The notes beneath the pieces were generated by a model that was not told the DNA's origin, made no database searches, and saw only the letters and a program-made list of their open reading frames with translations. The position numbers and the translations under genes were made by a program. Below are positions 1 to 64,000 of a stretch of DNA of 64,000 nt, piece after piece (position 1 is the first letter of the stretch; each line of letters begins with the position of its first letter). Source of the DNA: Mobula hypostoma (lineage: Eukaryota); the NCBI RefSeq assembly GCF_963921235.1, contig NC_086108.1, positions 77,936,001 through 78,000,000 on the forward strand. Reading direction: 5' to 3'.

Positions 1-340
1 ATGGAGCCTCTGAGGGCCCAGGAGCTGACGGTGGGATCTGAGGGAGACGGGATTGCAGAGTATTGGTGGGGGAAGGGGAGACAGGAGTCACAACAACAGC
101 ATATAAAGACCCGGCCTGGAGTTCAAGGCTGGAATCTTGAGAGCTGGGATCAGAGGGGGGAGGGGGGAGGCTGGGGGTGTCAATGGAGAGGGGAGGGTTG
201 GGGTGAGAGGAAGATGGAGCCTCTGAGGGCCCAGGAGTTGACGGTGGGATCTGAGGAAGACGGGGCTGCGGAGTGGTGGTGGGGGAAGGGGAGACGGGAG
301 TCACAACAGCAGCACATAAAGACCCAGCCTGGAGTTCAAG
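1..340. repeat. Tandem direct duplication, period 213 bp (about 1.6 copies visible, cut by the window edge)
   Basis: atggagcctctgagggcccaggag begins at both 1 and 214; the copies match through ...cctggagttcaag; G-rich; the repeated peptide in ORF 1..606 is a by-product. Confidence 0.85.
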
Positions 341-713
341 ATTTTCAAGATCCTGCTTTTCAGATTCTTTCCCGATTCCCAATACTCACTGTGCAGGACC
401 TCTTCATCTTTTCTACTCATGTCATTAATACCAACATGCACCATGTCCTCTCCCTTGATAATGTTCTGCAGCTTCGTCTGAGACGCCCTCAAACAGGAGA
501 CAACACACCATCCTGGTGTTTTTTCATGGCCACAGAATCTCTCTCCTGTCCCTTGACTATTAAATCTCCTACCATTATTGCTCTGCCTGACTTTACTCTT
601 CTCTGATGGCCTCTGAGCCAGCCGGAGCACCATTGACTTGGATGCAGATGCTGTGCCCCGATCAGTCACTTCCCCCCACTGACCTCCAGCAGTTTTGAAA
701 GGGGTATACATCT

Positions 714-1102
714 AGTAACATGAGGAAATGAATTGTAGCAGCAGAGATGTGGTTTTTGAGGAGGATGCAAAGAATATTATGGACGAAACGAATATCTAAC
801 GAGGATGTCATGAACAGAGCAAACACAAAAAGAGAAATAATGTATGAGATCATGAAAAGGCAACGTAACTTCATTGGACATGTGATTAGGAAAGAGGAGT
901 TAGAATGCACGGTAATTATGGGAAAGATTGAAGGGAAGAAAGCAAGAGGAAGACGAACACAAATGATGATAGAGACAGCAGCCAGAGAACTGGAAATGAA
1001 TACCAATGAATTGATCCATTTGAGCCGAAACAGGAGTGTGTGGGCCATGGCAGTCAAAGCTCACACTGGGCATGGTATCTGATGATGACGATGATGATGA
1101 TG
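714..1102 (+). mobile_element. 5'-truncated RTE-clade LINE 3' end
   Basis: ORF 747-1082 resembles the RTE C-terminus (MWFLRRMQRILW...FIGHVIRK...GKIEGKKARGR); (GAT)n tail 1081-1102; 8-bp TSD atacatct at 706-713 and 1103-1110. Confidence 0.85.
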
Positions 1103-1245
1103 ATACATCTCACTGAAGTGAATGCCTGCAGTGACTGCCTACTCCCCCACCTCTCCTGATGGTCTGAAGGTTGTACTTTGGGTGGGACCATCTCCGTAGA
1201 AGTCTCATCTATGAGGTTCTCAGCTTTCCGTATTATCTAAATTAG

Positions 1246-3232
1246 TTAAGACCATCACCTACAGGGGCATGGGCTGTCAACAGCAGCTCAGTAGAGTCCT
1301 CTGTCCTGGGCTAGTCTTCAAGTTGTCCCCAGGTGTAGCCCATTTTCTTGGTATCAGCTTCAAGGTCACATCACCAGGTGTTCCACTTTCCCTGGGGATT
1401 TCACATTAGTGCTTGCCTGGAGATGTTGGTACTTGGCATCTCTATATTCTTGACCCTGAATTTTCTTCCTCTGGTAAATGGTGTCTTCTGTGCTATAGAT
1501 TAGTGTTGCTGATGACTTCTGGCCAGTGGATCTAGAGGATTTTTCTCAGCTACATATTTATAAATGTCTGCACTTTCCTGATGAGAGTCTTTGCGATCCA
1601 AAAGACCATAATACATAGGAGCAAAATTAGGCCATTCAGCCTATCAAGTCTGCTCTACCATTCCATCATGGCTGATCCTGGATCCCACTCAACCTCATAC
1701 ACCTGCCTTCTTGCTAAATCCTTTGAAGCCCTGACTGAACAGAAAACAATTGACTTCTGCCTTAAATATACCCACGGACTTGGCCTCCACCACACTCTGT
1801 GGCAGAGCATTCCACAGATTTACCACTCTCTGGCTAAAAAAAAAATTCCTCCTGACCTCTGTTTTAAAGGGTCGCCCCTCGATTTTGAAGTTGTGCCGTC
1901 TATTTCTGAATCCCCCCACCATAGGAAATACCCTCTCTACATCCACCCTATCTAGTCCTTTCAACATTCAGTAGGCTTCAATGAGATCCCCACAATTCTT
2001 CTAAATTCCAATGAGTACAGGCACAATGCTGCCATACGCACATCATATGTTAACTCCTTCATTCCTGGAATCATCCTCGTGAACCTCCTCTGGACTCTCT
2101 CCAATGACAACAAATCCTTTCTGAGATATGAGACCCAAAACTGTTGACAATACTCTAAGTGCGGCCTGACTAGTGTCTTAAAAAAGCTCAGCATTATCTC
2201 CTTGCTTTTGTATTCTAATCCCCTTGAAATAAATGGCAACATTGCATTTGCTTTCTTTACCACAGATTCAACCCGTAAATTAACCTTCTGGGAATCTTGC
2301 ACGAAGACTCCTAAGTCCCTCTGCACCTCTGATGTTTGAACCTTTTCCCCACTTAGATAATAGTCCGCACTATTGTTCCTTTTACCAAAATGCATTATCA
2401 TACATTTCCCAACTCTGTATTCTATCTGCTAGTTTTTCTGTCCATTCTTCCAGTTCATCTAAGTCCTGCTGTAATCGCATTGCTTTCTCAGCACCACTTA
2501 CCCCTCCACCTATCTTTGTATCATCCACAAACTTTGTCACAAAGCCATCAATTCCATAATCTGAATCACTGACAAACAATGTGAAAAGCAGCAGTCCCAA
2601 TACTGACCCCTGAGAAACACCACTAGTCACCGGCATCCAACCAGAAAAGGCCCCTTTTATTCCCACTCGTTGCCTCCTGCCTGTCAGCCATTCCCCTATC
2701 CATGCCAGTATCTTTCCTGTAATGCCACAGGGTTTTATCGTGTTAAGCAACCTCATGTGGCACCTTATCAAACGCCATATGAAAATCCAAGTAAATGACA
2801 TCCACTGCCTCTCCTTTGTCCACCCTGTTTGTTACTTCCTCAAATAACTCTAACAGATTTGTCAGGCAAGATCTCCCTTTACAGAAACCATGCTGACTTT
2901 GACTTATTTTATCATTAGTCTCCAAGTAGCTTGAAATCTCATCTTTAATAATAGACTCCAATACTTTCCCAACCACTGAGGTTATACTAACTGGCTTAAC
3001 TGCTCTGTATAGAAGAACTGACTTCACACTGGAGTTGAACAGCCTGGCCTTAATACATTGTGTCAGCTCCTTGGAGCATCAGATGTTCTTGAGTTGGATG
3101 ATCCTTGTCTTGCCATCTGTATCGGTGCTGCCCTGTCCGTTAATGACACCACACAGGTAGGTGAAGGCTTCTATCTCCTCAAGAGGATTTCCCTCGAGAG
3201 TGACTAGGTTGATGCAGGTTGAGTTGATTGTT
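1246..3232 (-). mobile_element. Old RTE-clade LINE fragment split by a CR1 insertion (pieces ~1246-1595 and ~2998-3232)
   Basis: Minus-strand remnants read LEEIEAFTYL...LFNSSVKSVLLY, then after the CR1 KVQTFIN...HWPEVISN...ALMxNPQGK...LAQDRG, typical of the RTE C-terminal region. Confidence 0.7.
1601..2997 (-). mobile_element. CR1 LINE 3' part (RT plus 3' UTR), frameshifted
   Basis: ORFs 2743-3027, 2382-2801, 1961-2401 and 1695-1967 give [49 protein letters not shown]. Confidence 0.9.
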
Positions 3233-3845
3233 AGGGAGCATTCTGGAGTTTTGTGAATATAACAGATAGTAATTCAAGCAAGAAGCAGCTTTCAGTTCTT
3301 AATTGTATCTGCAAGTGGCAAATTGAAGTTAAAAGCACAGGCTGGCCCACGGATTGCACATGCATCAGCCAAATATGCATCAGGTGGTGTTAGTTGGCTT
3401 GCATCAAGTCGGGCAACATGGATTTAAGTAATTTGCACCATTGTGACTTGAGTTAAAGGAAGCTTTGAGACCAGACTAATATTGTCATGTCAATTATTTT
3501 GTTCTAGCCAACGTATTTTCAAATTCAGAGGTGTTTCCCACTGTAGATATGCAATTCAAAGGAAACATTGTCACCCCAAAGTATTGAAGTAAGCAATGTC
3601 ATTGCAACTATTGAAACTGTATTGAATCACATATTGATATTAAGGGTTTAAAAATGTGATGTACTTTTGAGTTTGTGAGACTCTAACATGAGTGTCTCCA
3701 GAAGAACCCCTGTTTGTTGTGATGAATAAAAACTTCATTATCATCATTTTTAAGCCTCTCCAATGGCTTTCATCATAGTCACAGTATTTGGGGCCTGTCA
3801 GGGATACAATCAAGACCCACTGTATGGCCAGTGACTTAAGCAGTG

Positions 3846-4084
3846 TGTGGTAAACCATATATATATATGTTGTAACTGGGTTACCTGTCTGGACACGCCC
3901 CTCTGCTGACTGCCCCTGTGGCTTCTCCCACAGAGTCCTGTATAAAGGTGTTCGCCTTGCCCCTCCCCCTCAGTCCGGGGCAGACACTCACCGTGGAGGT
4001 CGTGGAGATCGTATTGTACAGCAAATAAAAGCCTTTCAGTATTTTACCAAACCTCAGTCTTTTGGAGTTATTGAAGGTGCTTCA
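3846..4084 (+). repeat. 5' LTR (239 bp)
   Basis: Direct repeat of 8130-8357; TATAAA 3941-3946, Inr-like tcagt ~3970, AATAAA 4024-4029; by eye about 7 substitutions plus 2-bp and 9-bp indels versus the 3' LTR. Confidence 0.95.
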
Positions 4085-4867
4085 ATCTTATTCGCTGTAC
4101 ATTTTAAAGCATGGAACATGTACTAAGACCAGACAAATTAGACCTCGATCCCCAAACACCTGAAGCTGGAAACGCTTTCGAACTCTGGCTGTCCTGCTTC
4201 TAATCATACCTAGAGGAGATTAAAGCGACCGACCCCGTAGCGAAGCGCAGAGTTCTACTCTCCAGGGTCAGTCCACGGGTCTATTCGCTGATCAGAGACC
4301 AGCCGAGCTACGACGGCGCGATGAGCGCCCTCAAAGGACAATACCTGCGGCCGATAAACAGTGTCTATGCTCGGCACCGTTTAGCGACACGGCAACAACG
4401 CCCCGGGGAATCAAGTGCTGAGTTCGTCCGGGCACTACGGACGCTCGTGCGAGCCTGCAATTGCCAGGAGCTGACGGCGGCGCAGCATGCAGAGCTCCTG
4501 GTGAGAGACGCCTTCGTCATGGGGACCAGGTCAGTGTACGTGCGCCAGCGGCTGCTGGAAAAAGCCGATCTTACTCTAAGTTCGGCGATGGAGCTGGCTG
4601 ATATGTTGGAGGCTGCTCTGAGCAACTCTGAGGATCTCCAGGCACGCGATCCCCCGATGGCCTCGTGGGCGCCGCAGACCCCGCAACCCGCCGGCGAATC
4701 TACCTCGACTGCCGCCAGTCGTGAGTCCGCGAAGTGCTACTTCTGCGGACTGGAGAAGCACCCCCGGAAACGCTGCCCGGCCCGACAAGCTACCTGCTCC
4801 AGCTGCGGAAAGAAGGGCCACCTCGCCAAGGTCTGTAAGTCAAAACCGCGAGGATCGAGCAGTGCCG

Positions 4868-4985
4868 CGTGCAAGACATGGGGGCCGCCATCTTCCCTGC
4901 ACGCCACCACCACGTGCGAGACATGGGGGCCGCCATCTTCCCTGCACGCCACCACCACGTGCGAGACATGGGGGCGGCCATCTTG
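4868..4985 (+). repeat. 45-bp in-frame tandem repeat (~2.5 copies) in the gag-protease linker
   Basis: acatggggg starts at 4876, 4921 and 4966; encodes (TWGPPSSLHATTTCE)n. Confidence 0.9.
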
Positions 4986-5497
4986 GTCGGCGCCACCTCC
5001 CACCGCCTACGACCAACGGGTGCTCACGGGGCACCCCACCGCGCCGGACCAAGACAGCGACCCCACCCTAGGTTCCGTGACCCTCGACCAAAGCGCTCCT
5101 CAGCAGCTCGCAAGGTCAATGATGGACATCCTGGTGGAGGGGCACAGGACAAACTGCCTGTTTGACACGGGCAGCAGGGAGAGTTTTATCCATCCGGACA
5201 CAGTGCAGCATTGCGGACTCATGATACGGCCGGTAAGTCAGAGGGTTGCCATGGCTTCCGGGTCGCATACAACAGACATCCAGGGGTGGGGTTGTGTAGC
5301 GACACTAGTGGTGCAGGGCACAGAATATCGAGACTTTACGTTACTGGTCATGCCTCAACTGTGTGCCCCTGAGCTATTGGGGCTCGACTTCCAGAGCCAC
5401 CTGAAGACCGTGACAATGAAGTATGATGGGCCCCTCCCGCCAATTACTGTCGTAAATCCCCAGTTTTGTAGAGATATGTCACGTACCCCGCTACTGA

Positions 5498-5498
<1 letters not shown>

Positions 5499-5547
<49 letters not shown>
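5499..5547 (+). repeat. (CA)n microsatellite inside the pol ORF
   Basis: Pure CA run translated as (TH)n between protease and RT. Confidence 0.95.
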
Positions 5548-5548
<1 letters not shown>

Positions 5549-8129
5549 GACCCGCACATCCCACCCAACACCATGCCAAATGCCGCACTACCAACGCTAC
5601 TTGTGGCCTCTCCACCCTCAGGATCCCTCCCCCACTGCTGTTCGCCAACCTGACCCCCAACTGTAAACCTGTGGCAACTAAAAGCAGGAGGTACAGCGCG
5701 GGGGACAGAGCCTTCATTAAGTCGGAGGTGCAGCGGCTGCTCAGGGAGGGGGTCATTGAGGCAAGCACAAGTCCTTGGAGGGCGCAGGTGGTGGTTGTTC
5801 GGAATGGGGAGAAGAATAGGATGGTCGTGGACTATAGCCAGACCATCAATACGTTCACGCAGCTCGACGTGTACCCTCTACCCTGCATCGCGGGTATGGT
5901 TAATCAGATAGCACAGTACAAGGTGTACTCGACCATAGACCTAAAATCCGCTTGCCATCAGCTCCCCATCCGCCGGGAGGACTGCCCTTACACCGTCTTC
6001 GAGGCAGACGGCAGGCTTTATCAATTCCTGCGCGTCCCCTTCGGTGTCACGAATGGTGTATCTGTCTTCCAGAGGGCAATGGAACGGATGGTGGAACAGT
6101 GCCAACTGAAGGCCACATTCCCATATCTGTATAGCATCACCATCTGCGGTCACGACCAGCAGGATCACGACAACAACCTCCAAAAATGTCTCCAAGCAGT
6201 TAAAGCTTTCAACCTCACCTATAACAAGGACAAGTGTGTATTCGGGACCACCCGACTTGCTATCCTTGGGTGTGTCGTGGAGAATGGAGTCATTGGCCCT
6301 GACCCCGACTGTATACGCCCCCTGTTGGAACTCCCTCTTCCCAACACCCTCAGAGCCCTCAAAAGGTGCCTGGGCTTCTTTTCATATTACACCCAATGGG
6401 TCTCTAACTACGCAGACAAGGCCCACCCCCTGGTCAAGTCCACCACATTCCCCCTCTCAGCCGAGGCCCGTGCGGCCTTCAACCGCATAAAAGGGGACAT
6501 TGCCAAAGCAGCAATGCATGGGGTGGATGAGGCCATTCCCTTCCAATTAGAGAGTGACGCCTCTGACTTTGCGCTGGCTGCTCCCCTCAACCAGGCGGGA
6601 AGACTGGTGGCGTTCTTCTCCTATACTCTTCAAGGCCCTGAAATTCGGCATTCTGTGGTAGAGAAAGAGGCCCAGGCCATAGTGGAGGCTATTAGGCACT
6701 GGAGGCACTATCTTGCCGGCAAAAGGTTCACTCTGCTAACTGACAGCACTCAGTCGCATTCATGTTTAATAATCGGCAGCGGGGCAAAATCAAAAACGAT
6801 AAAATTCTGAGGTGGAGAATCGAACTCTCCACCTACAACTATGACATCATGTACCGGCCTGGGAAGCTCAACGAGCCCTCCAATGCCCTATCCCGGGGAA
6901 CGTGCGCCAGCGCGCAGATCGACTGGCTATACGCCCTACATGTAGACCTTTGCCACCCGGGAGTCATCCGGCTTTTCCACTTCGTGAAAGCCTGGAACCT
7001 GCCTTACTCCCTTGAGGAGATCAGGATGATGACCAGGGACTGCCAAGTCTGCGCAGGGTGCAAACCGCACTTCTACCGACCCGAAAAGGCACAACTCATC
7101 AAGGCCACCTGCCCTTTTGAGCGATTGAGTATTGATTTTAAGGGCCCCCTTCCCTCCACCGACCGCAATGTGTACTTTCTCAACGTTATCGACGAGTACT
7201 CGCGGTTCCCCTTCACCATCCCCTGCCCCGACACCACTACCACGTCAGTTATAAAAGCCCTGCGCAAGCTCTTCACTCCGTTCGGATACCCATGCTATAT
7301 CCACAGTGACAGAGGGTCCTCGTTTATGAGTGACGAGCTGCGCCAATAGCTACTGGCTAGGGGAATTGCAACCAGTAGGACCACGAGCTATAATCCCCGG
7401 GGGAATGGACAGGTGGAGAAGGAGAATGGCACAGTGTGGAAAGCCACACTCTTAGCCCTCAGGTCAAAGGGACTGCCGGTCTCCCGCTGGCAGGAGGTCC
7501 TTCCCGAGGCACTCCACTCCATCCGCTCCCTGTTATGCACGGCTACCAATGCCACCCCTCATGAGCGGCTCTTTTCCCAGAAAGTCGACCACTGGAACCA
7601 CCTTACCAACTTGGCTGACGTCCCCGGGGCCAGTGCTGCTCTGGAAACATGTGAGGAGCAATAAATACTCCCCGATGGTCAAGAGGGTTCACTTACTTCA
7701 TGCGAACCCTCAGTATGCCTACGTGGTTTTACCTGATGGGCGGGAGGACACGGTCTCCATCCGCGACCTGGTGCCCGCAGGAGCACCGAGCCCCTACCCT
7801 GAACACTCCATGGTGACTATTAACCCCGTATCCGCCGATATATATACCCACGAGACACCGCGCACTCCAAACCCTACCCAGACACCACACGACTCTCCCA
7901 TAACGGGCACGACGCACACGCGCGAGGAATTAACAACGCCTAATGTGCTGGCACCTGAAGTCAGGCCGGAGCCAGCACAACCGCCATCGCCAGTGCAATC
8001 ACCACTGGTGCTACGTAGATCACAGCGACGGACTCGACCGCCTGATAGACTTAACCTGTAATATACTTGTTGTAAATATTGTCAGTCACTTCACCCCGCA
8101 GGACTCTTTTTTAAAAAAGGAGGGGTGAA

Positions 8130-8357
8130 TGTGGTAAACCATATATATATGTTGTGACTGGGTTAACTGTCTGGACACACCCCTCTGCTGACTGCCCCTG
8201 TGGCTCCCCCCACAGAGTCCAGTATAAAGGTGTTCGCCTTGCCCCTCCCCCTCAGTCCGGGGCAGACACTCACCGTGGAGGTCGTATTGTACGGCAAATA
8301 AAAGCCTTTCAGTATTTTACCAAACCTCAGTCTTTTGGAGTTATTGAAGGTGCTTCA
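8130..8357 (+). repeat. 3' LTR (228 bp)
   Basis: Preceded by PPT aaaaaaggaggggtgaa; ends tgcttca followed by TSD cagtg. Confidence 0.95.
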
Positions 8358-8905
8358 CAGTGTAAGGGGGTGAGTATTTTTAAGAATAGCACTCAGGTTT
8401 ACCTCAGCTCAATGAGATCACAAAGTATCAAAGAACATGGCGGAGTAATAAGTTGGTAGATATAAAGGCGTGTGCGTTTGTGTGAGGGACCAGTTATCAA
8501 ACAGTCTTGGGTAACTTGGTGAGACAGGGCCATCATTTGTGACAGATGATTACTAACTGTTCAGGATGCCTGCGGGTGTGTATAAATGCATTCTGGAGAT
8601 GATATGTTGTAGCTTTGGCCTATCAAGCCATCGTTGGAGGCAGCGTACTAAAATGGGAGGCAAGTGCGAGATGCACTCACTGAGACCAACACAAAAACCA
8701 CAGCAGTGCCCTCTCTGTCCGATTTGACTACTGATCAGATCATGGAGCTGGTGAAGACATAATCCAAGGCAGACAAATGGCTGGTGGAAGGCTCTATTGC
8801 TAGTAGTGGTCACCCACAGATGTACACAAGAGGTTTATTAGGGGGAGGCGACAAAGTTTTGTGTTAGTGGACACGGGGTTATTAGCATCAATAACTGATC
8901 TACCC

Positions 8906-9945
8906 TTGCAGTGACTAGTGGCGTACCGCAAGGCTCAGTGCTGGGACCCCAGTTGTTTACAATATATATTAATGACTTAGATGAGGGAATTAAATGCAGC
9001 ATCTCCAAGTTTGCAGATGACACGAAGCTGGGGCAGCTGTGTTAGCTGTAAGGAGGATGCTAAGAGGATGCAGGGTGACTTGGATAGGTTAGGTGAGTGG
9101 GCAAATTCATGGCAGATGCAATTTAATGTGGATAAATGTGAAGTTATCCACTTTGGTGGCAAAAACAGGAAAACAGATTATTATCTGAATGGTGGCCGAT
9201 TAGGAAAAGGGGAGGTGCAATGAGACCTGGGTGTCATTATACACCAGTCATTGAAAGTGGGCATGCAGGTACAGCAGGCGGTGAGAAAGGCGAATGGTAT
9301 GCTGGCATTCATAGCAAGAGGATTCGAGTACAGGAGCAGGGAGGTACTACTGCAGTTGTACAAGGCCTTGGTGAGACCACACCTGGAGTATTGTGTGCAG
9401 TTTTGGTCCCCTAATCTGAGGAAAGACATCCTTGTCATAGAGGAAGTACAAAGAAGGTTCACCAGATTGATTCCTGGGATGGCAGGACTTTCATATGATG
9501 AAGGACTGGATCGACCAGGCTTATACTCGTTGGAATTTAGAAGATTGAGGGGGGATCTTACTGAAACGTATAAAATCCTAAAGGGATTGGACAGGCTTGA
9601 TGCAGGAAGATTGTTCCCGATGTTGGGGAAGTCCAGAACGAGGGGTCACAGTTTGAGGATAAAGGGGAAGCCTTTTAGGACCGAGATTAGGAAAACTTTC
9701 TTCACACAGAGAGTGGTGAATCTGTGGAATTCTCAGCCACAGGAAACAGTTGAGGTCAGTTCATTGGCTATATTTAAGAGGGAGTTAGATATGACCCTTG
9801 TGGCTAAAGGGATCAGGGGGTATGGGGGTAGGCTGGTACAGGGTTCTGAGTTGGATGATCAGCCATGATCATACTGAATGGCGGTGCAGGCTCGAAGGGC
9901 CAAATGGCCTACTCCTGCACCTATTTTCTATGTTTCTATGTTTCT
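8906..9945 (+). mobile_element. 5'-truncated CR1 LINE
   Basis: [10 protein letters not shown]...KFADD region; ORF 9251-9868 is the CR1 ORF2 C-terminus; (ctatgttt)n tail at ~9928-9945. Confidence 0.9.
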
Positions 9946-10489
9946 TGCCCACAATTGGAGAGGTGAATTACATTACCAGTACATGGGCTGAAACAATGAA
10001 GGCAGAGAGAAGTAAGTCACAGGCAATGGAGATAGAGTGAGCACAACTCCCTGCAGATTTTTGGGTGTGCCCAAGCAATGAGCAAACTGTCCTAGAACAG
10101 ATACTGAGTAAAGCAGGTGCTATCACAGACTCAGCAAAGGGAGACATAACATAGACAAGACAGGGGCGGCAAACAGATATGATCTTCAGAGCAGACAACA
10201 TGGCCCACAGAGAGACAGCAAACCCCGAGCAGGGACAGGAGATAAAACAACGTATGTGAATCATGTCAGGAGGACCCAATGATAGGAGCCAAATACAGTC
10301 AGAAAGTACTAAAAGCAATACAGCAGCCTGCAGAAGTAGCAGCATTTAAAGTAATGGCTTGCCAGAAAGGGGAGAGAAAGGTGAAGAAGGAGAATGAGAG
10401 TGCAGATCATGGGGCAAAGATATAAGAGGAACATGGGTCAACAGGAGTTGAAAGTGCACAGGAAGAAACTACGGGAGCCAATTCAGCAA

Positions 10490-12290
10490 GATTATAAAAC
10501 CATAGGAGCAAAATTAGGCCATTTGGCTCATCAAGTCTGTTCCACCATTCAATCATGGCCGATCCATTTTTATCCTCCTTAGACCCACTCCCCAGCCTTC
10601 TCCCCATAACCTTTGATGCCATGTCCAATCAAAAACCTATCAAGATCTGCCTTAAATACACCCAACGATCTGGTCTCCACAGCTGCCTGTGGCTAAAGAA
10701 ATTTCTCTGCATCTCTGTTTCAAATGGACGCCCTATCCTGCGGCTGTGCCCTCTTGTCCTAGACTCCCCCACCATGGGAAACACCCTTTCCACATCTACT
10801 CTGTCTAGGCCTTTTAACATTCGAAAGATTTTTTTGAGATCCCCCCTCATCTTTTTAATTCCAGCAATTACAGGCCCGGAGCTATCAAATGTTCCTCATA
10901 TGATAACCTTTTCATTCCCAGAATCATCCTTGTGAACCTCCTCTGAAATGTATCCAATGCCAGCACATTTTTTCTGAGATGAAGAACCGAAAACTGTTCA
11001 TAATAACTAAGGTGAGGCCTCACCAGTGCCTTATAAAGCCATTATAAATCACATCCCTATTCTTGTTTTCTAAACCTCTTGAAATGGATGCTAACATTGC
11101 ATTTGTCTTCCTTACCACTGACTCTACCTGCAAGTAAACCTTTACGGCATTCTGCACAAGGACACCCCGTGTCCCTTTGCATCTCTGATTTTTGGGTTTT
11201 CTCCCCTTTCAGAAAATAGTCTGCAGATTTATTTCTACTACCAAAGTGCCTGACCACACATTTTCCAACATTGTATTTCATTTACCACTCTCTTGCCCAT
11301 TCTGCTAATCTGTTTAAGTCGTTCTGCAGCCTACCTGTTTTCTCAACACTACCTGTCCCTCCACCAATCTATACATCATCTGCAAACTTGGCAACAAAGC
11401 CATCTATTCCATCATCTAAATCATTGATATACAGCTTTAAAACTTTAAGAAGGATTATTTAACTAGGGAAGCAAAGATTCCCTTCATTTTGGATCCGTTC
11501 CCCAATACCCAACCTATCATGTCCCTATGTGCATGCTCACTTCTCAAGAACTATGACCCCCAGATGCCATATTACTTCAAAATTTTCTTATCTTGCTCCA
11601 TCTAAATAATAATTTGCTTTTTCATTCTTTCATCAAAATGGATAACCTCACATTTTCCCATATTATACTCCATCTGCCAACCTTTTATCTACACTTAACT
11701 TACCTAAATGAGTATGCACTTTGTGCCCTCTTCACAACTGGCTCACCTAACTTTGTACCATCAGCAAATCTGGTTATCATACCTTCTTGTCTCTTCATCT
11801 GATTCATCACAATATATTGTAAATAATCAAGGCCCAAGGACTGATTCCTATGACAGCACACCAGTTACTGATCACCTATGGAAAAATCTACTTATCTCAG
11901 CTTTCCGTTTTGCATTAGTTTGCTAATACTTGCAACCCTTTTCTGTAATCTTTTATCTGGTCGCTTAATGAATGCTTTTGGGAAGCAAACTTTTTACTCG
12001 TTGAGCACTAGTTGTCACAACCTCAAAGTACTTTGGCAAAACTGTCCCTATTTCACAAAATCAACGTGGACTGTTCTCCATTTGTCTTTTGATTTTCTAA
12101 TTGTCCTGCTATTACATTATTGTTATCTATTAGGGATTAAAGCATCTTCCCAATAACAGATGGTATGTTAATCAGCCTATCGTTTTCTGCTTTCTTTCTC
12201 CTTTCTTTTTTGAATAGTTGCATAACATTTGCAAATTTTCAAGCCACTGGGTCTTTTCCAGAATTTCTGCAGTCTCTTCCTTTGAGAACA
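10490..12290 (-). mobile_element. Decayed CR1 fragments (younger ~10490-11433, older ~11500-12290)
   Basis: ORFs 10629-10850 and 11057-11281 carry CR1 C-terminal motifs; CR1 3' UTR at ~10500-10620. Confidence 0.75.
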
Positions 12291-12383
12291 CAAGGATGTA
12301 GGTTATCATAACATCATTAGACCATAAGTCATAGGACCAGAATTAGGCCATTCTATCCATCAAATCTGCTCTGCCATTCCATA

Positions 12384-13787
12384 ATGGAGACTGGAAGGAG
12401 TGGAAGACCGGAGGACTGGAAGATTGCAAATGTCACTCTGCTATTTAAGAAGGGGGCAAGGAAGCAAAAAGGAAATTATAGACCTGTTAGCTTGACGTCG
12501 GTGGTTGGGAAGTTGTTGGAGTCGATTGTCAAGGATGAGGTTACAGAGTACCTGGAGGCATATGACAAGATAGGCAGAACTCAGCATGGATTCCTTAAAG
12601 GAAAATCCTGCCTGACAAACCTATTACAATTTTTTGAGGAAATTACCAGTAGGCTAGACAAGGGAGATGCAGTGGATGTTGTATATTTGGATTTTCAGAA
12701 GGCCTTTGACAAGGTGCCACACATGAGGCTGCTTAACAAGATAAGAGCCCATGGAATTACAGGAAAGTTACATACGTGGATAGAGCGTTGGCTGATTGGC
12801 AGGAAACAGAGAGTGGGAATAAAGGGATCCTATTCTGGTTGGCTGCCGGTTACCAGTGGTGTTCCACAGGGATCAGTGTTGGGGCCGCTTCTTTTTACAT
12901 TGTACATCAACGATTTGGATTATGGAATAGAGGGCTTTGTGGCTAAGTTTGCTGACGATACGAAGATAGGTGGAGGGGCCAGTAGTGCTGAGGAAACGGA
13001 GAGTCTGCAGAGAGACTTGGATAGATTGGAAGAATGGGCAGAGAATTGGCAAATGAAGTACAATGTTGGAAAGTGTATGGTTATGCACTTTGGCAGAAAA
13101 AATAAACGGGCAGACTATTATTTAAATGGGGAAAGAATTCAAAGTTCTGAGATGCAACGGGACTTGGGAGTCCTCGTACAGGATTCCCTTAAAGTTAACC
13201 TCCAGGTTGAGTCGGTAGTGAAGAAGGCGAATGCAATGTTGGCATTCATTTCTAGAGAAATAGAGTATAGGAGCAGGGATGTGATGTTGAGGCTCTATAA
13301 GGCGCTGGTGAGACCCCACTTGGAGTACTGTGGGCAGTTTTGGTCTCCTTATTTAAGAAAGGATGTGCTGACATTGGAGAGGGTACAGAGAAGATTCACT
13401 AGAATGATTCCGGGAATGAGAGGGTTAACATATGAGGAACGTTTGTCCGCTCTTGGACTGTATTCCTTGGAGTTTAGAAGAATGAGGGGAGACCTCATAG
13501 AAACATTTCGAATGTTAAAAGGCATGGACAGAGTGGATGTGGCAAAGTTGTTTCCCATGATGGGGGAGTCTAGTACGAGAGGGCATGACTTCAGGATTGA
13601 AGGGCGCCCTTTCAGAACAGAAATGCGAAAAAATTTTTTTAGTCAGAGGGTGGTGAATCTATGGAATTTGCTGCCACGGACAGCAGTGGAGGCCAAGTCA
13701 TTGGGTGTCTTTAAGGCAGAGATTGATAGGTATCTGAGTAGCCAGGGCATCAAAGGTTATGGTGAGAAGGCAGGGCAGTGGGACTAA
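12384..13787 (+). CDS. CR1 ORF2 reverse transcriptase plus C-terminal region (5'-truncated, open; the ATG comes from the TSD)
   Basis: 467 aa with [48 protein letters not shown]. Confidence 0.85.
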   Translation: METGRSGRPEDWKIANVTLLFKKGARKQKGNYRPVSLTSVVGKLLESIVKDEVTEYLEAYDKIGRTQHGFLKGKSCLTNLLQFFEEITSRLDKGDAVDVVYLDFQKAFDKVPHMRLLNKIRAHGITGKLHTWIERWLIGRKQRVGIKGSYSGWLPVTSGVPQGSVLGPLLFTLYINDLDYGIEGFVAKFADDTKIGGGASSAEETESLQRDLDRLEEWAENWQMKYNVGKCMVMHFGRKNKRADYYLNGERIQSSEMQRDLGVLVQDSLKVNLQVESVVKKANAMLAFISREIEYRSRDVMLRLYKALVRPHLEYCGQFWSPYLRKDVLTLERVQRRFTRMIPGMRGLTYEERLSALGLYSLEFRRMRGDLIETFRMLKGMDRVDVAKLFPMMGESSTRGHDFRIEGRPFRTEMRKNFFSQRVVNLWNLLPRTAVEAKSLGVFKAEIDRYLSSQGIKGYGEKAGQWD

Positions 13788-13885
13788 ATAGGATAAAATG
13801 AATCAGCTCATGATAAAATGGCGGAGCAGACTCGATGGGCCAAATGGCCTACTTCTGCTCCTTTGTCTTATGGTCTTATGGTCTT
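12388..13885 (+). mobile_element. Young 5'-truncated CR1 LINE
   Basis: 7-bp TSD ataatgg at 12381-12387 and 13886-13892; (tcttatgg)n tail; uninterrupted ORF. Confidence 0.93.
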
Positions 13886-15313
13886 ATAATGGTTGATTTA
13901 TTATCCCTCTCAATGCCATTCTCCTGCCTTCTCTCCATAACCTTTGATGTCCTTACTAATCAAGAGCCTATCAACCTCTGCTTTAAATATACCAAATGAC
14001 TTGACCCGCACAGCTGTCTGTGGTAATGAATTCCACAGATTCACCACCCTCTGGCTAAAGAAATTTCTCTTCATCTCTGTTCAAATGGGATGTGCTCATA
14101 TTCTGAGACAGTATCCTTTATTACTAGACATACCCCTATAGGAAACATCCTCTCCATATGTACTCTATCTAGGCCTTTCAATATTCAATATTCAATCTCT
14201 TTCAATGAGATCCCCTCTCATTCTTTTAAACTCCAGTGAGTATAGACCCAGAGCTATCAAATGCTGCTAATATAAACCATTTCAATCCTGGAATCATTCT
14301 TGTGAACCTCCTCAGCAATCTCTCTAAAGTCAGCGCATCCTTTTTCTGGGTAAGGGGCCCAAAATTGCTCACAATACTCCATGTGTGACCTGACCAATGC
14401 CTTATAATGCTTCAACATTATGTCCTTGATTTTGTATCCTAGTCCTCTCCAAATAAATACCAGGGACACCCAGCTCATGTGACAAGGTATTCAAACCATA
14501 ACCAATTACAAGTCCTGCACGTCAATGATTGCATCGCCTCCACTCCCTTCTTTATAGGCTGAATGCTTACAATGCATGATTTGACCAAAGTTCAAATTAA
14601 ATTTATTAACAAAGTACATGTATGTCACCATATACAATCTTGAGATTCATTTTAGTGTGGACACACTCTATTGTCATCATTGTGGCTATCCCTCGAGGTC
14701 AAGGATGATGGTCTTCGTTCTGAAGAAGTTGCCCACAGAGCGAAGACACCAGTGCGTGTATTTGTTTTTTTTTAATTTTATTTTTATTTGGATAAGGAAT
14801 TCACAATTATCATGTACTTTTTTCACACATATAACCTTTTCCATTTTTTTATATGTATAAAACTACAATTATTTATACATTCTTAAGTACACATTGAGAT
14901 GATATAAAAGGAAAATAAACATTTAAATAGATAATTATGTACTGTGGTAAATCTAACCTATTAGGCTAAGTAATGAAATTAGTTGTTAAGAAAAATGGTA
15001 ATAATAGTTTCCATACAACCCTTCTGGACCATTTCCACTGGTCCAAAATGTTGCATACAAGCCTATATACCAACCATTGTAGGTGTTTATATCCCAATTT
15101 GTTCGTGCTTGTTCCTGCCCGCAGACATAATTATCGAATCCCTATGTACTTATTTACTTAATTTTTTCATTTTTTTTATCCCTTTCCCAAATCTTTCCCT
15201 TTACTTGTGTTAATTCTCTATTTTCCAAAAAAAAACAAACATTTAGACTAGGGGTGCTTACATTAGCAATATTACTGTGTTGATGAGAAGAGCAATATAA
15301 ATCATTAGGAGAG

Positions 15314-18300
15314 TCATCTAAAGTCTGCTCGCATTGGGGTTATATATTCAATCCATTTATTCCAGATTTGATAAAATGTTTCTTTTTGAGTTCTCAGGGA
15401 GTAAGTCAACTTTTCCATTTTAAATATTTCCAAGATAATTTCGTACCAATCTTCTAATGTAGGTGGTATTGGATTTAGCCATTTTCTAGTGATTGATTTC
15501 TTACTTGCCGCTAAGAGGGCCTGCAGCAACTTTATATCTTCCTTCTGTTCAAGGAACAATACATGCCCCAAATAGAGCGTCTCAAAGTTCAGAGGTATCT
15601 GGGACCTAAGTACCTTAACTAATGTTCTATGAATACCTTCCCAAAATAGACTTAATTTAGGGCAATCCCAGAAAATATGAAAATGATTTGCCTCCTTGGA
15701 GCCGCACCTTCTCCAACACATCACATTTGTATCTTTATATTTTTCCTGATATGGGGTCTTGAAGTATCTTATAATGTTTTTCCAACAATGTTCTCTCCAA
15801 GTCAAAGAATTAGTCGAGGACCATTGAAAGCTGCAGATTTTCCCCCAAGCCTCCTCTGAAAGTACCAACCCCGCTTCTTTCTCCCACTTCTCTTTAATAT
15901 ACAGTGTATTTACATTTTTAGCATGGGAGAGTGCATTATATAGGCGAGAAACTGATTTACTAGGTATTGAACTGCAAGCCGAATTCAGAATCTTGAAAAA
16001 TTCTAATTCTACTGTTGATAGGTCTGTATATCTACAACTCTGGTTAACATAGTTTCGTATTTGAAGGTACCTAAAAAAGTCATTATGTTCTAGGCCATGT
16101 TTGTCCTGCAGGATTTGGAAACTTTGTAATACTCTTTTATCTATAAATGAGAGGTAGGTTGTAAGACCTTTCTTTATCCATAGCTCAAATCTTTTATCTC
16201 CTCTGTTGGGAAGGAATTCGGTATCATATGCACACCATCTAAAGAGTTTTAACATGTTATTAATTCCACATGAATTAACCACCTTCTGCCATACTTTTAA
16301 TGTAAGATTTATCCAAGCATTATTAAATTTTTCCAACTGGGCCATCAATCCTTTGTCAGCTATTGAGGCCTGAAGAGGAAAACTGTCAACTAATCCAAAT
16401 TCTATTTCCTTCCATCTAGCCATATATTCCCTATTACACCAATATAACAGAGGGGTTATCTGTGAGGCATAAAAATAATTTCTCAGGCAAGGAAGAACCA
16501 TACCTCCTCCTTCCTTCCCTAACTGTAAGGTGTTATATCGAATTCTAGGTTTCCTTCCTTGCCAAATGAAGCGGGAAATCCATTTGTCCCATTCCCTGAA
16601 TTGATTATCATCCACCTCCACTGGTAAAGTACGAAAAAGATATAATAACCGAGGAAGAATATTCATTTTTATAGTATTTATCCTTGAATTTAAACTTAAA
16701 AAGGGGATAAGATTCCATCTATGCATATCTGCTTTTATCTCTGAGATTAATGGCCCATAATTTACCTGTGACAGTGTTGAAAGATCCTTCGGCAGGGTTA
16801 TTCCTAAATATTTTAATGATTTAGCTTCCCACTTAAGATCGTATGTATCCTGCAATTTTTTGGATGGTGTATAATTTAGGGACATACCCTGCATTTTCTT
16901 TACATTTATTTTATAACCTGATATTTTCCCAAAGTCATCCAACAGTGTAAACAATCCTATAAATGATTTTTCTGGTTCACTCAGATAGACCAAAACATCG
17001 TCTGCGAATAACGCCCCTTTCTGTTCAATCCCTGCCACCTTGATACCTTTTACGATTTCGCTCTGTCTTATTAGTTGGGCAAGTGGTTCAATATATAGCG
17101 CAAAAAGGAGAGGAGAAATTGGGCATCCCTGTCTAGTGCCTCTCTCTAAAATGAAAGAGTCAGAGAGGTCCCCATTTATCTTAATTCGGGCTGTAGGGCT
17201 GTCATATAGAGTCTGAATTACTTTAATAAACCTTTCTTGAAAGCCGAATCTTCCTAACACTCTGAATAGGAATGCCCAACTAACCGAATCAAAAGCTTTC
17301 TCAGCGTCCAATCCTACTACCATTGTCTCTGTCTCGTTCTTATTAACCTGTTCTAATATGTGCAGAGTTTTCCCTTCGTTGTCCTGTGTTTGTCTTTGTT
17401 GAATAAATCCAGTCTGGTCTAAATGGATTAGGCCAGGTAAAAGCTTTTCCAATCTGCGCGCTAATATAGATGTAAATAGTTTGTAATCTAAATTAAGAAC
17501 ACTAATTGGCCGATAATTGCCACATTCTAGTTTATCTTTACCCTCTTTAGGAATAACTGAAATAATCGCTTCTCTCCAGGAAGGTGGAGTTTCTCCTCTC
17601 TGCAAGATCCAATTAAAGGTGTTAAGTAGTAATGGGGCTAAATGTGTCTTCAGGGACTTGTACCACTCTGAGGTAAACCCATCAGAACCCGGGGATTTTC
17701 CAGCCTTTAACCTAGAGATGGCCACGTTCAGTTCTTTGACAGTTACTGGTTCTAATAAACTTTCATTTTGTAAATCTGTAAGTTTAGGTGGATCTAAAAA
17801 ATTCAATACACTGTCTATATAGGGCTCATTGGGGGCCCGGGGTTGGGAGTACAGCTCTCGATAATATGTTTCAAAACTCTCTTGAATTTTCCCTATTGTA
17901 CTCTCCACAAGCTTTGTCTTTGGATTCTTTATTTTATGAATTGTATTGTCTGCTTGTTGTTTTCGTAATTTATATGCTAATAATCTAGCTGATTTACCTC
18001 CTACTTCATAATTCTTTTGTCTCAGGTAAAGAAAATTTCTTTGCGTTTCCAACGTATAAATATCATCAATTTCACTTTGCAATTTCCTAATTTCCTGTTT
18101 TCGATTTGAATTACTTTTGTTGCTATCTACAACTTGAAGTTGTTTTAATTTTCCTTGAAGGTCTGCTAATTTTTGTGCATTGATTTTTTTCATGTGAGTA
18201 GTAATGGAAATAATTTTCCCTCTCAGTACAGCTTTCAATGTATCCCATAAAATCACTGGTGATGTTTCTCCCGTGTCATTAAGGTCTAGATATTCTTTGA

Positions 18301-19101
18301 TTTCTCCCCTTAATCTCTCCATTACTTTCGGGTTATTGAGTATATGTGAGTTTAGCCTCCATAGTGTTTTCCTCATTTTCCTTTCCAGGATTAGAGACAT
18401 AGAGACTGGGCTATGATCCGACAGATCAATTGTTGCAATATTACAGTTTTTTATCCTGAGTCTATCTGTATTAAAGATAAAGAAATAGTCTATCCTTGAA
18501 TAGGCTGAATGAGGGAAAGAGTAATATGTATAATCTTTACTAGTAGGGTGTAATTCCCTCCAGACATCTATAATTCCCAACTCCTCCATCAATGAATTCA
18601 CTTTCCGAGTCAGAGGTTTATTCTGAGTAACTATTCTTGAAGAATCTAATATAGGATTTAATCTAATATTAAAATCCCCTCCACAAATTACTACCCCTCG
18701 AGAACTGACCATTAGGTCAAAAATGTGTCTATAAAATGACCATTCACTACCTGGAGGAGCATAAACATTCAGCAATGTTATTTCTGTACCTTCTATTCTT
18801 CCTGTGATTTTTACAAACCGTCCTTCTTTGTCTCTAGTCTCTGAAATATGTTCATAATTAAGAGTACTTGATATTAAAGTAGCTACCCTCTTTTGTGACT
18901 CAATTTATATGATGAATAAAATACATGCTTAAAGCCCATTCTTTTTAATTTTCCATGTTCAGATTGGCTCATATGTGTTTCCTGGAGGAAAGCTATTTGT
19001 GCCCTCTCTTTTTTCAATTTAGACATAATCTTATTTCTTTTAATTGGATTCAAAACCCCATTAACATTATAGGAAATTATTTTTACCAATTCAGTTTGCA
19101 T
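15314..19101 (-). pseudogene. L1 ORF2p (APE endonuclease, RT, CCHC) with one 1-bp frameshift
   Basis: ORF 18883-19101 (ISYNVNG...FLQETH) joins the frame of ORF 15314-18775 (GDFN, SRIDY, SDH, QGCPISP, FADD, CWRRC...H...C) across a 1-nt loss in a G run at ~18886. Confidence 0.93.
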
Positions 19102-19499
19102 TTTTCTCTAGTAGAAAAAAAGCACTCTCCTTTTCTAACCAAACAGTAAGCAATCCCTTCTCAACAGTAAACCAAGACATATAACCACACCCTAGACATT
19201 TCTGAACGTATAACATTTGAAAATTTTTCCCGACTTCCCACAGTGAGGCCTGAGCACCGACCCGCCTCAGTTCAGAGGGATAACCTCTATCTTCACCCTG
19301 TGTTAGAGGGCCCTCAGCAGTTTGAATAATCATAGAGAATTTTCTCCTATTTATGTCTCAACCAAATTACTATCATTCAAGTTATTCCGCCTAGTTTATT
19401 TTCAGTTACCAGTTTTCATTTTACTTTTAAGTCCGATTTACTCTTTTCAGTCATTTCTCTTAATTAATCTGTATTCTCTGTACATTTGCGTCTGAATAT

Positions 19500-20450
19500 T
19501 TACAGCTTTTCCTTGTAGTTTGACACTCTGGTTCGAGTGGAGCGTCCTCGCCCCACTAACTGCCACGACTTCTGCCGAATCCTCTCCAGTAGCGACTCCG
19601 GTTGGGTGATAGCTTTAATAGGTAGTCCCCGGTCCGCCAGGTCCAACGTTGCCTCCTCCACCATAGCGTAAGTTTTTGTCCCTTCGTCGTAAAAGACTCT
19701 CAGCCGAGCTGGATACAGGGTCTGGAATCTGATGTTGTTTTCCTTCAGGACTCTCCGTGTTTCCGTATATTCCTTCCGTCTGGCAAGGATCCCCGGTGCG
19801 TAATCGTGGTCTAAACTGATTTTGCAGTTGTTCCACATGAAACCTTTCTTTTGCCATGCTCTTTTAAGCACCTCTTCTTTCGTTCTGTAACTGAGAAATC
19901 TGATCAGAATCGATCTGGGCTGGACGCCTGCCGGAGGCTGTGGTGCCAACACGCGGTGAGCTCTTTCTATCTGTAGGTCTTTTGCGGCCGGTATATCAAG
20001 GTTCTCTCTAAGCAGCTTCTCCACGAAGGGAATCATCAATCCGGGTTTACCTTCGATTCCTTCGGGAACTCCGTAGATCCTCACATTTTCCCTTCTCGAG
20101 CAGCCTTCTTGATCTATTAGTTTCCACTGGAGCTGGTCTTGTAGCTTCAGCATTTCTGCTATCACTTCCTCAGCGTTTTGTAGCTTCTCTTCAATTCCAA
20201 CAATCCTCGCTTCGGCTTCATCTATCCGCGAGTTAGTTTTTACTATTTCTCCTTTAATATCTTCCAGCTGTTTGCTGTTATCTTGTCGGAACTCGCGAAT
20301 CTCTCCGAGAATCAAAGACAGAGTCACCGATTCCCCCTCATTATCTCCGTCCTGGCTTGCCGTGGGGGAGCTAGGCCCGTCGCCTTGCTGCATCTCTTTA
20401 TGTTTATCAGCCTTCGAAGCGGACTTTTTATTCTTGTTCTTAGACATCAT
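19500..20450 (-). CDS. L1 ORF1p (coiled coil plus RRM/CTD)
   Basis: 316 aa with coiled-coil heptads, SRRENVRIYGVPEG, IERAHR, PRSILIRF, LYPARLRV; the stop at 19500 may be a mutated codon because the frame continues about 11 codons. Confidence 0.9.
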   Translation of the reverse strand: MMSKNKNKKSASKADKHKEMQQGDGPSSPTASQDGDNEGESVTLSLILGEIREFRQDNSKQLEDIKGEIVKTNSRIDEAEARIVGIEEKLQNAEEVIAEMLKLQDQLQWKLIDQEGCSRRENVRIYGVPEGIEGKPGLMIPFVEKLLRENLDIPAAKDLQIERAHRVLAPQPPAGVQPRSILIRFLSYRTKEEVLKRAWQKKGFMWNNCKISLDHDYAPGILARRKEYTETRRVLKENNIRFQTLYPARLRVFYDEGTKTYAMVEEATLDLADRGLPIKAITQPESLLERIRQKSWQLVGRGRSTRTRVSNYKEKL

Positions 20451-22344
20451 CCTTGGCCCTTTTATTAATATAGTTATGCAATATTAAGTATTTGTCTAAA
20501 TTCGATTTTGGGGCAGTTTACCTTCTTTTTTGTCGAGAGACCTTTTCCTTACGCCGCCATTCCCTTGATGACCTGGAAGTCCCCCCGCGTGTATTTGTTT
20601 AACGTGTACTTGATGTTGCACTCCAAGAAGCACACGATACTTCACATATCAACCAACTGATTCCAATGGCATGGAAACCACGACGATTGGAGCTGATGGA
20701 TTTGTTGCAGCCTTCATCCGCCTTCACAGCCATTGAGTTCGAAATAACTTTGTCCGCCTGTTCCACCGTTGAGGTCTTGGCTGGATTGTTCTTTGTCAGG
20801 GACCTCATCCTCGACTTTACCGCCATGGGTGACCCTACTAGGAGCATAGCTCCAGACGGCATCGCTCTCGGGATCTCAGGACCACACAAGCTTCTCCACC
20901 GCGACAAGGTGACAATCCACAGAGAAGACATACTCAATAAATCTACAGAAAAATAACCATAACAGAATCAATGAAAGACCACCCAACTAAGGTGTTCAAC
21001 CAGAGTGCAAAAGGCAACAAACTGTGCAAATACGAAGAGAGGTAACAGTAATTAATAAATAAACAATGAATATCAAGAACATGAGATGAAAAGTCCTTGA
21101 AAATGAGTCCATTAGTTTGGGATTATTTCAAAGATGAGGCAACTGAAGTTGAGTGAAGTTATTCCCTTTGATTCAAGAGCCTGATGGCTGATGGGTAATA
21201 ACTGTTCCTGAACCTGGTGATGTGAATCCTGAGGCCCTTGTACCTTCCTCCTGATGGCTGCAACAAGAAGACAGCATACCTTAGGTAGTGGGTGACCCAC
21301 TGATGACGGGTGCTGCTTTCCTGTGACGGTGTTTCATGTAAATGTGCTAAATGGTTGGGAGGGCTCTACTGTGGTGGACTGGGCCATATTCATTTCTATT
21401 TTGTAGGATTTTTCACTCAAGGGCATTGGTGTTTCTATACTAGGCTGTGAATTAGCCAGTCAATATACTCTCCACTACACATTTATAGAAGATTGTCAAA
21501 GTTTTAGATGTCATGGCAAGTTTTCACAAACTCCAAAAGAAGTGGAGGCACTACCATGCTTTCTTCATAATTGCACTTAAGTGCTGGGCCCAGATCAGGT
21601 CCTCTGAATTATTGACACCTATGACTTTAAAATTGCTAACCCTTTCTACCTCTGATCCCCCAAAAAGGACTAGCTCATGGACCTCTGGTTCCTTTCTCCT
21701 TAAGTCCATAATCAGCTTCTTGGTCTTGCTGACATTTACTAAAAGGTTGTTCATATGACACCACTCAGCCAGATTTTATTCACCCTCCTATAGACTGACT
21801 CATCAGCAAACTTGAATATGGCATTGGAGCTGTGCTTAGCCTCACAGTCATTAATGTAAAGCGAGTGCTGATGGAGATCGTGGAGGAGATGTTTTGTTGC
21901 CAATCCAAACTGACTAGGGTCTGCAAGTGAGTAAATCCAGGGTTCAGTTGCACAGGGAGGTACTGAGGCCAAGGTCTGGGAGATTCTTGATTAGATTTGA
22001 GAGGATGATGGCATTGAATGCTAAGCTGTAGTCAATAAAGAACATCCTGATGGATGCATCTTTGCTGACCAGATATTCCAGGGTTGAGTGAAGAGCCAAT
22101 GAGATGGCATCTGCTGTGGACCTGTTGCTCCAGCAGGCAACTGGAGTGGATCTAAGTTGCTACTCAGGCAGGATTTGATATGTTTTATCAGCAACCTCTC
22201 GAACACTTCATCACTGTGGATGTAAGTGCTACTGGCCAATTGAATGAAGTGACATCAAGGAAAGCCCCCTCACTTCCTGAGGAATAGCCACCCTGTCTGG
22301 CCGCAGCTGAGGTGAGGAGGACCCTAGCACCTAGAAAATGATGC

Positions 22345-23280
22345 CTCGTATACCAGGATGTTGTTCGTCAACTTCAGCTCAGTGTTTAACATGATCATCC
22401 CTCAGAGGCTGGTGGGTAAACTGCCCTCGATGGGACTTATCACCCCTCTCCATAACTGGATCCAAGTTGGCAGCAACATCTCAAACTCCATCACAATGAG
22501 CACTGGTGCCCTCCAGGGTTGTGTGCTCAGTCTGCCACTGTTCACACTGCTGATTCGTACTGCACTGTCAGATCCAGCTCAAGCTGCATCACCAAGTTCG
22601 CTGATGATACCACAGTGGTTGGCCTCATCAGCAACAGTGATGAGTCGGGATACAGAGAGGAGGTAGAGCGGCTTGTCAAATGACGCAAGAACAACAACCC
22701 GGGTCTGATCGTGGACATTCAAAAGAGACGATTGTGGACTTCAGGAAGGCACAGGTTGACCACCCTCCTCTGCACATCAATGGCTCTTCCGTGGAGAGAA
22801 TGAAGAGCACTAAGTCCCTGAGTGTGCATGTAACGGGCGATGTAACCTGAACCTACAAAACCTCCTCCCTCATCAAGAAGTCAAAGCAGTGCCAATACCT
22901 TCTAAGGAGACTGAGTCGTGCAAGGCTCCCCATTCCCATTCCAACAACCTTTTACAGGAGCACTGTCAAGTGTGACTTGCCTGACTGCATCATTGTGTAG
23001 TATGGAAGCTGCAAGGCATGGGCAAGAAAGACTCTACACAGGACAGTAAAATCCACTGAGAGGAGCATCGGGGTCTCTGCTTCACCCCTATTTGTGACAT
23101 TTACCAGGAGCGCTGCAGACGAAGGGCCCAAAGTATTGCTGAGGATTCCTACCACCTGTCCCATAGTCTCTTTGACTCACTGCCATCAGGAAGGAGGTGC
23201 AGAAGCATCAGGACTAGCACTGCCAGATTGGGTAACAGCTTCTTCCCTCAGGCAGTGAGACTAATGAATACCCAGCCACC
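22345..23280 (+). mobile_element. Rex1/Babar-like LINE 3' half, decayed
   Basis: MLFVNFSSVFNMIIP...GALQGCVLS; KFADDTTVVGLI in a shifted frame. Confidence 0.75.
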
Positions 23281-23458
23281 ACCACCTCATCACTCGGACA
23301 GCGAGATTATCCATGCCAACTAAGTTGTCTAACTGACCCCGGTGGGTTGCTCTGTATCTATCACCTTCTGTGTGAAAAACCTCATCTCATCCCTTTTACA
23401 TCTTCCCTCTCTCACTTTAGATTTATGCCCTTTATTTTTAGACACACTACCTTGGTAT

Positions 23459-23880
23459 TGTTGCATGAATGAAGTCACCGGAAAAAAGTACTGGTAGATA
23501 CAAAGCAGCTTCTTTATTCGACAAAACAAGGTACAGCAGGCATCATATGAGACTCTTTCAGTCAAAAGGTCTGCTGGCCCAAAATGGGGCTCGATATTTT
23601 ATGTGCCAAACATCAAAGGACAACTCTATATTTACAATGAATTGGCAATGCTTTCTTTGAAACTACATACAATCTTCTCACCTCCTGAATCGCATCCACA
23701 TCACAGACATCCAAATGAATTTTAATCAGCGTCGTCTGGTCCGAGATTCACGGCTTTTAGGAACCTGTTGTTCAGAGCTGCACTCCAAATTAAATGCACA
23801 ATACATTTTCAGATATGAAGCATGGTAGCCAAAGTCAATTGCTAAATGTATTTGTCCTAAAACCAAAAATCGCTCTAACA
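23459..23880 (-). mobile_element. Putative solo LTR (~420 bp) inside a CR1 3' fragment
   Basis: TGTT...AACA termini; flanks gtat/gcat (4-bp TSD with one mismatch); minus-strand AATAAA at ~23513; CR1-like sequence resumes on both sides. Confidence 0.5.
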
Positions 23881-23977
23881 GCATAACAAAACCATGACCA
23901 TTCACCTTATCTATACCCCTTATGATTTTATATTCTTCTACAAGTTCATCCCTCAGCCTCCTGAAGAAAAAAGTCCC

Positions 23978-24149
23978 AAGAGCTAGTAAGAGATTACTAG
24001 CTCTTCCTTCAGTTAGTCCTGACAAAGGGTCTTGGCCCGAAACGTCGATTGTACCTCTTCCTAGAGATGCTGCCTGGCCTGCTGCGTTCACCAGCAACTT
24101 TGATGTGTGTTGCTTGAATTTCCATTATCTGCAGAATTCCTCGTGTTTA
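23978..24149 (+). mobile_element. Penelope-like pLTR fragment with hammerhead motif (G8 mutated) and a short 5' inversion
   Basis: ttagtcCTGACAAagggtcttggcccGAAACGTCgatt; 12-bp inverted repeat 23978-23989 / 23994-24005. Confidence 0.8.
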
Positions 24150-24189
24150 CCAATCTTTCCTCTATCCTTTCCTGCTTAATGACATCCTG

Positions 24190-24762
24190 AGCTTTAACAT
24201 TTCAGAGGATTTGTTCTGGTAATCATAAAGAAGTCACACCAGCAGCTATTCTCCATTCAGAGTTTGAAGAGATTTGGTATGTCATCAAAGACTAGAGAAT
24301 TTCTGCAGATGTACAGTGGTGAGCATTCTGACTGGTTGCATCACTGTCTGGAATGGAGGCACCAATGCGCAGGATTGTAAAAGGCTTCAGAGGGTTATAG
24401 ACACAGCCAACTCCATCGCAATCAAAAACATCCCCACCACTGAGGACATCTTCAAAACGTGATGCCTCAATGAGGGGGTATCCATCATTACTGTCTAAAA
24501 CATGCTCTCTTCGCATTACTATCTCAGAAGAGATACAAGAACTGAAGATTCACATTCAATGTTTTATGTACAGCTCTTCCCCTCTGCAATCAGATTTCTA
24601 AATGGTCTATAAACCCATGGACACTACCTTGTTATTTCACTTGTACAGTTGTTTATTTATTGCAACTTATAGTAATTTGTTACTCCTGCACTGTACTGCT
24701 GCCACAACTGAACAAATTTCACAACTAATATAAGTGACAATAAATAAATTCTGTTTCTGATA
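24190..24762 (+). mobile_element. Rex1/Babar-like LINE 3' end
   Basis: NFCRCTVVSILTGCITVWNG...LQRVI; aataaa plus short tandem tail. Confidence 0.7.
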
Positions 24763-24770
24763 CTGTTCTC

Positions 24771-24900
24771 CTTATTACTGGGTCTACACATTACTGTAGT
24801 GAGGTCTCACAAAGGATTCTTATTACTGGGTCTACACATTACTGTAGTGAAGTCTCACAAAGGATTCTTATTACTGGGTCTACACATTACTGTAGTGAAG
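24771..24900. repeat. 48-bp tandem repeat (~2.7 copies)
   Basis: cttattactgggtctacacattactgtagtga starts at 24771, 24819 and 24867. Confidence 0.9.
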
Positions 24901-25071
24901 GACTTGTACAGTTGTAACATGGCTTCCCAACTCCTTTACTCAGTCCACTCACTGCTGAAGGCAAGCATGCCAACCTCCTTCATTAGCGTGTCCACTTGTA
25001 TCTCCACTTTCAGAGAGCTAGCTATATATCTATGCCCCTGTTCTCTATTCTGCAACACTCTTCAGGGCCTT

Positions 25072-25217
25072 CCCAAATACAAGAAAATCTGTAGATGCTG
25101 GAAATCCAAAGCAACACACACAAAATGCTGAAGCAACTCAACAGGCCATTCAGTACCTATGGAAAAGAGTAAACAGTCGATATTTCGGGCCGAGACCCTT
25201 CATCATAACCTTTTTGT
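25072..25217 (-). mobile_element. Short Penelope-pLTR-derived insertion with a degenerate hammerhead motif
   Basis: 13-bp TSD tcttcagggcctt at 25059-25071 and 25218-25230; minus strand reads tgatgaagggtctcggcccgaaatatcgactg. Confidence 0.8.
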
Positions 25218-25348
25218 TCTTCAGGGCCTTACTGTAAGTCTTGCCCTGGTCTCACGTAACAAAGTGGAAAACTTTACCTTTGTCCAAGAAAAATTCCACC
25301 TGTTATTCTTTTGCTCACTTCCTCAGTTGATTTAGATTCTGTTGTGGT

Positions 25349-28080
25349 CCATAAGACCATATGACCATAAGACATAGGAGCAGAATTAGACCATTTGGCC
25401 CATTAAGTCTGCTCCGCCATTCAATCATGGTTGATTTATTATCTCTCTCAACCCCATTCTCATGACTTCTCCTTGTAAGCTTTAACTCCCTGACTAATCA
25501 AGAATTATCAACCTCTGCTTTAAATATATTCCATGCCTTGGCCTCCACAGCCATTTGTGGCAATGAAATCCACAGACTCACTACCCTTTGGCTAAAGAAG
25601 TTCTTCCCCATCGCCGTTCTAAATAATCATGCTCCTATTCTGAGGCTGTGCCCTCTCGTCTCCATGTGTACTCTATCCAGGCCTTTCAATATCCGATGGT
25701 TTCAATGACATCTCCCCTCATTCTTCTAAGCTCTAGTGAGTACAGGCCCAGAGCCATCAAACACTACTTATAGATTAACCCTTTCATTCACATAATCATT
25801 CTCATGAACCTCCTGTGCCAGCACATCTTTTCTTATATAAGGGGCCCAAAATTAGTCACAATACTCCAAGAGCCGTCTGACCAATGCCTTACAAATCCTC
25901 AGCATAACATCCTTGCTCTTACATACTAGTACTCTCAAAATGAATGCTAACATTGCATTTGCCTTCCTTACAACTGACTCAACTTGCAAGCTAACCTTTA
26001 GGGAATCCTGCACAAGGACATCCATATCTCTTTGCACCTCTGACTTTCTCCCCATTTAGAAAAAGTCTATACTTTTATTCCTTCTAGCAAAGTGCATGAC
26101 CATAAATTTCCCTACACTATATTCCATCTGCCACTTCTTTCCCATTTTGCTAATCTAGCCAAGTCTTTCTGCAGACACCCTGCTTCCTCAACACTACCTG
26201 CCCCTCCACCTATCCTGGTGTTGTCCACAAACATGGGCACAAAGTTATCAATTCCCTCACCTAAATCATTGGCATATAACATGAAAAGAAGCGGTCTCAA
26301 CCCCTGTGGAACACCACTAGTCACCTTCGGCCTACCAGAAAAGGCACACTTTATTCCTAGTCTTTATCCCCTGTGAGTCAGTAATCTTCTATCCATATCA
26401 GTAACTTTTCTGCAATACCATGGGCTCTTCTCTTGTAAGGCAGCCTCATGTGTGGCACCTTATCAAAAGGCTTCTGAAAATCCAATTAGACAAAATCTAC
26501 TGACTCTCCTGTGTCTATTTTGCCTGTCATTTTCTCAAAGAATTCCAATAGATTGGTCAGAAAAAGATTTCCCCTTAAGGCAGCAGTCCCCAACCACCGG
26601 GCCGTGGACCGGTACCGGGCCGCAAGGAAATGCTCTGAGTCAGCTGCACCTTTCCTCATTCCCTGTCACGCCCACTGTTGGAACTTGAACGCACGCGCGG
26701 TCACTACGCACACGTCATCCATGTCAGCGCGGGAAGGAGGTCAACTCCTCGAGCTTGCAAATGACGGGGGCTGAAAAGTATGTTTGACAAAACATCTCTG
26801 TCGGCATTCCGGATCAAGGTCAAGGCTAAATATCCTAAGATCGCCATGAAAGTACTGAAAATGTTGCTTCCATTTCCAACATATCTCTGCAATGAATGCA
26901 ACGAAAACTAAATTGCGGAATAGACTGGACTTAAGGAACCCCCTTCGAGTATCGTTGTCTCCCATCACCGCTCAATAGGACCATCTTGTTGCAGGGAAAC
27001 AAGCCCAGGGCTCCCACTGATTCAGCGATATTGGTGTGTTGCAATGATTTTATATGGTCATACAGGGAAAATATGTGCTGTGTGTTTAATATCCAGATGT
27101 TACTTAAAATGTCATGATGCTATTGACATATAACCATATAACAATCACAGCACGGAAATGGGCCATCTCTGCCCTTCTAGTCCGTGCTGAACTCTACTCT
27201 CACCTAGTCCCACCGATCTGCACTCAGCCTATAACCCTCTATTCCTTTCCTGTCCGTATACCTATCCAATTTTTCTTTAAATGATAATATCGAACCTTCC
27301 TCTGCCACTTCTACTGGAAATTTGTTCAACACTTACTTCAATCTCCCCTGTCCTCCCCTGATAATTGACTTATCACTATATTCATGCGAGGAAAATATGC
27401 GGTGTGTTTAATATTAAATTCGTTAGATAAACCCTTTTAGAAAGGAAATTGAGTGTATTAGCCACTTAACACCTATATTCCGGTCGTGATCAACATCACC
27501 GCCCCCCCCAACCCCCCAACAGAATCGCTGAAAACAGGGAAAAAACGGCACTTACACGCAAGCGCACTGGTGCCCGTGCAAGGCTTCATGGTCATTGTAG
27601 TCTTTTTCGGGGTAAACACAACGTACTTGACTGCTACTCCTGTCCATTGGCAACCCTACCCCACCGCCTCCCCCCCCCCCGGGTCAGCCAGTCCGCAAGA
27701 ATATTGTCAATATTAAACCGGTCCGCAATGCAAAAAAGGTTGGGGACCCCTGCCTTAAGGAAACCATGCTGACTTCGGCCTATTTTATCATGTGCTTCTA
27801 AGTACCCCGAAACCTCACCCTTAGTAATGTTCTCAAATATCTTCCCAACCACTGAGTTCAGGGTAACTGGCTTATAATTTCCTTTCTTCAGCCTCCCCGT
27901 CATCATAAATAGTAGTGATAGTTGCGATTTTCCAGAATTCCCGAACTATTCCAGAATCTAGTGATTTTTGAAACATCATTACTAGTGTCTCCACAATTTC
28001 TTCAGCTACCTCTTTCAGAATCCTGGGATGTAGGCCATCAGGTCCAGGTGACTTATCTACCTTCAGACCTTTTTGTCTTA
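25349..28080 (-). mobile_element. CR1 LINE 3' half split by a hAT element
   Basis: ORFs 27872-28090, 27634-27906, 26112-26324 and 25852-26055 carry CR1 RT motifs; (ccataaga)n tail at ~25349-25375. Confidence 0.85.
26581..27752 (+). mobile_element. Internally deleted hAT (Charlie/Buster-like) DNA transposon
   Basis: Perfect 8-bp TSD ccttaagg at 26573-26580 and 27753-27760; TIRs cagcagtccccaacc / ggttggggacccctg; C-terminal transposase remnant (QLLELANDGGLK...YPKIA..LLPFPT...TKTKLRNRL...QAQGSH*) at ~26720-27020. Confidence 0.9.
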
Positions 28081-28575
28081 GGTAACTCATGATGACAAGA
28101 AAGGGTAATGGCTGAGGAAACTATGTAGGGTGAACCAACCGTGGGTGATGGATAGAATAAAGGAGCAACTAACCAAGGAATGTGCAATTGTAAAGGGCCT
28201 CAGGATGAGCCGGGTGTTTGGAAGTGGACTGCAAAATGTGATCTGATACAGCAAGATAAAGCAGAAAAAATGTGAGCAAATAAGGTTAAGAAGGTATATG
28301 GGCTCCATGGACATGATGGGTTGAAGGGTTTGTTTTGTGCTGAATGACACCATTCAACCATTCTATAATGCACAAGCATCCAACCTGGCTTTTTTCTATA
28401 ACAATCAACTTCCACCTGTGTTTAGAGATTGCAATAACAACATGACGGCAGCTACTACAACTTCCAATACCTTCACTAATTTATGAGTTAACCCTCCACA
28501 AACGCCCCCACTCCCACAACACCCATATTTTTATTCCCATCTCTGTGATCAATCTGCAAATGATCTGGTGATCTA

Positions 28576-28810
28576 CAGTGTCTATAAAAAGTATGCATCC
28601 TTCTTGGAAGTTCTCACGTTTTATTGTTTTACAACATTGAATCAACATTGGTATTTTTTGACACTGATCAACACAAAAGAAAACTCTTTCATGTCAATGT
28701 GAAAACAGATCTCTACAAAGTGATCTCAATTAATTACAAATATTAAACACAAAATAATTGATTAATTAGGTATTCACCCCCTTTAATATGATACACCAAA
28801 TCATCACAAA
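28576..28810 (+). mobile_element. Tc1-like transposon left end
   Basis: TA followed by cagtgtctataaaaagtat; inner repeat gtattcacccc at ~28770, as in IR/DR Tc1 ends. Confidence 0.6.
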
Positions 28811-29245
28811 ATTTCAGCCATTGCTGCTCTGCCATCATCCCTGCCAGTGTTCTTTTCCAATCAATTCTGGTCAACTCCTCTCTCATGCCTCTGTAATTTT
28901 CTTTACTCCACTGTAATACTGATACATCTGACTTCAGCTTCTCCTTCTCAAATTTCAGGGTGAATTCAATCATGTTATGATCACTTGCCCCTAAGGGTCT
29001 TTTACCTTAACGTCTCTAATCAATTCTGGTTCATTGCACAACACCCAGCACAGAATAGCTGATCCTCTAGTGGGCTCAATCACGAGCTGCTCTAAAAAAC
29101 CATCCTGTTGGCACTCTAGAAATTCCCTCTCCTGTAATCCAGCACCAACCTGATTTTCCCAATCTACCCCCCATGACTATTATAACATTGCCCTTTTGGC
29201 ATGCATTTTCTATCTCCCATTGTAATTTGTAGGCCACATCCTTAC
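28810..29245 (-). mobile_element. CR1 ORF2 endonuclease-region fragment
   Basis: ENACQKGNVIIVMG, MIEFTLKFEKEKLKSDV, homologous to 42400-42800 and 51440-52100. Confidence 0.75.
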
Positions 29246-29460
29246 TACAAAGAAATACTAGCAGCCATGCACTTAAATAATAACTAATAAATCTTACAGG
29301 GAATTCAGGAGAAATATCTTCTCCCAGAGAGTGGTGAGAATGTGGAATACACTGTAGCAAGGAGCGGTTCAGACAGGTAGCATTTGACAAAGTGCATGAT
29401 TAATATATTGGGGAGAAAGGAATATCAGTACATACTAATGAGATTAGATGGAAAATAATT

Positions 29461-30515
29461 CACACAGTGACTACTTTAATAGATAAACCCTGTACTTAAT
29501 AAAATTACCACTGAGTGTGTGTTCATGGTCTTCTACTGCTGTAGCCCATCCATTTCAAGGTTCGACATGTTGGCTTTCAGAAATGCTCTTCTTCACACTA
29601 CTGTTGTAACACATGATTATTTGAGTTACTGTGGCCTTCCTGTCAGCTTGAACTAGTCTGCCCATTCTCTTCTGACCTCTCTCATTAACAGGGCATTTTA
29701 GCCAACGGAACTTCTGCTTTTGTTTTTCACACTATCCTCTGTAAACTCTAGAGATGGTGTGCAACGTTCCCTCTTTTTTTTACAGCTGTGCCGACCAACC
29801 ATTGCTCTGAGGTGGAAATTTTTACATGGCTTGAAAACTACATGGCACTCTAAATGTTTTTCTTTGGAATAAAAAGAAAGCCAGAATATAGAATTTTTCA
29901 CATCAAACAAAGTCAGACCACAACTCATAGCACCAGTAAGCGATGCCAGACAATCAAAACTGACAGGCACAATGACAAAAGTAAAATGTTTTGACTAGAT
30001 GTGTTTATTGTTACAATTCGTAACAGTGTTGTAACTTGAAACACTGACAATGTAAGTACATTGAAGCTCTAAAATATTTTAAAGTAAAGGCTGTGGTACA
30101 TTTATTGTTCAGAAAATTTATGGATTCTATTCATGAACACAATTAATTACAGAGTATTTCATAATTATATTAACATTATATAAAAGTAAATTCCTGCTGC
30201 ACAGCAAGAAAGACTATGTGCACAGGAACATTTCAGTTACTGCAAGGCCGTGCACCCATGCAGCTTGGAAGTAACAATGGTGTTGTGCATGAAAATACCA
30301 GATCAACAGTTTCTCTGGCACCAACAATCATTCCATGGTCAAAGTCACTTTGATCTCATTTCTTCCCCATTTTAATGTCTGTCTGAACAATTTCTGAATC
30401 TCTTGACCATGCCTGCATGATTTAATGCATTAAGTTTCTGCCACATGATTGGCTGATAAGGTATTTACCTTATCAAGCAAGTGTACAAGTATACCTAATA
30501 AAATGCACACTGAGC
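29461..30515 (-). mobile_element. Non-autonomous Tc1-like element containing a nested insertion
   Basis: Reverse-complement homologue of 31333-31880; ends resemble cactcagtggccactttattagg. Confidence 0.65.
29762..30279. mobile_element. Old hAT-like MITE nested in the Tc1-like element
   Basis: Imperfect TIRs caacgttccctct / ggaagtaacaatg; 8-bp flanks atggtgtg / gtgttgtg; host sequence resumes afterwards. Confidence 0.5.
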
Positions 30516-31332
30516 TTAGAAGTCATTGGAATGATTAGTATCAAAAGAGACCTGCTGGACTATTTCTGTGTTCTAAGTCCCACATGAATCATATTAAAGA
30601 GGCTTGAAACCCTTCATCATTACATTCCCAAGCCCTACCCTAGTTGCTGTAGAGCAGAAATGAGAGGCCTCTGTTAAGTCCAAGTCCAAGGACTCAATAG
30701 TTGCACAAAAGTGTTGGTGACAAAGGACAAACTATTGCTGATACATTTCTCCTTGCCAATTGATTTTTGATATGCTGCAGTTTTCCAGACTCCCTTTTGA
30801 TGTCTCCATAGACGCACTGCTGTGAATTCTCTGCTGCTTCCTACACAGGGACCTGAAATGCACCGTATACCAGGTAGGAATTTGAGTTGATTAATCTCCA
30901 CTGCCCCATTAACACATAAATCACTAAATATGGCAACAACCAGCCCCTCAAGCTCTTTCCTTCCTGCTACACATGTGCTACTTTCTCATGATTCCCATTT
31001 TTCTTCCTTCTGAGGATTCTTGTATGACTCCTGCCTTTTTGAATCTTTTGTGCATACTTCTTTAGCCTAAAATATGACTGTGGCCCTTTCTGTCAAATTA
31101 GCAATTTCTTTAGTGGTGCAGCAGCTCTTTAGGAGCTACAGAAGGTCTTACGGCCTTGAGCCCAGGTTAGCTGTTGTGGATTATGTACAAAGAATATAGA
31201 ATCAAGTGGAATTGACTCCATGTTGTTGATTCATGATACAGTTAACATGAGCACACATAGGAGCACTGACGACAAAGGAACAAATTAATTTTGTCCTATG
31301 ATAACTAGTGCCAGTGATATATTGAAGTAATA

Positions 31333-31880
31333 CATTCAATGGCCAGTTTATTAGGTGCACCCGTACACCTGCTTGTTAATACAAATATCTAATCAGCCCA
31401 TCGAGTGCAGCAACTCAATGCATAAAGCATGCAGACACAATCAAGGGGTTCAGTTGTTGTTCGGACCAAATATCAAAATGAGGAAGAAAACTGACTTTGA
31501 CCATGGAATGACTGTAAAAGCCAGATAGGGTGATTTGAGTATGTCAGAAACTGCAGATCATTTGGGATTTTCACACAGAATAGTCTCTGGAGTTTATGGA
31601 GAATGAAGCAAAAGACAAAACAAAAAATCTAGTGAGTGGGTGAAAACACTTTGTTAATGGAAAAGGTCAGAGGAAAATGGTCAGACTGGTTCAAGCTGAC
31701 AGGAAGGTGACAGTAACACAAATAACCATGTGTTATAGCAGTGACTTGCAGAAGAACATCTCTGCAGTACAGAAGGAGTGCATCTCTGAACACACAACAC
31801 ATTTAACCTTGAATCAGATGTGCTACAGCAGTAGAAGACCACAAAATACACTCAGTGGCCACTTTACTAAGTACAGGAGC
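31333..31880 (+). mobile_element. Non-autonomous Tc1-like element with an N-terminal HTH transposase remnant
   Basis: TA followed by cattcaatggccagttttattagg; ORF 31677 MVRLVQADRKVTVTQIT...LTLNQMCYSSRRP. Confidence 0.7.
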
Positions 31881-33031
31881 TGTGTATGGGAATGTTTGTG
31901 CCAATCCTCAGATGTCAATACCAACACCAATCAGACTATAGGAATACACAGGTAGAGGCAATTCGTACACAGAATTCTGATTTTGTGGAAATAAATCACA
32001 AGGAACCAACCAATGAAGCGATAAACTGCAAGAGACAGCTTATGTGCTGCATATTATATAAACTTCAGATTGGATTAGTGCCTGTAATTCTCTCAAATAT
32101 TCACTGTTTTACATCAAAAGGATTATTTTGTGTTTAATATAAAAACCTAATCCTCAAGAGGCCTGTTGTAGTAATGCTTAAAGAAAATCAATTAGGAGTG
32201 AAATGTTAATAACTAAAGTTACTAAAATATACTATATCGGTAAATAGTGAATTAAAAAGTGGGGCTTCAAATTACTGAAATATGAAACCTTAAAATACTT
32301 CTCTTGAAATTTCTGTGTGGCCTGGAGCTGCATAAAGAATCTGCAGAAACATAGATAATAATCTGTGAATAGCAATTGTTATGCTGCTGTGTCAGTGTGC
32401 TAGCTGGTGTTCTCTGCATTTAGTGACTGCTACATTCTGTGCTGAAGACCATTCTCCTGAGTGTTCCGCATTTTACTGCATTATTCATGTCAAAGCGCAC
32501 ATTTCTTGGTATTACCGCATGTGGGAGGAAACTGCAAGGTATGCATTTGAAGCCAGATTAGACAAGAAGCTGTTTTTCACAGTACTCCTTTCACATAGTG
32601 AACTGTCTCTGTGGATTGTCTTTCAGGCTGGTAGGCCACATAATTTATGTCAAATGGTGCAGATTGCTTGCAAAGGCAGTTGGTTTAATATTTCAGAGGA
32701 TGACAGTTGACCTGCTATCATTCATACATTACAACATAGAACATAGAACATTACAGCACAATTCAGCCCCTTTGACCCATAATATGTGCTGGTCTTTTAA
32801 CCTACTCTAAGATCAATCTAACCCTTCCCTCCTACATAGCCCTTGATTTTTCTATCATTCACGTGCCTATCTAAGAGTTTCTTAAACGTCATAGAAAACA
32901 TAGAAAACCTACAGCATAATAAAGGCCCTTTGGCCCACAAAGATGCGCCGAACATGTCCTTACCTTAGAAATTATGAGGCTTACCCATAGCCCTCTATTT
33001 TTCTAAGCTCCATGTACCTATCCAAAAGTCT

Positions 33032-35740
33032 CTAAAAAGACCCTATTGTATCCGCCTCCACCACTGTTGCCGGCAGCCCATTCCACACACTCACCACTCT
33101 CTGCATAAAAAACTTACTCCCTGACATCTCCTCTGTACCTACTCCCCAGCAACTGAAACCTGTGTCCTTTTGTGGCAACCATTTCAGCCCTGGGAAAAAG
33201 CCTCTGAGTATCCACACGATCAATCATTTTATACACCCTTATCAGATCACCACTAATTCTCCGTCACTCCAAGGAGAAAAGGCCAAGTTCACTCAACCTG
33301 TTTTCATAAGGCATGCTCCCCAATCCAGGCAACATCCTTGTAAATCTCCTCTGCACCCTTTCTATGGCTTCCACATCCTTCCTGTAGAGAGGCGACCAGA
33401 ACTGAGCACAGTATTCCAAGTGGGGTCTGACCAGGGTCCTATATAGCTGCAACATTACCTCTCAGCTCTTAAAATCAGTCCCACGATTGATGAAGGTCAA
33501 TGCACCGTATGCCTTCTTAACCACAGAGTCAAACTGCGCAGCTGCTTTGAGCGTCCTATGGACTCGGACCCCAAGATCTCTCTGATCCTCCACACTCTAC
33601 ACTTACCATTAATACTATATTCTGCCATCATATTTGACCTACCAAAATGAACCACTTCACACTTATCTGGTTGAGCTCCATCTGCCACGTCTCAGCCAGT
33701 TTTGCACCCTATCAATGTCCCGCTGTAACTTCTGACAGCCCTCCACAATATCCACAACACCTCCAACCTCTGTGTCATCAGCAAACTTACTAACCCATCC
33801 CTCCACTTCCTCATCCAGGTCATTTATAAAAATCACAAAGATTAAGGGTCCCAGAATAGATCCCTGAGGCACACCACTGGTCACCAACCTCCATGCAGAA
33901 TATGACCCATCTACAACCACTCTTTGCCTTCTGTGAGCAAGCCAGTTCTGGATCCACAAAGCAATGTCCCCTTGGATCCCATGCCTCCTTACTTTCTCAA
34001 TAAACCTTGCATGGGGTAGCTTATCAAATGCCTTGCTGAAATCCATATATACTTCATCAATGTGTTTAGTCACATCCTTAAAAAATTCACTCAGGCTCAT
34101 AAGGTACAACCTGCCCTTGACAAAGCCATGCTGACTATTCCTAATCATATTATACTTCTCCAAATGTGCATAAATCCTGCCTCTCAGGATCTTCTCCATC
34201 AACTTACCAACCACTGAAGTAAGATTCACTGGTCTATAATTTCCTGGGCTATCTCTACTATCTTTCTTGAATGAAGGAACAACATCTGCAACCCTCCAAT
34301 CCTCCGGAACCTCTCCTGTCCCCATTGATGATGCAAAGATCATCGCCAGAGGATCAGCAATCTCCTCCCTCAATTCCCACAGTAGCCTGGGGTACATCTC
34401 ATCCGGTCCTGGCGACTTATCCAACTTGATGCTTTCCAAAAGCTCCAGCACATCCTCTTTCTTAATATCTACATACTCAAGCTTTTCAGTCCGCTGCCAT
34501 TCATCACTACAATCACCAAGATCCTTTTCCGTAGTGAGTACTGAAGTAAAGTATTCATTAGGTACCTCTGTTATTTCCTCCGGTTCTATACACACTTTCC
34601 CACTGTCACACCGGATGGGTCCTATTCTTTCACGTCTTATCCTCTTGCTCTTCACATACTTGTAGAATGCCTTGGGGTTTTCCTTAATCCTGCCCACCAA
34701 GGCCTTCTCATGGCCCCTTCCGGCTCTCCTAACTTCCTTCTTAAGCTCCTTCCTGTTAGCCTCATAATCTTCTAGATCTCTAACATTACCTAGCTCTCTG
34801 AACCTTTTGTAAGCTTTTCTTTTCTTTTTGACTAGATTTATTACAGCCTTTGTATATCACAGTTCCTGTACCCTACCATAACTTCCCTGTCTCATTGGAA
34901 TGTACCTATGCAGAACTCCACACAAATATCCCCTGAACATTTGCCACATTTCCTCCATACTTTTCCCAAGAACATCTGTTCCCAATTTAAGCTTCCAATT
35001 TCCTGCCTGATAGCCTCATAATTCCCCTTACTCCAATTAAATGCTTTTCTAACTTGTCTGTTCCTATCTCTCTCCAATGCTATTGTAAAGGAGATAGAAT
35101 TATGATCACTACCTCCAAAATGCTCTCCCACTGAGAGATCTGACGCCTGACCAGGTTCATTTCCCAATACCAAATCAAGTACAGACTCTCCTCTTGTAGG
35201 CTTATCTACATATTGTGTGAAGAAACCTTCCTGAACACACCTACAAACTCCACCCCATCTAAACCCTTGCTCTAGGGAGATGCCAATCAATATTTAGGAA
35301 ATTAAAATCTCACATCACGACAACTCTGTTATTATTACATCTTTCCAGGATCTGTTTCCCTATCTGCTCCTCGATATCCCTGTTACTATTGGGCGGCCTA
35401 TAAAAAACACCCAGTAAAGTTATTGATCCCTTCCTGTTCCTAACCTCCACCCACAGAGACTCCGTAGACAATCCCTCCATGACGTCCACCTTTTCTGCAG
35501 CCGTGACACTATCTCTGATCAACATTGTCACGCCCCCACCTCTTTTGCCTCCCTCCCTGTCCTTTCTGAAATATCTAAAACCCAGCACTTGAAGTAACCA
35601 TTCCTGTCCCTGAGCCATCCAAGTCTCTGTAATGGCCACCACATCATAGCTCCAAGTACTGATCCACGTTCTAAGCTCATCCGCTTTGTTCACAATACTC
35701 CTTGCGTTAAAATAGACACATCTCAAACCTTTGGTCTGAG
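33032..35740 (-). pseudogene. CR1 ORF2 (APE plus RT), several frameshifts
   Basis: [38 protein letters not shown] in successive frames. Confidence 0.9.
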
Positions 35741-35860
35741 CGCGTTCCTTCTCTATCACCTGCCTGTCTTCCCTCACACACTGTCTCCAAGCTTTCTCTA
35801 TTTGTGAGCCAACCGCCTCTTCCCCAGTCTCTTCAGTTCGGTTCCCACCCCCAAACAATT

Positions 35861-36796
35861 CTAGTTTAAACTCTCCCCAGTAGCCTTAGCAAACCTCCTC
35901 GCCAGGATATTCGTCCCACTGGGATTCAAGTACAACCCGTCCTTTTTGTACAGGTCACACCTGCCCCAAAAGAGGTCCCAATGATCCAGAAATCCGAATC
36001 CCTGCCCCCTGCTCCAATCCTTCAGCCACGCATTTATCCTCCACCTCACTCTATTCCTATACTCACTGTCATGTGGCACAGGAAGTAATCCCGAGATTAC
36101 TACCTTTGCGGTCCTGCTTCTCAACTTCCTTCCTAGCTTCCTGTAGTCTGTTTTCAGGACCGCTTCCCTTTTCGTACCTATGTCGTTGGTACCAATATGT
36201 ACCATGACCTCTGATTGTTCTCCCTCCCACTGCAGGATATCGTGGATGCAATCTGAAACATCCCAGACCCTGGCACCTGGGAGGCAAACTACCATTCGAG
36301 TTTCTTTCCTGCGTCCACAGAATCGCCTGGCTGACTCCCTAACTATAGAGTCCCCTATCACTACTGCCTTTTTCTTCCTTTCCTTACCCTTCTGAGCCAC
36401 AGGGCCGGACTCAGTGCCGGAGGCACGGCCACTGTTGCTTCCCCCAGGTAGGTTGTCCCCACCAACAGTACCCAAACAGGAGTACTTATTGTCAAGGGCT
36501 ACAGCCACAGGGGTACTCTCTAGTACCTGACTCTTCCCCTTCCCTCTCCTGACTGTTACCCATTTGTCTGTCTCCCATGGCCCTGGTGTGACCACCTGCC
36601 TATAACTCCTTTCTATCACCACCTCGCTCTCCCTAACCAGATGAAGGTCATCGAGCTGCAACTGCAGTTCCCTAACACGGTCCCTTAGGAGTTGAAGCTC
36701 GACACACTGGGTGCAGATATGACTGTCCAGAAGGCTGGGAGATTCCAGGACTTCCCACATCTGACACTGAGCACAGAACACCTGCCTCACACACAT
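35861..36796 (-). CDS. CR1 ORF1p: Cys-rich/leucine-zipper N-terminus plus SGNH/GDSL esterase
   Basis: CAQC...CTQC then L-x6 heptads; VVIGDSIVR, CLPGA, HIGTND, KDGLYLN (the catalytic His position reads Tyr). Confidence 0.85.
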   Translation of the reverse strand: MCVRQVFCAQCQMWEVLESPSLLDSHICTQCVELQLLRDRVRELQLQLDDLHLVRESEVVIERSYRQVVTPGPWETDKWVTVRRGKGKSQVLESTPVAVALDNKYSCLGTVGGDNLPGGSNSGRASGTESGPVAQKGKERKKKAVVIGDSIVRESARRFCGRRKETRMVVCLPGARVWDVSDCIHDILQWEGEQSEVMVHIGTNDIGTKREAVLKTDYRKLGRKLRSRTAKVVISGLLPVPHDSEYRNRVRWRINAWLKDWSRGQGFGFLDHWDLFWGRCDLYKKDGLYLNPSGTNILARRFAKATGESLN

Positions 36797-38012
36797 ACTT
36801 CCTTTCCGCAGTTAACACAGGTAAACCTACCTCATCCCGTTACCGCTTAAGCCTGTTGAGCCAAAGCCCTATCACTCTGCCACCTCTCACTCCACTGCCC
36901 ACTGGATATGGTGGTCTCCTTTTTAAACTTTTCCCCGCTCTCTTGGCCTAATGTATCTGCCTCTGCCCCATCCCTGACAGGGGATTCATAGAGCAATACA
37001 GCACAGAAACAGGCCCTTTGCCCCAACTCATCCCTGCTAACTATGCTGTACATGCACCTAGTCCCAGTGGCCCATGTTTGGCCCAAACCCCTCCTGTCCA
37101 TCTTTTATCCATACTAATATGTTAAACCCCATCCCCAATACCATATGTTTTTACTTCTCTAATTGCAAAGAATTTTGTAACGCCACAAAATCTATTTACT
37201 GCAAATTGGCACATCCTGGGGTCAATTAGAATGATTGTCATTGGTGAGGGGGGGCTATAAATTGGTGGGTCTTTACATCCATATTTCTTTATAGCATAGG
37301 AGGCCTCTATTGAATTGATGTCAACCAATAGAGCAATTCCATTTGCCACACTCATTTTCCTTGTAGGAACAAATTTCCTACTCTCAGATTCTAACAATCA
37401 CCTACTCTGTAGTCAATTAACAGCAGCCATTCAAATTGTCAACCTGCACGTCCCTGGGATGTGGGAGAAAACCCATGTAATCGTAGGGAAGGTGTAGGTG
37501 TGCCTACTGCACACACTGACAGCACCAGACATCAGGATTAAACACAGTCACTGGAATTGTAAAGCAGCAGCTCCCGTGTCACAGGGAATAAAATCATTGG
37601 ACTCTACTGTGTATTTTCTGATAAAGAATAATCTCTCTAAATTGAGGCAACTAGTCCCTCATCAGCGCACTACCACCATTCTTTTATCCAGGAAGCAACT
37701 CTATCATAGACAAGGGAGCTGTAAAAGCCTACAACTAATCTTACATCTGGTTTCCACCACAAAAATACACATGAAAAACACTATCTTAAAAATATGCAGT
37801 AATAAAAAGTTATAAGACACAAATAATCATCAAAACGGCTACATCTGTCTTGCAAACACACATGCAACACAGTTACGCACGATGTTACAGTCCATTACAT
37901 TATCGCACCTTACATTTTCCGCAATTGTTCTTTCAACCATAAAATCAAAACCAGCCTCCTGTAACCTCTGTGATACAGAATATTTAATAACTATCTTGCC
38001 CTACCATCCAGT

Positions 38013-38239
38013 GTGTTGGGCACGTGGCCAAGTGGTTAAGGCGTTCGTCTAGTTATCTCAAGGTCGCTAGTTCAAGCCTCAGCTGTGGCAGCGTGTTTGT
38101 GCCCTTGAGCAAGGCACTTAGTCACACATTGCTCTAGTCTGTGCCAGGAGTGGCGCCCCACACAGACTTCCAACCTGCGCCTTGTAAGGTATGAAAATGC
38201 CCAATGCAGGCCTCTCATGGTCTGAGTCGACGTTCCCCT
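38013..38239 (+). mobile_element. tRNA-derived SINE with a CORE-like middle
   Basis: 14-bp TSD ccctaccatccagt at 37999-38012 and 38240-38253; A box tggccaagtgg, B box gttcaagcc; gtgcccttgagcaaggcactt CORE-like segment. Confidence 0.85.
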
Positions 38240-38321
38240 CCCTACCATCCAGTCCTAAAAACTGACCCCAGTTTTCCAGAATCTGGAGTTCACTTTCACT
38301 GTCCCATGTCTGGTTAGATAC

Positions 38322-38620
38322 TTTTATTTTATTTATTTTTAGATACAGCGTGGAGTAGCCCTTTCTGGCCCAGCGTGCCGTGAAGGCCAACCACCCAGTC
38401 ATTGAACACTAGCCTAACACAAGTAAATTTACAAAAGCTAATTAACCTATTAATCAGTACGTGTTTGTTTGGTCTGTGGAAGGAAACTGGAGAAGAAACC
38501 CATGCAGTCATGGGGAGGATCTACAAACTCCTTACAGGACACCTGAATTGAACTCCGAACTCCAGTACAGCCCCAGCTGGAATAGCATTGCGCTAACCAC
38601 TACACTATCATGGCACCCAT
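38322..38620 (-). mobile_element. tRNA-derived V-SINE-like element
   Basis: Homologous to 62328-62590 and 56945-57893; ggaggaaaccggag...cccatgcagtcatggggag...caaactccttacag block; A-rich tail. Confidence 0.65.
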
Positions 38621-40660
38621 ACGCATTTCCTAAAAACTAACGGGCTGATAATTTCCTACAGGTCCTAAGGCTGTTACGTCTGGTAATGATATTGTTCAGA
38701 AGGTTCTTCTGAAGTCAAGAAAGAGGCACAGAAGTTATGGTTATGGCCATTTTGTTAGACATTCATTATAGTACAGGTCAGACTGGGTCAACCCAGATCA
38801 GCAAGCAAAGCCAGTAAAGACTAACAAAGGAACGCTGAGTACATGCTTTCCTTATATTCTGCAAACTAGTCTGAAACAACTTACATTAAAAAAAACATGT
38901 GAACAGGTACTGACAGAGTCTCCCCTCAGCTTTACAGATAAAGAAACCACAGAAGGAAATAGATTACAAGAAACTAGAGGAGTATAGACAAAGAGGTGAA
39001 GCAATCATAAAGAAAGCTAAACTACAAAAAAAAAAGACCAAAAACAACAATTTGGACCTGAATCTAGTAGTACCCCCCCCCCACCCCCGATACTAAATAC
39101 AATATTTTTAATCATTACATCTGAAACTTCTGAAGTAAAAAGAAAATCTTTTTGGTACAAAGTCGAGCATAAGATTTAATCATGTCCAGTGGTTGGTGAC
39201 CTCATTTAATGTCTTGCAGTCAGTTAGTGATTTATTCATTGCAACCCAGCTGTCTCCTTTTCCATTTCTTAGTGCCACTTTGGCTTGCTTACAATTGCGA
39301 GTGTGTATTCACTTAGATTTTTCCTTCAATATTTACTACTAAATCAGGAATTAACTGCACCTAATAAGACCCTTCCTACTGAATGCCCAATGGCTCCTTA
39401 TGTGGTTTCCTTATCAAAACCCACTCACCAGGAATCAAGGTGTGTCCTCCTTCTCCTGGATTTCTCCAAGCAGCAGAATCCTATTGAGAAGCAGATTGAA
39501 AAGTCTGAGTTAGTTTAACAGAATAGTCAACTAGGCTGTCTGTTATAATATGTATATCATAATGTGCATGTAAGATATTGTTAAGTTGATAGGGATGGTA
39601 TTTGGAGACAGTGTGGGAAGTTAGAGGTCAGGTTAGGGAAAGGGACAGAGAGAGAGGAGTGAGAGGTCGGGGAAGTAAATGAAGTGTTTGAGGAAGGAAC
39701 AGAGGTTGGATGCAAGTTACTCCTCTAGAGCAGAGGTCCAAAGTCTGCCGGGCCCTGATAACGAGGGCCAGTGACCCCCAAGGTTGGCGAGACCTGAGGA
39801 TGAAGGGATTGGAGGCCCAGGGTCAGTCAGCTGGTTCTGAGTTTGGAGCCCAGGGGTGGGTGAGTCTGGAGGTCGAAGCCCCAAGGTCAATGAGTAGGGA
39901 GGTCAGACTCAATGTCTGCGAATCTGGGGCCACGGTCTAGAGGTTGGAGGCCCAGAGGCTGTCTGTTCTGGGGTTGGAGGCCTACGGTAGGTGGTGAAGG
40001 GGGTTTGCTTGTTTGTTTTGTTGCTGCTCCTGTGTGTTCTGCTGAACATTGTGGGCAGGCTATGTTGGCACCGGAATGTGTGGGACACTTGCAGGATATC
40101 CCTAGCACATCCTCAGAATGTGTTGGCTGTTAAGACACACGACATACGGTTTTTCACTGTATGTTTCATTGTACATGTTCCTAATAAATACTGTAAATCT
40201 AAACCTAAATCTAAATTTAAATTAACCTCTCTGAGGTCAATAGCTGCAGATAATGATATTGGTCATATTGTCACCACCTCAAGCCTAGTGTCTTTGCTTG
40301 GGGTTTCCGTGATGCTACAAGACTATAGGGGGAGTCATGGTCCATGGTACACATTCCTCACCATACTCAGACTTTGTTTATTAGTTCCATTCATTTCTTC
40401 CACCTGTCCTGATAACTCTGGATAATGTGGACAGTGGAAATGTCATTCAATGTCCATCAATCAGCATAACTCTTGACATATCCCTTGGTCAAAATCAAGC
40501 AGCTGCTACTTGAGAGGTCCCATTCCTTGTCAGTAAAGTGCATGCAGAGTGAGGACACCAGGCATTCATGACTTGATCAAGCACAATACTGGAATCAGCC
40601 ATATCTGCCAGATAAGTTGCTTGCTCTGCTCACAAACATGAACCCTATTCTAATGCTACA

Positions 40661-40751
40661 GTCATAAAAGTTGCTGGTGAACGCAGCAGGCTAGGCAGCA
40701 TCTCTAGGAAGAGGTACAGTCGACGTTTCGGGCCGAGACCCTTCGTCAGGA
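40661..40751 (-). mobile_element. 91-bp Penelope-pLTR-derived insertion
   Basis: 11-bp TSD ctaatgctaca at 40650-40660 and 40752-40762; the insert is only the hammerhead motif plus about 55 nt. Confidence 0.88.
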
Positions 40752-40754
40752 CTA
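40717..40754 (-). ncRNA. Minimal type I hammerhead ribozyme motif (core intact)
   Basis: Minus strand uaguc-CUGACGA-a-GGG(ucucgg)CCC-GAAAC-GUC-gacug: helix I uaguc/gacug, 3-4 bp helix II, palindromic ACGU helix III, GUC cleavage triplet (predicted cut between 40722 and 40721). Confidence 0.7.
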
Positions 40755-40779
40755 ATGCTACATTATCTAGTCTGACAGC

Positions 40780-43700
40780 TCCAGTTCTTTAACATGTTCC
40801 TTAGAGAACGTGTTAAAGAACTGGAGCTGCAAATCGATGGCCTTCGGCTCATATGGGAGAATGAGGAGGTGATAGATTGGAGCTACAGGGAGGTAGTCAT
40901 CACTAGGTTTCAGGAGGCAGCTGAATGGGTGACCGTCAGGAGAAGGAATGGAAATAGGCAGCCAGAACAAAGTGCCACTGTGGCCGTTCCACTCAATAAC
41001 AAGTACACCATTTTTGATAGTCTTTGGGGATGTCTCGGCTTATGTCCATGACATTCTAAAGGGGGGAGCGTGAGCAGCCAGGTGTCTTGGTACATACAAG
41101 TACTAATAACATAGGAAGGAATAGAGAAGAGGTCCTAAAAAGAGAATTTAGAGAGTGAGATACAAAGCTAGGATCTCCAGGATAAGAATCCGTGGAATGC
41201 TGCCTGTGCCAGGCACCAGTGAGGGCAAGAACACAATGATTTAACAGATAAATCCATGGCCGAGGACCTGGTGCAGGGGACAGGATTTCAGATTTCTGGT
41301 TCACTGGGATCTCTTTGGGGGAACGTGTGACCTGTACAAAAAGGACGGGTTACACCTGAACCTAAGAGGGGCCAATATCCTTGCGGGCAGGTTTGCTAGA
41401 GCTGTTAGGGGTGGTTTAAACTAATTTGCAGGGAGATGGGAACTGGAATGTTAGGGCTGAGGACAGGGATGTTGGTTTACAAGCAGAAGGTAATGTATAG
41501 TGAAACTGTCAGGAAGGACGGGCAAATGAGAGGGAAAGATTGCAACCATTGGGATGGGTTGCAGTGTAAAGGGGGACAAAAATGAAACGGGTGACAAATA
41601 CAGTACTGAAGGTGTTATATTGAAATGCACACAGCATACAAAATACAAGGGGTGATTGATAAGTTTGTGGCATAAAGTAGCAGGAGATGAGTTATTAACT
41701 TCAAAATTTCTGTATAATCACTCGAAGAGTTGAACTGCATGTACATGTAACGAGAGCTATATAACTCATCTCCTTCTACCTTGGGCCACGAACTTACCAA
41801 TCACCCCTGCTGTGGACCACTTTATGGAGGTCCAAGACGCCGACTTCTACAAAGAAGGGATCCGTATGCTCCACAACCGCTGGACTAAGTGTATAAATGT
41901 AGGAGGGGACTATGTTGAAAAATAAATGTGCTAGGTTTTCTAAAATTGACTCCTTCTACCTTAGGCCACGAACTTATCAATCACCCCTCGTAAGCTAGAT
42001 GATCTTGTAGTGCAGCTAGAGATTGCTAGATATGATGTTGTGGATCTCATGGAGTCATGGCTGAAAGATGATTTTAGATGGGAGCTTAATATTCAAGGAT
42101 ACACAATCTATTGAAAGGACAGGTGGGTAGGCAGAGGACGAGGAGTGGCTCTGCTGGTAAAAAAAAAGAAATCCAATCTTTAGAGAAAGGTGACATAGGA
42201 TCAGAGGATGTAGATTCCGTGTTGGTAGAGTTAAGAAACTGCAAAGCTAAGAAGACCCTGATGGGAGTTACTTACAGGCCGAAAAGTATCAGGATATGGT
42301 CTACAAATTACAGCGGAAGATTTTAAAAAATCATGTCAAAAAGGCAATATTACAGTGGTCATAAGAGATTTCAATATACAGATAGATTGAGAAAATCAAG
42401 TTGATGTTGGATTCCAAGACCAGAGAATTTGTGGAATGGCTCCGAGATGGCTTTTTGGAGCAGAATGTGGTTGAGCTCACTAGGGGATCAGCAATTCTGG
42501 ATTGGTTGTTGTGGAATGAACTGGATATGTTTAGGGAGCTTAAGGTAAGGGAAGCCTTAGGAAACAGTAATCATAATATGATAGAATTCACCCTGAAATT
42601 TGAGAGGGATAAGCTAAACTCAGGTGCATTAGTATTACAGTGGAGTAAAGGGAACTACAGAGAAATGAGAGAGGAGTTGGCCAAAGTTGATTGGAAGGGG
42701 ACACTAGCAAGGATGATGGCAGAGCAGCAATGGCTGGAGTTTCAGGGAGCAATTCAAAAGGCACAGGACAGATATATCCCAAAGAAGAAAAAGTATTCTA
42801 AAGGCAGTATGATGTAACCATGGTTGACAAGGGAATGCAGAGCCAATATAAAAATCAAAATAGAGGGCATATAATATAGCAAAAATTAGTCGGATGTTAG
42901 AGAATTAGGAATTTTTTTTAAACCAACAGAAGAGAACTAAAAAAGCAATGGGGGGAAAGATGAGATATGAAAGTAAGCTAGCCAATAATATCAAAAATTA
43001 CATCAGAAGTTTCTTCAGATATACAGTGTAATAGAGAGGTGATTTTGGACCATTGGAGAAAGATGCTGGAGAGATAGCCATAGGGAACAAGGAAATGGCG
43101 GATGAACTAAGTGTTTTGCATCAGTCTTCACTTGAGGTATCAAGTGAATCTTGCAGACACTTGAGGTATCTTGGAAGTTCAAGAGTGTCGGGGGCAGAAG
43201 TAAGTGCAGTTACTATTACTGGAGAGATGATGCTTGGGAAACTGAAAGGTCTGATGGTAGCTGGACCAGAAGGGCTACACACTAGGATTCTAATAGAAGT
43301 AGCTGAAGAGATTGTGGGTGCACTAGAAATAATCTTTCAAGAAACAATAGATTCTGGCATGGTTCCAGAGGACTGGAAAATTGCAAATGTCACTCCACTG
43401 TTCCAAGAAGAGAGGCAGGCAGAAGAAAGGCAATTATAGGCCAGTTAGCCTGTCCTCAATGGTTGGGAAGATATTGCAGTTGATTGTTAAGTATGTGGTT
43501 TCGGGAAACTTGGAGGAACATGACAAAATAAGCCAAAGTCAGCGTAGTTTCCCAAAGGGAAAATCTTACCTGACAAATCTATTGGAATTGTATGAAGAAG
43601 TAACAAGTAGGATAGACAAAGGAAAATCTGTGGATATTGTGTACATGGATTTTCAGAAGGCCTTTGACAAGGCAGCACATATAAGGCTGCTAAACAAGAA

Positions 43701-44770
43701 AAGAGTCCAGGGTATTACAGCAAAGATATTAGCATGGATAGAGCATTAGCTGATTGACAAGAAGCAAATAGTGGAAATAAAGGGATCCTTTTCAGATTGG
43801 CTGCCGGTGACTTAGTGGTGTTGGGATCGCTTCTTTTTTACATTGTATACCAATGATGAAATTGATGGCTTTGTGGCCAGGTTTGTGGTTGACACGGAGA
43901 TAGGTGGAGGGGCAGGTAGTGTTAAAGAAGCACAGAGGCTGCAGAAGGATTCAGATTAGGAGAATGGGCAAAGAGGTGGCAGATGGAATACGGTGTTGGG
44001 AAGTGTATAGTCATTCACTTTAGTAGAAGAAATAAAAGCATAGACTATTTTCTAAATGGGGAGAAAATATAAAAATCCAAGGTGCAAAGGGATTTAGGAA
44101 TCCTCTTGCAGGACTCCCTAAAGGTTAACCTGCAGGTTAAATCAGTGGTGATGAAAGCGAAAGCAATGTCAGCATTCATTTTGAGAGGATTAGAATATAG
44201 AAACAGGGATGTAATGTGAGGCTGTATAAAGCACTGGTGAGGCCTCACTTGGAGTACTGTGAGCAGTTTTGGACCCCTTATCTAAGAGAGATGTGCCGAT
44301 ATTGGAGAGGGTTACGAAAATATTTCTGAGATTGAAAGGCTTGTCATATGAGGAGCATTTGATGGCTCTGGGCCTCTACTCACTGAAATTCAGATAAATG
44401 AGGATTGACCTCATTGAAACCTATTGAATGTTTAAAGGCCTCGACAGAGTGGATATGAAGAAGATGTTTCCTACGGTGGGAGAATTTAAGACCAAATAAC
44501 AGAGCCTCAGAATAGAATGGAGGTTAAGGAAGAATTTCTTTCGCTGGAGAGTGGTGAATCTGTGGAATTTATTGCTACAGGTGACTGTGGGGGCCAAGTC
44601 ATTGGGTATATGTAAGGCAGGAATTGATAGATTCTTGATTAGTCAGAGCATGAAGGGACTTAGGGCAAAGACAGGAGATTGAGACTGGGAGGGAAATGGA
44701 TCAGCCATGATGAAATGGCAGAGCAGACCTGATGGCAAAATAGCCTAACTCTGCTCCTATGTCTTATGAT
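40780..44770 (+). mobile_element. Near-full-length decayed CR1 LINE
   Basis: ORF1 remnant 40794-41051 (LRERVKELELQID), esterase remnant to ~41420, ORF2 remnants 42401-42817 and 43053-43749, 3' UTR at ~44700-44770. Confidence 0.88.
41646..41990 (+). mobile_element. Mariner-derived MITE with TA TSD
   Basis: TA at 41644-41645 and 41991-41992; ~40-bp TIRs caaggggtgattgataagtt... / ...aacttatcaatcacccctcg; transposase C-terminus FYKEGIRMLHNRWTKCINVGGDYVEK* at ~41845-41925. Confidence 0.9.
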
Positions 44771-44939
44771 GCTATAATAGAAAATGAGATGCTTGTTCTT
44801 GAGACAAGACTGCTGTCATGTACCAGGTTTCTCATTTCACCCATGTCACAGATTCCTAATGTGGCTGCTATGCATAATGCTGCCTTTATAGTTTGGAATT
44901 CCTTGAATTATTCGTCAGCGAGAGTCACAGCATCATAGA

Positions 44940-45775
44940 GTCACAGAGCACTAGAGCAGAGAAACAGGCCCTTCAGCCCACAAGACCATAAGACCAGAAG
45001 ACCGAGGAGTTGAATTAGGCCATTCGACCTTTTGAGTCTGCTCTGCCATTCGATCACGGCTAAATTATTTTCTCTCTCAATCCTATTCTCCTGCCTTTTC
45101 CCTGTAGCTTTAATGGCATACAAATCAAGAACCTATCAACCTCCACTTTATATATACTGAATGACTGAGCCTCCATAGCCACTCTCTGGCGAAAGAAACT
45201 CCTTCTCATCTCTGTTCCAAAGGGATGTCCCTCTATTTTGAGGCTGTGCCCTCTGGTTCTAAACTCTCCCGCTATTGGAAACATCACATCCACTCTATGT
45301 AAGAGTTTTAATATTCAGTAGGTTTCAATGAGATCCTCCCTCATTCTCCTAAGCTCCAGTACATACAGGTCGAGAGCTATCAAATACTCCTCTTACACTA
45401 ACCCTGTCATTCCTGAGATCATTCTGTATACTCCCTGCTTCTTCAACACTACCTGTGTATCATCTGCAAACTTGGCCACAAAACCATCAATTCCTTCAAC
45501 CAGATCATGAACATATAACTTGAACAGTAGCTGACTCAACTCTGAATGCTATGGAACACCACTTGTCACCAGCAGTCAAGCAGAAAAGGCCTCTTTTATT
45601 TGGGCCATATCCTTCCAAACCACTCTCATGCATGCACCTATCCAAACTTCCCCTAAATGTCATGGCAGCTCATTCCACATTCACACCATCCACTGACTGA
45701 AGATGTTTTCCCTCAGATTCCCTTTAAATACTAAACCTTTCATCCAAAGCCTATGACATCTAGCTTTAGTATCAC
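44940..45775 (-). mobile_element. Nested CR1 3' fragments
   Basis: ORF 45060-45293 GEFRTRGHSLKIEG...; CR1 3' UTR and tail at ~44982-45100. Confidence 0.7.
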
Positions 45776-46693
45776 TGGTCAACCAAGTATTTGCAGCCCT
45801 TCAATGAATTTTCAGTACATGAATCAACCAAGCTCTGTTATATTTACACAAGCCCAGAAATGATCAGAATCACTGGACTGTTGCAGGTGCTTTTGCTGAT
45901 ATGATAGCCTTCATATGATCCTCAGCGATTTCCTGCTTATCCTGAGAAATTCTTTGTACCAAGTAAATAACTTCTTTTTGTTATAATTATGCTTTGTCCA
46001 AAGTTGCCTTTGGGAGGATAGATAATTGGGTAAGGAAATTACATCATACTCTCGATGGTCTGCAGTGTCAGATGCAATCAGGACACCATCCAGATGTTGA
46101 GTGATGGCCAAATCAGAAGTTGGTAAATCTGTCAGATGTTGCCTTAAAACCATGTGGTAAACAACTGGGCAGATATAGAAGCCTTGTAGCAGCCTCGTCC
46201 GCAGTAGGGATGACCATTGATTGTGAAAGCAAACTATAGTTGACATTCAGGTGTCAAGATACAGAACAGAACCAATTGGCAATGTCAATGACTATGAAGC
46301 ATTTGTGTGACATTTTCAATACATTGAAAATGATTGAAGGTTTAGTCACTTGAAGAGTTAACTTGTCAGTGCTTTGATTATTAACATATAGACCAATGTC
46401 AGTATACAGCTTTCTTAAAAGGCCAAACCAGACCATTTGATGGACCCACCAGCTGATTAATGAAGGGTAAAATGCCTTCCACAGATATTTTGTTGGGAGG
46501 ATACTGCTTAGTACATAGGGGCACCTTACCAGTAAATGTGAAAGGGCCCATTTCTGGCAGCCACCATTACTGAGTGGTTTCTTAGTTCAGATTTGACCAA
46601 CTGCCTTAGGTTCCAGACAACCCTACCCTAAAGTTTAGGATCAGCAATACATCCATTCCAAGGACAGGTTGTAAGATGTCTCCCATATAAAAT

Positions 46694-46786
46694 CCTGTCG
46701 AAGGGTCTCGGCCTGAAACGTCGACTGCACCTCTTCCTACAGATGCTGCTTGGCCTGCTGCGTTCACCAGCAACTTTGATGTACGT
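46694..46786 (+). mobile_element. 93-bp Penelope-pLTR-derived insertion inside the ERV protease region
   Basis: 13-bp TSD tcccatataaaat at 46681-46693 and 46787-46799; begins cctgtcgaagggtctcggcctgaaacgtcgac (hammerhead A6 mutated). Confidence 0.9.
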
Positions 46787-47801
46787 TCCCATATAAAATT
46801 ATCTTTTTTGTTGATGAAGACCAAGCTGGGGACCTCAACTGGCCTGGTTTTGGCTGAAGTTATCTTCTGACCTCCAGCACCATATACACGTTTGTGAGTA
46901 TTGCTCAGTTATACTTTGCATTTTTTTTTGCAATTGTTTTGGTTATACACATTAGCTAAGGTCTGGTATTTAATAAGAATTCAGGATATTTGTTTCCAAT
47001 AGACTCCCTATTTTTTTTTTGCACTATCAGGATGAGTAAGGGCTGCATGGAAAGATCCAGTTCTTTTTTTCACCTTGAGTCTCCATCCAAAGGCTGCACT
47101 TGTGGATCAGGTGTCAGGTCAGGGTCTACCGACATAGGTGGAGCTGATGGTTGAGCCTGTTTGCATTGACCACTTTGTTATCTGGTCCTCCAACCTCTAG
47201 CCCAATGTCCCATTTTACCACAATAGTGACATGCTTCTTCAGGGACTTGGTTTTGCTTCTGTCATTGGTCAACAGGCAGTCCTGCCTGTAATGTTCTTAT
47301 TCAGACTTCCATGTCTCATTCCACTTGGTTAGCAGCATCCACTGACTGACTGTATGAACTGTCAGGTTCATTCCAATTTGATTGTGTTAACCTAACCATT
47401 GTGGCAACATCTGGTCTCAAGCCATCCATAAAGTTTCATGTGAGTGGACTCTGGTCAGATTCTCCTATGTTGCTTTCATTTACCTTTGGAATTCCTGAGC
47501 GGTTCAGAAGCATTCCTCATATTCAGGGATATCCTTAGGGTTCTTCTCAAGCGACTGACTGCCTTTTTTCAGTCTGTTGGTGTTGGGGTTGGTTCATGCA
47601 ACCACATCTCAATGGCATTCCAACCACCTTATATATTCTTGTTATCCTCTCCTATGGCAGTATTAACTTTTTGCATCAACACTTTTACTGGATGAGGAGA
47701 CAACACAGTCACCAGAACGAGAATGCCATCATATGGGTGCAGGTCACATATATTATTAACAAGCAGAAGTTAAGTCCAGGTCTTTGAATCTACTTTTAAA
47801 G

Positions 47802-47881
47802 CAGGGGTTCCCAACCATTTTTATGCCATGCACCACTACCATTAAGCAAAGTGTCTGTGGACTCCTAGTTAGAAACCTCTG
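47802..47881. mobile_element. 80-bp hAT (Charlie-type) MITE inside the ERV gag
   Basis: Ends caggggttcccaacc / gttagaaacctctg; degenerate 8-bp flanks ttttaaag / gtttaatc. Confidence 0.6.
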
Positions 47882-48429
47882 GTTTAATCGGACCATTCTC
47901 ATGTTCAACAGTATTGTGAGAAAACACTTGTCTTTTTTTATATAGGATGTATCTTCCTGCCCGCGCAACTTCACTTCCTTGGTCTTCAAAGGAGCTAATT
48001 CAGGAATGGCTGACAGTCCCATTTTCTCATTGCTGTCATCATCGCTTGAATCACTAGAGGTCACTGTAGCATCCATGTCAAATCCATTCGGCAGTTCTAA
48101 ATGCAGATAGAGGAGCTGCTTTGGATTCTTGTCCGATGAAGGGGGATTATCCAAGGGTCACCCCTCGGAGCACATCACTCTACTTCGCCACACTTTCCCA
48201 CTGTGACTCGAACACACTTCTGCTTGTGCCTTCTCACTTGTTCAATTAAGGCACAGATTTGATCTTTAGTTTTACCAATGATTTTATCACACTCACTTCA
48301 TAAATGAGCATACTGTCTCTTTCATAATTGTAGAAGATTGTTGATGTGCACCCAGAACTTTTCTTTCTCTCAGGCATTATCTGGATCTTAGCCCATGCTC
48401 TTTTAGTATCATCTTGCAGCCATATTCTA

Positions 48430-49595
48430 TCAGAGTCAGAATCAGGATCAGGTAGAATATCCACGGCATATGTTGTGAAGTTTGTTATGTGGCAGCAGTA
48501 CATTGCGATACATACAAAATAAAAACTTAAATTACAGTAACAAGTATATATACTTCAAATTTTTAATGCAATAAGTAGTGCGAAAGGAGCAAAAATGTAG
48601 TGAGGTGTTGTTAATGGTTCAATGTCCATTCAAAATCAGAGGAGAAGAAGCTGTTTCTGAAATGTTGAGCGTGTGCCTTCCAGCTCCCTGTACCTCCTCC
48701 CTGATGGTATCAATGAGATGAGGACATGTCCTGAGTGACGGAGGTCCTTAATAATGGATCCAGCCTTTTTGAGACATCGCTCCTTGAAGATATCTTGGAT
48801 GCTGGGGAGGCTAGCACCCATGATGGAGCTGACTGAGTTGACAAATTTCTGCAGCTTAGCTTATTCTGATCCTATGCAGTGCCACCTTCCCCTCCCCATA
48901 CCAGACAGTGATACAGCCAGTTAGAATGCTCTCCACAGTACATCTGTAGAAATTAGTCAGTGTCTTTGGTGACACACCGAATCTCCCCGAAGTCCTAATG
49001 AAGTACAGATGTTATTGTGCATCAATATGTCAGGCCCAGGGTAGTTCCTCAAAGACGTTGACACCCAGGAACTTCAAACTGCTCACGCTTCCCAAGTCTG
49101 ATCCCTCGATGAGGACTGGTGTGTGTTCCCTCATCTTACCCTTTTTTTAGTCTTATTGATGTTGAGTTCAAGGTTGTTGCTGTGACACCACTCAATTAGG
49201 TAATCTATCTCCCTCCTGTACACCTTCTCGTAATCATCTGAAATTCTGCCAACAATAGTTGTGTCATCAGTAAATTTATAGATTATATTTGAGCTGTACC
49301 TAGCCACACAGTCATGGGTGTAGAGAGAGCAATAGGCTAAGCACACATCCTCGATGTGTGCCAGTGTTGATTATCAGTGAGGTGGATGTGGTATTTCCAC
49401 TCCACACAGACCGTAGTCTTCCAGAGAGGAAGCCGAGGATCCAGTTGCAGAGGAGGGCCCAGAGGCCCAGGTTTTGGATAATCTTAATCAGGGGTGTAGG
49501 GATGATTGTGTTCAACGCTGAGGTGTAATCAATAAACAGCAGCCTGACGTAAGTATTAGTATTATCCAGTTGATCCAAGGCCACATAAGAAGCCA
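48430..49595 (-). mobile_element. Rex1/Babar-like LINE 3' half
   Basis: YVRLLFIDYTSALNTIIP, GCVLS, YKFTDDTTIVGRI, NNLELNINKTK; (tctgat)-type tail at ~48430-48452. Confidence 0.8.
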
Positions 49596-49849
49596 AAAGT
49601 GAATGAAATATACCTGAATTGATGGTGCATTAAGGCAAGGATTAGGTGTTTATCTGATGATTGATCTCAGATGGTGATAAGGAGGCATACAGGAGTGAAA
49701 TAGATCAGGTGGTCAAGTGGTAATATTGGAAGTTTGTTAGGAAGGGATTTCACTCAGGTCCACTGCCTGAGAAGGCAGCAGTGGGTCATGGTGTAATAGA
49801 GCTTTGACCAGCGGCCAATCTGAATTTAAGATTGATTAGCAAGAGCAAA

Positions 49850-52800
49850 TTGAAGGAAGGCAGGGGCAAGTGCAGCAGCCGTTGTTGCAGTGGACAGAGT
49901 CAGAGCGGTGATATTGATACTTTCGCCCTTTGCGTCTTCAGTCAAGAGAAAGCAAAAGAAAAATAAATGCTCTCGGTAAAAAAAAATTTTCCTTCTCTTC
50001 TTTATATCTGCTCAACTGGGACAGTAGAGATATCAGGCAGGATGTGGGAATGCAGGGGGACTTCCAGTATTCCTGACGACTACAACTGTGAGAAATACAT
50101 CCAGCTGCAGTTTCTAACAATCCGCGTTAAGGAGTTGGAGCTGGAACTGGTTGAAATCCAGATCAATCAGGAGGCTGAAGGGGTGATAGATATGACATAT
50201 AGTGAGGTAGTTCCACTGAAGGCGCAGGACACAGGAAACCGGATGACAATCAGGAAGGGGAAAGGGGTTAAGGAGCCAGTGCAGAGTACCCCTGTGGCCA
50301 TTCGCTTCAACAACAGGTAATCACTTTGGATGCTGTTTGAGGGTGTTGACCTTACAGAGGAAAGTCACAGTGGTCAGTTCTCTGGCACTGAGTCTGGCTC
50401 TGTAAATAGGAAGGAAAGGCGGGAGAAAAGCAATGTTGTGGTGAGAGTGGCTTCGTTATTTAAAAGGGTGGAGAGGAGGTTCTGTGGACGAGATCGGGAT
50501 TCCCGGATGGTGTGATACCTCCTAGGTGCCAGGGCCCAGGACACCTTGAATCAACTCCTCAGCATTCTTAAACGGGAGGTTGATCATCCAGAGGTCATGG
50601 TCCATGTAGGTATTAATGACATGAGTAGGACGAGTGACCAGGTTCTGCATAGGGAGTTCAGGGAGTTAAATGCTAAGTTAAAGGCAGGGCCACTAGGTCT
50701 GTGATCTCTAGATCACTCCCCATGCCACATGCCAGTGAGGCCAGAACTAGGAAGATTATACAGTTTAATATGCGGCTAATAGTTGGTGTAGGAGGGAGGG
50801 CAGAATATTTTTGCATCATTGGGCTCTTCCAGAAAAGGTGGGATCTATACAAATGGGCCAGTTTACACCTCAACTGGAAGGGGACTAATATCCTAGCGGG
50901 AAGTTTTGTTAATGCCGCACGGTAGGGTTTAAACTAGAGTTGCAGGAGGATGGGAACCAGAGTGCTAGAACTGTTCATAGAGAGGTTGTGGAGGCAGATG
51001 TTGGTAAGACCCCGGACAAAGTTAGGAATCAAAAGGTTAAGCATGGTGCGACTGGCGTCCTGAGCTGCTTATTTTTTAATGCAAGTATCGTAGGAAAGGA
51101 AGATGATAATGCTGAAGGTATCTGGTTTACAAACAGAGGCGATGTGTAGTGAGGAGAGGCTGTTAATAGGGCAAAATTGCAGTCAACTGTACGAGTTGCA
51201 ACGTAAAGGGCGGACAAATTAAAAAAGGTTGAATACAGGACTGAAGGTGTTATATTTGAATGTTCGCTGTATACAGAATAAGCTAGATGAACTTGCAGCA
51301 CAACTACAGATTGGCATGTATGACGTAGGCATCACTGAATCATGGCTGAAAGAAGATGGTTGAGAGCTTAATGTCCAAGGATACACATTGTATTGAAAGG
51401 ACGGGCAGGAAAGCAGAGGGGGCAGTATTGCTAGTTTGGTAAAAAATGAAATCAAATTATTAGAAATAGATGACATAGGGTCAGAAGGTGTTGAATCATT
51501 ATGGATAGGGATAAGGAACTGCAAGGGTAAAAAGATCAAGATGGGAGTTGTATACAGACCCCCAAACAGTAGTAAGGATGTGGTCTTCAAATTACAACAG
51601 GTGATAGAAAATGCATGCCAAAAAGGCAATGTTACAATAATCACGGGGAATTTCAATACTTCAGAATGCATGTTGATTGGAAAAATCACATTGGTGCTGG
51701 ATTCCAGGAAGGGGAATTTCTGGAATGCCTACAAGGTGGCTTTTTAGAGCAGCTTGTGGTTGAGCCGACTAGGGGATCAGATATTCTGGATTGGGTGTTG
51801 TGCAATGAACCAGAATTGATTAGAAAAGGTAAAAGAACCATTGATCATAATATGTTCAAATGATCATAATATGATCATAATATGTTCAAATTTGGTGAGA
51901 TTTGTGAAAGAGAATCTAAAGTCAGATGCAACAGTATTGCAGTGTTGCAGTGGAGGAAAGGGAATTACTGAGACATGAGAGAGGAGTTGGCCAAAATTGA
52001 TTGGAAAAGAACACTGGCAGGGAGGATGGCACAGCAGCAGTGGCTGGAATTTCTGGAAGCAATTTGGAAAGCACAGGATATATACATCCCAATGAAGAAG
52101 AAATATGCTAAATGCAAGATGACATAATCATAGCTAACGAGAGAAGTCAAAGCCAACATAAAAGCCAAAGGGAGGGAATATAATACAGCAAAAATTGGTA
52201 GGAAGATAGAAGAATGGGAGGCTTTTAAAAACGAACAGAAGGCAACCAAAAAGTCTTTAAGAAGGTAAAGATGGAATATAAAAGTAAGCTAGCCAATAAT
52301 ATTAAAGAGGATACCAAAATTTTTTTCAGGTACGTAAAGTGTAAAAGAGAGGCAAGAGTGGATATCAGACTGCTGGAAAATGATGCTGGAGAGGTAGTAA
52401 TCGTAGAGGAAATGGCAGATGAACTGAATAATTATTTTGCATCAGTCTTCACTGTGGAAGACACTAGCAGTATGGTGGAAGTTCAAAATGTCAGGGGGCA
52501 TGAAGTGTGTGTTGTTACCATTAGTAGAGTGAAGGTTCTTAGGAAATTGAAAGTTTGAAGGTAGATGAATCACCTGGACCAGATCGTGTACACCCCAGGG
52601 TTATGAAAGAGGTGGCTGAAGAGACCGAGGAGGCATTAGTAATGATATTTTAAGAATCACTAGATTTTGGAATGGTTCCAAAAAATAGAAATCGGCAAAT
52701 GTCACTCCAATCTTCAAGAAGGAAGAGAGACAGAAGAAAGGAAACTATAGGTCAGTTAACCTGACCTCAGAGCTTGGGAAGATGTTGGATTCAATTATTA

Positions 52801-54090
52801 ATGATGAGGTCTCAGGGTACTTGGAGGCACACAATAAAATAGGCCATTGTCAGCATGGTTTCCTCAAGGGAAATTCTTACCTGACAAGTCTGTTGGAATT
52901 CTTTGAAGAAATAACACACAGGATAGACAAAGCAGAATTGGTTAATGTTGTTTACTTCGACTTTCAGAAATCATTTGACAAGGTGACACTAATGAGGTTG
53001 CTTAACAAGCTACGATCCCATGGTACTACAGGAAAGATTCTAGCATGGATAAAGCAGTGGCTGATTGGCAGGAGTCTGTGTTGCAACCGACTCTTCTTAC
53101 ATTATATGACAGAATTTGGATGATGGAATTTAGTGGCTTTGTCATGAAGTTTGCAGACGAAATAAAGATAGGTGGGGGTGCACATAGTTTTGAGGCAGCA
53201 AAGATGCTACAGAAGGACTAAGGCAGGTTAGGAGAATGGGTAACAAGATGGCATTTGGAATATAGTGTTGGGAAGTGCATGGTCATGTACTTTGGTAGAA
53301 GAAATGAACGGGAAGACTATTTTCCAAATGGAGAGGGAATATAAAAAATGGAAGTGCAAAGGGAATTGGAAATCCTTGTGTAGGATTTCCTAAAGGTTAA
53401 TTCCCTAAAGGTCTGTGGTGAGGAAGGCAAATGCAATGTTAGCATTCATTTCAAGAAGATTAGAATATAAAAGAAAGGATGTAATGTTGAGACTTTATAA
53501 AGCACCGGTGAGGCTTCACTACGGAATTGTGAGTAGTTTTGAGCCCTTTATCTAAGAAAGGATGTGCTGAAATTCAAGAGGATTCAAAGGAGGTGCATGA
53601 AAATGATTCCAGGATTGAATGGCTTGTCTTAGGAAGAGTCTTTGATAGCTCTGGCCCTGTATTCACTGGAATTCAGAAGAATGAGGGGTGACCTCATTGA
53701 AACCTATTGAATAGCGAAAGGCCTTAATAGAGTGGATGTGGACAGGATGCTTCCTATGCTTGGAAGTTTCAAGGCCAGAGGACGCAGCCTCAGAATAGAG
53801 GGGCGTCCTTTTAGAATAGAGCTGAGGAGGAATTTCTTTAGCCAGAGAGTGGTGATTCTGTGGAACTCATTGCCACAGGAAGCTGTGGAGGCCAAATCTT
53901 CATGTATATTTAAGCCAGAGGTTGATAGATTCGTGATTGGTCAGGGCATGAAGGGGTATGGAGTGGGGGTGGGGGGGGAAGGCAGGAGATTGGGGCTGAA
54001 AGGAAAAATGGGTTGGCCATGATGAAATGGCGGAGCAAACTCGGTGGGACAATTGGCCTAATTCTGCTCCTATATCTTATGGTCTTATGG
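49850..54090 (+). mobile_element. Near-full-length decayed CR1 LINE
   Basis: ORF1 remnants 49967-50925 (IRVKELELEL..., WDLYK...LHLN); ORF2 remnants 51436-54022; (tcttatgg)n tail at ~54074-54090. Confidence 0.88.
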
Positions 54091-54094
54091 TAAT

Positions 54095-55265
54095 GCAATA
54101 AAAACCTTGCACACAACCTCTGCAAGGTTAAGGAATTTATTGTAGACTTCAGGCAGGGGAAGCAAAGAGGACATATACCAATCCTAATTGAAATGTCATT
54201 GGTGGAAAGGGTGAGCAGCTTCAAGTTCTTGAGTGGCAACTCCTCAGAGGATCTATCCTGGGCCCATCATATTAATCCACATCCAAGATACATCAGCATA
54301 TTTACTTCATCAGGAGTTTGATAAAGTTTGGTATGTCACCAAACAGATGCTCCTCTTATGAGACATCATTAGAGAGCGTAAACGTGACTTCCACAGTTAT
54401 GTAGAGTTGAGCCTGACGCTGATAACGACTTATTTTTGCCGATTTGCAGTACATTTACAATAAACAAATGGATGAGCAATAATTTCCTGAAACTAAATGA
54501 AGATAAAACTGAAATACTGTCATGTAATGATGCTGAAAGCTAATCCACGCCTTTATATCGAATAGATTAGATGACTGCAATGCACTTTTTACTGGCATTC
54601 CAAATCAATTTATTGACAAACTACAAGTCATTCAGAATGCCACTGCTGGACTTTTAACCAAAACCAGGATGAAGGAAGATATAATTCCCATCCTAGCTAT
54701 TCCGCATTGGTTTCCTGTGTATTTTAGAATTGATTTTAAATTTCTCTTACTTGTTTTTAAAGCTCTTAATGGTCTGGGACTAAGAATACATCATGGAATC
54801 GTGTTTCTTTCATAACCCTGGTCGAGCTTTCAGGTCTTTTACTGCCAGTCTCTTTAAATTAAACTCTCTCCCTCAAAAGATAATTGGCAGGTCAGCTTCT
54901 TAAACTGTGTTTAAAGTTATTATTATTAATTTCTACAAATATACTATGGGGGTCATTCTGACTGGTTGCCTACTACAGAGCCTCCAATGCACAGAATCAT
55001 AAAGGGCTTCAGGGGATTATAGACGAGGCCAGCTCCATCATGGTTACGAGCTCACCATCATGGACATCTTCCAAAAGTACTGCCTCAAGGCCCCTCACCA
55101 TCTGGGACATGCCCTCTTCTCATTACCACCAGCAGGGAGGAGGCACTGGAGCCCACACTCAAGATTTTGGGAACAGTTTCTTTCCCCCTGCTATCAGATT
55201 TCTGAAAGTTCCTTGAGCCCATGAACATTACTTCACTATTCCTCTAATGAACTATTTATTTATTT
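54095..55265 (+). mobile_element. Rex1/Babar-like 3' fragment interrupted by an L2-like fragment (~54430-54910)
   Basis: The L2-like piece reads LKLNEDKTEIL...RLDDCNALF..LQVIQNA...HWFPVYFRIDFK.LLLVFKALNG; flanks resemble the other Rex1-like copies. Confidence 0.65.
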
Positions 55266-55709
55266 TCATTAAAACTAGGCATTTAGTTTGACATGGAATC
55301 TTACAGTAGTAAAGACAACTCATCTGCTCAAGACTTTGTTTGACCACATTAATAAAAATCAATTCTACTTTAACAGTGCAAGTAGCCAAACAATCCTTAA
55401 TAACTTGCCAAAACAAACATAACTTGCAAGAGTTTGTTTACAATTAATCTTAGGACTCATTGGTCTGTCATTCAACCATGGTTTAAATCTGAATAACGTT
55501 CTATTTTAATAACAGGAAATACTATAAATACTCAGCCAATCAGTTTGCACCTGTGAACGGAGAAACAGAGTTAACATTTTCAGGCAAATACATCATAACA
55601 CAATGTTCTAGCTTATCTATTTTGGGAAATTAAGTCTTTGTAGATTGAAATTAACTTCATAACCTAATATAAAATAAATCAAATAAAAAGTAAACTTTCT
55701 GGATCAACA

Positions 55710-56535
55710 AGTTTACAAATGATACCACAACAGTAGATATCACAAATAATGATGAGTTGGAATACAGGAAGGAGACAGACAGCTTAGTAACATGGTGCTA
55801 TAACAACAACTTTTCCTTCAATGTCAGCAAAACGAACACCTGAGAGGGTTGTGAGCTTCACGTTCCCAGCAGTGAACATCACCAGTAGTCTATCCTGGTC
55901 CAACCATGTAGATGTCAAGAAAGCTCACAGATGCCTTGACTTCTTCAGAAAGTTTTTTTTTTAATTGACAAATCCCTGTCAACCCTTACCAATTTTTAAT
56001 CAGTGCACCATAGAAAGCATCCTATCTGGATGCACAATGGCTTGGTATGGCAACTGCTCTACACATAACCAAAGAAAAGGCAGGCAATTGTGCTTACAGC
56101 TCAGCACATCACAGAAACCAATCTCTCTATGGACTCTGGACTCACTGCATCAGTAAAGCAGCCAGCATAATCAAAGACTCCACCATCTCTGCATACTCTC
56201 TTTTCTGCCTTCTTTCATTGGCCAGAAGATACAAAAACGCACATGCCAGCAGGTTCAAAAGCAGTTTCAACCTTGCTGTTAAAAGACTATTAAATAGTTC
56301 CCTAGTACGATAGGTTGAAGCTTCGACTTTACAATCTACTTCATTATGATCTTGAACCTTATTTTTTACCTGCACATCACTTTCTCTGTAGCTGTTGCAC
56401 CTTATTCTGCCTTAATATTGTTTTACCCTGTACGACCTCACTGCACTGTGTAATGATCTGATCTGTATGGACTGTTTGCAAGACAAACTTTTCACTGTTT
56501 CTCGCTACATGTGACAATAATAAAACAATTTCAGT
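55710..56535 (+). mobile_element. Rex1/Babar-like LINE 3' end
   Basis: CTIESILSGCTMAWYGNCS; 3' UTR ending gtgacaataataaa. Confidence 0.7.
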
Positions 56536-56944
56536 TCCTTTTCCAGCAGGTGAGCAATTAACATGTACTGAGGACTTGCACACTATTATGAATATCATGG
56601 TGTAATGGAGCGAGAGAGTATCGGTAGTGCTGAGGTCTTTCTCTTGATTATTATTAAGTCTCAAATAAGTGTTAGCATGGTCCTTCTGCCTAATGCCATC
56701 ATGGCACATAAACAGCATTGCAGGACCTCCTTGCTTGTATTTAATAGTTACTAAATAATTGGGCATTGTTATTTCAAGGATATCTGATTTGCAGTAACTT
56801 TGACATGTTGCTGACTTGCTGATTTCGTTGTTTATTTCACGATGTCCTTAGGTTTCAATCCTATAACTCTTTAGACGTTCTTTGAGCTGCACCCTGTCTG
56901 CCAATCATGGGTTGCTGGCTGAAGGAACTGTTTGTTTCATTGAG

Positions 56945-57893
56945 AGAAACAGCACAGTAGCAGGCTCCTCTGACCCAACATGCTCGTGCCACCAGTTTAC
57001 ACCTATGTGCCAATTAACCTACTAACCTGTACATCTTTGGGATGTGGGAGGAAACCGGAGCGCCCAGAGGAAAACTACATGGTCATGGGGAGACTGAACA
57101 AACTCCTGACAGACAGCGGTAGAATTGCACCTAAGGTGTGTCCCTACATTAGAAGATTGGTACGAAATTATCTTGGAAATATTTAAAATGAAAAAGTTGA
57201 CTTACTCCCTGAGAACTCAAAAAGAAACATTTTATCAAATCTGGAATAAATGGATTGAATATTTAACCCCAATGCGAGCAGACTTCAGATGACTCTCCTA
57301 ATGATTTATATTGCTCTTCTCATCAACACAGTAATATTGCTAACGTAAGCACCCCTAGTCTAAATGTTTGTTTTTTTTTTGGAAAATAGAGAATTAACAC
57401 AAGTAAAGGGAAAGATTTGGGAAAGGGATAAAAAAAATGAAAAAATTAAGTAAATAAGTACATAGGGATTGGATAATTATGTCTGCGGGCAGGAACAAGC
57501 ACGAACAAATTGGGATATAAACACCTACAATGGTTGGTATATAGGCTTGTATGCAACATTTTGGACCAGTGGAAATGGTCCAGAAGGGTTGTATGGAAAC
57601 TATTATTACCATTTTTCTTAACAACTAATTTCATTACTTAGCCTAATAGGTTAGATTTACCACAGTACATAATTATCTATTTAAATGTTTATTTTCCTTT
57701 TATATCATCTCAATGTGTACTTAAGAATGTATAAATAATTGTAGTTTTATACATATAAAAAAATGGAAAAGGTTATATGTGTGAAAAAAGTACATGATAA
57801 TTGTGAATTCCTTATCCAAATAAAAATAAAATTTAAAAAAAAGAACCTAAGGTGTGTCGCTGTAACTAACCATTATCCCACCACGCTGCCCCC
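56945..57893 (-). mobile_element. V-SINE-like element split by an L1 insertion in its tRNA-derived head
   Basis: SINE body 56945-57142 and head 57845-57893 join across the TSD. Confidence 0.65.
57143..57844 (+). mobile_element. 5'-truncated copy of the same L1 family as 14768-20586
   Basis: Near-identical reverse complement of ~14768-15465; 14-bp TSD acctaaggtgtgtc at 57129-57142 and 57845-57858; poly(A) tail. Confidence 0.95.
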
Positions 57894-59244
57894 AAAATGT
57901 AATTAACCTTAACCAAAAGAACCCTGGAAATGAATAGAGGAAGGACATGGCATTATGACTTACATCCAGTGCAAAATTAACTCTTATTAGCACCACCAAG
58001 CCATATCCACTGGCTTGTTACCTATGGAACCCTCCTACGATACTCCTCTCCACACAGTCTAAGTTACATCCAGTATTTCACATCAAGGATGAAGAAGAAT
58101 CCAAGTGAATGCATGCCCCAATCCAATGAACTTTTGCTCTTCCATTTCCTGATGCCTGCCAGTGTGACAGGTATGAGAGACTAAAAGCTATTAACATATG
58201 GATATGAAAATCCACGTTAGGAAAATGATATGACCTGTTCCCTGAGTGTTTTATATTCTCTCACCATGATAATGACATGACAAAAAGAACCAGCTGACCA
58301 GTTCTGATTATTTGGCTGTTTCTTTAGATTCTGTACGAGTTTAGTAATTATTAAGAAAAGAAAGTTGCAGATCAGATTTCTGTGTCTGCTTTTGTTAAAT
58401 ACAATGTTACAAGTCTTATCTTCTAGAACCGGAGTGATGAACAATTTAACTTAATAATGCCATGTGTAACCTTTTCAAAATGCACAAGATTTCAGCAACT
58501 GTTTCTGGGATGCAAGGCACAGTATTAATTTGATGTGAATTAGATGTAAAGAAGACCAGAGGTACTATGAAACATGAGTGGGAAAGAAAGAAGAGGAATT
58601 CCACTTGAAAAGACAGTACTTACATGAATGATGCACCTGTTGGTTAAGGTAATACTGTCTCTGGTTTTCCTCCGGTGTCCTTCAGACCACATATTAGGTA
58701 TTATCAAAAGTCTTTGGAGGGAAAAAAACACAGCTCATTGCCCAATAATTCTGGGACTTCTTCTGCTTTGTATATGACTGAGTCTGTGCTCACAACTTTC
58801 AGAGCTGAAGGTACTATGGCTCCGGAAAATGATGACTCGAGGCTTTGTAGCTCTGAAGCCTAGAACCAAAGGCAGTGAGGTGAACAGCACTTCAGAGGAC
58901 CACAGATATGTTTCAACAGATGGAAAGTATCAAAGTAAAGTGGCAAACAGGCAGAGAAGGACGAAACAGATAGAGTCTCGTCATGTGCTACCCAGGTATT
59001 CCAGCAAATGGACAGGCACTTACGATTGCGGCTGCTAGATATATCCCAATGGATGTAGTGACACCTCATTTACCTTCTACAAATGAGGGCCACTCCGACA
59101 GGTACTACCAAATCTGGTAAGGTACTATTAAATCTGTTTTCCCTTTCCACAGATGCTGCTTGACCTGCTAAGAATTCGCAATATCTTTCAGTATTTGAAG
59201 TGCCTTACTTGATGTAGCTCCCCAGACACACTAAAGGTTTATCT

Positions 59245-59990
59245 TATAGAGTCATAGACATAGTAGCACAAAGGAAACTATATAGTCTATTGTGTCCAGG
59301 CAAGCTCTCTGTACAGTAGCCCAATCAATTCAATTCCATCACTGTGTTGCTGTAGCCCTGTGAATTTATTCCCTTCAGATTCCTATCTACTTTTCGTTTG
59401 AAATCATTTATCTTTATTGATTCCAGGGTCCAGGTTATTACCGCTTGCTGCCTAAAAATGTTATTCTTCTCATCTTCCTGATATGTCCTTCCCAGAGCCT
59501 TAAATCTGTGCCCCATTGTCCTTCTGACAGCAGTGATACCAACACTATAACATGAACAGCTTTTCTTTCTCTACCTTATGTGTATCCTTGTACACTTCTA
59601 TCAAATCCCTACTCAAACTCCTTTGTTTGAAGGAGTCATCTCTTGTTTGAACTACATATCTAAAATCCCTCATTCCTGGTATCATTCTCAGAAATAATTT
59701 TTGCATCTGTCAAGGGCCTTCACCACCTTTCTAATAAGTTGTGACCAGAACTGGAGGAAATACCATTGCTCAACGTGGCCTTACAATGGTTCAGGATAAT
59801 TCTGTTACTTTTGACAATAGCTTATTTATTTTCTGAAGTCCAAGATCCCAAATGCTTTGCCAACAAACCTTTCATTGTATTCTACTCCATCCAAGGATTT
59901 ATGCACATAAACTCCAGGGACCTTTTACACATTTCCAAGTGTAGTGTAAATTAATCTTTGTCTTAATGGACTTTGCCTCATCTCTTTTTT
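59245..59990 (-). mobile_element. Very old CR1 3' fragment
   Basis: ORF 59325-59516 is a decayed CR1 C-terminus (GHRFK...F.QQAV..W...FKRKVD); atagagtc-type tail. Confidence 0.55.
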
Positions 59991-60531
59991 TTATTAGTCA
60001 TCAAATATCCTGAGTTGTGAAATGAAATGAAACTAACCTGATGCTGTGTGTTGCTTCCTTGATGTAATCGACAGAAGTGAATCTTGCCATTTTTCCCATT
60101 TCCCTCGCTGTTAGTCCTCAATGAAGCCTGAGAATCAGTTCTAAATCATTCTGCCGCAGGCCAACTATTTTTCTTCTTTCAGGTGAAGTACAGCTTTAAG
60201 GTAGCTCATCCATGACTGTGAGTTTTTCATGTCAATGAACTAATTCAGAAATGTAGTTCAAGGTCAGCCATCTGAGCTACAGGTGTCATTTCAGAAAACC
60301 GCTTTATTGATTCCAAGCACTACATAAATTTCCCAGCTGACATTAATGTCTCTCAGGGTTTTGTGCACCTGTGGTTATCAGGCTAATTTTTAGTCATAAT
60401 CCTTTGTTTCCAATGAAATCACTCCTGGTGGAAGGAGATGCCTCTGCATTTTCATGCATTAACAAAATATGTTTCTTATATAAAAAGTGATTTTTAATTG
60501 AACAAGCTATTAGATATACTGAGCAACACAC

Positions 60532-60663
60532 TCCTGACGAAGGGTCTCGGCCTGAAACGTCAACTGCGCCTCTTCCTATAGATGCTGCTTGGCCTGCTGC
60601 GTTCACCAGCAACTTTGATGTATGTTGCTTTAATTTCCAGCATCTGCAGAATTCCTGTTGTTT
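60532..60663 (+). mobile_element. 132-bp Penelope-pLTR-derived insertion into the end of an older Penelope-like element
   Basis: Begins tcctgacgaagggtctcggcctgaaacgtc; probable TSD acacac at 60526-60531 and 60664-60669. Confidence 0.8.
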
Positions 60664-60669
60664 ACACAC

Positions 60670-61480
60670 AAAATGAACTCAGCAGATCAGGCAGCGTCAA
60701 TGGAGGGGAGTAAAGAATTAGTGTTTCGAGCCGACAACCTTCATCAGGACTGTGAAGGAAATGGGCAGAAGCCAGAATAAGAAGGTGGGAGAGAGGAAGG
60801 ATACCAGCTGGCAGATGATAGGTGAGACCAAGAGAGGGGGAAGGTGGATGGGTGGGGGAGCGGGTGTGATGAAGTAAGAAGTTGTGAGGGGATATGTGGA
60901 AGAGGTTGAAGAAGAAGGAATCTGATAGAAGAGAACAGTGAACCGCGGACGAATGGGAAGGAGGAGGGGAACCAGACAGAGGCGATGAACAGGTAAGGAG
61001 AGGGAACCCAAAATGGGGAATGAAAAAGGGAGAGGGGTGAAGTTACCAGAAGTTAGAGAAGTCGATGTTCATGCTATCAGTATAGAGGCTACCAGATGGA
61101 ACATGAGGGCTTTCTCCTCCAGCCTAAGTTTGGCCTCATCATACCAGTAGTAGAGGTCATGGACAGACATGTCAGAATGGGAATGGGAAGCTGAATTCAA
61201 ATGAGTAGCCACTGGGAGATCTTGTCTTTTGCAGAGGTAGAGTGAAGATGTTCAACAAAGCGATCACTCAATCTGTTTTGGGTCTCACTGTTGTACAGAA
61301 AAAAGCTGCACCAGGAGCACTGTACACAACAGATGATCCCAACAGATTTGCAGATGGAGTGTTTCCTCACCTAAAAGGGCTGTGTGAGGCCCTGAGGGAG
61401 GAGGTATAGGGGCAGGTGCAGCACTTTCAAGAACATGTGCCAGGAAGGAGATCAGTGGAGTGAGACTGACCTGCATAATA
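60670..61480 (-). mobile_element. Penelope-like element 3' part (GIY-YIG endonuclease remnant plus pLTR)
   Basis: Minus strand remnants GII.CV.CS.C...Y..ET..RL.DRFVEHL...PVATH.NS..HSHSDMSVH...LRLEE...MNIDFSNF; pyrimidine-rich 3' UTR; degenerate hammerhead cagtcctgatgaagg...cgaaac at ~60722-60752. Confidence 0.8.
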
Positions 61481-61699
61481 CTGCAAAGATGAAAGAGGGT
61501 GTGGAAAAGAGTAAGTTTCATTTCATAGCATACAAAAAGTGATTCAGTTTAAGGTCAACCACAATCCTGATATGCAAATTAGAAAATAGTTACACCCAGG
61601 TATCAGAAATGTTGCAGATACTGTATGCTTAAGGGGTGGATAATTCATTTCATTCTTAATGGAAAGAAAAAGATTGGTGTCCAGTGGGACTGACTGGCC

Positions 61700-62262
61700 T
61701 TTGCTCCACGTGCAAAAAGCAGGATTTCCTGGTGGCCAACTATTTTAATTTCAATTCCCATTCCAACCTGTTGGTCCATGGCGTGCTTTACTGCTATGAT
61801 GAGGGTGGAAGATCAACACCACATATTCCATCTGGATTGCTTCCAACCTGATGGCATGAACATTGATTTCCCTAACTTGTGATAGTATTTCCCTCTCCCA
61901 CTTCCCTCGTCTTCCATTCCCCTCTCTGGCTCCACTCTTATCACTTCTCTACACTCACCTGCCTATCACCTCCCACTGGTGCCCTTCCTTCTTGCTTTTC
62001 TCCTGTGTTCACTCTCCTCTCCTCTCAGATCCCTTCTTCTCCAGCCCTTTACCTATTTCACCTGTTACCTCCCTGCTTCTTCCTTCATTCCCCCTTCCCC
62101 ACTCACCTGGCTTCACCTATCACCTTCCAGCCTGTACTCTTTCTCCTCCCCCCACCTTCTTACTCTGGCTTCTTCCCCCTTCCTTTTCAGTCCTGATGAA
62201 GGGTCTCAGCCCAAAACACCAACTGCGTACATGATGATTGCTGAGTTTCTCCAGCATTTTGT
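61700..62262 (+). mobile_element. Penelope-like element 3' end
   Basis: ...QPDGMNIDFPN ORF end, pyrimidine-rich UTR, cagtcctgatgaagggtctcagcccaaaac at ~62188-62217. Confidence 0.75.
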
Positions 62263-62327
62263 AAGTGTGGGTGGGATTTCCACTTTTGTTCAGAAGAACT
62301 GACGGAAAGAATCACGGTGCCACATAA

Positions 62328-62590
62328 ACTTATTTAGTGATACAGCATGGAATAGGCCCTTCCGGGACTTTAAGCTATGCTGCCCCAGCAATCCCACAGA
62401 CCTGATCAACCCTAACCTAATTATGGCACAGTTTACAATGACCAATTGTCTTTGGACCCAGAGAAAACCCATGCTTTCTAGGGGGAAGACAGACAGAGAT
62501 TCCTTACAGAACAGTGCCAGAATTGAACTCTGAACTCTGGAATGCCCCGAGTTGTAATAGTGTTGTGCTAACCACTAGGCTACCAAAACA
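62328..62590 (-). mobile_element. V-SINE-like element
   Basis: Homologous to 38322-38620 (gatacagc.tgga.ta..ccctt ... gaattgaactc.gaactc ... gctaaccacta). Confidence 0.6.
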
Positions 62591-62812
62591 CCAACGCTTT
62601 CATTCTAGCTGATCAGTGCATCGCTAACAAATCCACCCTGTAGTCAAGAAAAGCTCTCCCAGAAGGCTCCTGTGGCAATTTCAGAATAGCATGTAGCATA
62701 CTATCCCCTTTTGACTTGCAGAAAGTTACTGCTATGATTAGTGCTCTAAGTTTCCTTGCCAGTCAAGGATTATTCTGTTTGGGTAGACTCAACTAAGCAG
62801 CGTGAACATTGG

Positions 62813-63044
62813 ATTTAAAAACGCAAACATGAGAAAATCTGCAGATGCTGGAAATTCAAGCAACACACACAAAATGCCGGTGGAACGCAGCAGGCCAGGC
62901 AGCATCTATAGGAAGAAGTACAGGAAACGTCAACTGTACTTCTTCCTATAGATGCTGCCTGGCCTGCTGCGTTCCACCAGCATTTTGTGTGTGTTGCTTG
63001 AATTTCCAGCATCTGCAGATTTTCCCGTGTTTGCGTTTTTAAAT
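62813..63044. repeat. 232-bp near-perfect palindrome of two inverted pLTR segments
   Basis: Arms 62813-62923 and 62934-63044 (111 bp, 3 mismatches by eye); 10-nt loop gaaacgtcaa. Confidence 0.95.
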
Positions 63045-63568
63045 TCACTACTGCGAAGCATCTTCCAGTGATGCCTACACTGAAGAAGTTTAAATCTTCT
63101 CTTCGACGGGAGTTTAGTGAAACCCTCTCTGACTGCTCCCCATCTGTAACTTCTTCGGCCCTTCAGCTTTCTGACCATGAACACCAGATGTCCAGTTTCA
63201 AATAACCTGCACACTCTCTGTCTCCTGCAAATCCAGCTAGGTCCTTTTGCACACCTCCTTCTCTCCACCCCCCCCCCCCAACCCTACCTCCATTACACAG
63301 TTTCTTTCCTCTGTGCATTAGATAACTTAAAAGTTGGTGTGCAGCCACGGAAGCAGGGCACACGGGCTTACTACACAAATTGTTTTCTATTGTAGTTGTT
63401 AAGCTGTTCCACACAAAGAAACATATTGTATTGAATTAAAGGTAATGAATCACTGAAGGTAATGTCCTCTCAATTTTTGGAAATGTATGCATAAGGTAAG
63501 AAATATAGACAAAGGATGTTACTGGTGAAAGGGTTCCTACAGCTAGTCCCCAAAGAAAGCAAAACAAA

Positions 63569-63685
63569 CTCAGTAGATCAGCAGCATGTTTGGAGGCAGA
63601 GGGATAGTCAACACTTTGACTGAAGACCATGCATCAGACTGTCAACCATCCCTCTGCCTTCATAGATGGTATCTTACTTGCTGAG
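63569..63685. repeat. Older imperfect palindrome of a related pLTR-like sequence
   Basis: ggaggcagagggatagtcaaca (~63592-63613) pairs imperfectly with tgtcaaccatccctctgccttc (63640-63661); weaker pairing continues out to ctcag/ctgag. Confidence 0.55.
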
Positions 63686-64000
63686 GTCCCTCGTGATTTG
63701 AGATGCTTCTTGACAGACTACAAAACTGAGCAGCACCATCCAGCCCAACAGGTCCACATTGGCTACAGGCAGCGCGATTCCATTTCCACTCTCACGTCCC
63801 CTTCAGCTCCTGTCCTGATCCTTAGCCACTTACCCACACTCTGAGGCACCATACAATTGGAGTGCATGCTGTAAAACCATATTGTCTCAGGGAGAGCATG
63901 CAAATTCCACACAGAGAGCACCAACCACTACATCATCAAGACATCCGAATTTAAAATCACGAAAGACATAACGAAAACGATATACTGTTTCATACATTAT

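What the first reader, a model, noticed from the sequence alone, without database searches (positions are those of the whole stretch)
40661..46786. Ultra-short (91-93 bp) hammerhead-bearing retroposons with their own TSDs
Seen: two independent insertions, 40661-40751 (minus, TSD ctaatgctaca) and 46694-46786 (plus, TSD tcccatataaaat), have almost the same ends: (t)cctgacgaagggtctcggcc.gaaacgtcgac...caacttt.atg. They contain only a hammerhead motif plus about 55 nt, with no ORF, no poly(A) and no Pol III boxes. Longer relatives with TSDs are at 25072-25217 and 60532-60663. The motif also sits at the end of GIY-YIG-coding Penelope-like remnants (60670-61480, 61700-62262). Established: Penelope-like elements carry minimal hammerheads in their pLTRs, and non-coding ribozyme retroelements (retrozymes) exist. 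Inference: this may be a discrete non-autonomous ribozyme mini-retroposon mobilised in trans by Penelope RT/GIY-YIG, rather than random truncations.
Basis: partly seen in the sequence, partly recalled or inferred. Interest (0 to 1): 0.75.

Follow-up and report, generated by a model that had tools for sequence, protein, structure and literature searches.

The report
Tiny dead-end Penelope retroelement insertions
The two ~90-base inserts are real, each with its own target duplication and a hammerhead-ribozyme motif, but they are most likely extremely shortened dead-end copies of a very abundant Penelope-type jumping gene rather than a separate self-propagating mini-element; the one unexplained detail is that several copies start at the same base at the ribozyme's edge.

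Summary
In detail: 40661-40751 (-) and 46694-46786 (+) are 91 and 93 nt, 92% alike, with 11- and 13-bp target duplications and a minimal type-I hammerhead motif. They are the terminal piece of a Neptune-type Penelope-like element (PLE). A discrete mini-family is not supported. (2) In two of the three DNA assemblies laid, 3' ends pile up at two places about 35 nt apart. This matches the known two internal reverse-transcription starts and optional 'tail' of PLEs, and a long endonuclease-coding copy likely ends at the same place, so sharp 3' ends do not mark a family. (3) The short unit lacks most of one strand of hammerhead helix I, one copy has a mutated core, and none is in tandem, so it fails the retrozyme tests. 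What remains open: 4 of 8 insertions begin within 5 nt of the hammerhead's 5' edge, not at its cut site. That likely reflects run-off at an RNA 5' end or cDNA fold-back. No whole-genome end histogram could be made.

The parts
40661..40751 (-). E1: 91-nt PLE terminal piece, register +1 to +91 (+1 = T of TCCTGA); last 2 nt do not match the family
40650..40660 (.). E1 target-site duplication, left copy (11 bp)
40752..40762 (.). E1 target-site duplication, right copy; its element-proximal 4 nt (TTAG on the minus strand) equal the family sequence upstream of +1, so the 5' joint is ambiguous between -4 and +1
40717..40754 (-). Minimal type-I hammerhead motif of E1: helix I 5 bp (3 of its 5' letters lie in the TSD), CUGACGA, extra A, helix II 4 bp, GAAA, self-complementary ACGU in place of helix III; predicted cut between 40722 and 40721
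   Evidence: architecture as in PMC4209133 (passages, section 5)
46694..46786 (+). E2: 93-nt PLE terminal piece, +2 (or +1 by a shared T) to +94; core changed to CUGUCGA, helix I only 2 bp
46681..46693 (.). E2 target-site duplication, left copy (13 bp)
46787..46799 (.). E2 target-site duplication, right copy
60532..60663 (+). E4: 132-nt copy, +1 to +132 (with tail), closest relative of E2; 6-bp TSD at 60526-60531/60664-60669; likely inserted into the GT-rich end of the older copy R1 in opposite orientation
23980..24149 (+).
25072..25217 (-). E3: copy of a sister subfamily (75-78% to E1/E4), match begins near +4 after about 12 unrelated nt, ends near +132; 13-bp TSD at 25059-25071/25218-25230
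62818..62923 (-). E6 left arm: inverted, 5'-truncated copy joined head-to-head to the right arm inside the hammerhead
62924..63202 (+). E6 right arm: starts at +23, passes both 3' modes and runs on into the start of a PLE reading frame (ATG at 63071, register +170)
60664..61480 (-). R1: 5'-truncated, frameshifted Neptune-type PLE remnant: Cys linker, GIY-YIG endonuclease (61049-61456), pyrimidine-rich 3' region, decayed hammerhead at 60747-60718; its last letters likely lie at 60522-60531 beyond E4 (end near +98)
61700..62282 (+). R2: older PLE remnant, last ~45 codons of the endonuclease (61753-61867), pyrimidine-rich 3' region, decayed hammerhead at 62191-62225

Best explanation
The 91- and 93-nt inserts are the hammerhead-bearing terminal piece of a very abundant Neptune-type Penelope-like element, most likely laid down as very short, dead-end cDNAs by that element's own reverse transcriptase and GIY-YIG endonuclease. 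Steps: (1) Shown: the unit is the leader of the PLE reading frame (E6 runs on into the ORF start at +170) and also closes endonuclease-coding copies (R1, R2). (2) Inferred from the anole Poseidon biochemistry: the protein binds the RNA downstream of the ribozyme, nicks target DNA and starts reverse transcription inside the RNA at one of two sites; this fixes the 3' ends near +96 to +99 or at about +132 and beyond (modes shown). (3) Inferred: synthesis often stops after about 95 or 135 nt. [quoted passage not shown] (4) Inferred: staggered second nick and repair give the 11-13-bp duplication. (5) Inferred: a copy that ends at an RT start site has lost the downstream protein-binding region and most of helix I, so it does not retropose again and decays.
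For: Shared subfamily with longer copies: E1-E5 5 differences in 89 nt, E2-E4 4, E1-E2 7; 3 of 3 two-versus-two columns give (E1,E5)(E2,E4), none gives (E1,E2). E5 extends 23 nt or more upstream and 40 nt downstream of E1. Contigs with a coherent pyrimidine-rich continuation upstream of 23994 in all 4 runs laid (171, 111, 24, 30 contigs; agreement 0.62-0.82). 3' loose ends with long unrelated flanks at +96 to +99 (159-184 contigs at each of 3 listed positions in X1 and in X5; 19-31 at 2 listed positions between +95 and +99 in X9 and X20) and at +132, where the reference copy ends and part of the contigs run on (279, 280 in X1, X5). PMC11167929 (main text, parts 1-3 of 4 read): two internal RT start sites bound the optional 30-40-bp tail, genomic ends fall on them, the minimal RNA needs the first 172 nt of the ORF, ribozyme cleavage is not needed for insertion. 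R1 matches RT-linker-GIY-YIG protein P0006 at 62-67%, E 9e-31, including the Cys linker; 49 of 53 full-length relatives carry a C-x2-6-CxxC-like motif near the C-end. E6 ORF start matches the N-termini of 2 of 53 full-length relatives without gaps from residue 1 (anchored shuffle 1 of 20,000). 1 of 7 copies tested keeps core and helices I and II; G12 and other core CpG positions show 9-12% transitions in X1, like CpG sites outside the motif (12-15%). PMC4209133 section 5 already says most minimal hammerheads occur singly and probably belong to truncated PLEs.
Against: 5' ends are not smooth in this window: 4 of 8 insertions begin within 5 nt (+1 to +4); P 0.02 to 0.0001 under geometric truncation with mean 60 to 400 nt (not corrected for the window having been flagged for this). 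A 5' loose-end peak at 24015 (-2) is listed in all 4 runs (135, 133, 83, 37 contigs), though its loose letters partly resemble sister-subfamily upstream sequence. E2 and E4 both start at +1/+2 and no 5'-extended member of their sub-branch is in the window, so a short source for that branch is not excluded. The mechanism is carried over from a Poseidon element to a Neptune-type element. The loose-end table was cut (24 rows shown, 766 not), so no histogram exists. Unanchored, the E6 N-terminal match is weak (46 of 1000 shuffles) and a direct database search with it found nothing.
Confidence: 0.8

Rival explanations
1. A discrete non-autonomous mini-retroposon: short master loci (hammerhead plus about 60-100 nt) are transcribed and retroposed in trans by PLE protein, SINE-fashion.
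For: Three same-family copies start at +1/+2 (E1, E2, E4); 5' peak at 24015 in 4 of 4 runs; E2 and E4 share three diagnostic letters that are also genome-wide variants (24%, 10%, 8% of summed depth in X1). Non-autonomous PLE derivatives exist (PMC8557442 passage on Chlamys; bioRxiv 10.64898/2026.07.22.740005, consensus lengths 51-972 bp, monomers included).
Against: E1 groups with the 5'-extended E5, not with E2; no letter is shared by E1 and E2 against the longer copies; the unit ends at or before the RT start site and so would lack the downstream binding region required in PMC11167929; no Pol III box; one diagnostic column is a CpG and may recur.
Confidence: 0.1
2. Monomers of a non-LTR retrozyme that spreads through a small self-cleaved circular RNA.
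For: Type-I hammerhead motif, non-coding, TSD longer than 4 bp, PLE pLTR origin, all traits named in PMC7229834 (passages) and the 2026 preprint.
Against: No tandem array holds the motif (0 of 4 TRF rows); ends do not coincide with the cut site (+30/+31) and the unit is not a circular permutation; 91-93 nt against 170-400 nt for tested circles; minimal rather than canonical hammerhead; single minimal motifs did not cleave in PMC4209133 (passage); 6 of 7 copies have a broken core or helix.
Confidence: 0.04
3. Plain random 5' truncation with no preferred stop; the shared 5' ends are chance plus microhomology and selection of this window.
For: Other 5' ends in the window are spread (-780, -550, -23 or beyond, +23); E1 and E2 joints carry 4- and 1-nt microhomology; the 24015 peak may come from sister subfamilies whose upstream sequence differs. 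This is compatible with the best explanation except for the stop at +1.
Against: P 0.02 or less for 4 of 8 within 5 nt under all four length models tried; median loose length at 24015 (49-110 nt) lies between that of repeat continuation (17-21) and of unique flanks (255), which suggests true ends are mixed in.
Confidence: 0.2

Closest known systems
5'-truncated insertions of endonuclease-bearing Penelope-like elements with two internal RT start sites and an optional 30-40-bp tail (anole Poseidon, PMC11167929; general architecture PMC8557442, PMC3846280)
   Same: Hammerhead in the terminal repeat overlapping the leader of the ORF; two 3' end classes about 35 nt apart; inverted head-to-head partner (E6); fold-back joint (E5); TSDs of variable length; insertion into older copies (E4 in R1). 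By hand count on the RNA printed in PMC11167929, its distal start lies about 117-124 nt after core base C3; here the modes lie about 94-97 and 130 or more nt after C3.
   Different: Neptune-type protein (Cys linker before the endonuclease) rather than Poseidon; end region is GU-rich rather than AC-rich; ORF starts at +170, past both end sites, rather than inside the hammerhead; a cluster of 5' ends at the hammerhead edge was not found in the papers read.
Minimal type-I hammerheads of metazoan PLEs (PMC4209133)
   Same: Core CUGANGA/GAAA, extra base between positions 9 and 10.1, G10.1-C11.1 pair, 5-bp helix I, palindromic positions 15.2-16.2 with no helix III; mostly single dispersed copies tied to truncated PLEs, also reported there for Neptune elements of fishes.
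   Different: Helix II is 4 bp (7-8 bp in the schistosome families); 'shark' and 'Callorhinchus' do not occur in that paper's main text; activity of this motif was not tested.
Non-LTR retrozymes of animals (PMC7229834; bioRxiv 10.64898/2026.07.22.740005)
   Same: Non-coding, type-I hammerhead, related to PLE pLTRs, long TSDs, presumed PLE-mobilised.
   Different: Not in tandem, far shorter than tested circles, ends unrelated to the cut site, incomplete ribozyme, no RNA evidence.

Membership tests
Endonuclease-bearing PLE (Neptune type), truncated copy | Terminal sequence shared with an element coding telomerase-like RT plus C-terminal GIY-YIG endonuclease | tested here: met
   R1 and R2 end in the same motif; R1 matches P0006/P0008, whose full-length relatives carry RVT_1 and GIY-YIG (3 of 3 scanned). 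R1 and R2 are sister subfamilies, not the exact parent.
Endonuclease-bearing PLE (Neptune type), truncated copy | [quoted passage not shown] | tested here: met
   Decayed but aligned in R1 against P0006; 49 of 53 relatives have such a motif by a loose pattern. No RT tree was built, so Neptune versus Nematis rests on that paper's clade description and on recall that Neptune is the vertebrate clade.
Endonuclease-bearing PLE (Neptune type), truncated copy | Two 3' end classes 30-40 nt apart (optional tail) | tested here: met
   Window: +89/+94/about +98 versus +132; contigs: +96 to +99 and +132 or beyond.
Endonuclease-bearing PLE (Neptune type), truncated copy | Inverted 5'-truncated partner or palindromic joint in some copies | tested here: met
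   E6 head-to-head pair, E5 fold-back.
Minimal PLE hammerhead | Conserved core with helices I and II and palindromic 15.2-16.2 | tested here: met
   E1 meets all, with helix I partly in the TSD; E2 and five others fail at least one.
Minimal PLE hammerhead | Self-cleavage as a dimer or with PLE protein | not testable with these tools
   Needs an in vitro assay; folding programs did not return the catalytic fold.
Non-LTR retrozyme | Head-to-tail tandem units each with a complete hammerhead | tested here: not met
   None in the window; genome not available.
Non-LTR retrozyme | Monomer bounded by ribozyme cut sites, 170-400 nt | tested here: not met
   Units run from +1 to +91/+94; cut site is at +30/+31.
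Non-LTR retrozyme | Abundant circular RNA | not testable with these tools
   Only assembled contigs were on offer.
SINE | Pol III head (A/B box) and A-rich or simple-repeat tail | tested here: not met
   No box within one mismatch of recalled consensus, longest A-run 4.
Discrete non-autonomous PLE derivative | Short copies form their own lineage with diagnostic letters absent from long copies | tested here: not met
   E1 groups with E5, E2 with E4; 0 columns group E1 with E2. Only 4 copies compared.
Discrete non-autonomous PLE derivative | Sharp genome-wide 5' end mode | tested here: inconclusive
   Cluster in the window and a peak at -2 in 4 of 4 runs, confounded by sister subfamilies; table cut.

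The most novel reading that the evidence does not exclude
The short copies are a defined product class, not accidents: the PLE transcript starts at the Initiator-like edge of the hammerhead, the protein initiates at the RT start sites in the 5' leader, and it integrates the 95- or 135-nt run-off cDNA (a 'strong-stop' insertion). Short source loci that keep this promoter and the downstream binding region could then act as a Pol II, ribozyme-headed SINE-like class of about 95 nt, among the smallest retroposons, and tens of thousands of genomic copies would map the element's transcription start and RT start sites in vivo.
Probability: 0.2. Interest if true: 0.6.

Novelty: new member of a known kind. 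Interest (0 to 1): 0.27.

Why it matters
As a kind of element it is ordinary: single minimal hammerheads on truncated Penelope-like copies and the two-site 3' end are published. Two things are still useful. It warns that sharp ends plus a TSD do not show a non-autonomous family in PLEs, because internal RT initiation fixes 3' ends for every copy. And this huge, young family is a natural record of PLE integration: if the 5' cluster at the hammerhead edge holds genome-wide, it would bear on open steps of the PLE cycle (where the transcript starts, how first-strand synthesis ends, what the ribozyme is for) and extend the two-start-site rule from Poseidon to a Neptune-type element.

Tried and rejected
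Exact-pattern scans found 0 loci in viral contigs, metagenome contigs and prokaryote genomes; these collections are not expected to hold the host. Sequencing-run search: no RNA holder listed. One run guessed to be RNA (X20) gave 5,921 contigs on the E5 stretch, which cannot show expression, strand or ends. Summed contig depth (bin just upstream of the hammerhead 0.72-0.95 of the first hammerhead bin, 0.16-0.38 of the peak) fits many copies continuing upstream, but the tool warns that such depth cannot rank parts of a stretch, and E5's private changes depress the middle, so I do not count it. For the same reason I set aside the rise of X20 depth relative to X1 downstream of the cut site. Empty orthologous sites for E1/E2 were not tested: the single laying call went to E5. 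Rfam: nothing. Pfam on read-through translations of R1 and R2: nothing significant (2 of 2); word-index searches with the R1 piece and the E6 N-terminus: 0 hits. Minimum-energy folds of E1, E2 and dimers do not give the hammerhead topology and are not more stable than shuffles (z -0.06 and 0.91). Ribozyme cleavage as the source of the 5' ends: rejected for these copies, since ends are 29-30 nt upstream of the cut site. A spliced 5' exon: no shared sequence before +1 in E1, E2, E4, and no GTRAG donor within 500 nt upstream in R1 or R2. Literature: 10 searches listed no paper describing this unit or a 5' hot spot at the hammerhead; Repbase and Dfam could not be searched; Lunse et al. (dimer cleavage) is not held and is known to me only through PMC6765202 passages; the supplementary figure S2 of PMC11167929 could not be seen (0 hits in 3 text files) and may show 5' end coverage; the preprint's supplements are closed and may list a chondrichthyan family matching this unit.
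Full report
Observation. E1 (40661-40751, minus) is 91 nt between two copies of an 11-bp word; E2 (46694-46786, plus) is 93 nt between two copies of a 13-bp word. Such flanking repeats arise by chance at 0.00065 and 0.0002 of 20,000 random positions. E1 and E2 are 92% alike, have no A-run over 4 nt and no Pol III box by recalled consensus. E3 (25072-25217) and E4 (60532-60663) have 13- and 6-bp duplications. I number positions from the T of TCCTGA as +1.

More copies. A profile of the nine copies found them again by construction, two weak old fragments (59142-59172, E 0.0002; 63567-63642, E 0.016) and four hits at E 0.3-0.7; a reversed window gave none. The end counts below use 8 insertions (E1-E6, R1, R2) and leave out the weak fragments.

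The ribozyme motif. E1 has CUGACGA, one extra A, a 4-bp helix II, GAAA, a self-complementary ACGU instead of helix III, and a 5-bp helix I. This is the minimal PLE hammerhead described in PMC4209133 (I read section 5 and passages), where single motifs did not cleave and dimers cleaved weakly. Three of the five 5' letters of E1's helix I lie in the TSD. E2 has a changed core and 2 bp of helix I; E4 has an intact core but no helix I; 1 of 7 copies tested is whole. The predicted cut is at +30/+31, far from either end of the unit. Rfam does not recognise the motif. In contigs of the host organism, CpG positions in the core, including G12, show 9-12% transitions, similar to 12-15% at a CpG outside it (shares of summed depth, so rough), which fits neutral decay of most copies.

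The parent. A read-through translation of R1 found 18 proteins at E 0.001 or better; 9 of the 18 carry Pfam GIY-YIG at E 0.01 or better. P0006 aligns to R1 in four frameshifted pieces at 62-67%, E 9e-31, from a Cys-rich linker through the endonuclease end; R2 keeps only the last 45 codons or so. Fifty-three full-length relatives were retrieved with P0008; 3 of 3 scanned have RT plus GIY-YIG and 49 of 53 have a C-x2-6-CxxC-like motif near the C-end. PMC8557442 (passages) assigns that linker to Neptune and Nematis; I call the family Neptune-type without an RT tree. E6's right arm continues past the end region into a frame starting MPTLKK at +170 that aligns without gaps to the first 33 residues of 2 of the 53 relatives (anchored test 1 of 20,000 shuffles; unanchored 46 of 1000). 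So the unit is both the closing repeat of endonuclease-coding copies and the leader of the ORF, as expected for a pseudo-LTR. R1 and R2 belong to sister subfamilies; the exact parent of E1/E2 is not in the window.

3' ends. In the window they fall at +89 (E1, plus 2 unmatched nt), +94 (E2), about +98 (R1, if E4 is nested in it) and +132 (E3, E4, E5). I laid contigs of four runs on the E5 stretch: 64,430, 40,995, 9,091 and 5,921 contigs matched. Loose ends with long unrelated A/T-rich flanks are listed at +96 to +99 (159-184 contigs at each of three positions in X1 and in X5; 19-31 at two positions between +95 and +99 in X9 and X20) and at +132 (279 and 280 in X1 and X5, where E5 itself ends and part of the contigs run on for some letters). 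PMC11167929 (main text parts 1-3 of 4) shows that an anole PLE starts reverse transcription inside its RNA at two sites, that the 30-40-nt optional tail is the stretch between them, that genomic ends fall on those sites, that the RNA must include the first 172 nt of the ORF, and that ribozyme cleavage is not required. So sharp 3' ends are expected for every PLE copy, long or short. If the same holds here (inferred), a copy ending at a start site lacks the downstream binding region and cannot be copied again.

Is there a short lineage? Over 89 aligned positions E1-E5 differ at 5, E2-E4 at 4, E1-E2 at 7, the rest at 8-9; all three two-versus-two columns group E1 with E5 and E2 with E4 (one column is a CpG). 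Those letters are genome-wide variants (24%, 10%, 8% in X1). The two shortest copies thus come from different branches, and E1's branch has a member that extends at least 23 nt upstream. All four runs hold contigs that continue upstream of E5's fold-back with a coherent pyrimidine-rich sequence (171, 111, 24, 30 contigs). No tandem array of the unit is in the window, so the retrozyme definition of PMC7229834 (passages) and of the 2026 preprint (parts 1-3 of 5 read) is not met.

5' ends, the part that goes against a plain truncation story. E1, E2 and E4 start at +1/+2 and E3 near +4; E5, E6, R1 and R2 start elsewhere. Four of 8 within 5 nt has P 0.02, 0.005, 0.0007 and 0.0001 for geometric lengths of mean 60, 100, 200 and 400 nt, uncorrected for the window having been flagged. 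In one search, position -2 is listed as a 5' loose-end site in all four runs (135, 133, 83, 37 contigs). Its loose letters partly resemble the upstream sequence of R2, so sister subfamilies contribute; its median loose length (49-110) lies between repeat continuation (17-21) and unique flanks (255), so true ends may be mixed in. Only 24 of 790 rows were shown and I do not know the rule that chose them, so I can neither draw a histogram nor exclude a peak at the cut site.

Why +1? The letters before it in R1, R2 and E5 are a pyrimidine tract and YAG, and TYAGTCC fits the Initiator consensus (both recalled motifs). In Drosophila Penelope the intron end maps to the 5' end of helix I and the start site is upstream of the intron (passages of PMC4209133 and PMC2377424). 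But the whole 300 nt upstream is 76-92% pyrimidine, no donor lies within 500 nt, and no exon sequence precedes +1, so splicing is weak. Run-off at an RNA 5' end explains fixed short products directly, since insertion length followed the template's 5' end in vitro (PMC11167929); it is my preferred reading (about 40%). Fold-back of the cDNA at helix I is the main rival (about 30%), because E5 and E6 show fold-back and inversion near the motif.

Novelty. Single minimal hammerheads on truncated PLEs were described in 2014, the tail and its mechanism in 2021-2024, and PLE-derived non-autonomous units in 2020-2026. Ten literature searches listed no description of this family or of a 5' hot spot at the hammerhead; Repbase and Dfam were not available. 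The host looks like a cartilaginous fish by earlier notes and my recall; I did not test that. Verdict: real, a new member of a known kind, with one mechanistic loose end. Interest 0.27.

Noticed in passing
window about 14760-20500 (-) and 57143-57845: Near-intact L1-type LINE: ORF1 327 aa (19500-20483) and ORF2 1196 aa (15314-18904) both open; a 703-nt 3' fragment at 57143-57845 is 98.9% identical, so the family is young. Family label is from my reading of the translation, not from a scan.
   Followed up: partly
window 4204-8061 (+): Gypsy-type LTR retrotransposon gag-pol region, 868-aa open frame followed by integrase-like frames, with a (CA)24 repeat and a 45-nt tandem inside the frame. Label recalled from the motifs.
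   Followed up: no
window 40775-40830: A 24-bp hairpin with a 6-nt loop (z -13, 0 of 200 shuffles as stable) lies 12 nt from E1's TSD; no other match in the window; origin unknown.
   Followed up: partly
window 23978-24005: E5's 5' end is a 12-bp fold-back hairpin whose inverted arm copies the family's own upstream sequence; a contig of organism B covers this joint and the flank with 0 differences over 90 nt, so the insertion predates the split of organisms A and B.
   Followed up: partly
window 60522-60669: E4 appears nested in the GT-rich end of the older copy R1, in opposite orientation; only 4 letters beyond the TSD support the continuation of R1.
   Followed up: partly
place 24107 (E2/E4 letter at +91): The G-to-A variant carried by E2 and E4 makes up 13.5% of summed depth in organism A, about 1% in B and almost none in C, which hints at a recent lineage-specific burst of that sub-branch.
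   Followed up: no
window 24771-24900: 48-nt unit in 2.7 near-perfect tandem copies (98%), 170 nt from E3.
   Followed up: no
window, throughout: Many CR1/L2-type LINE fragments at 60-85% identity; the longest open piece is 488 aa at 12321-13787.
   Followed up: no
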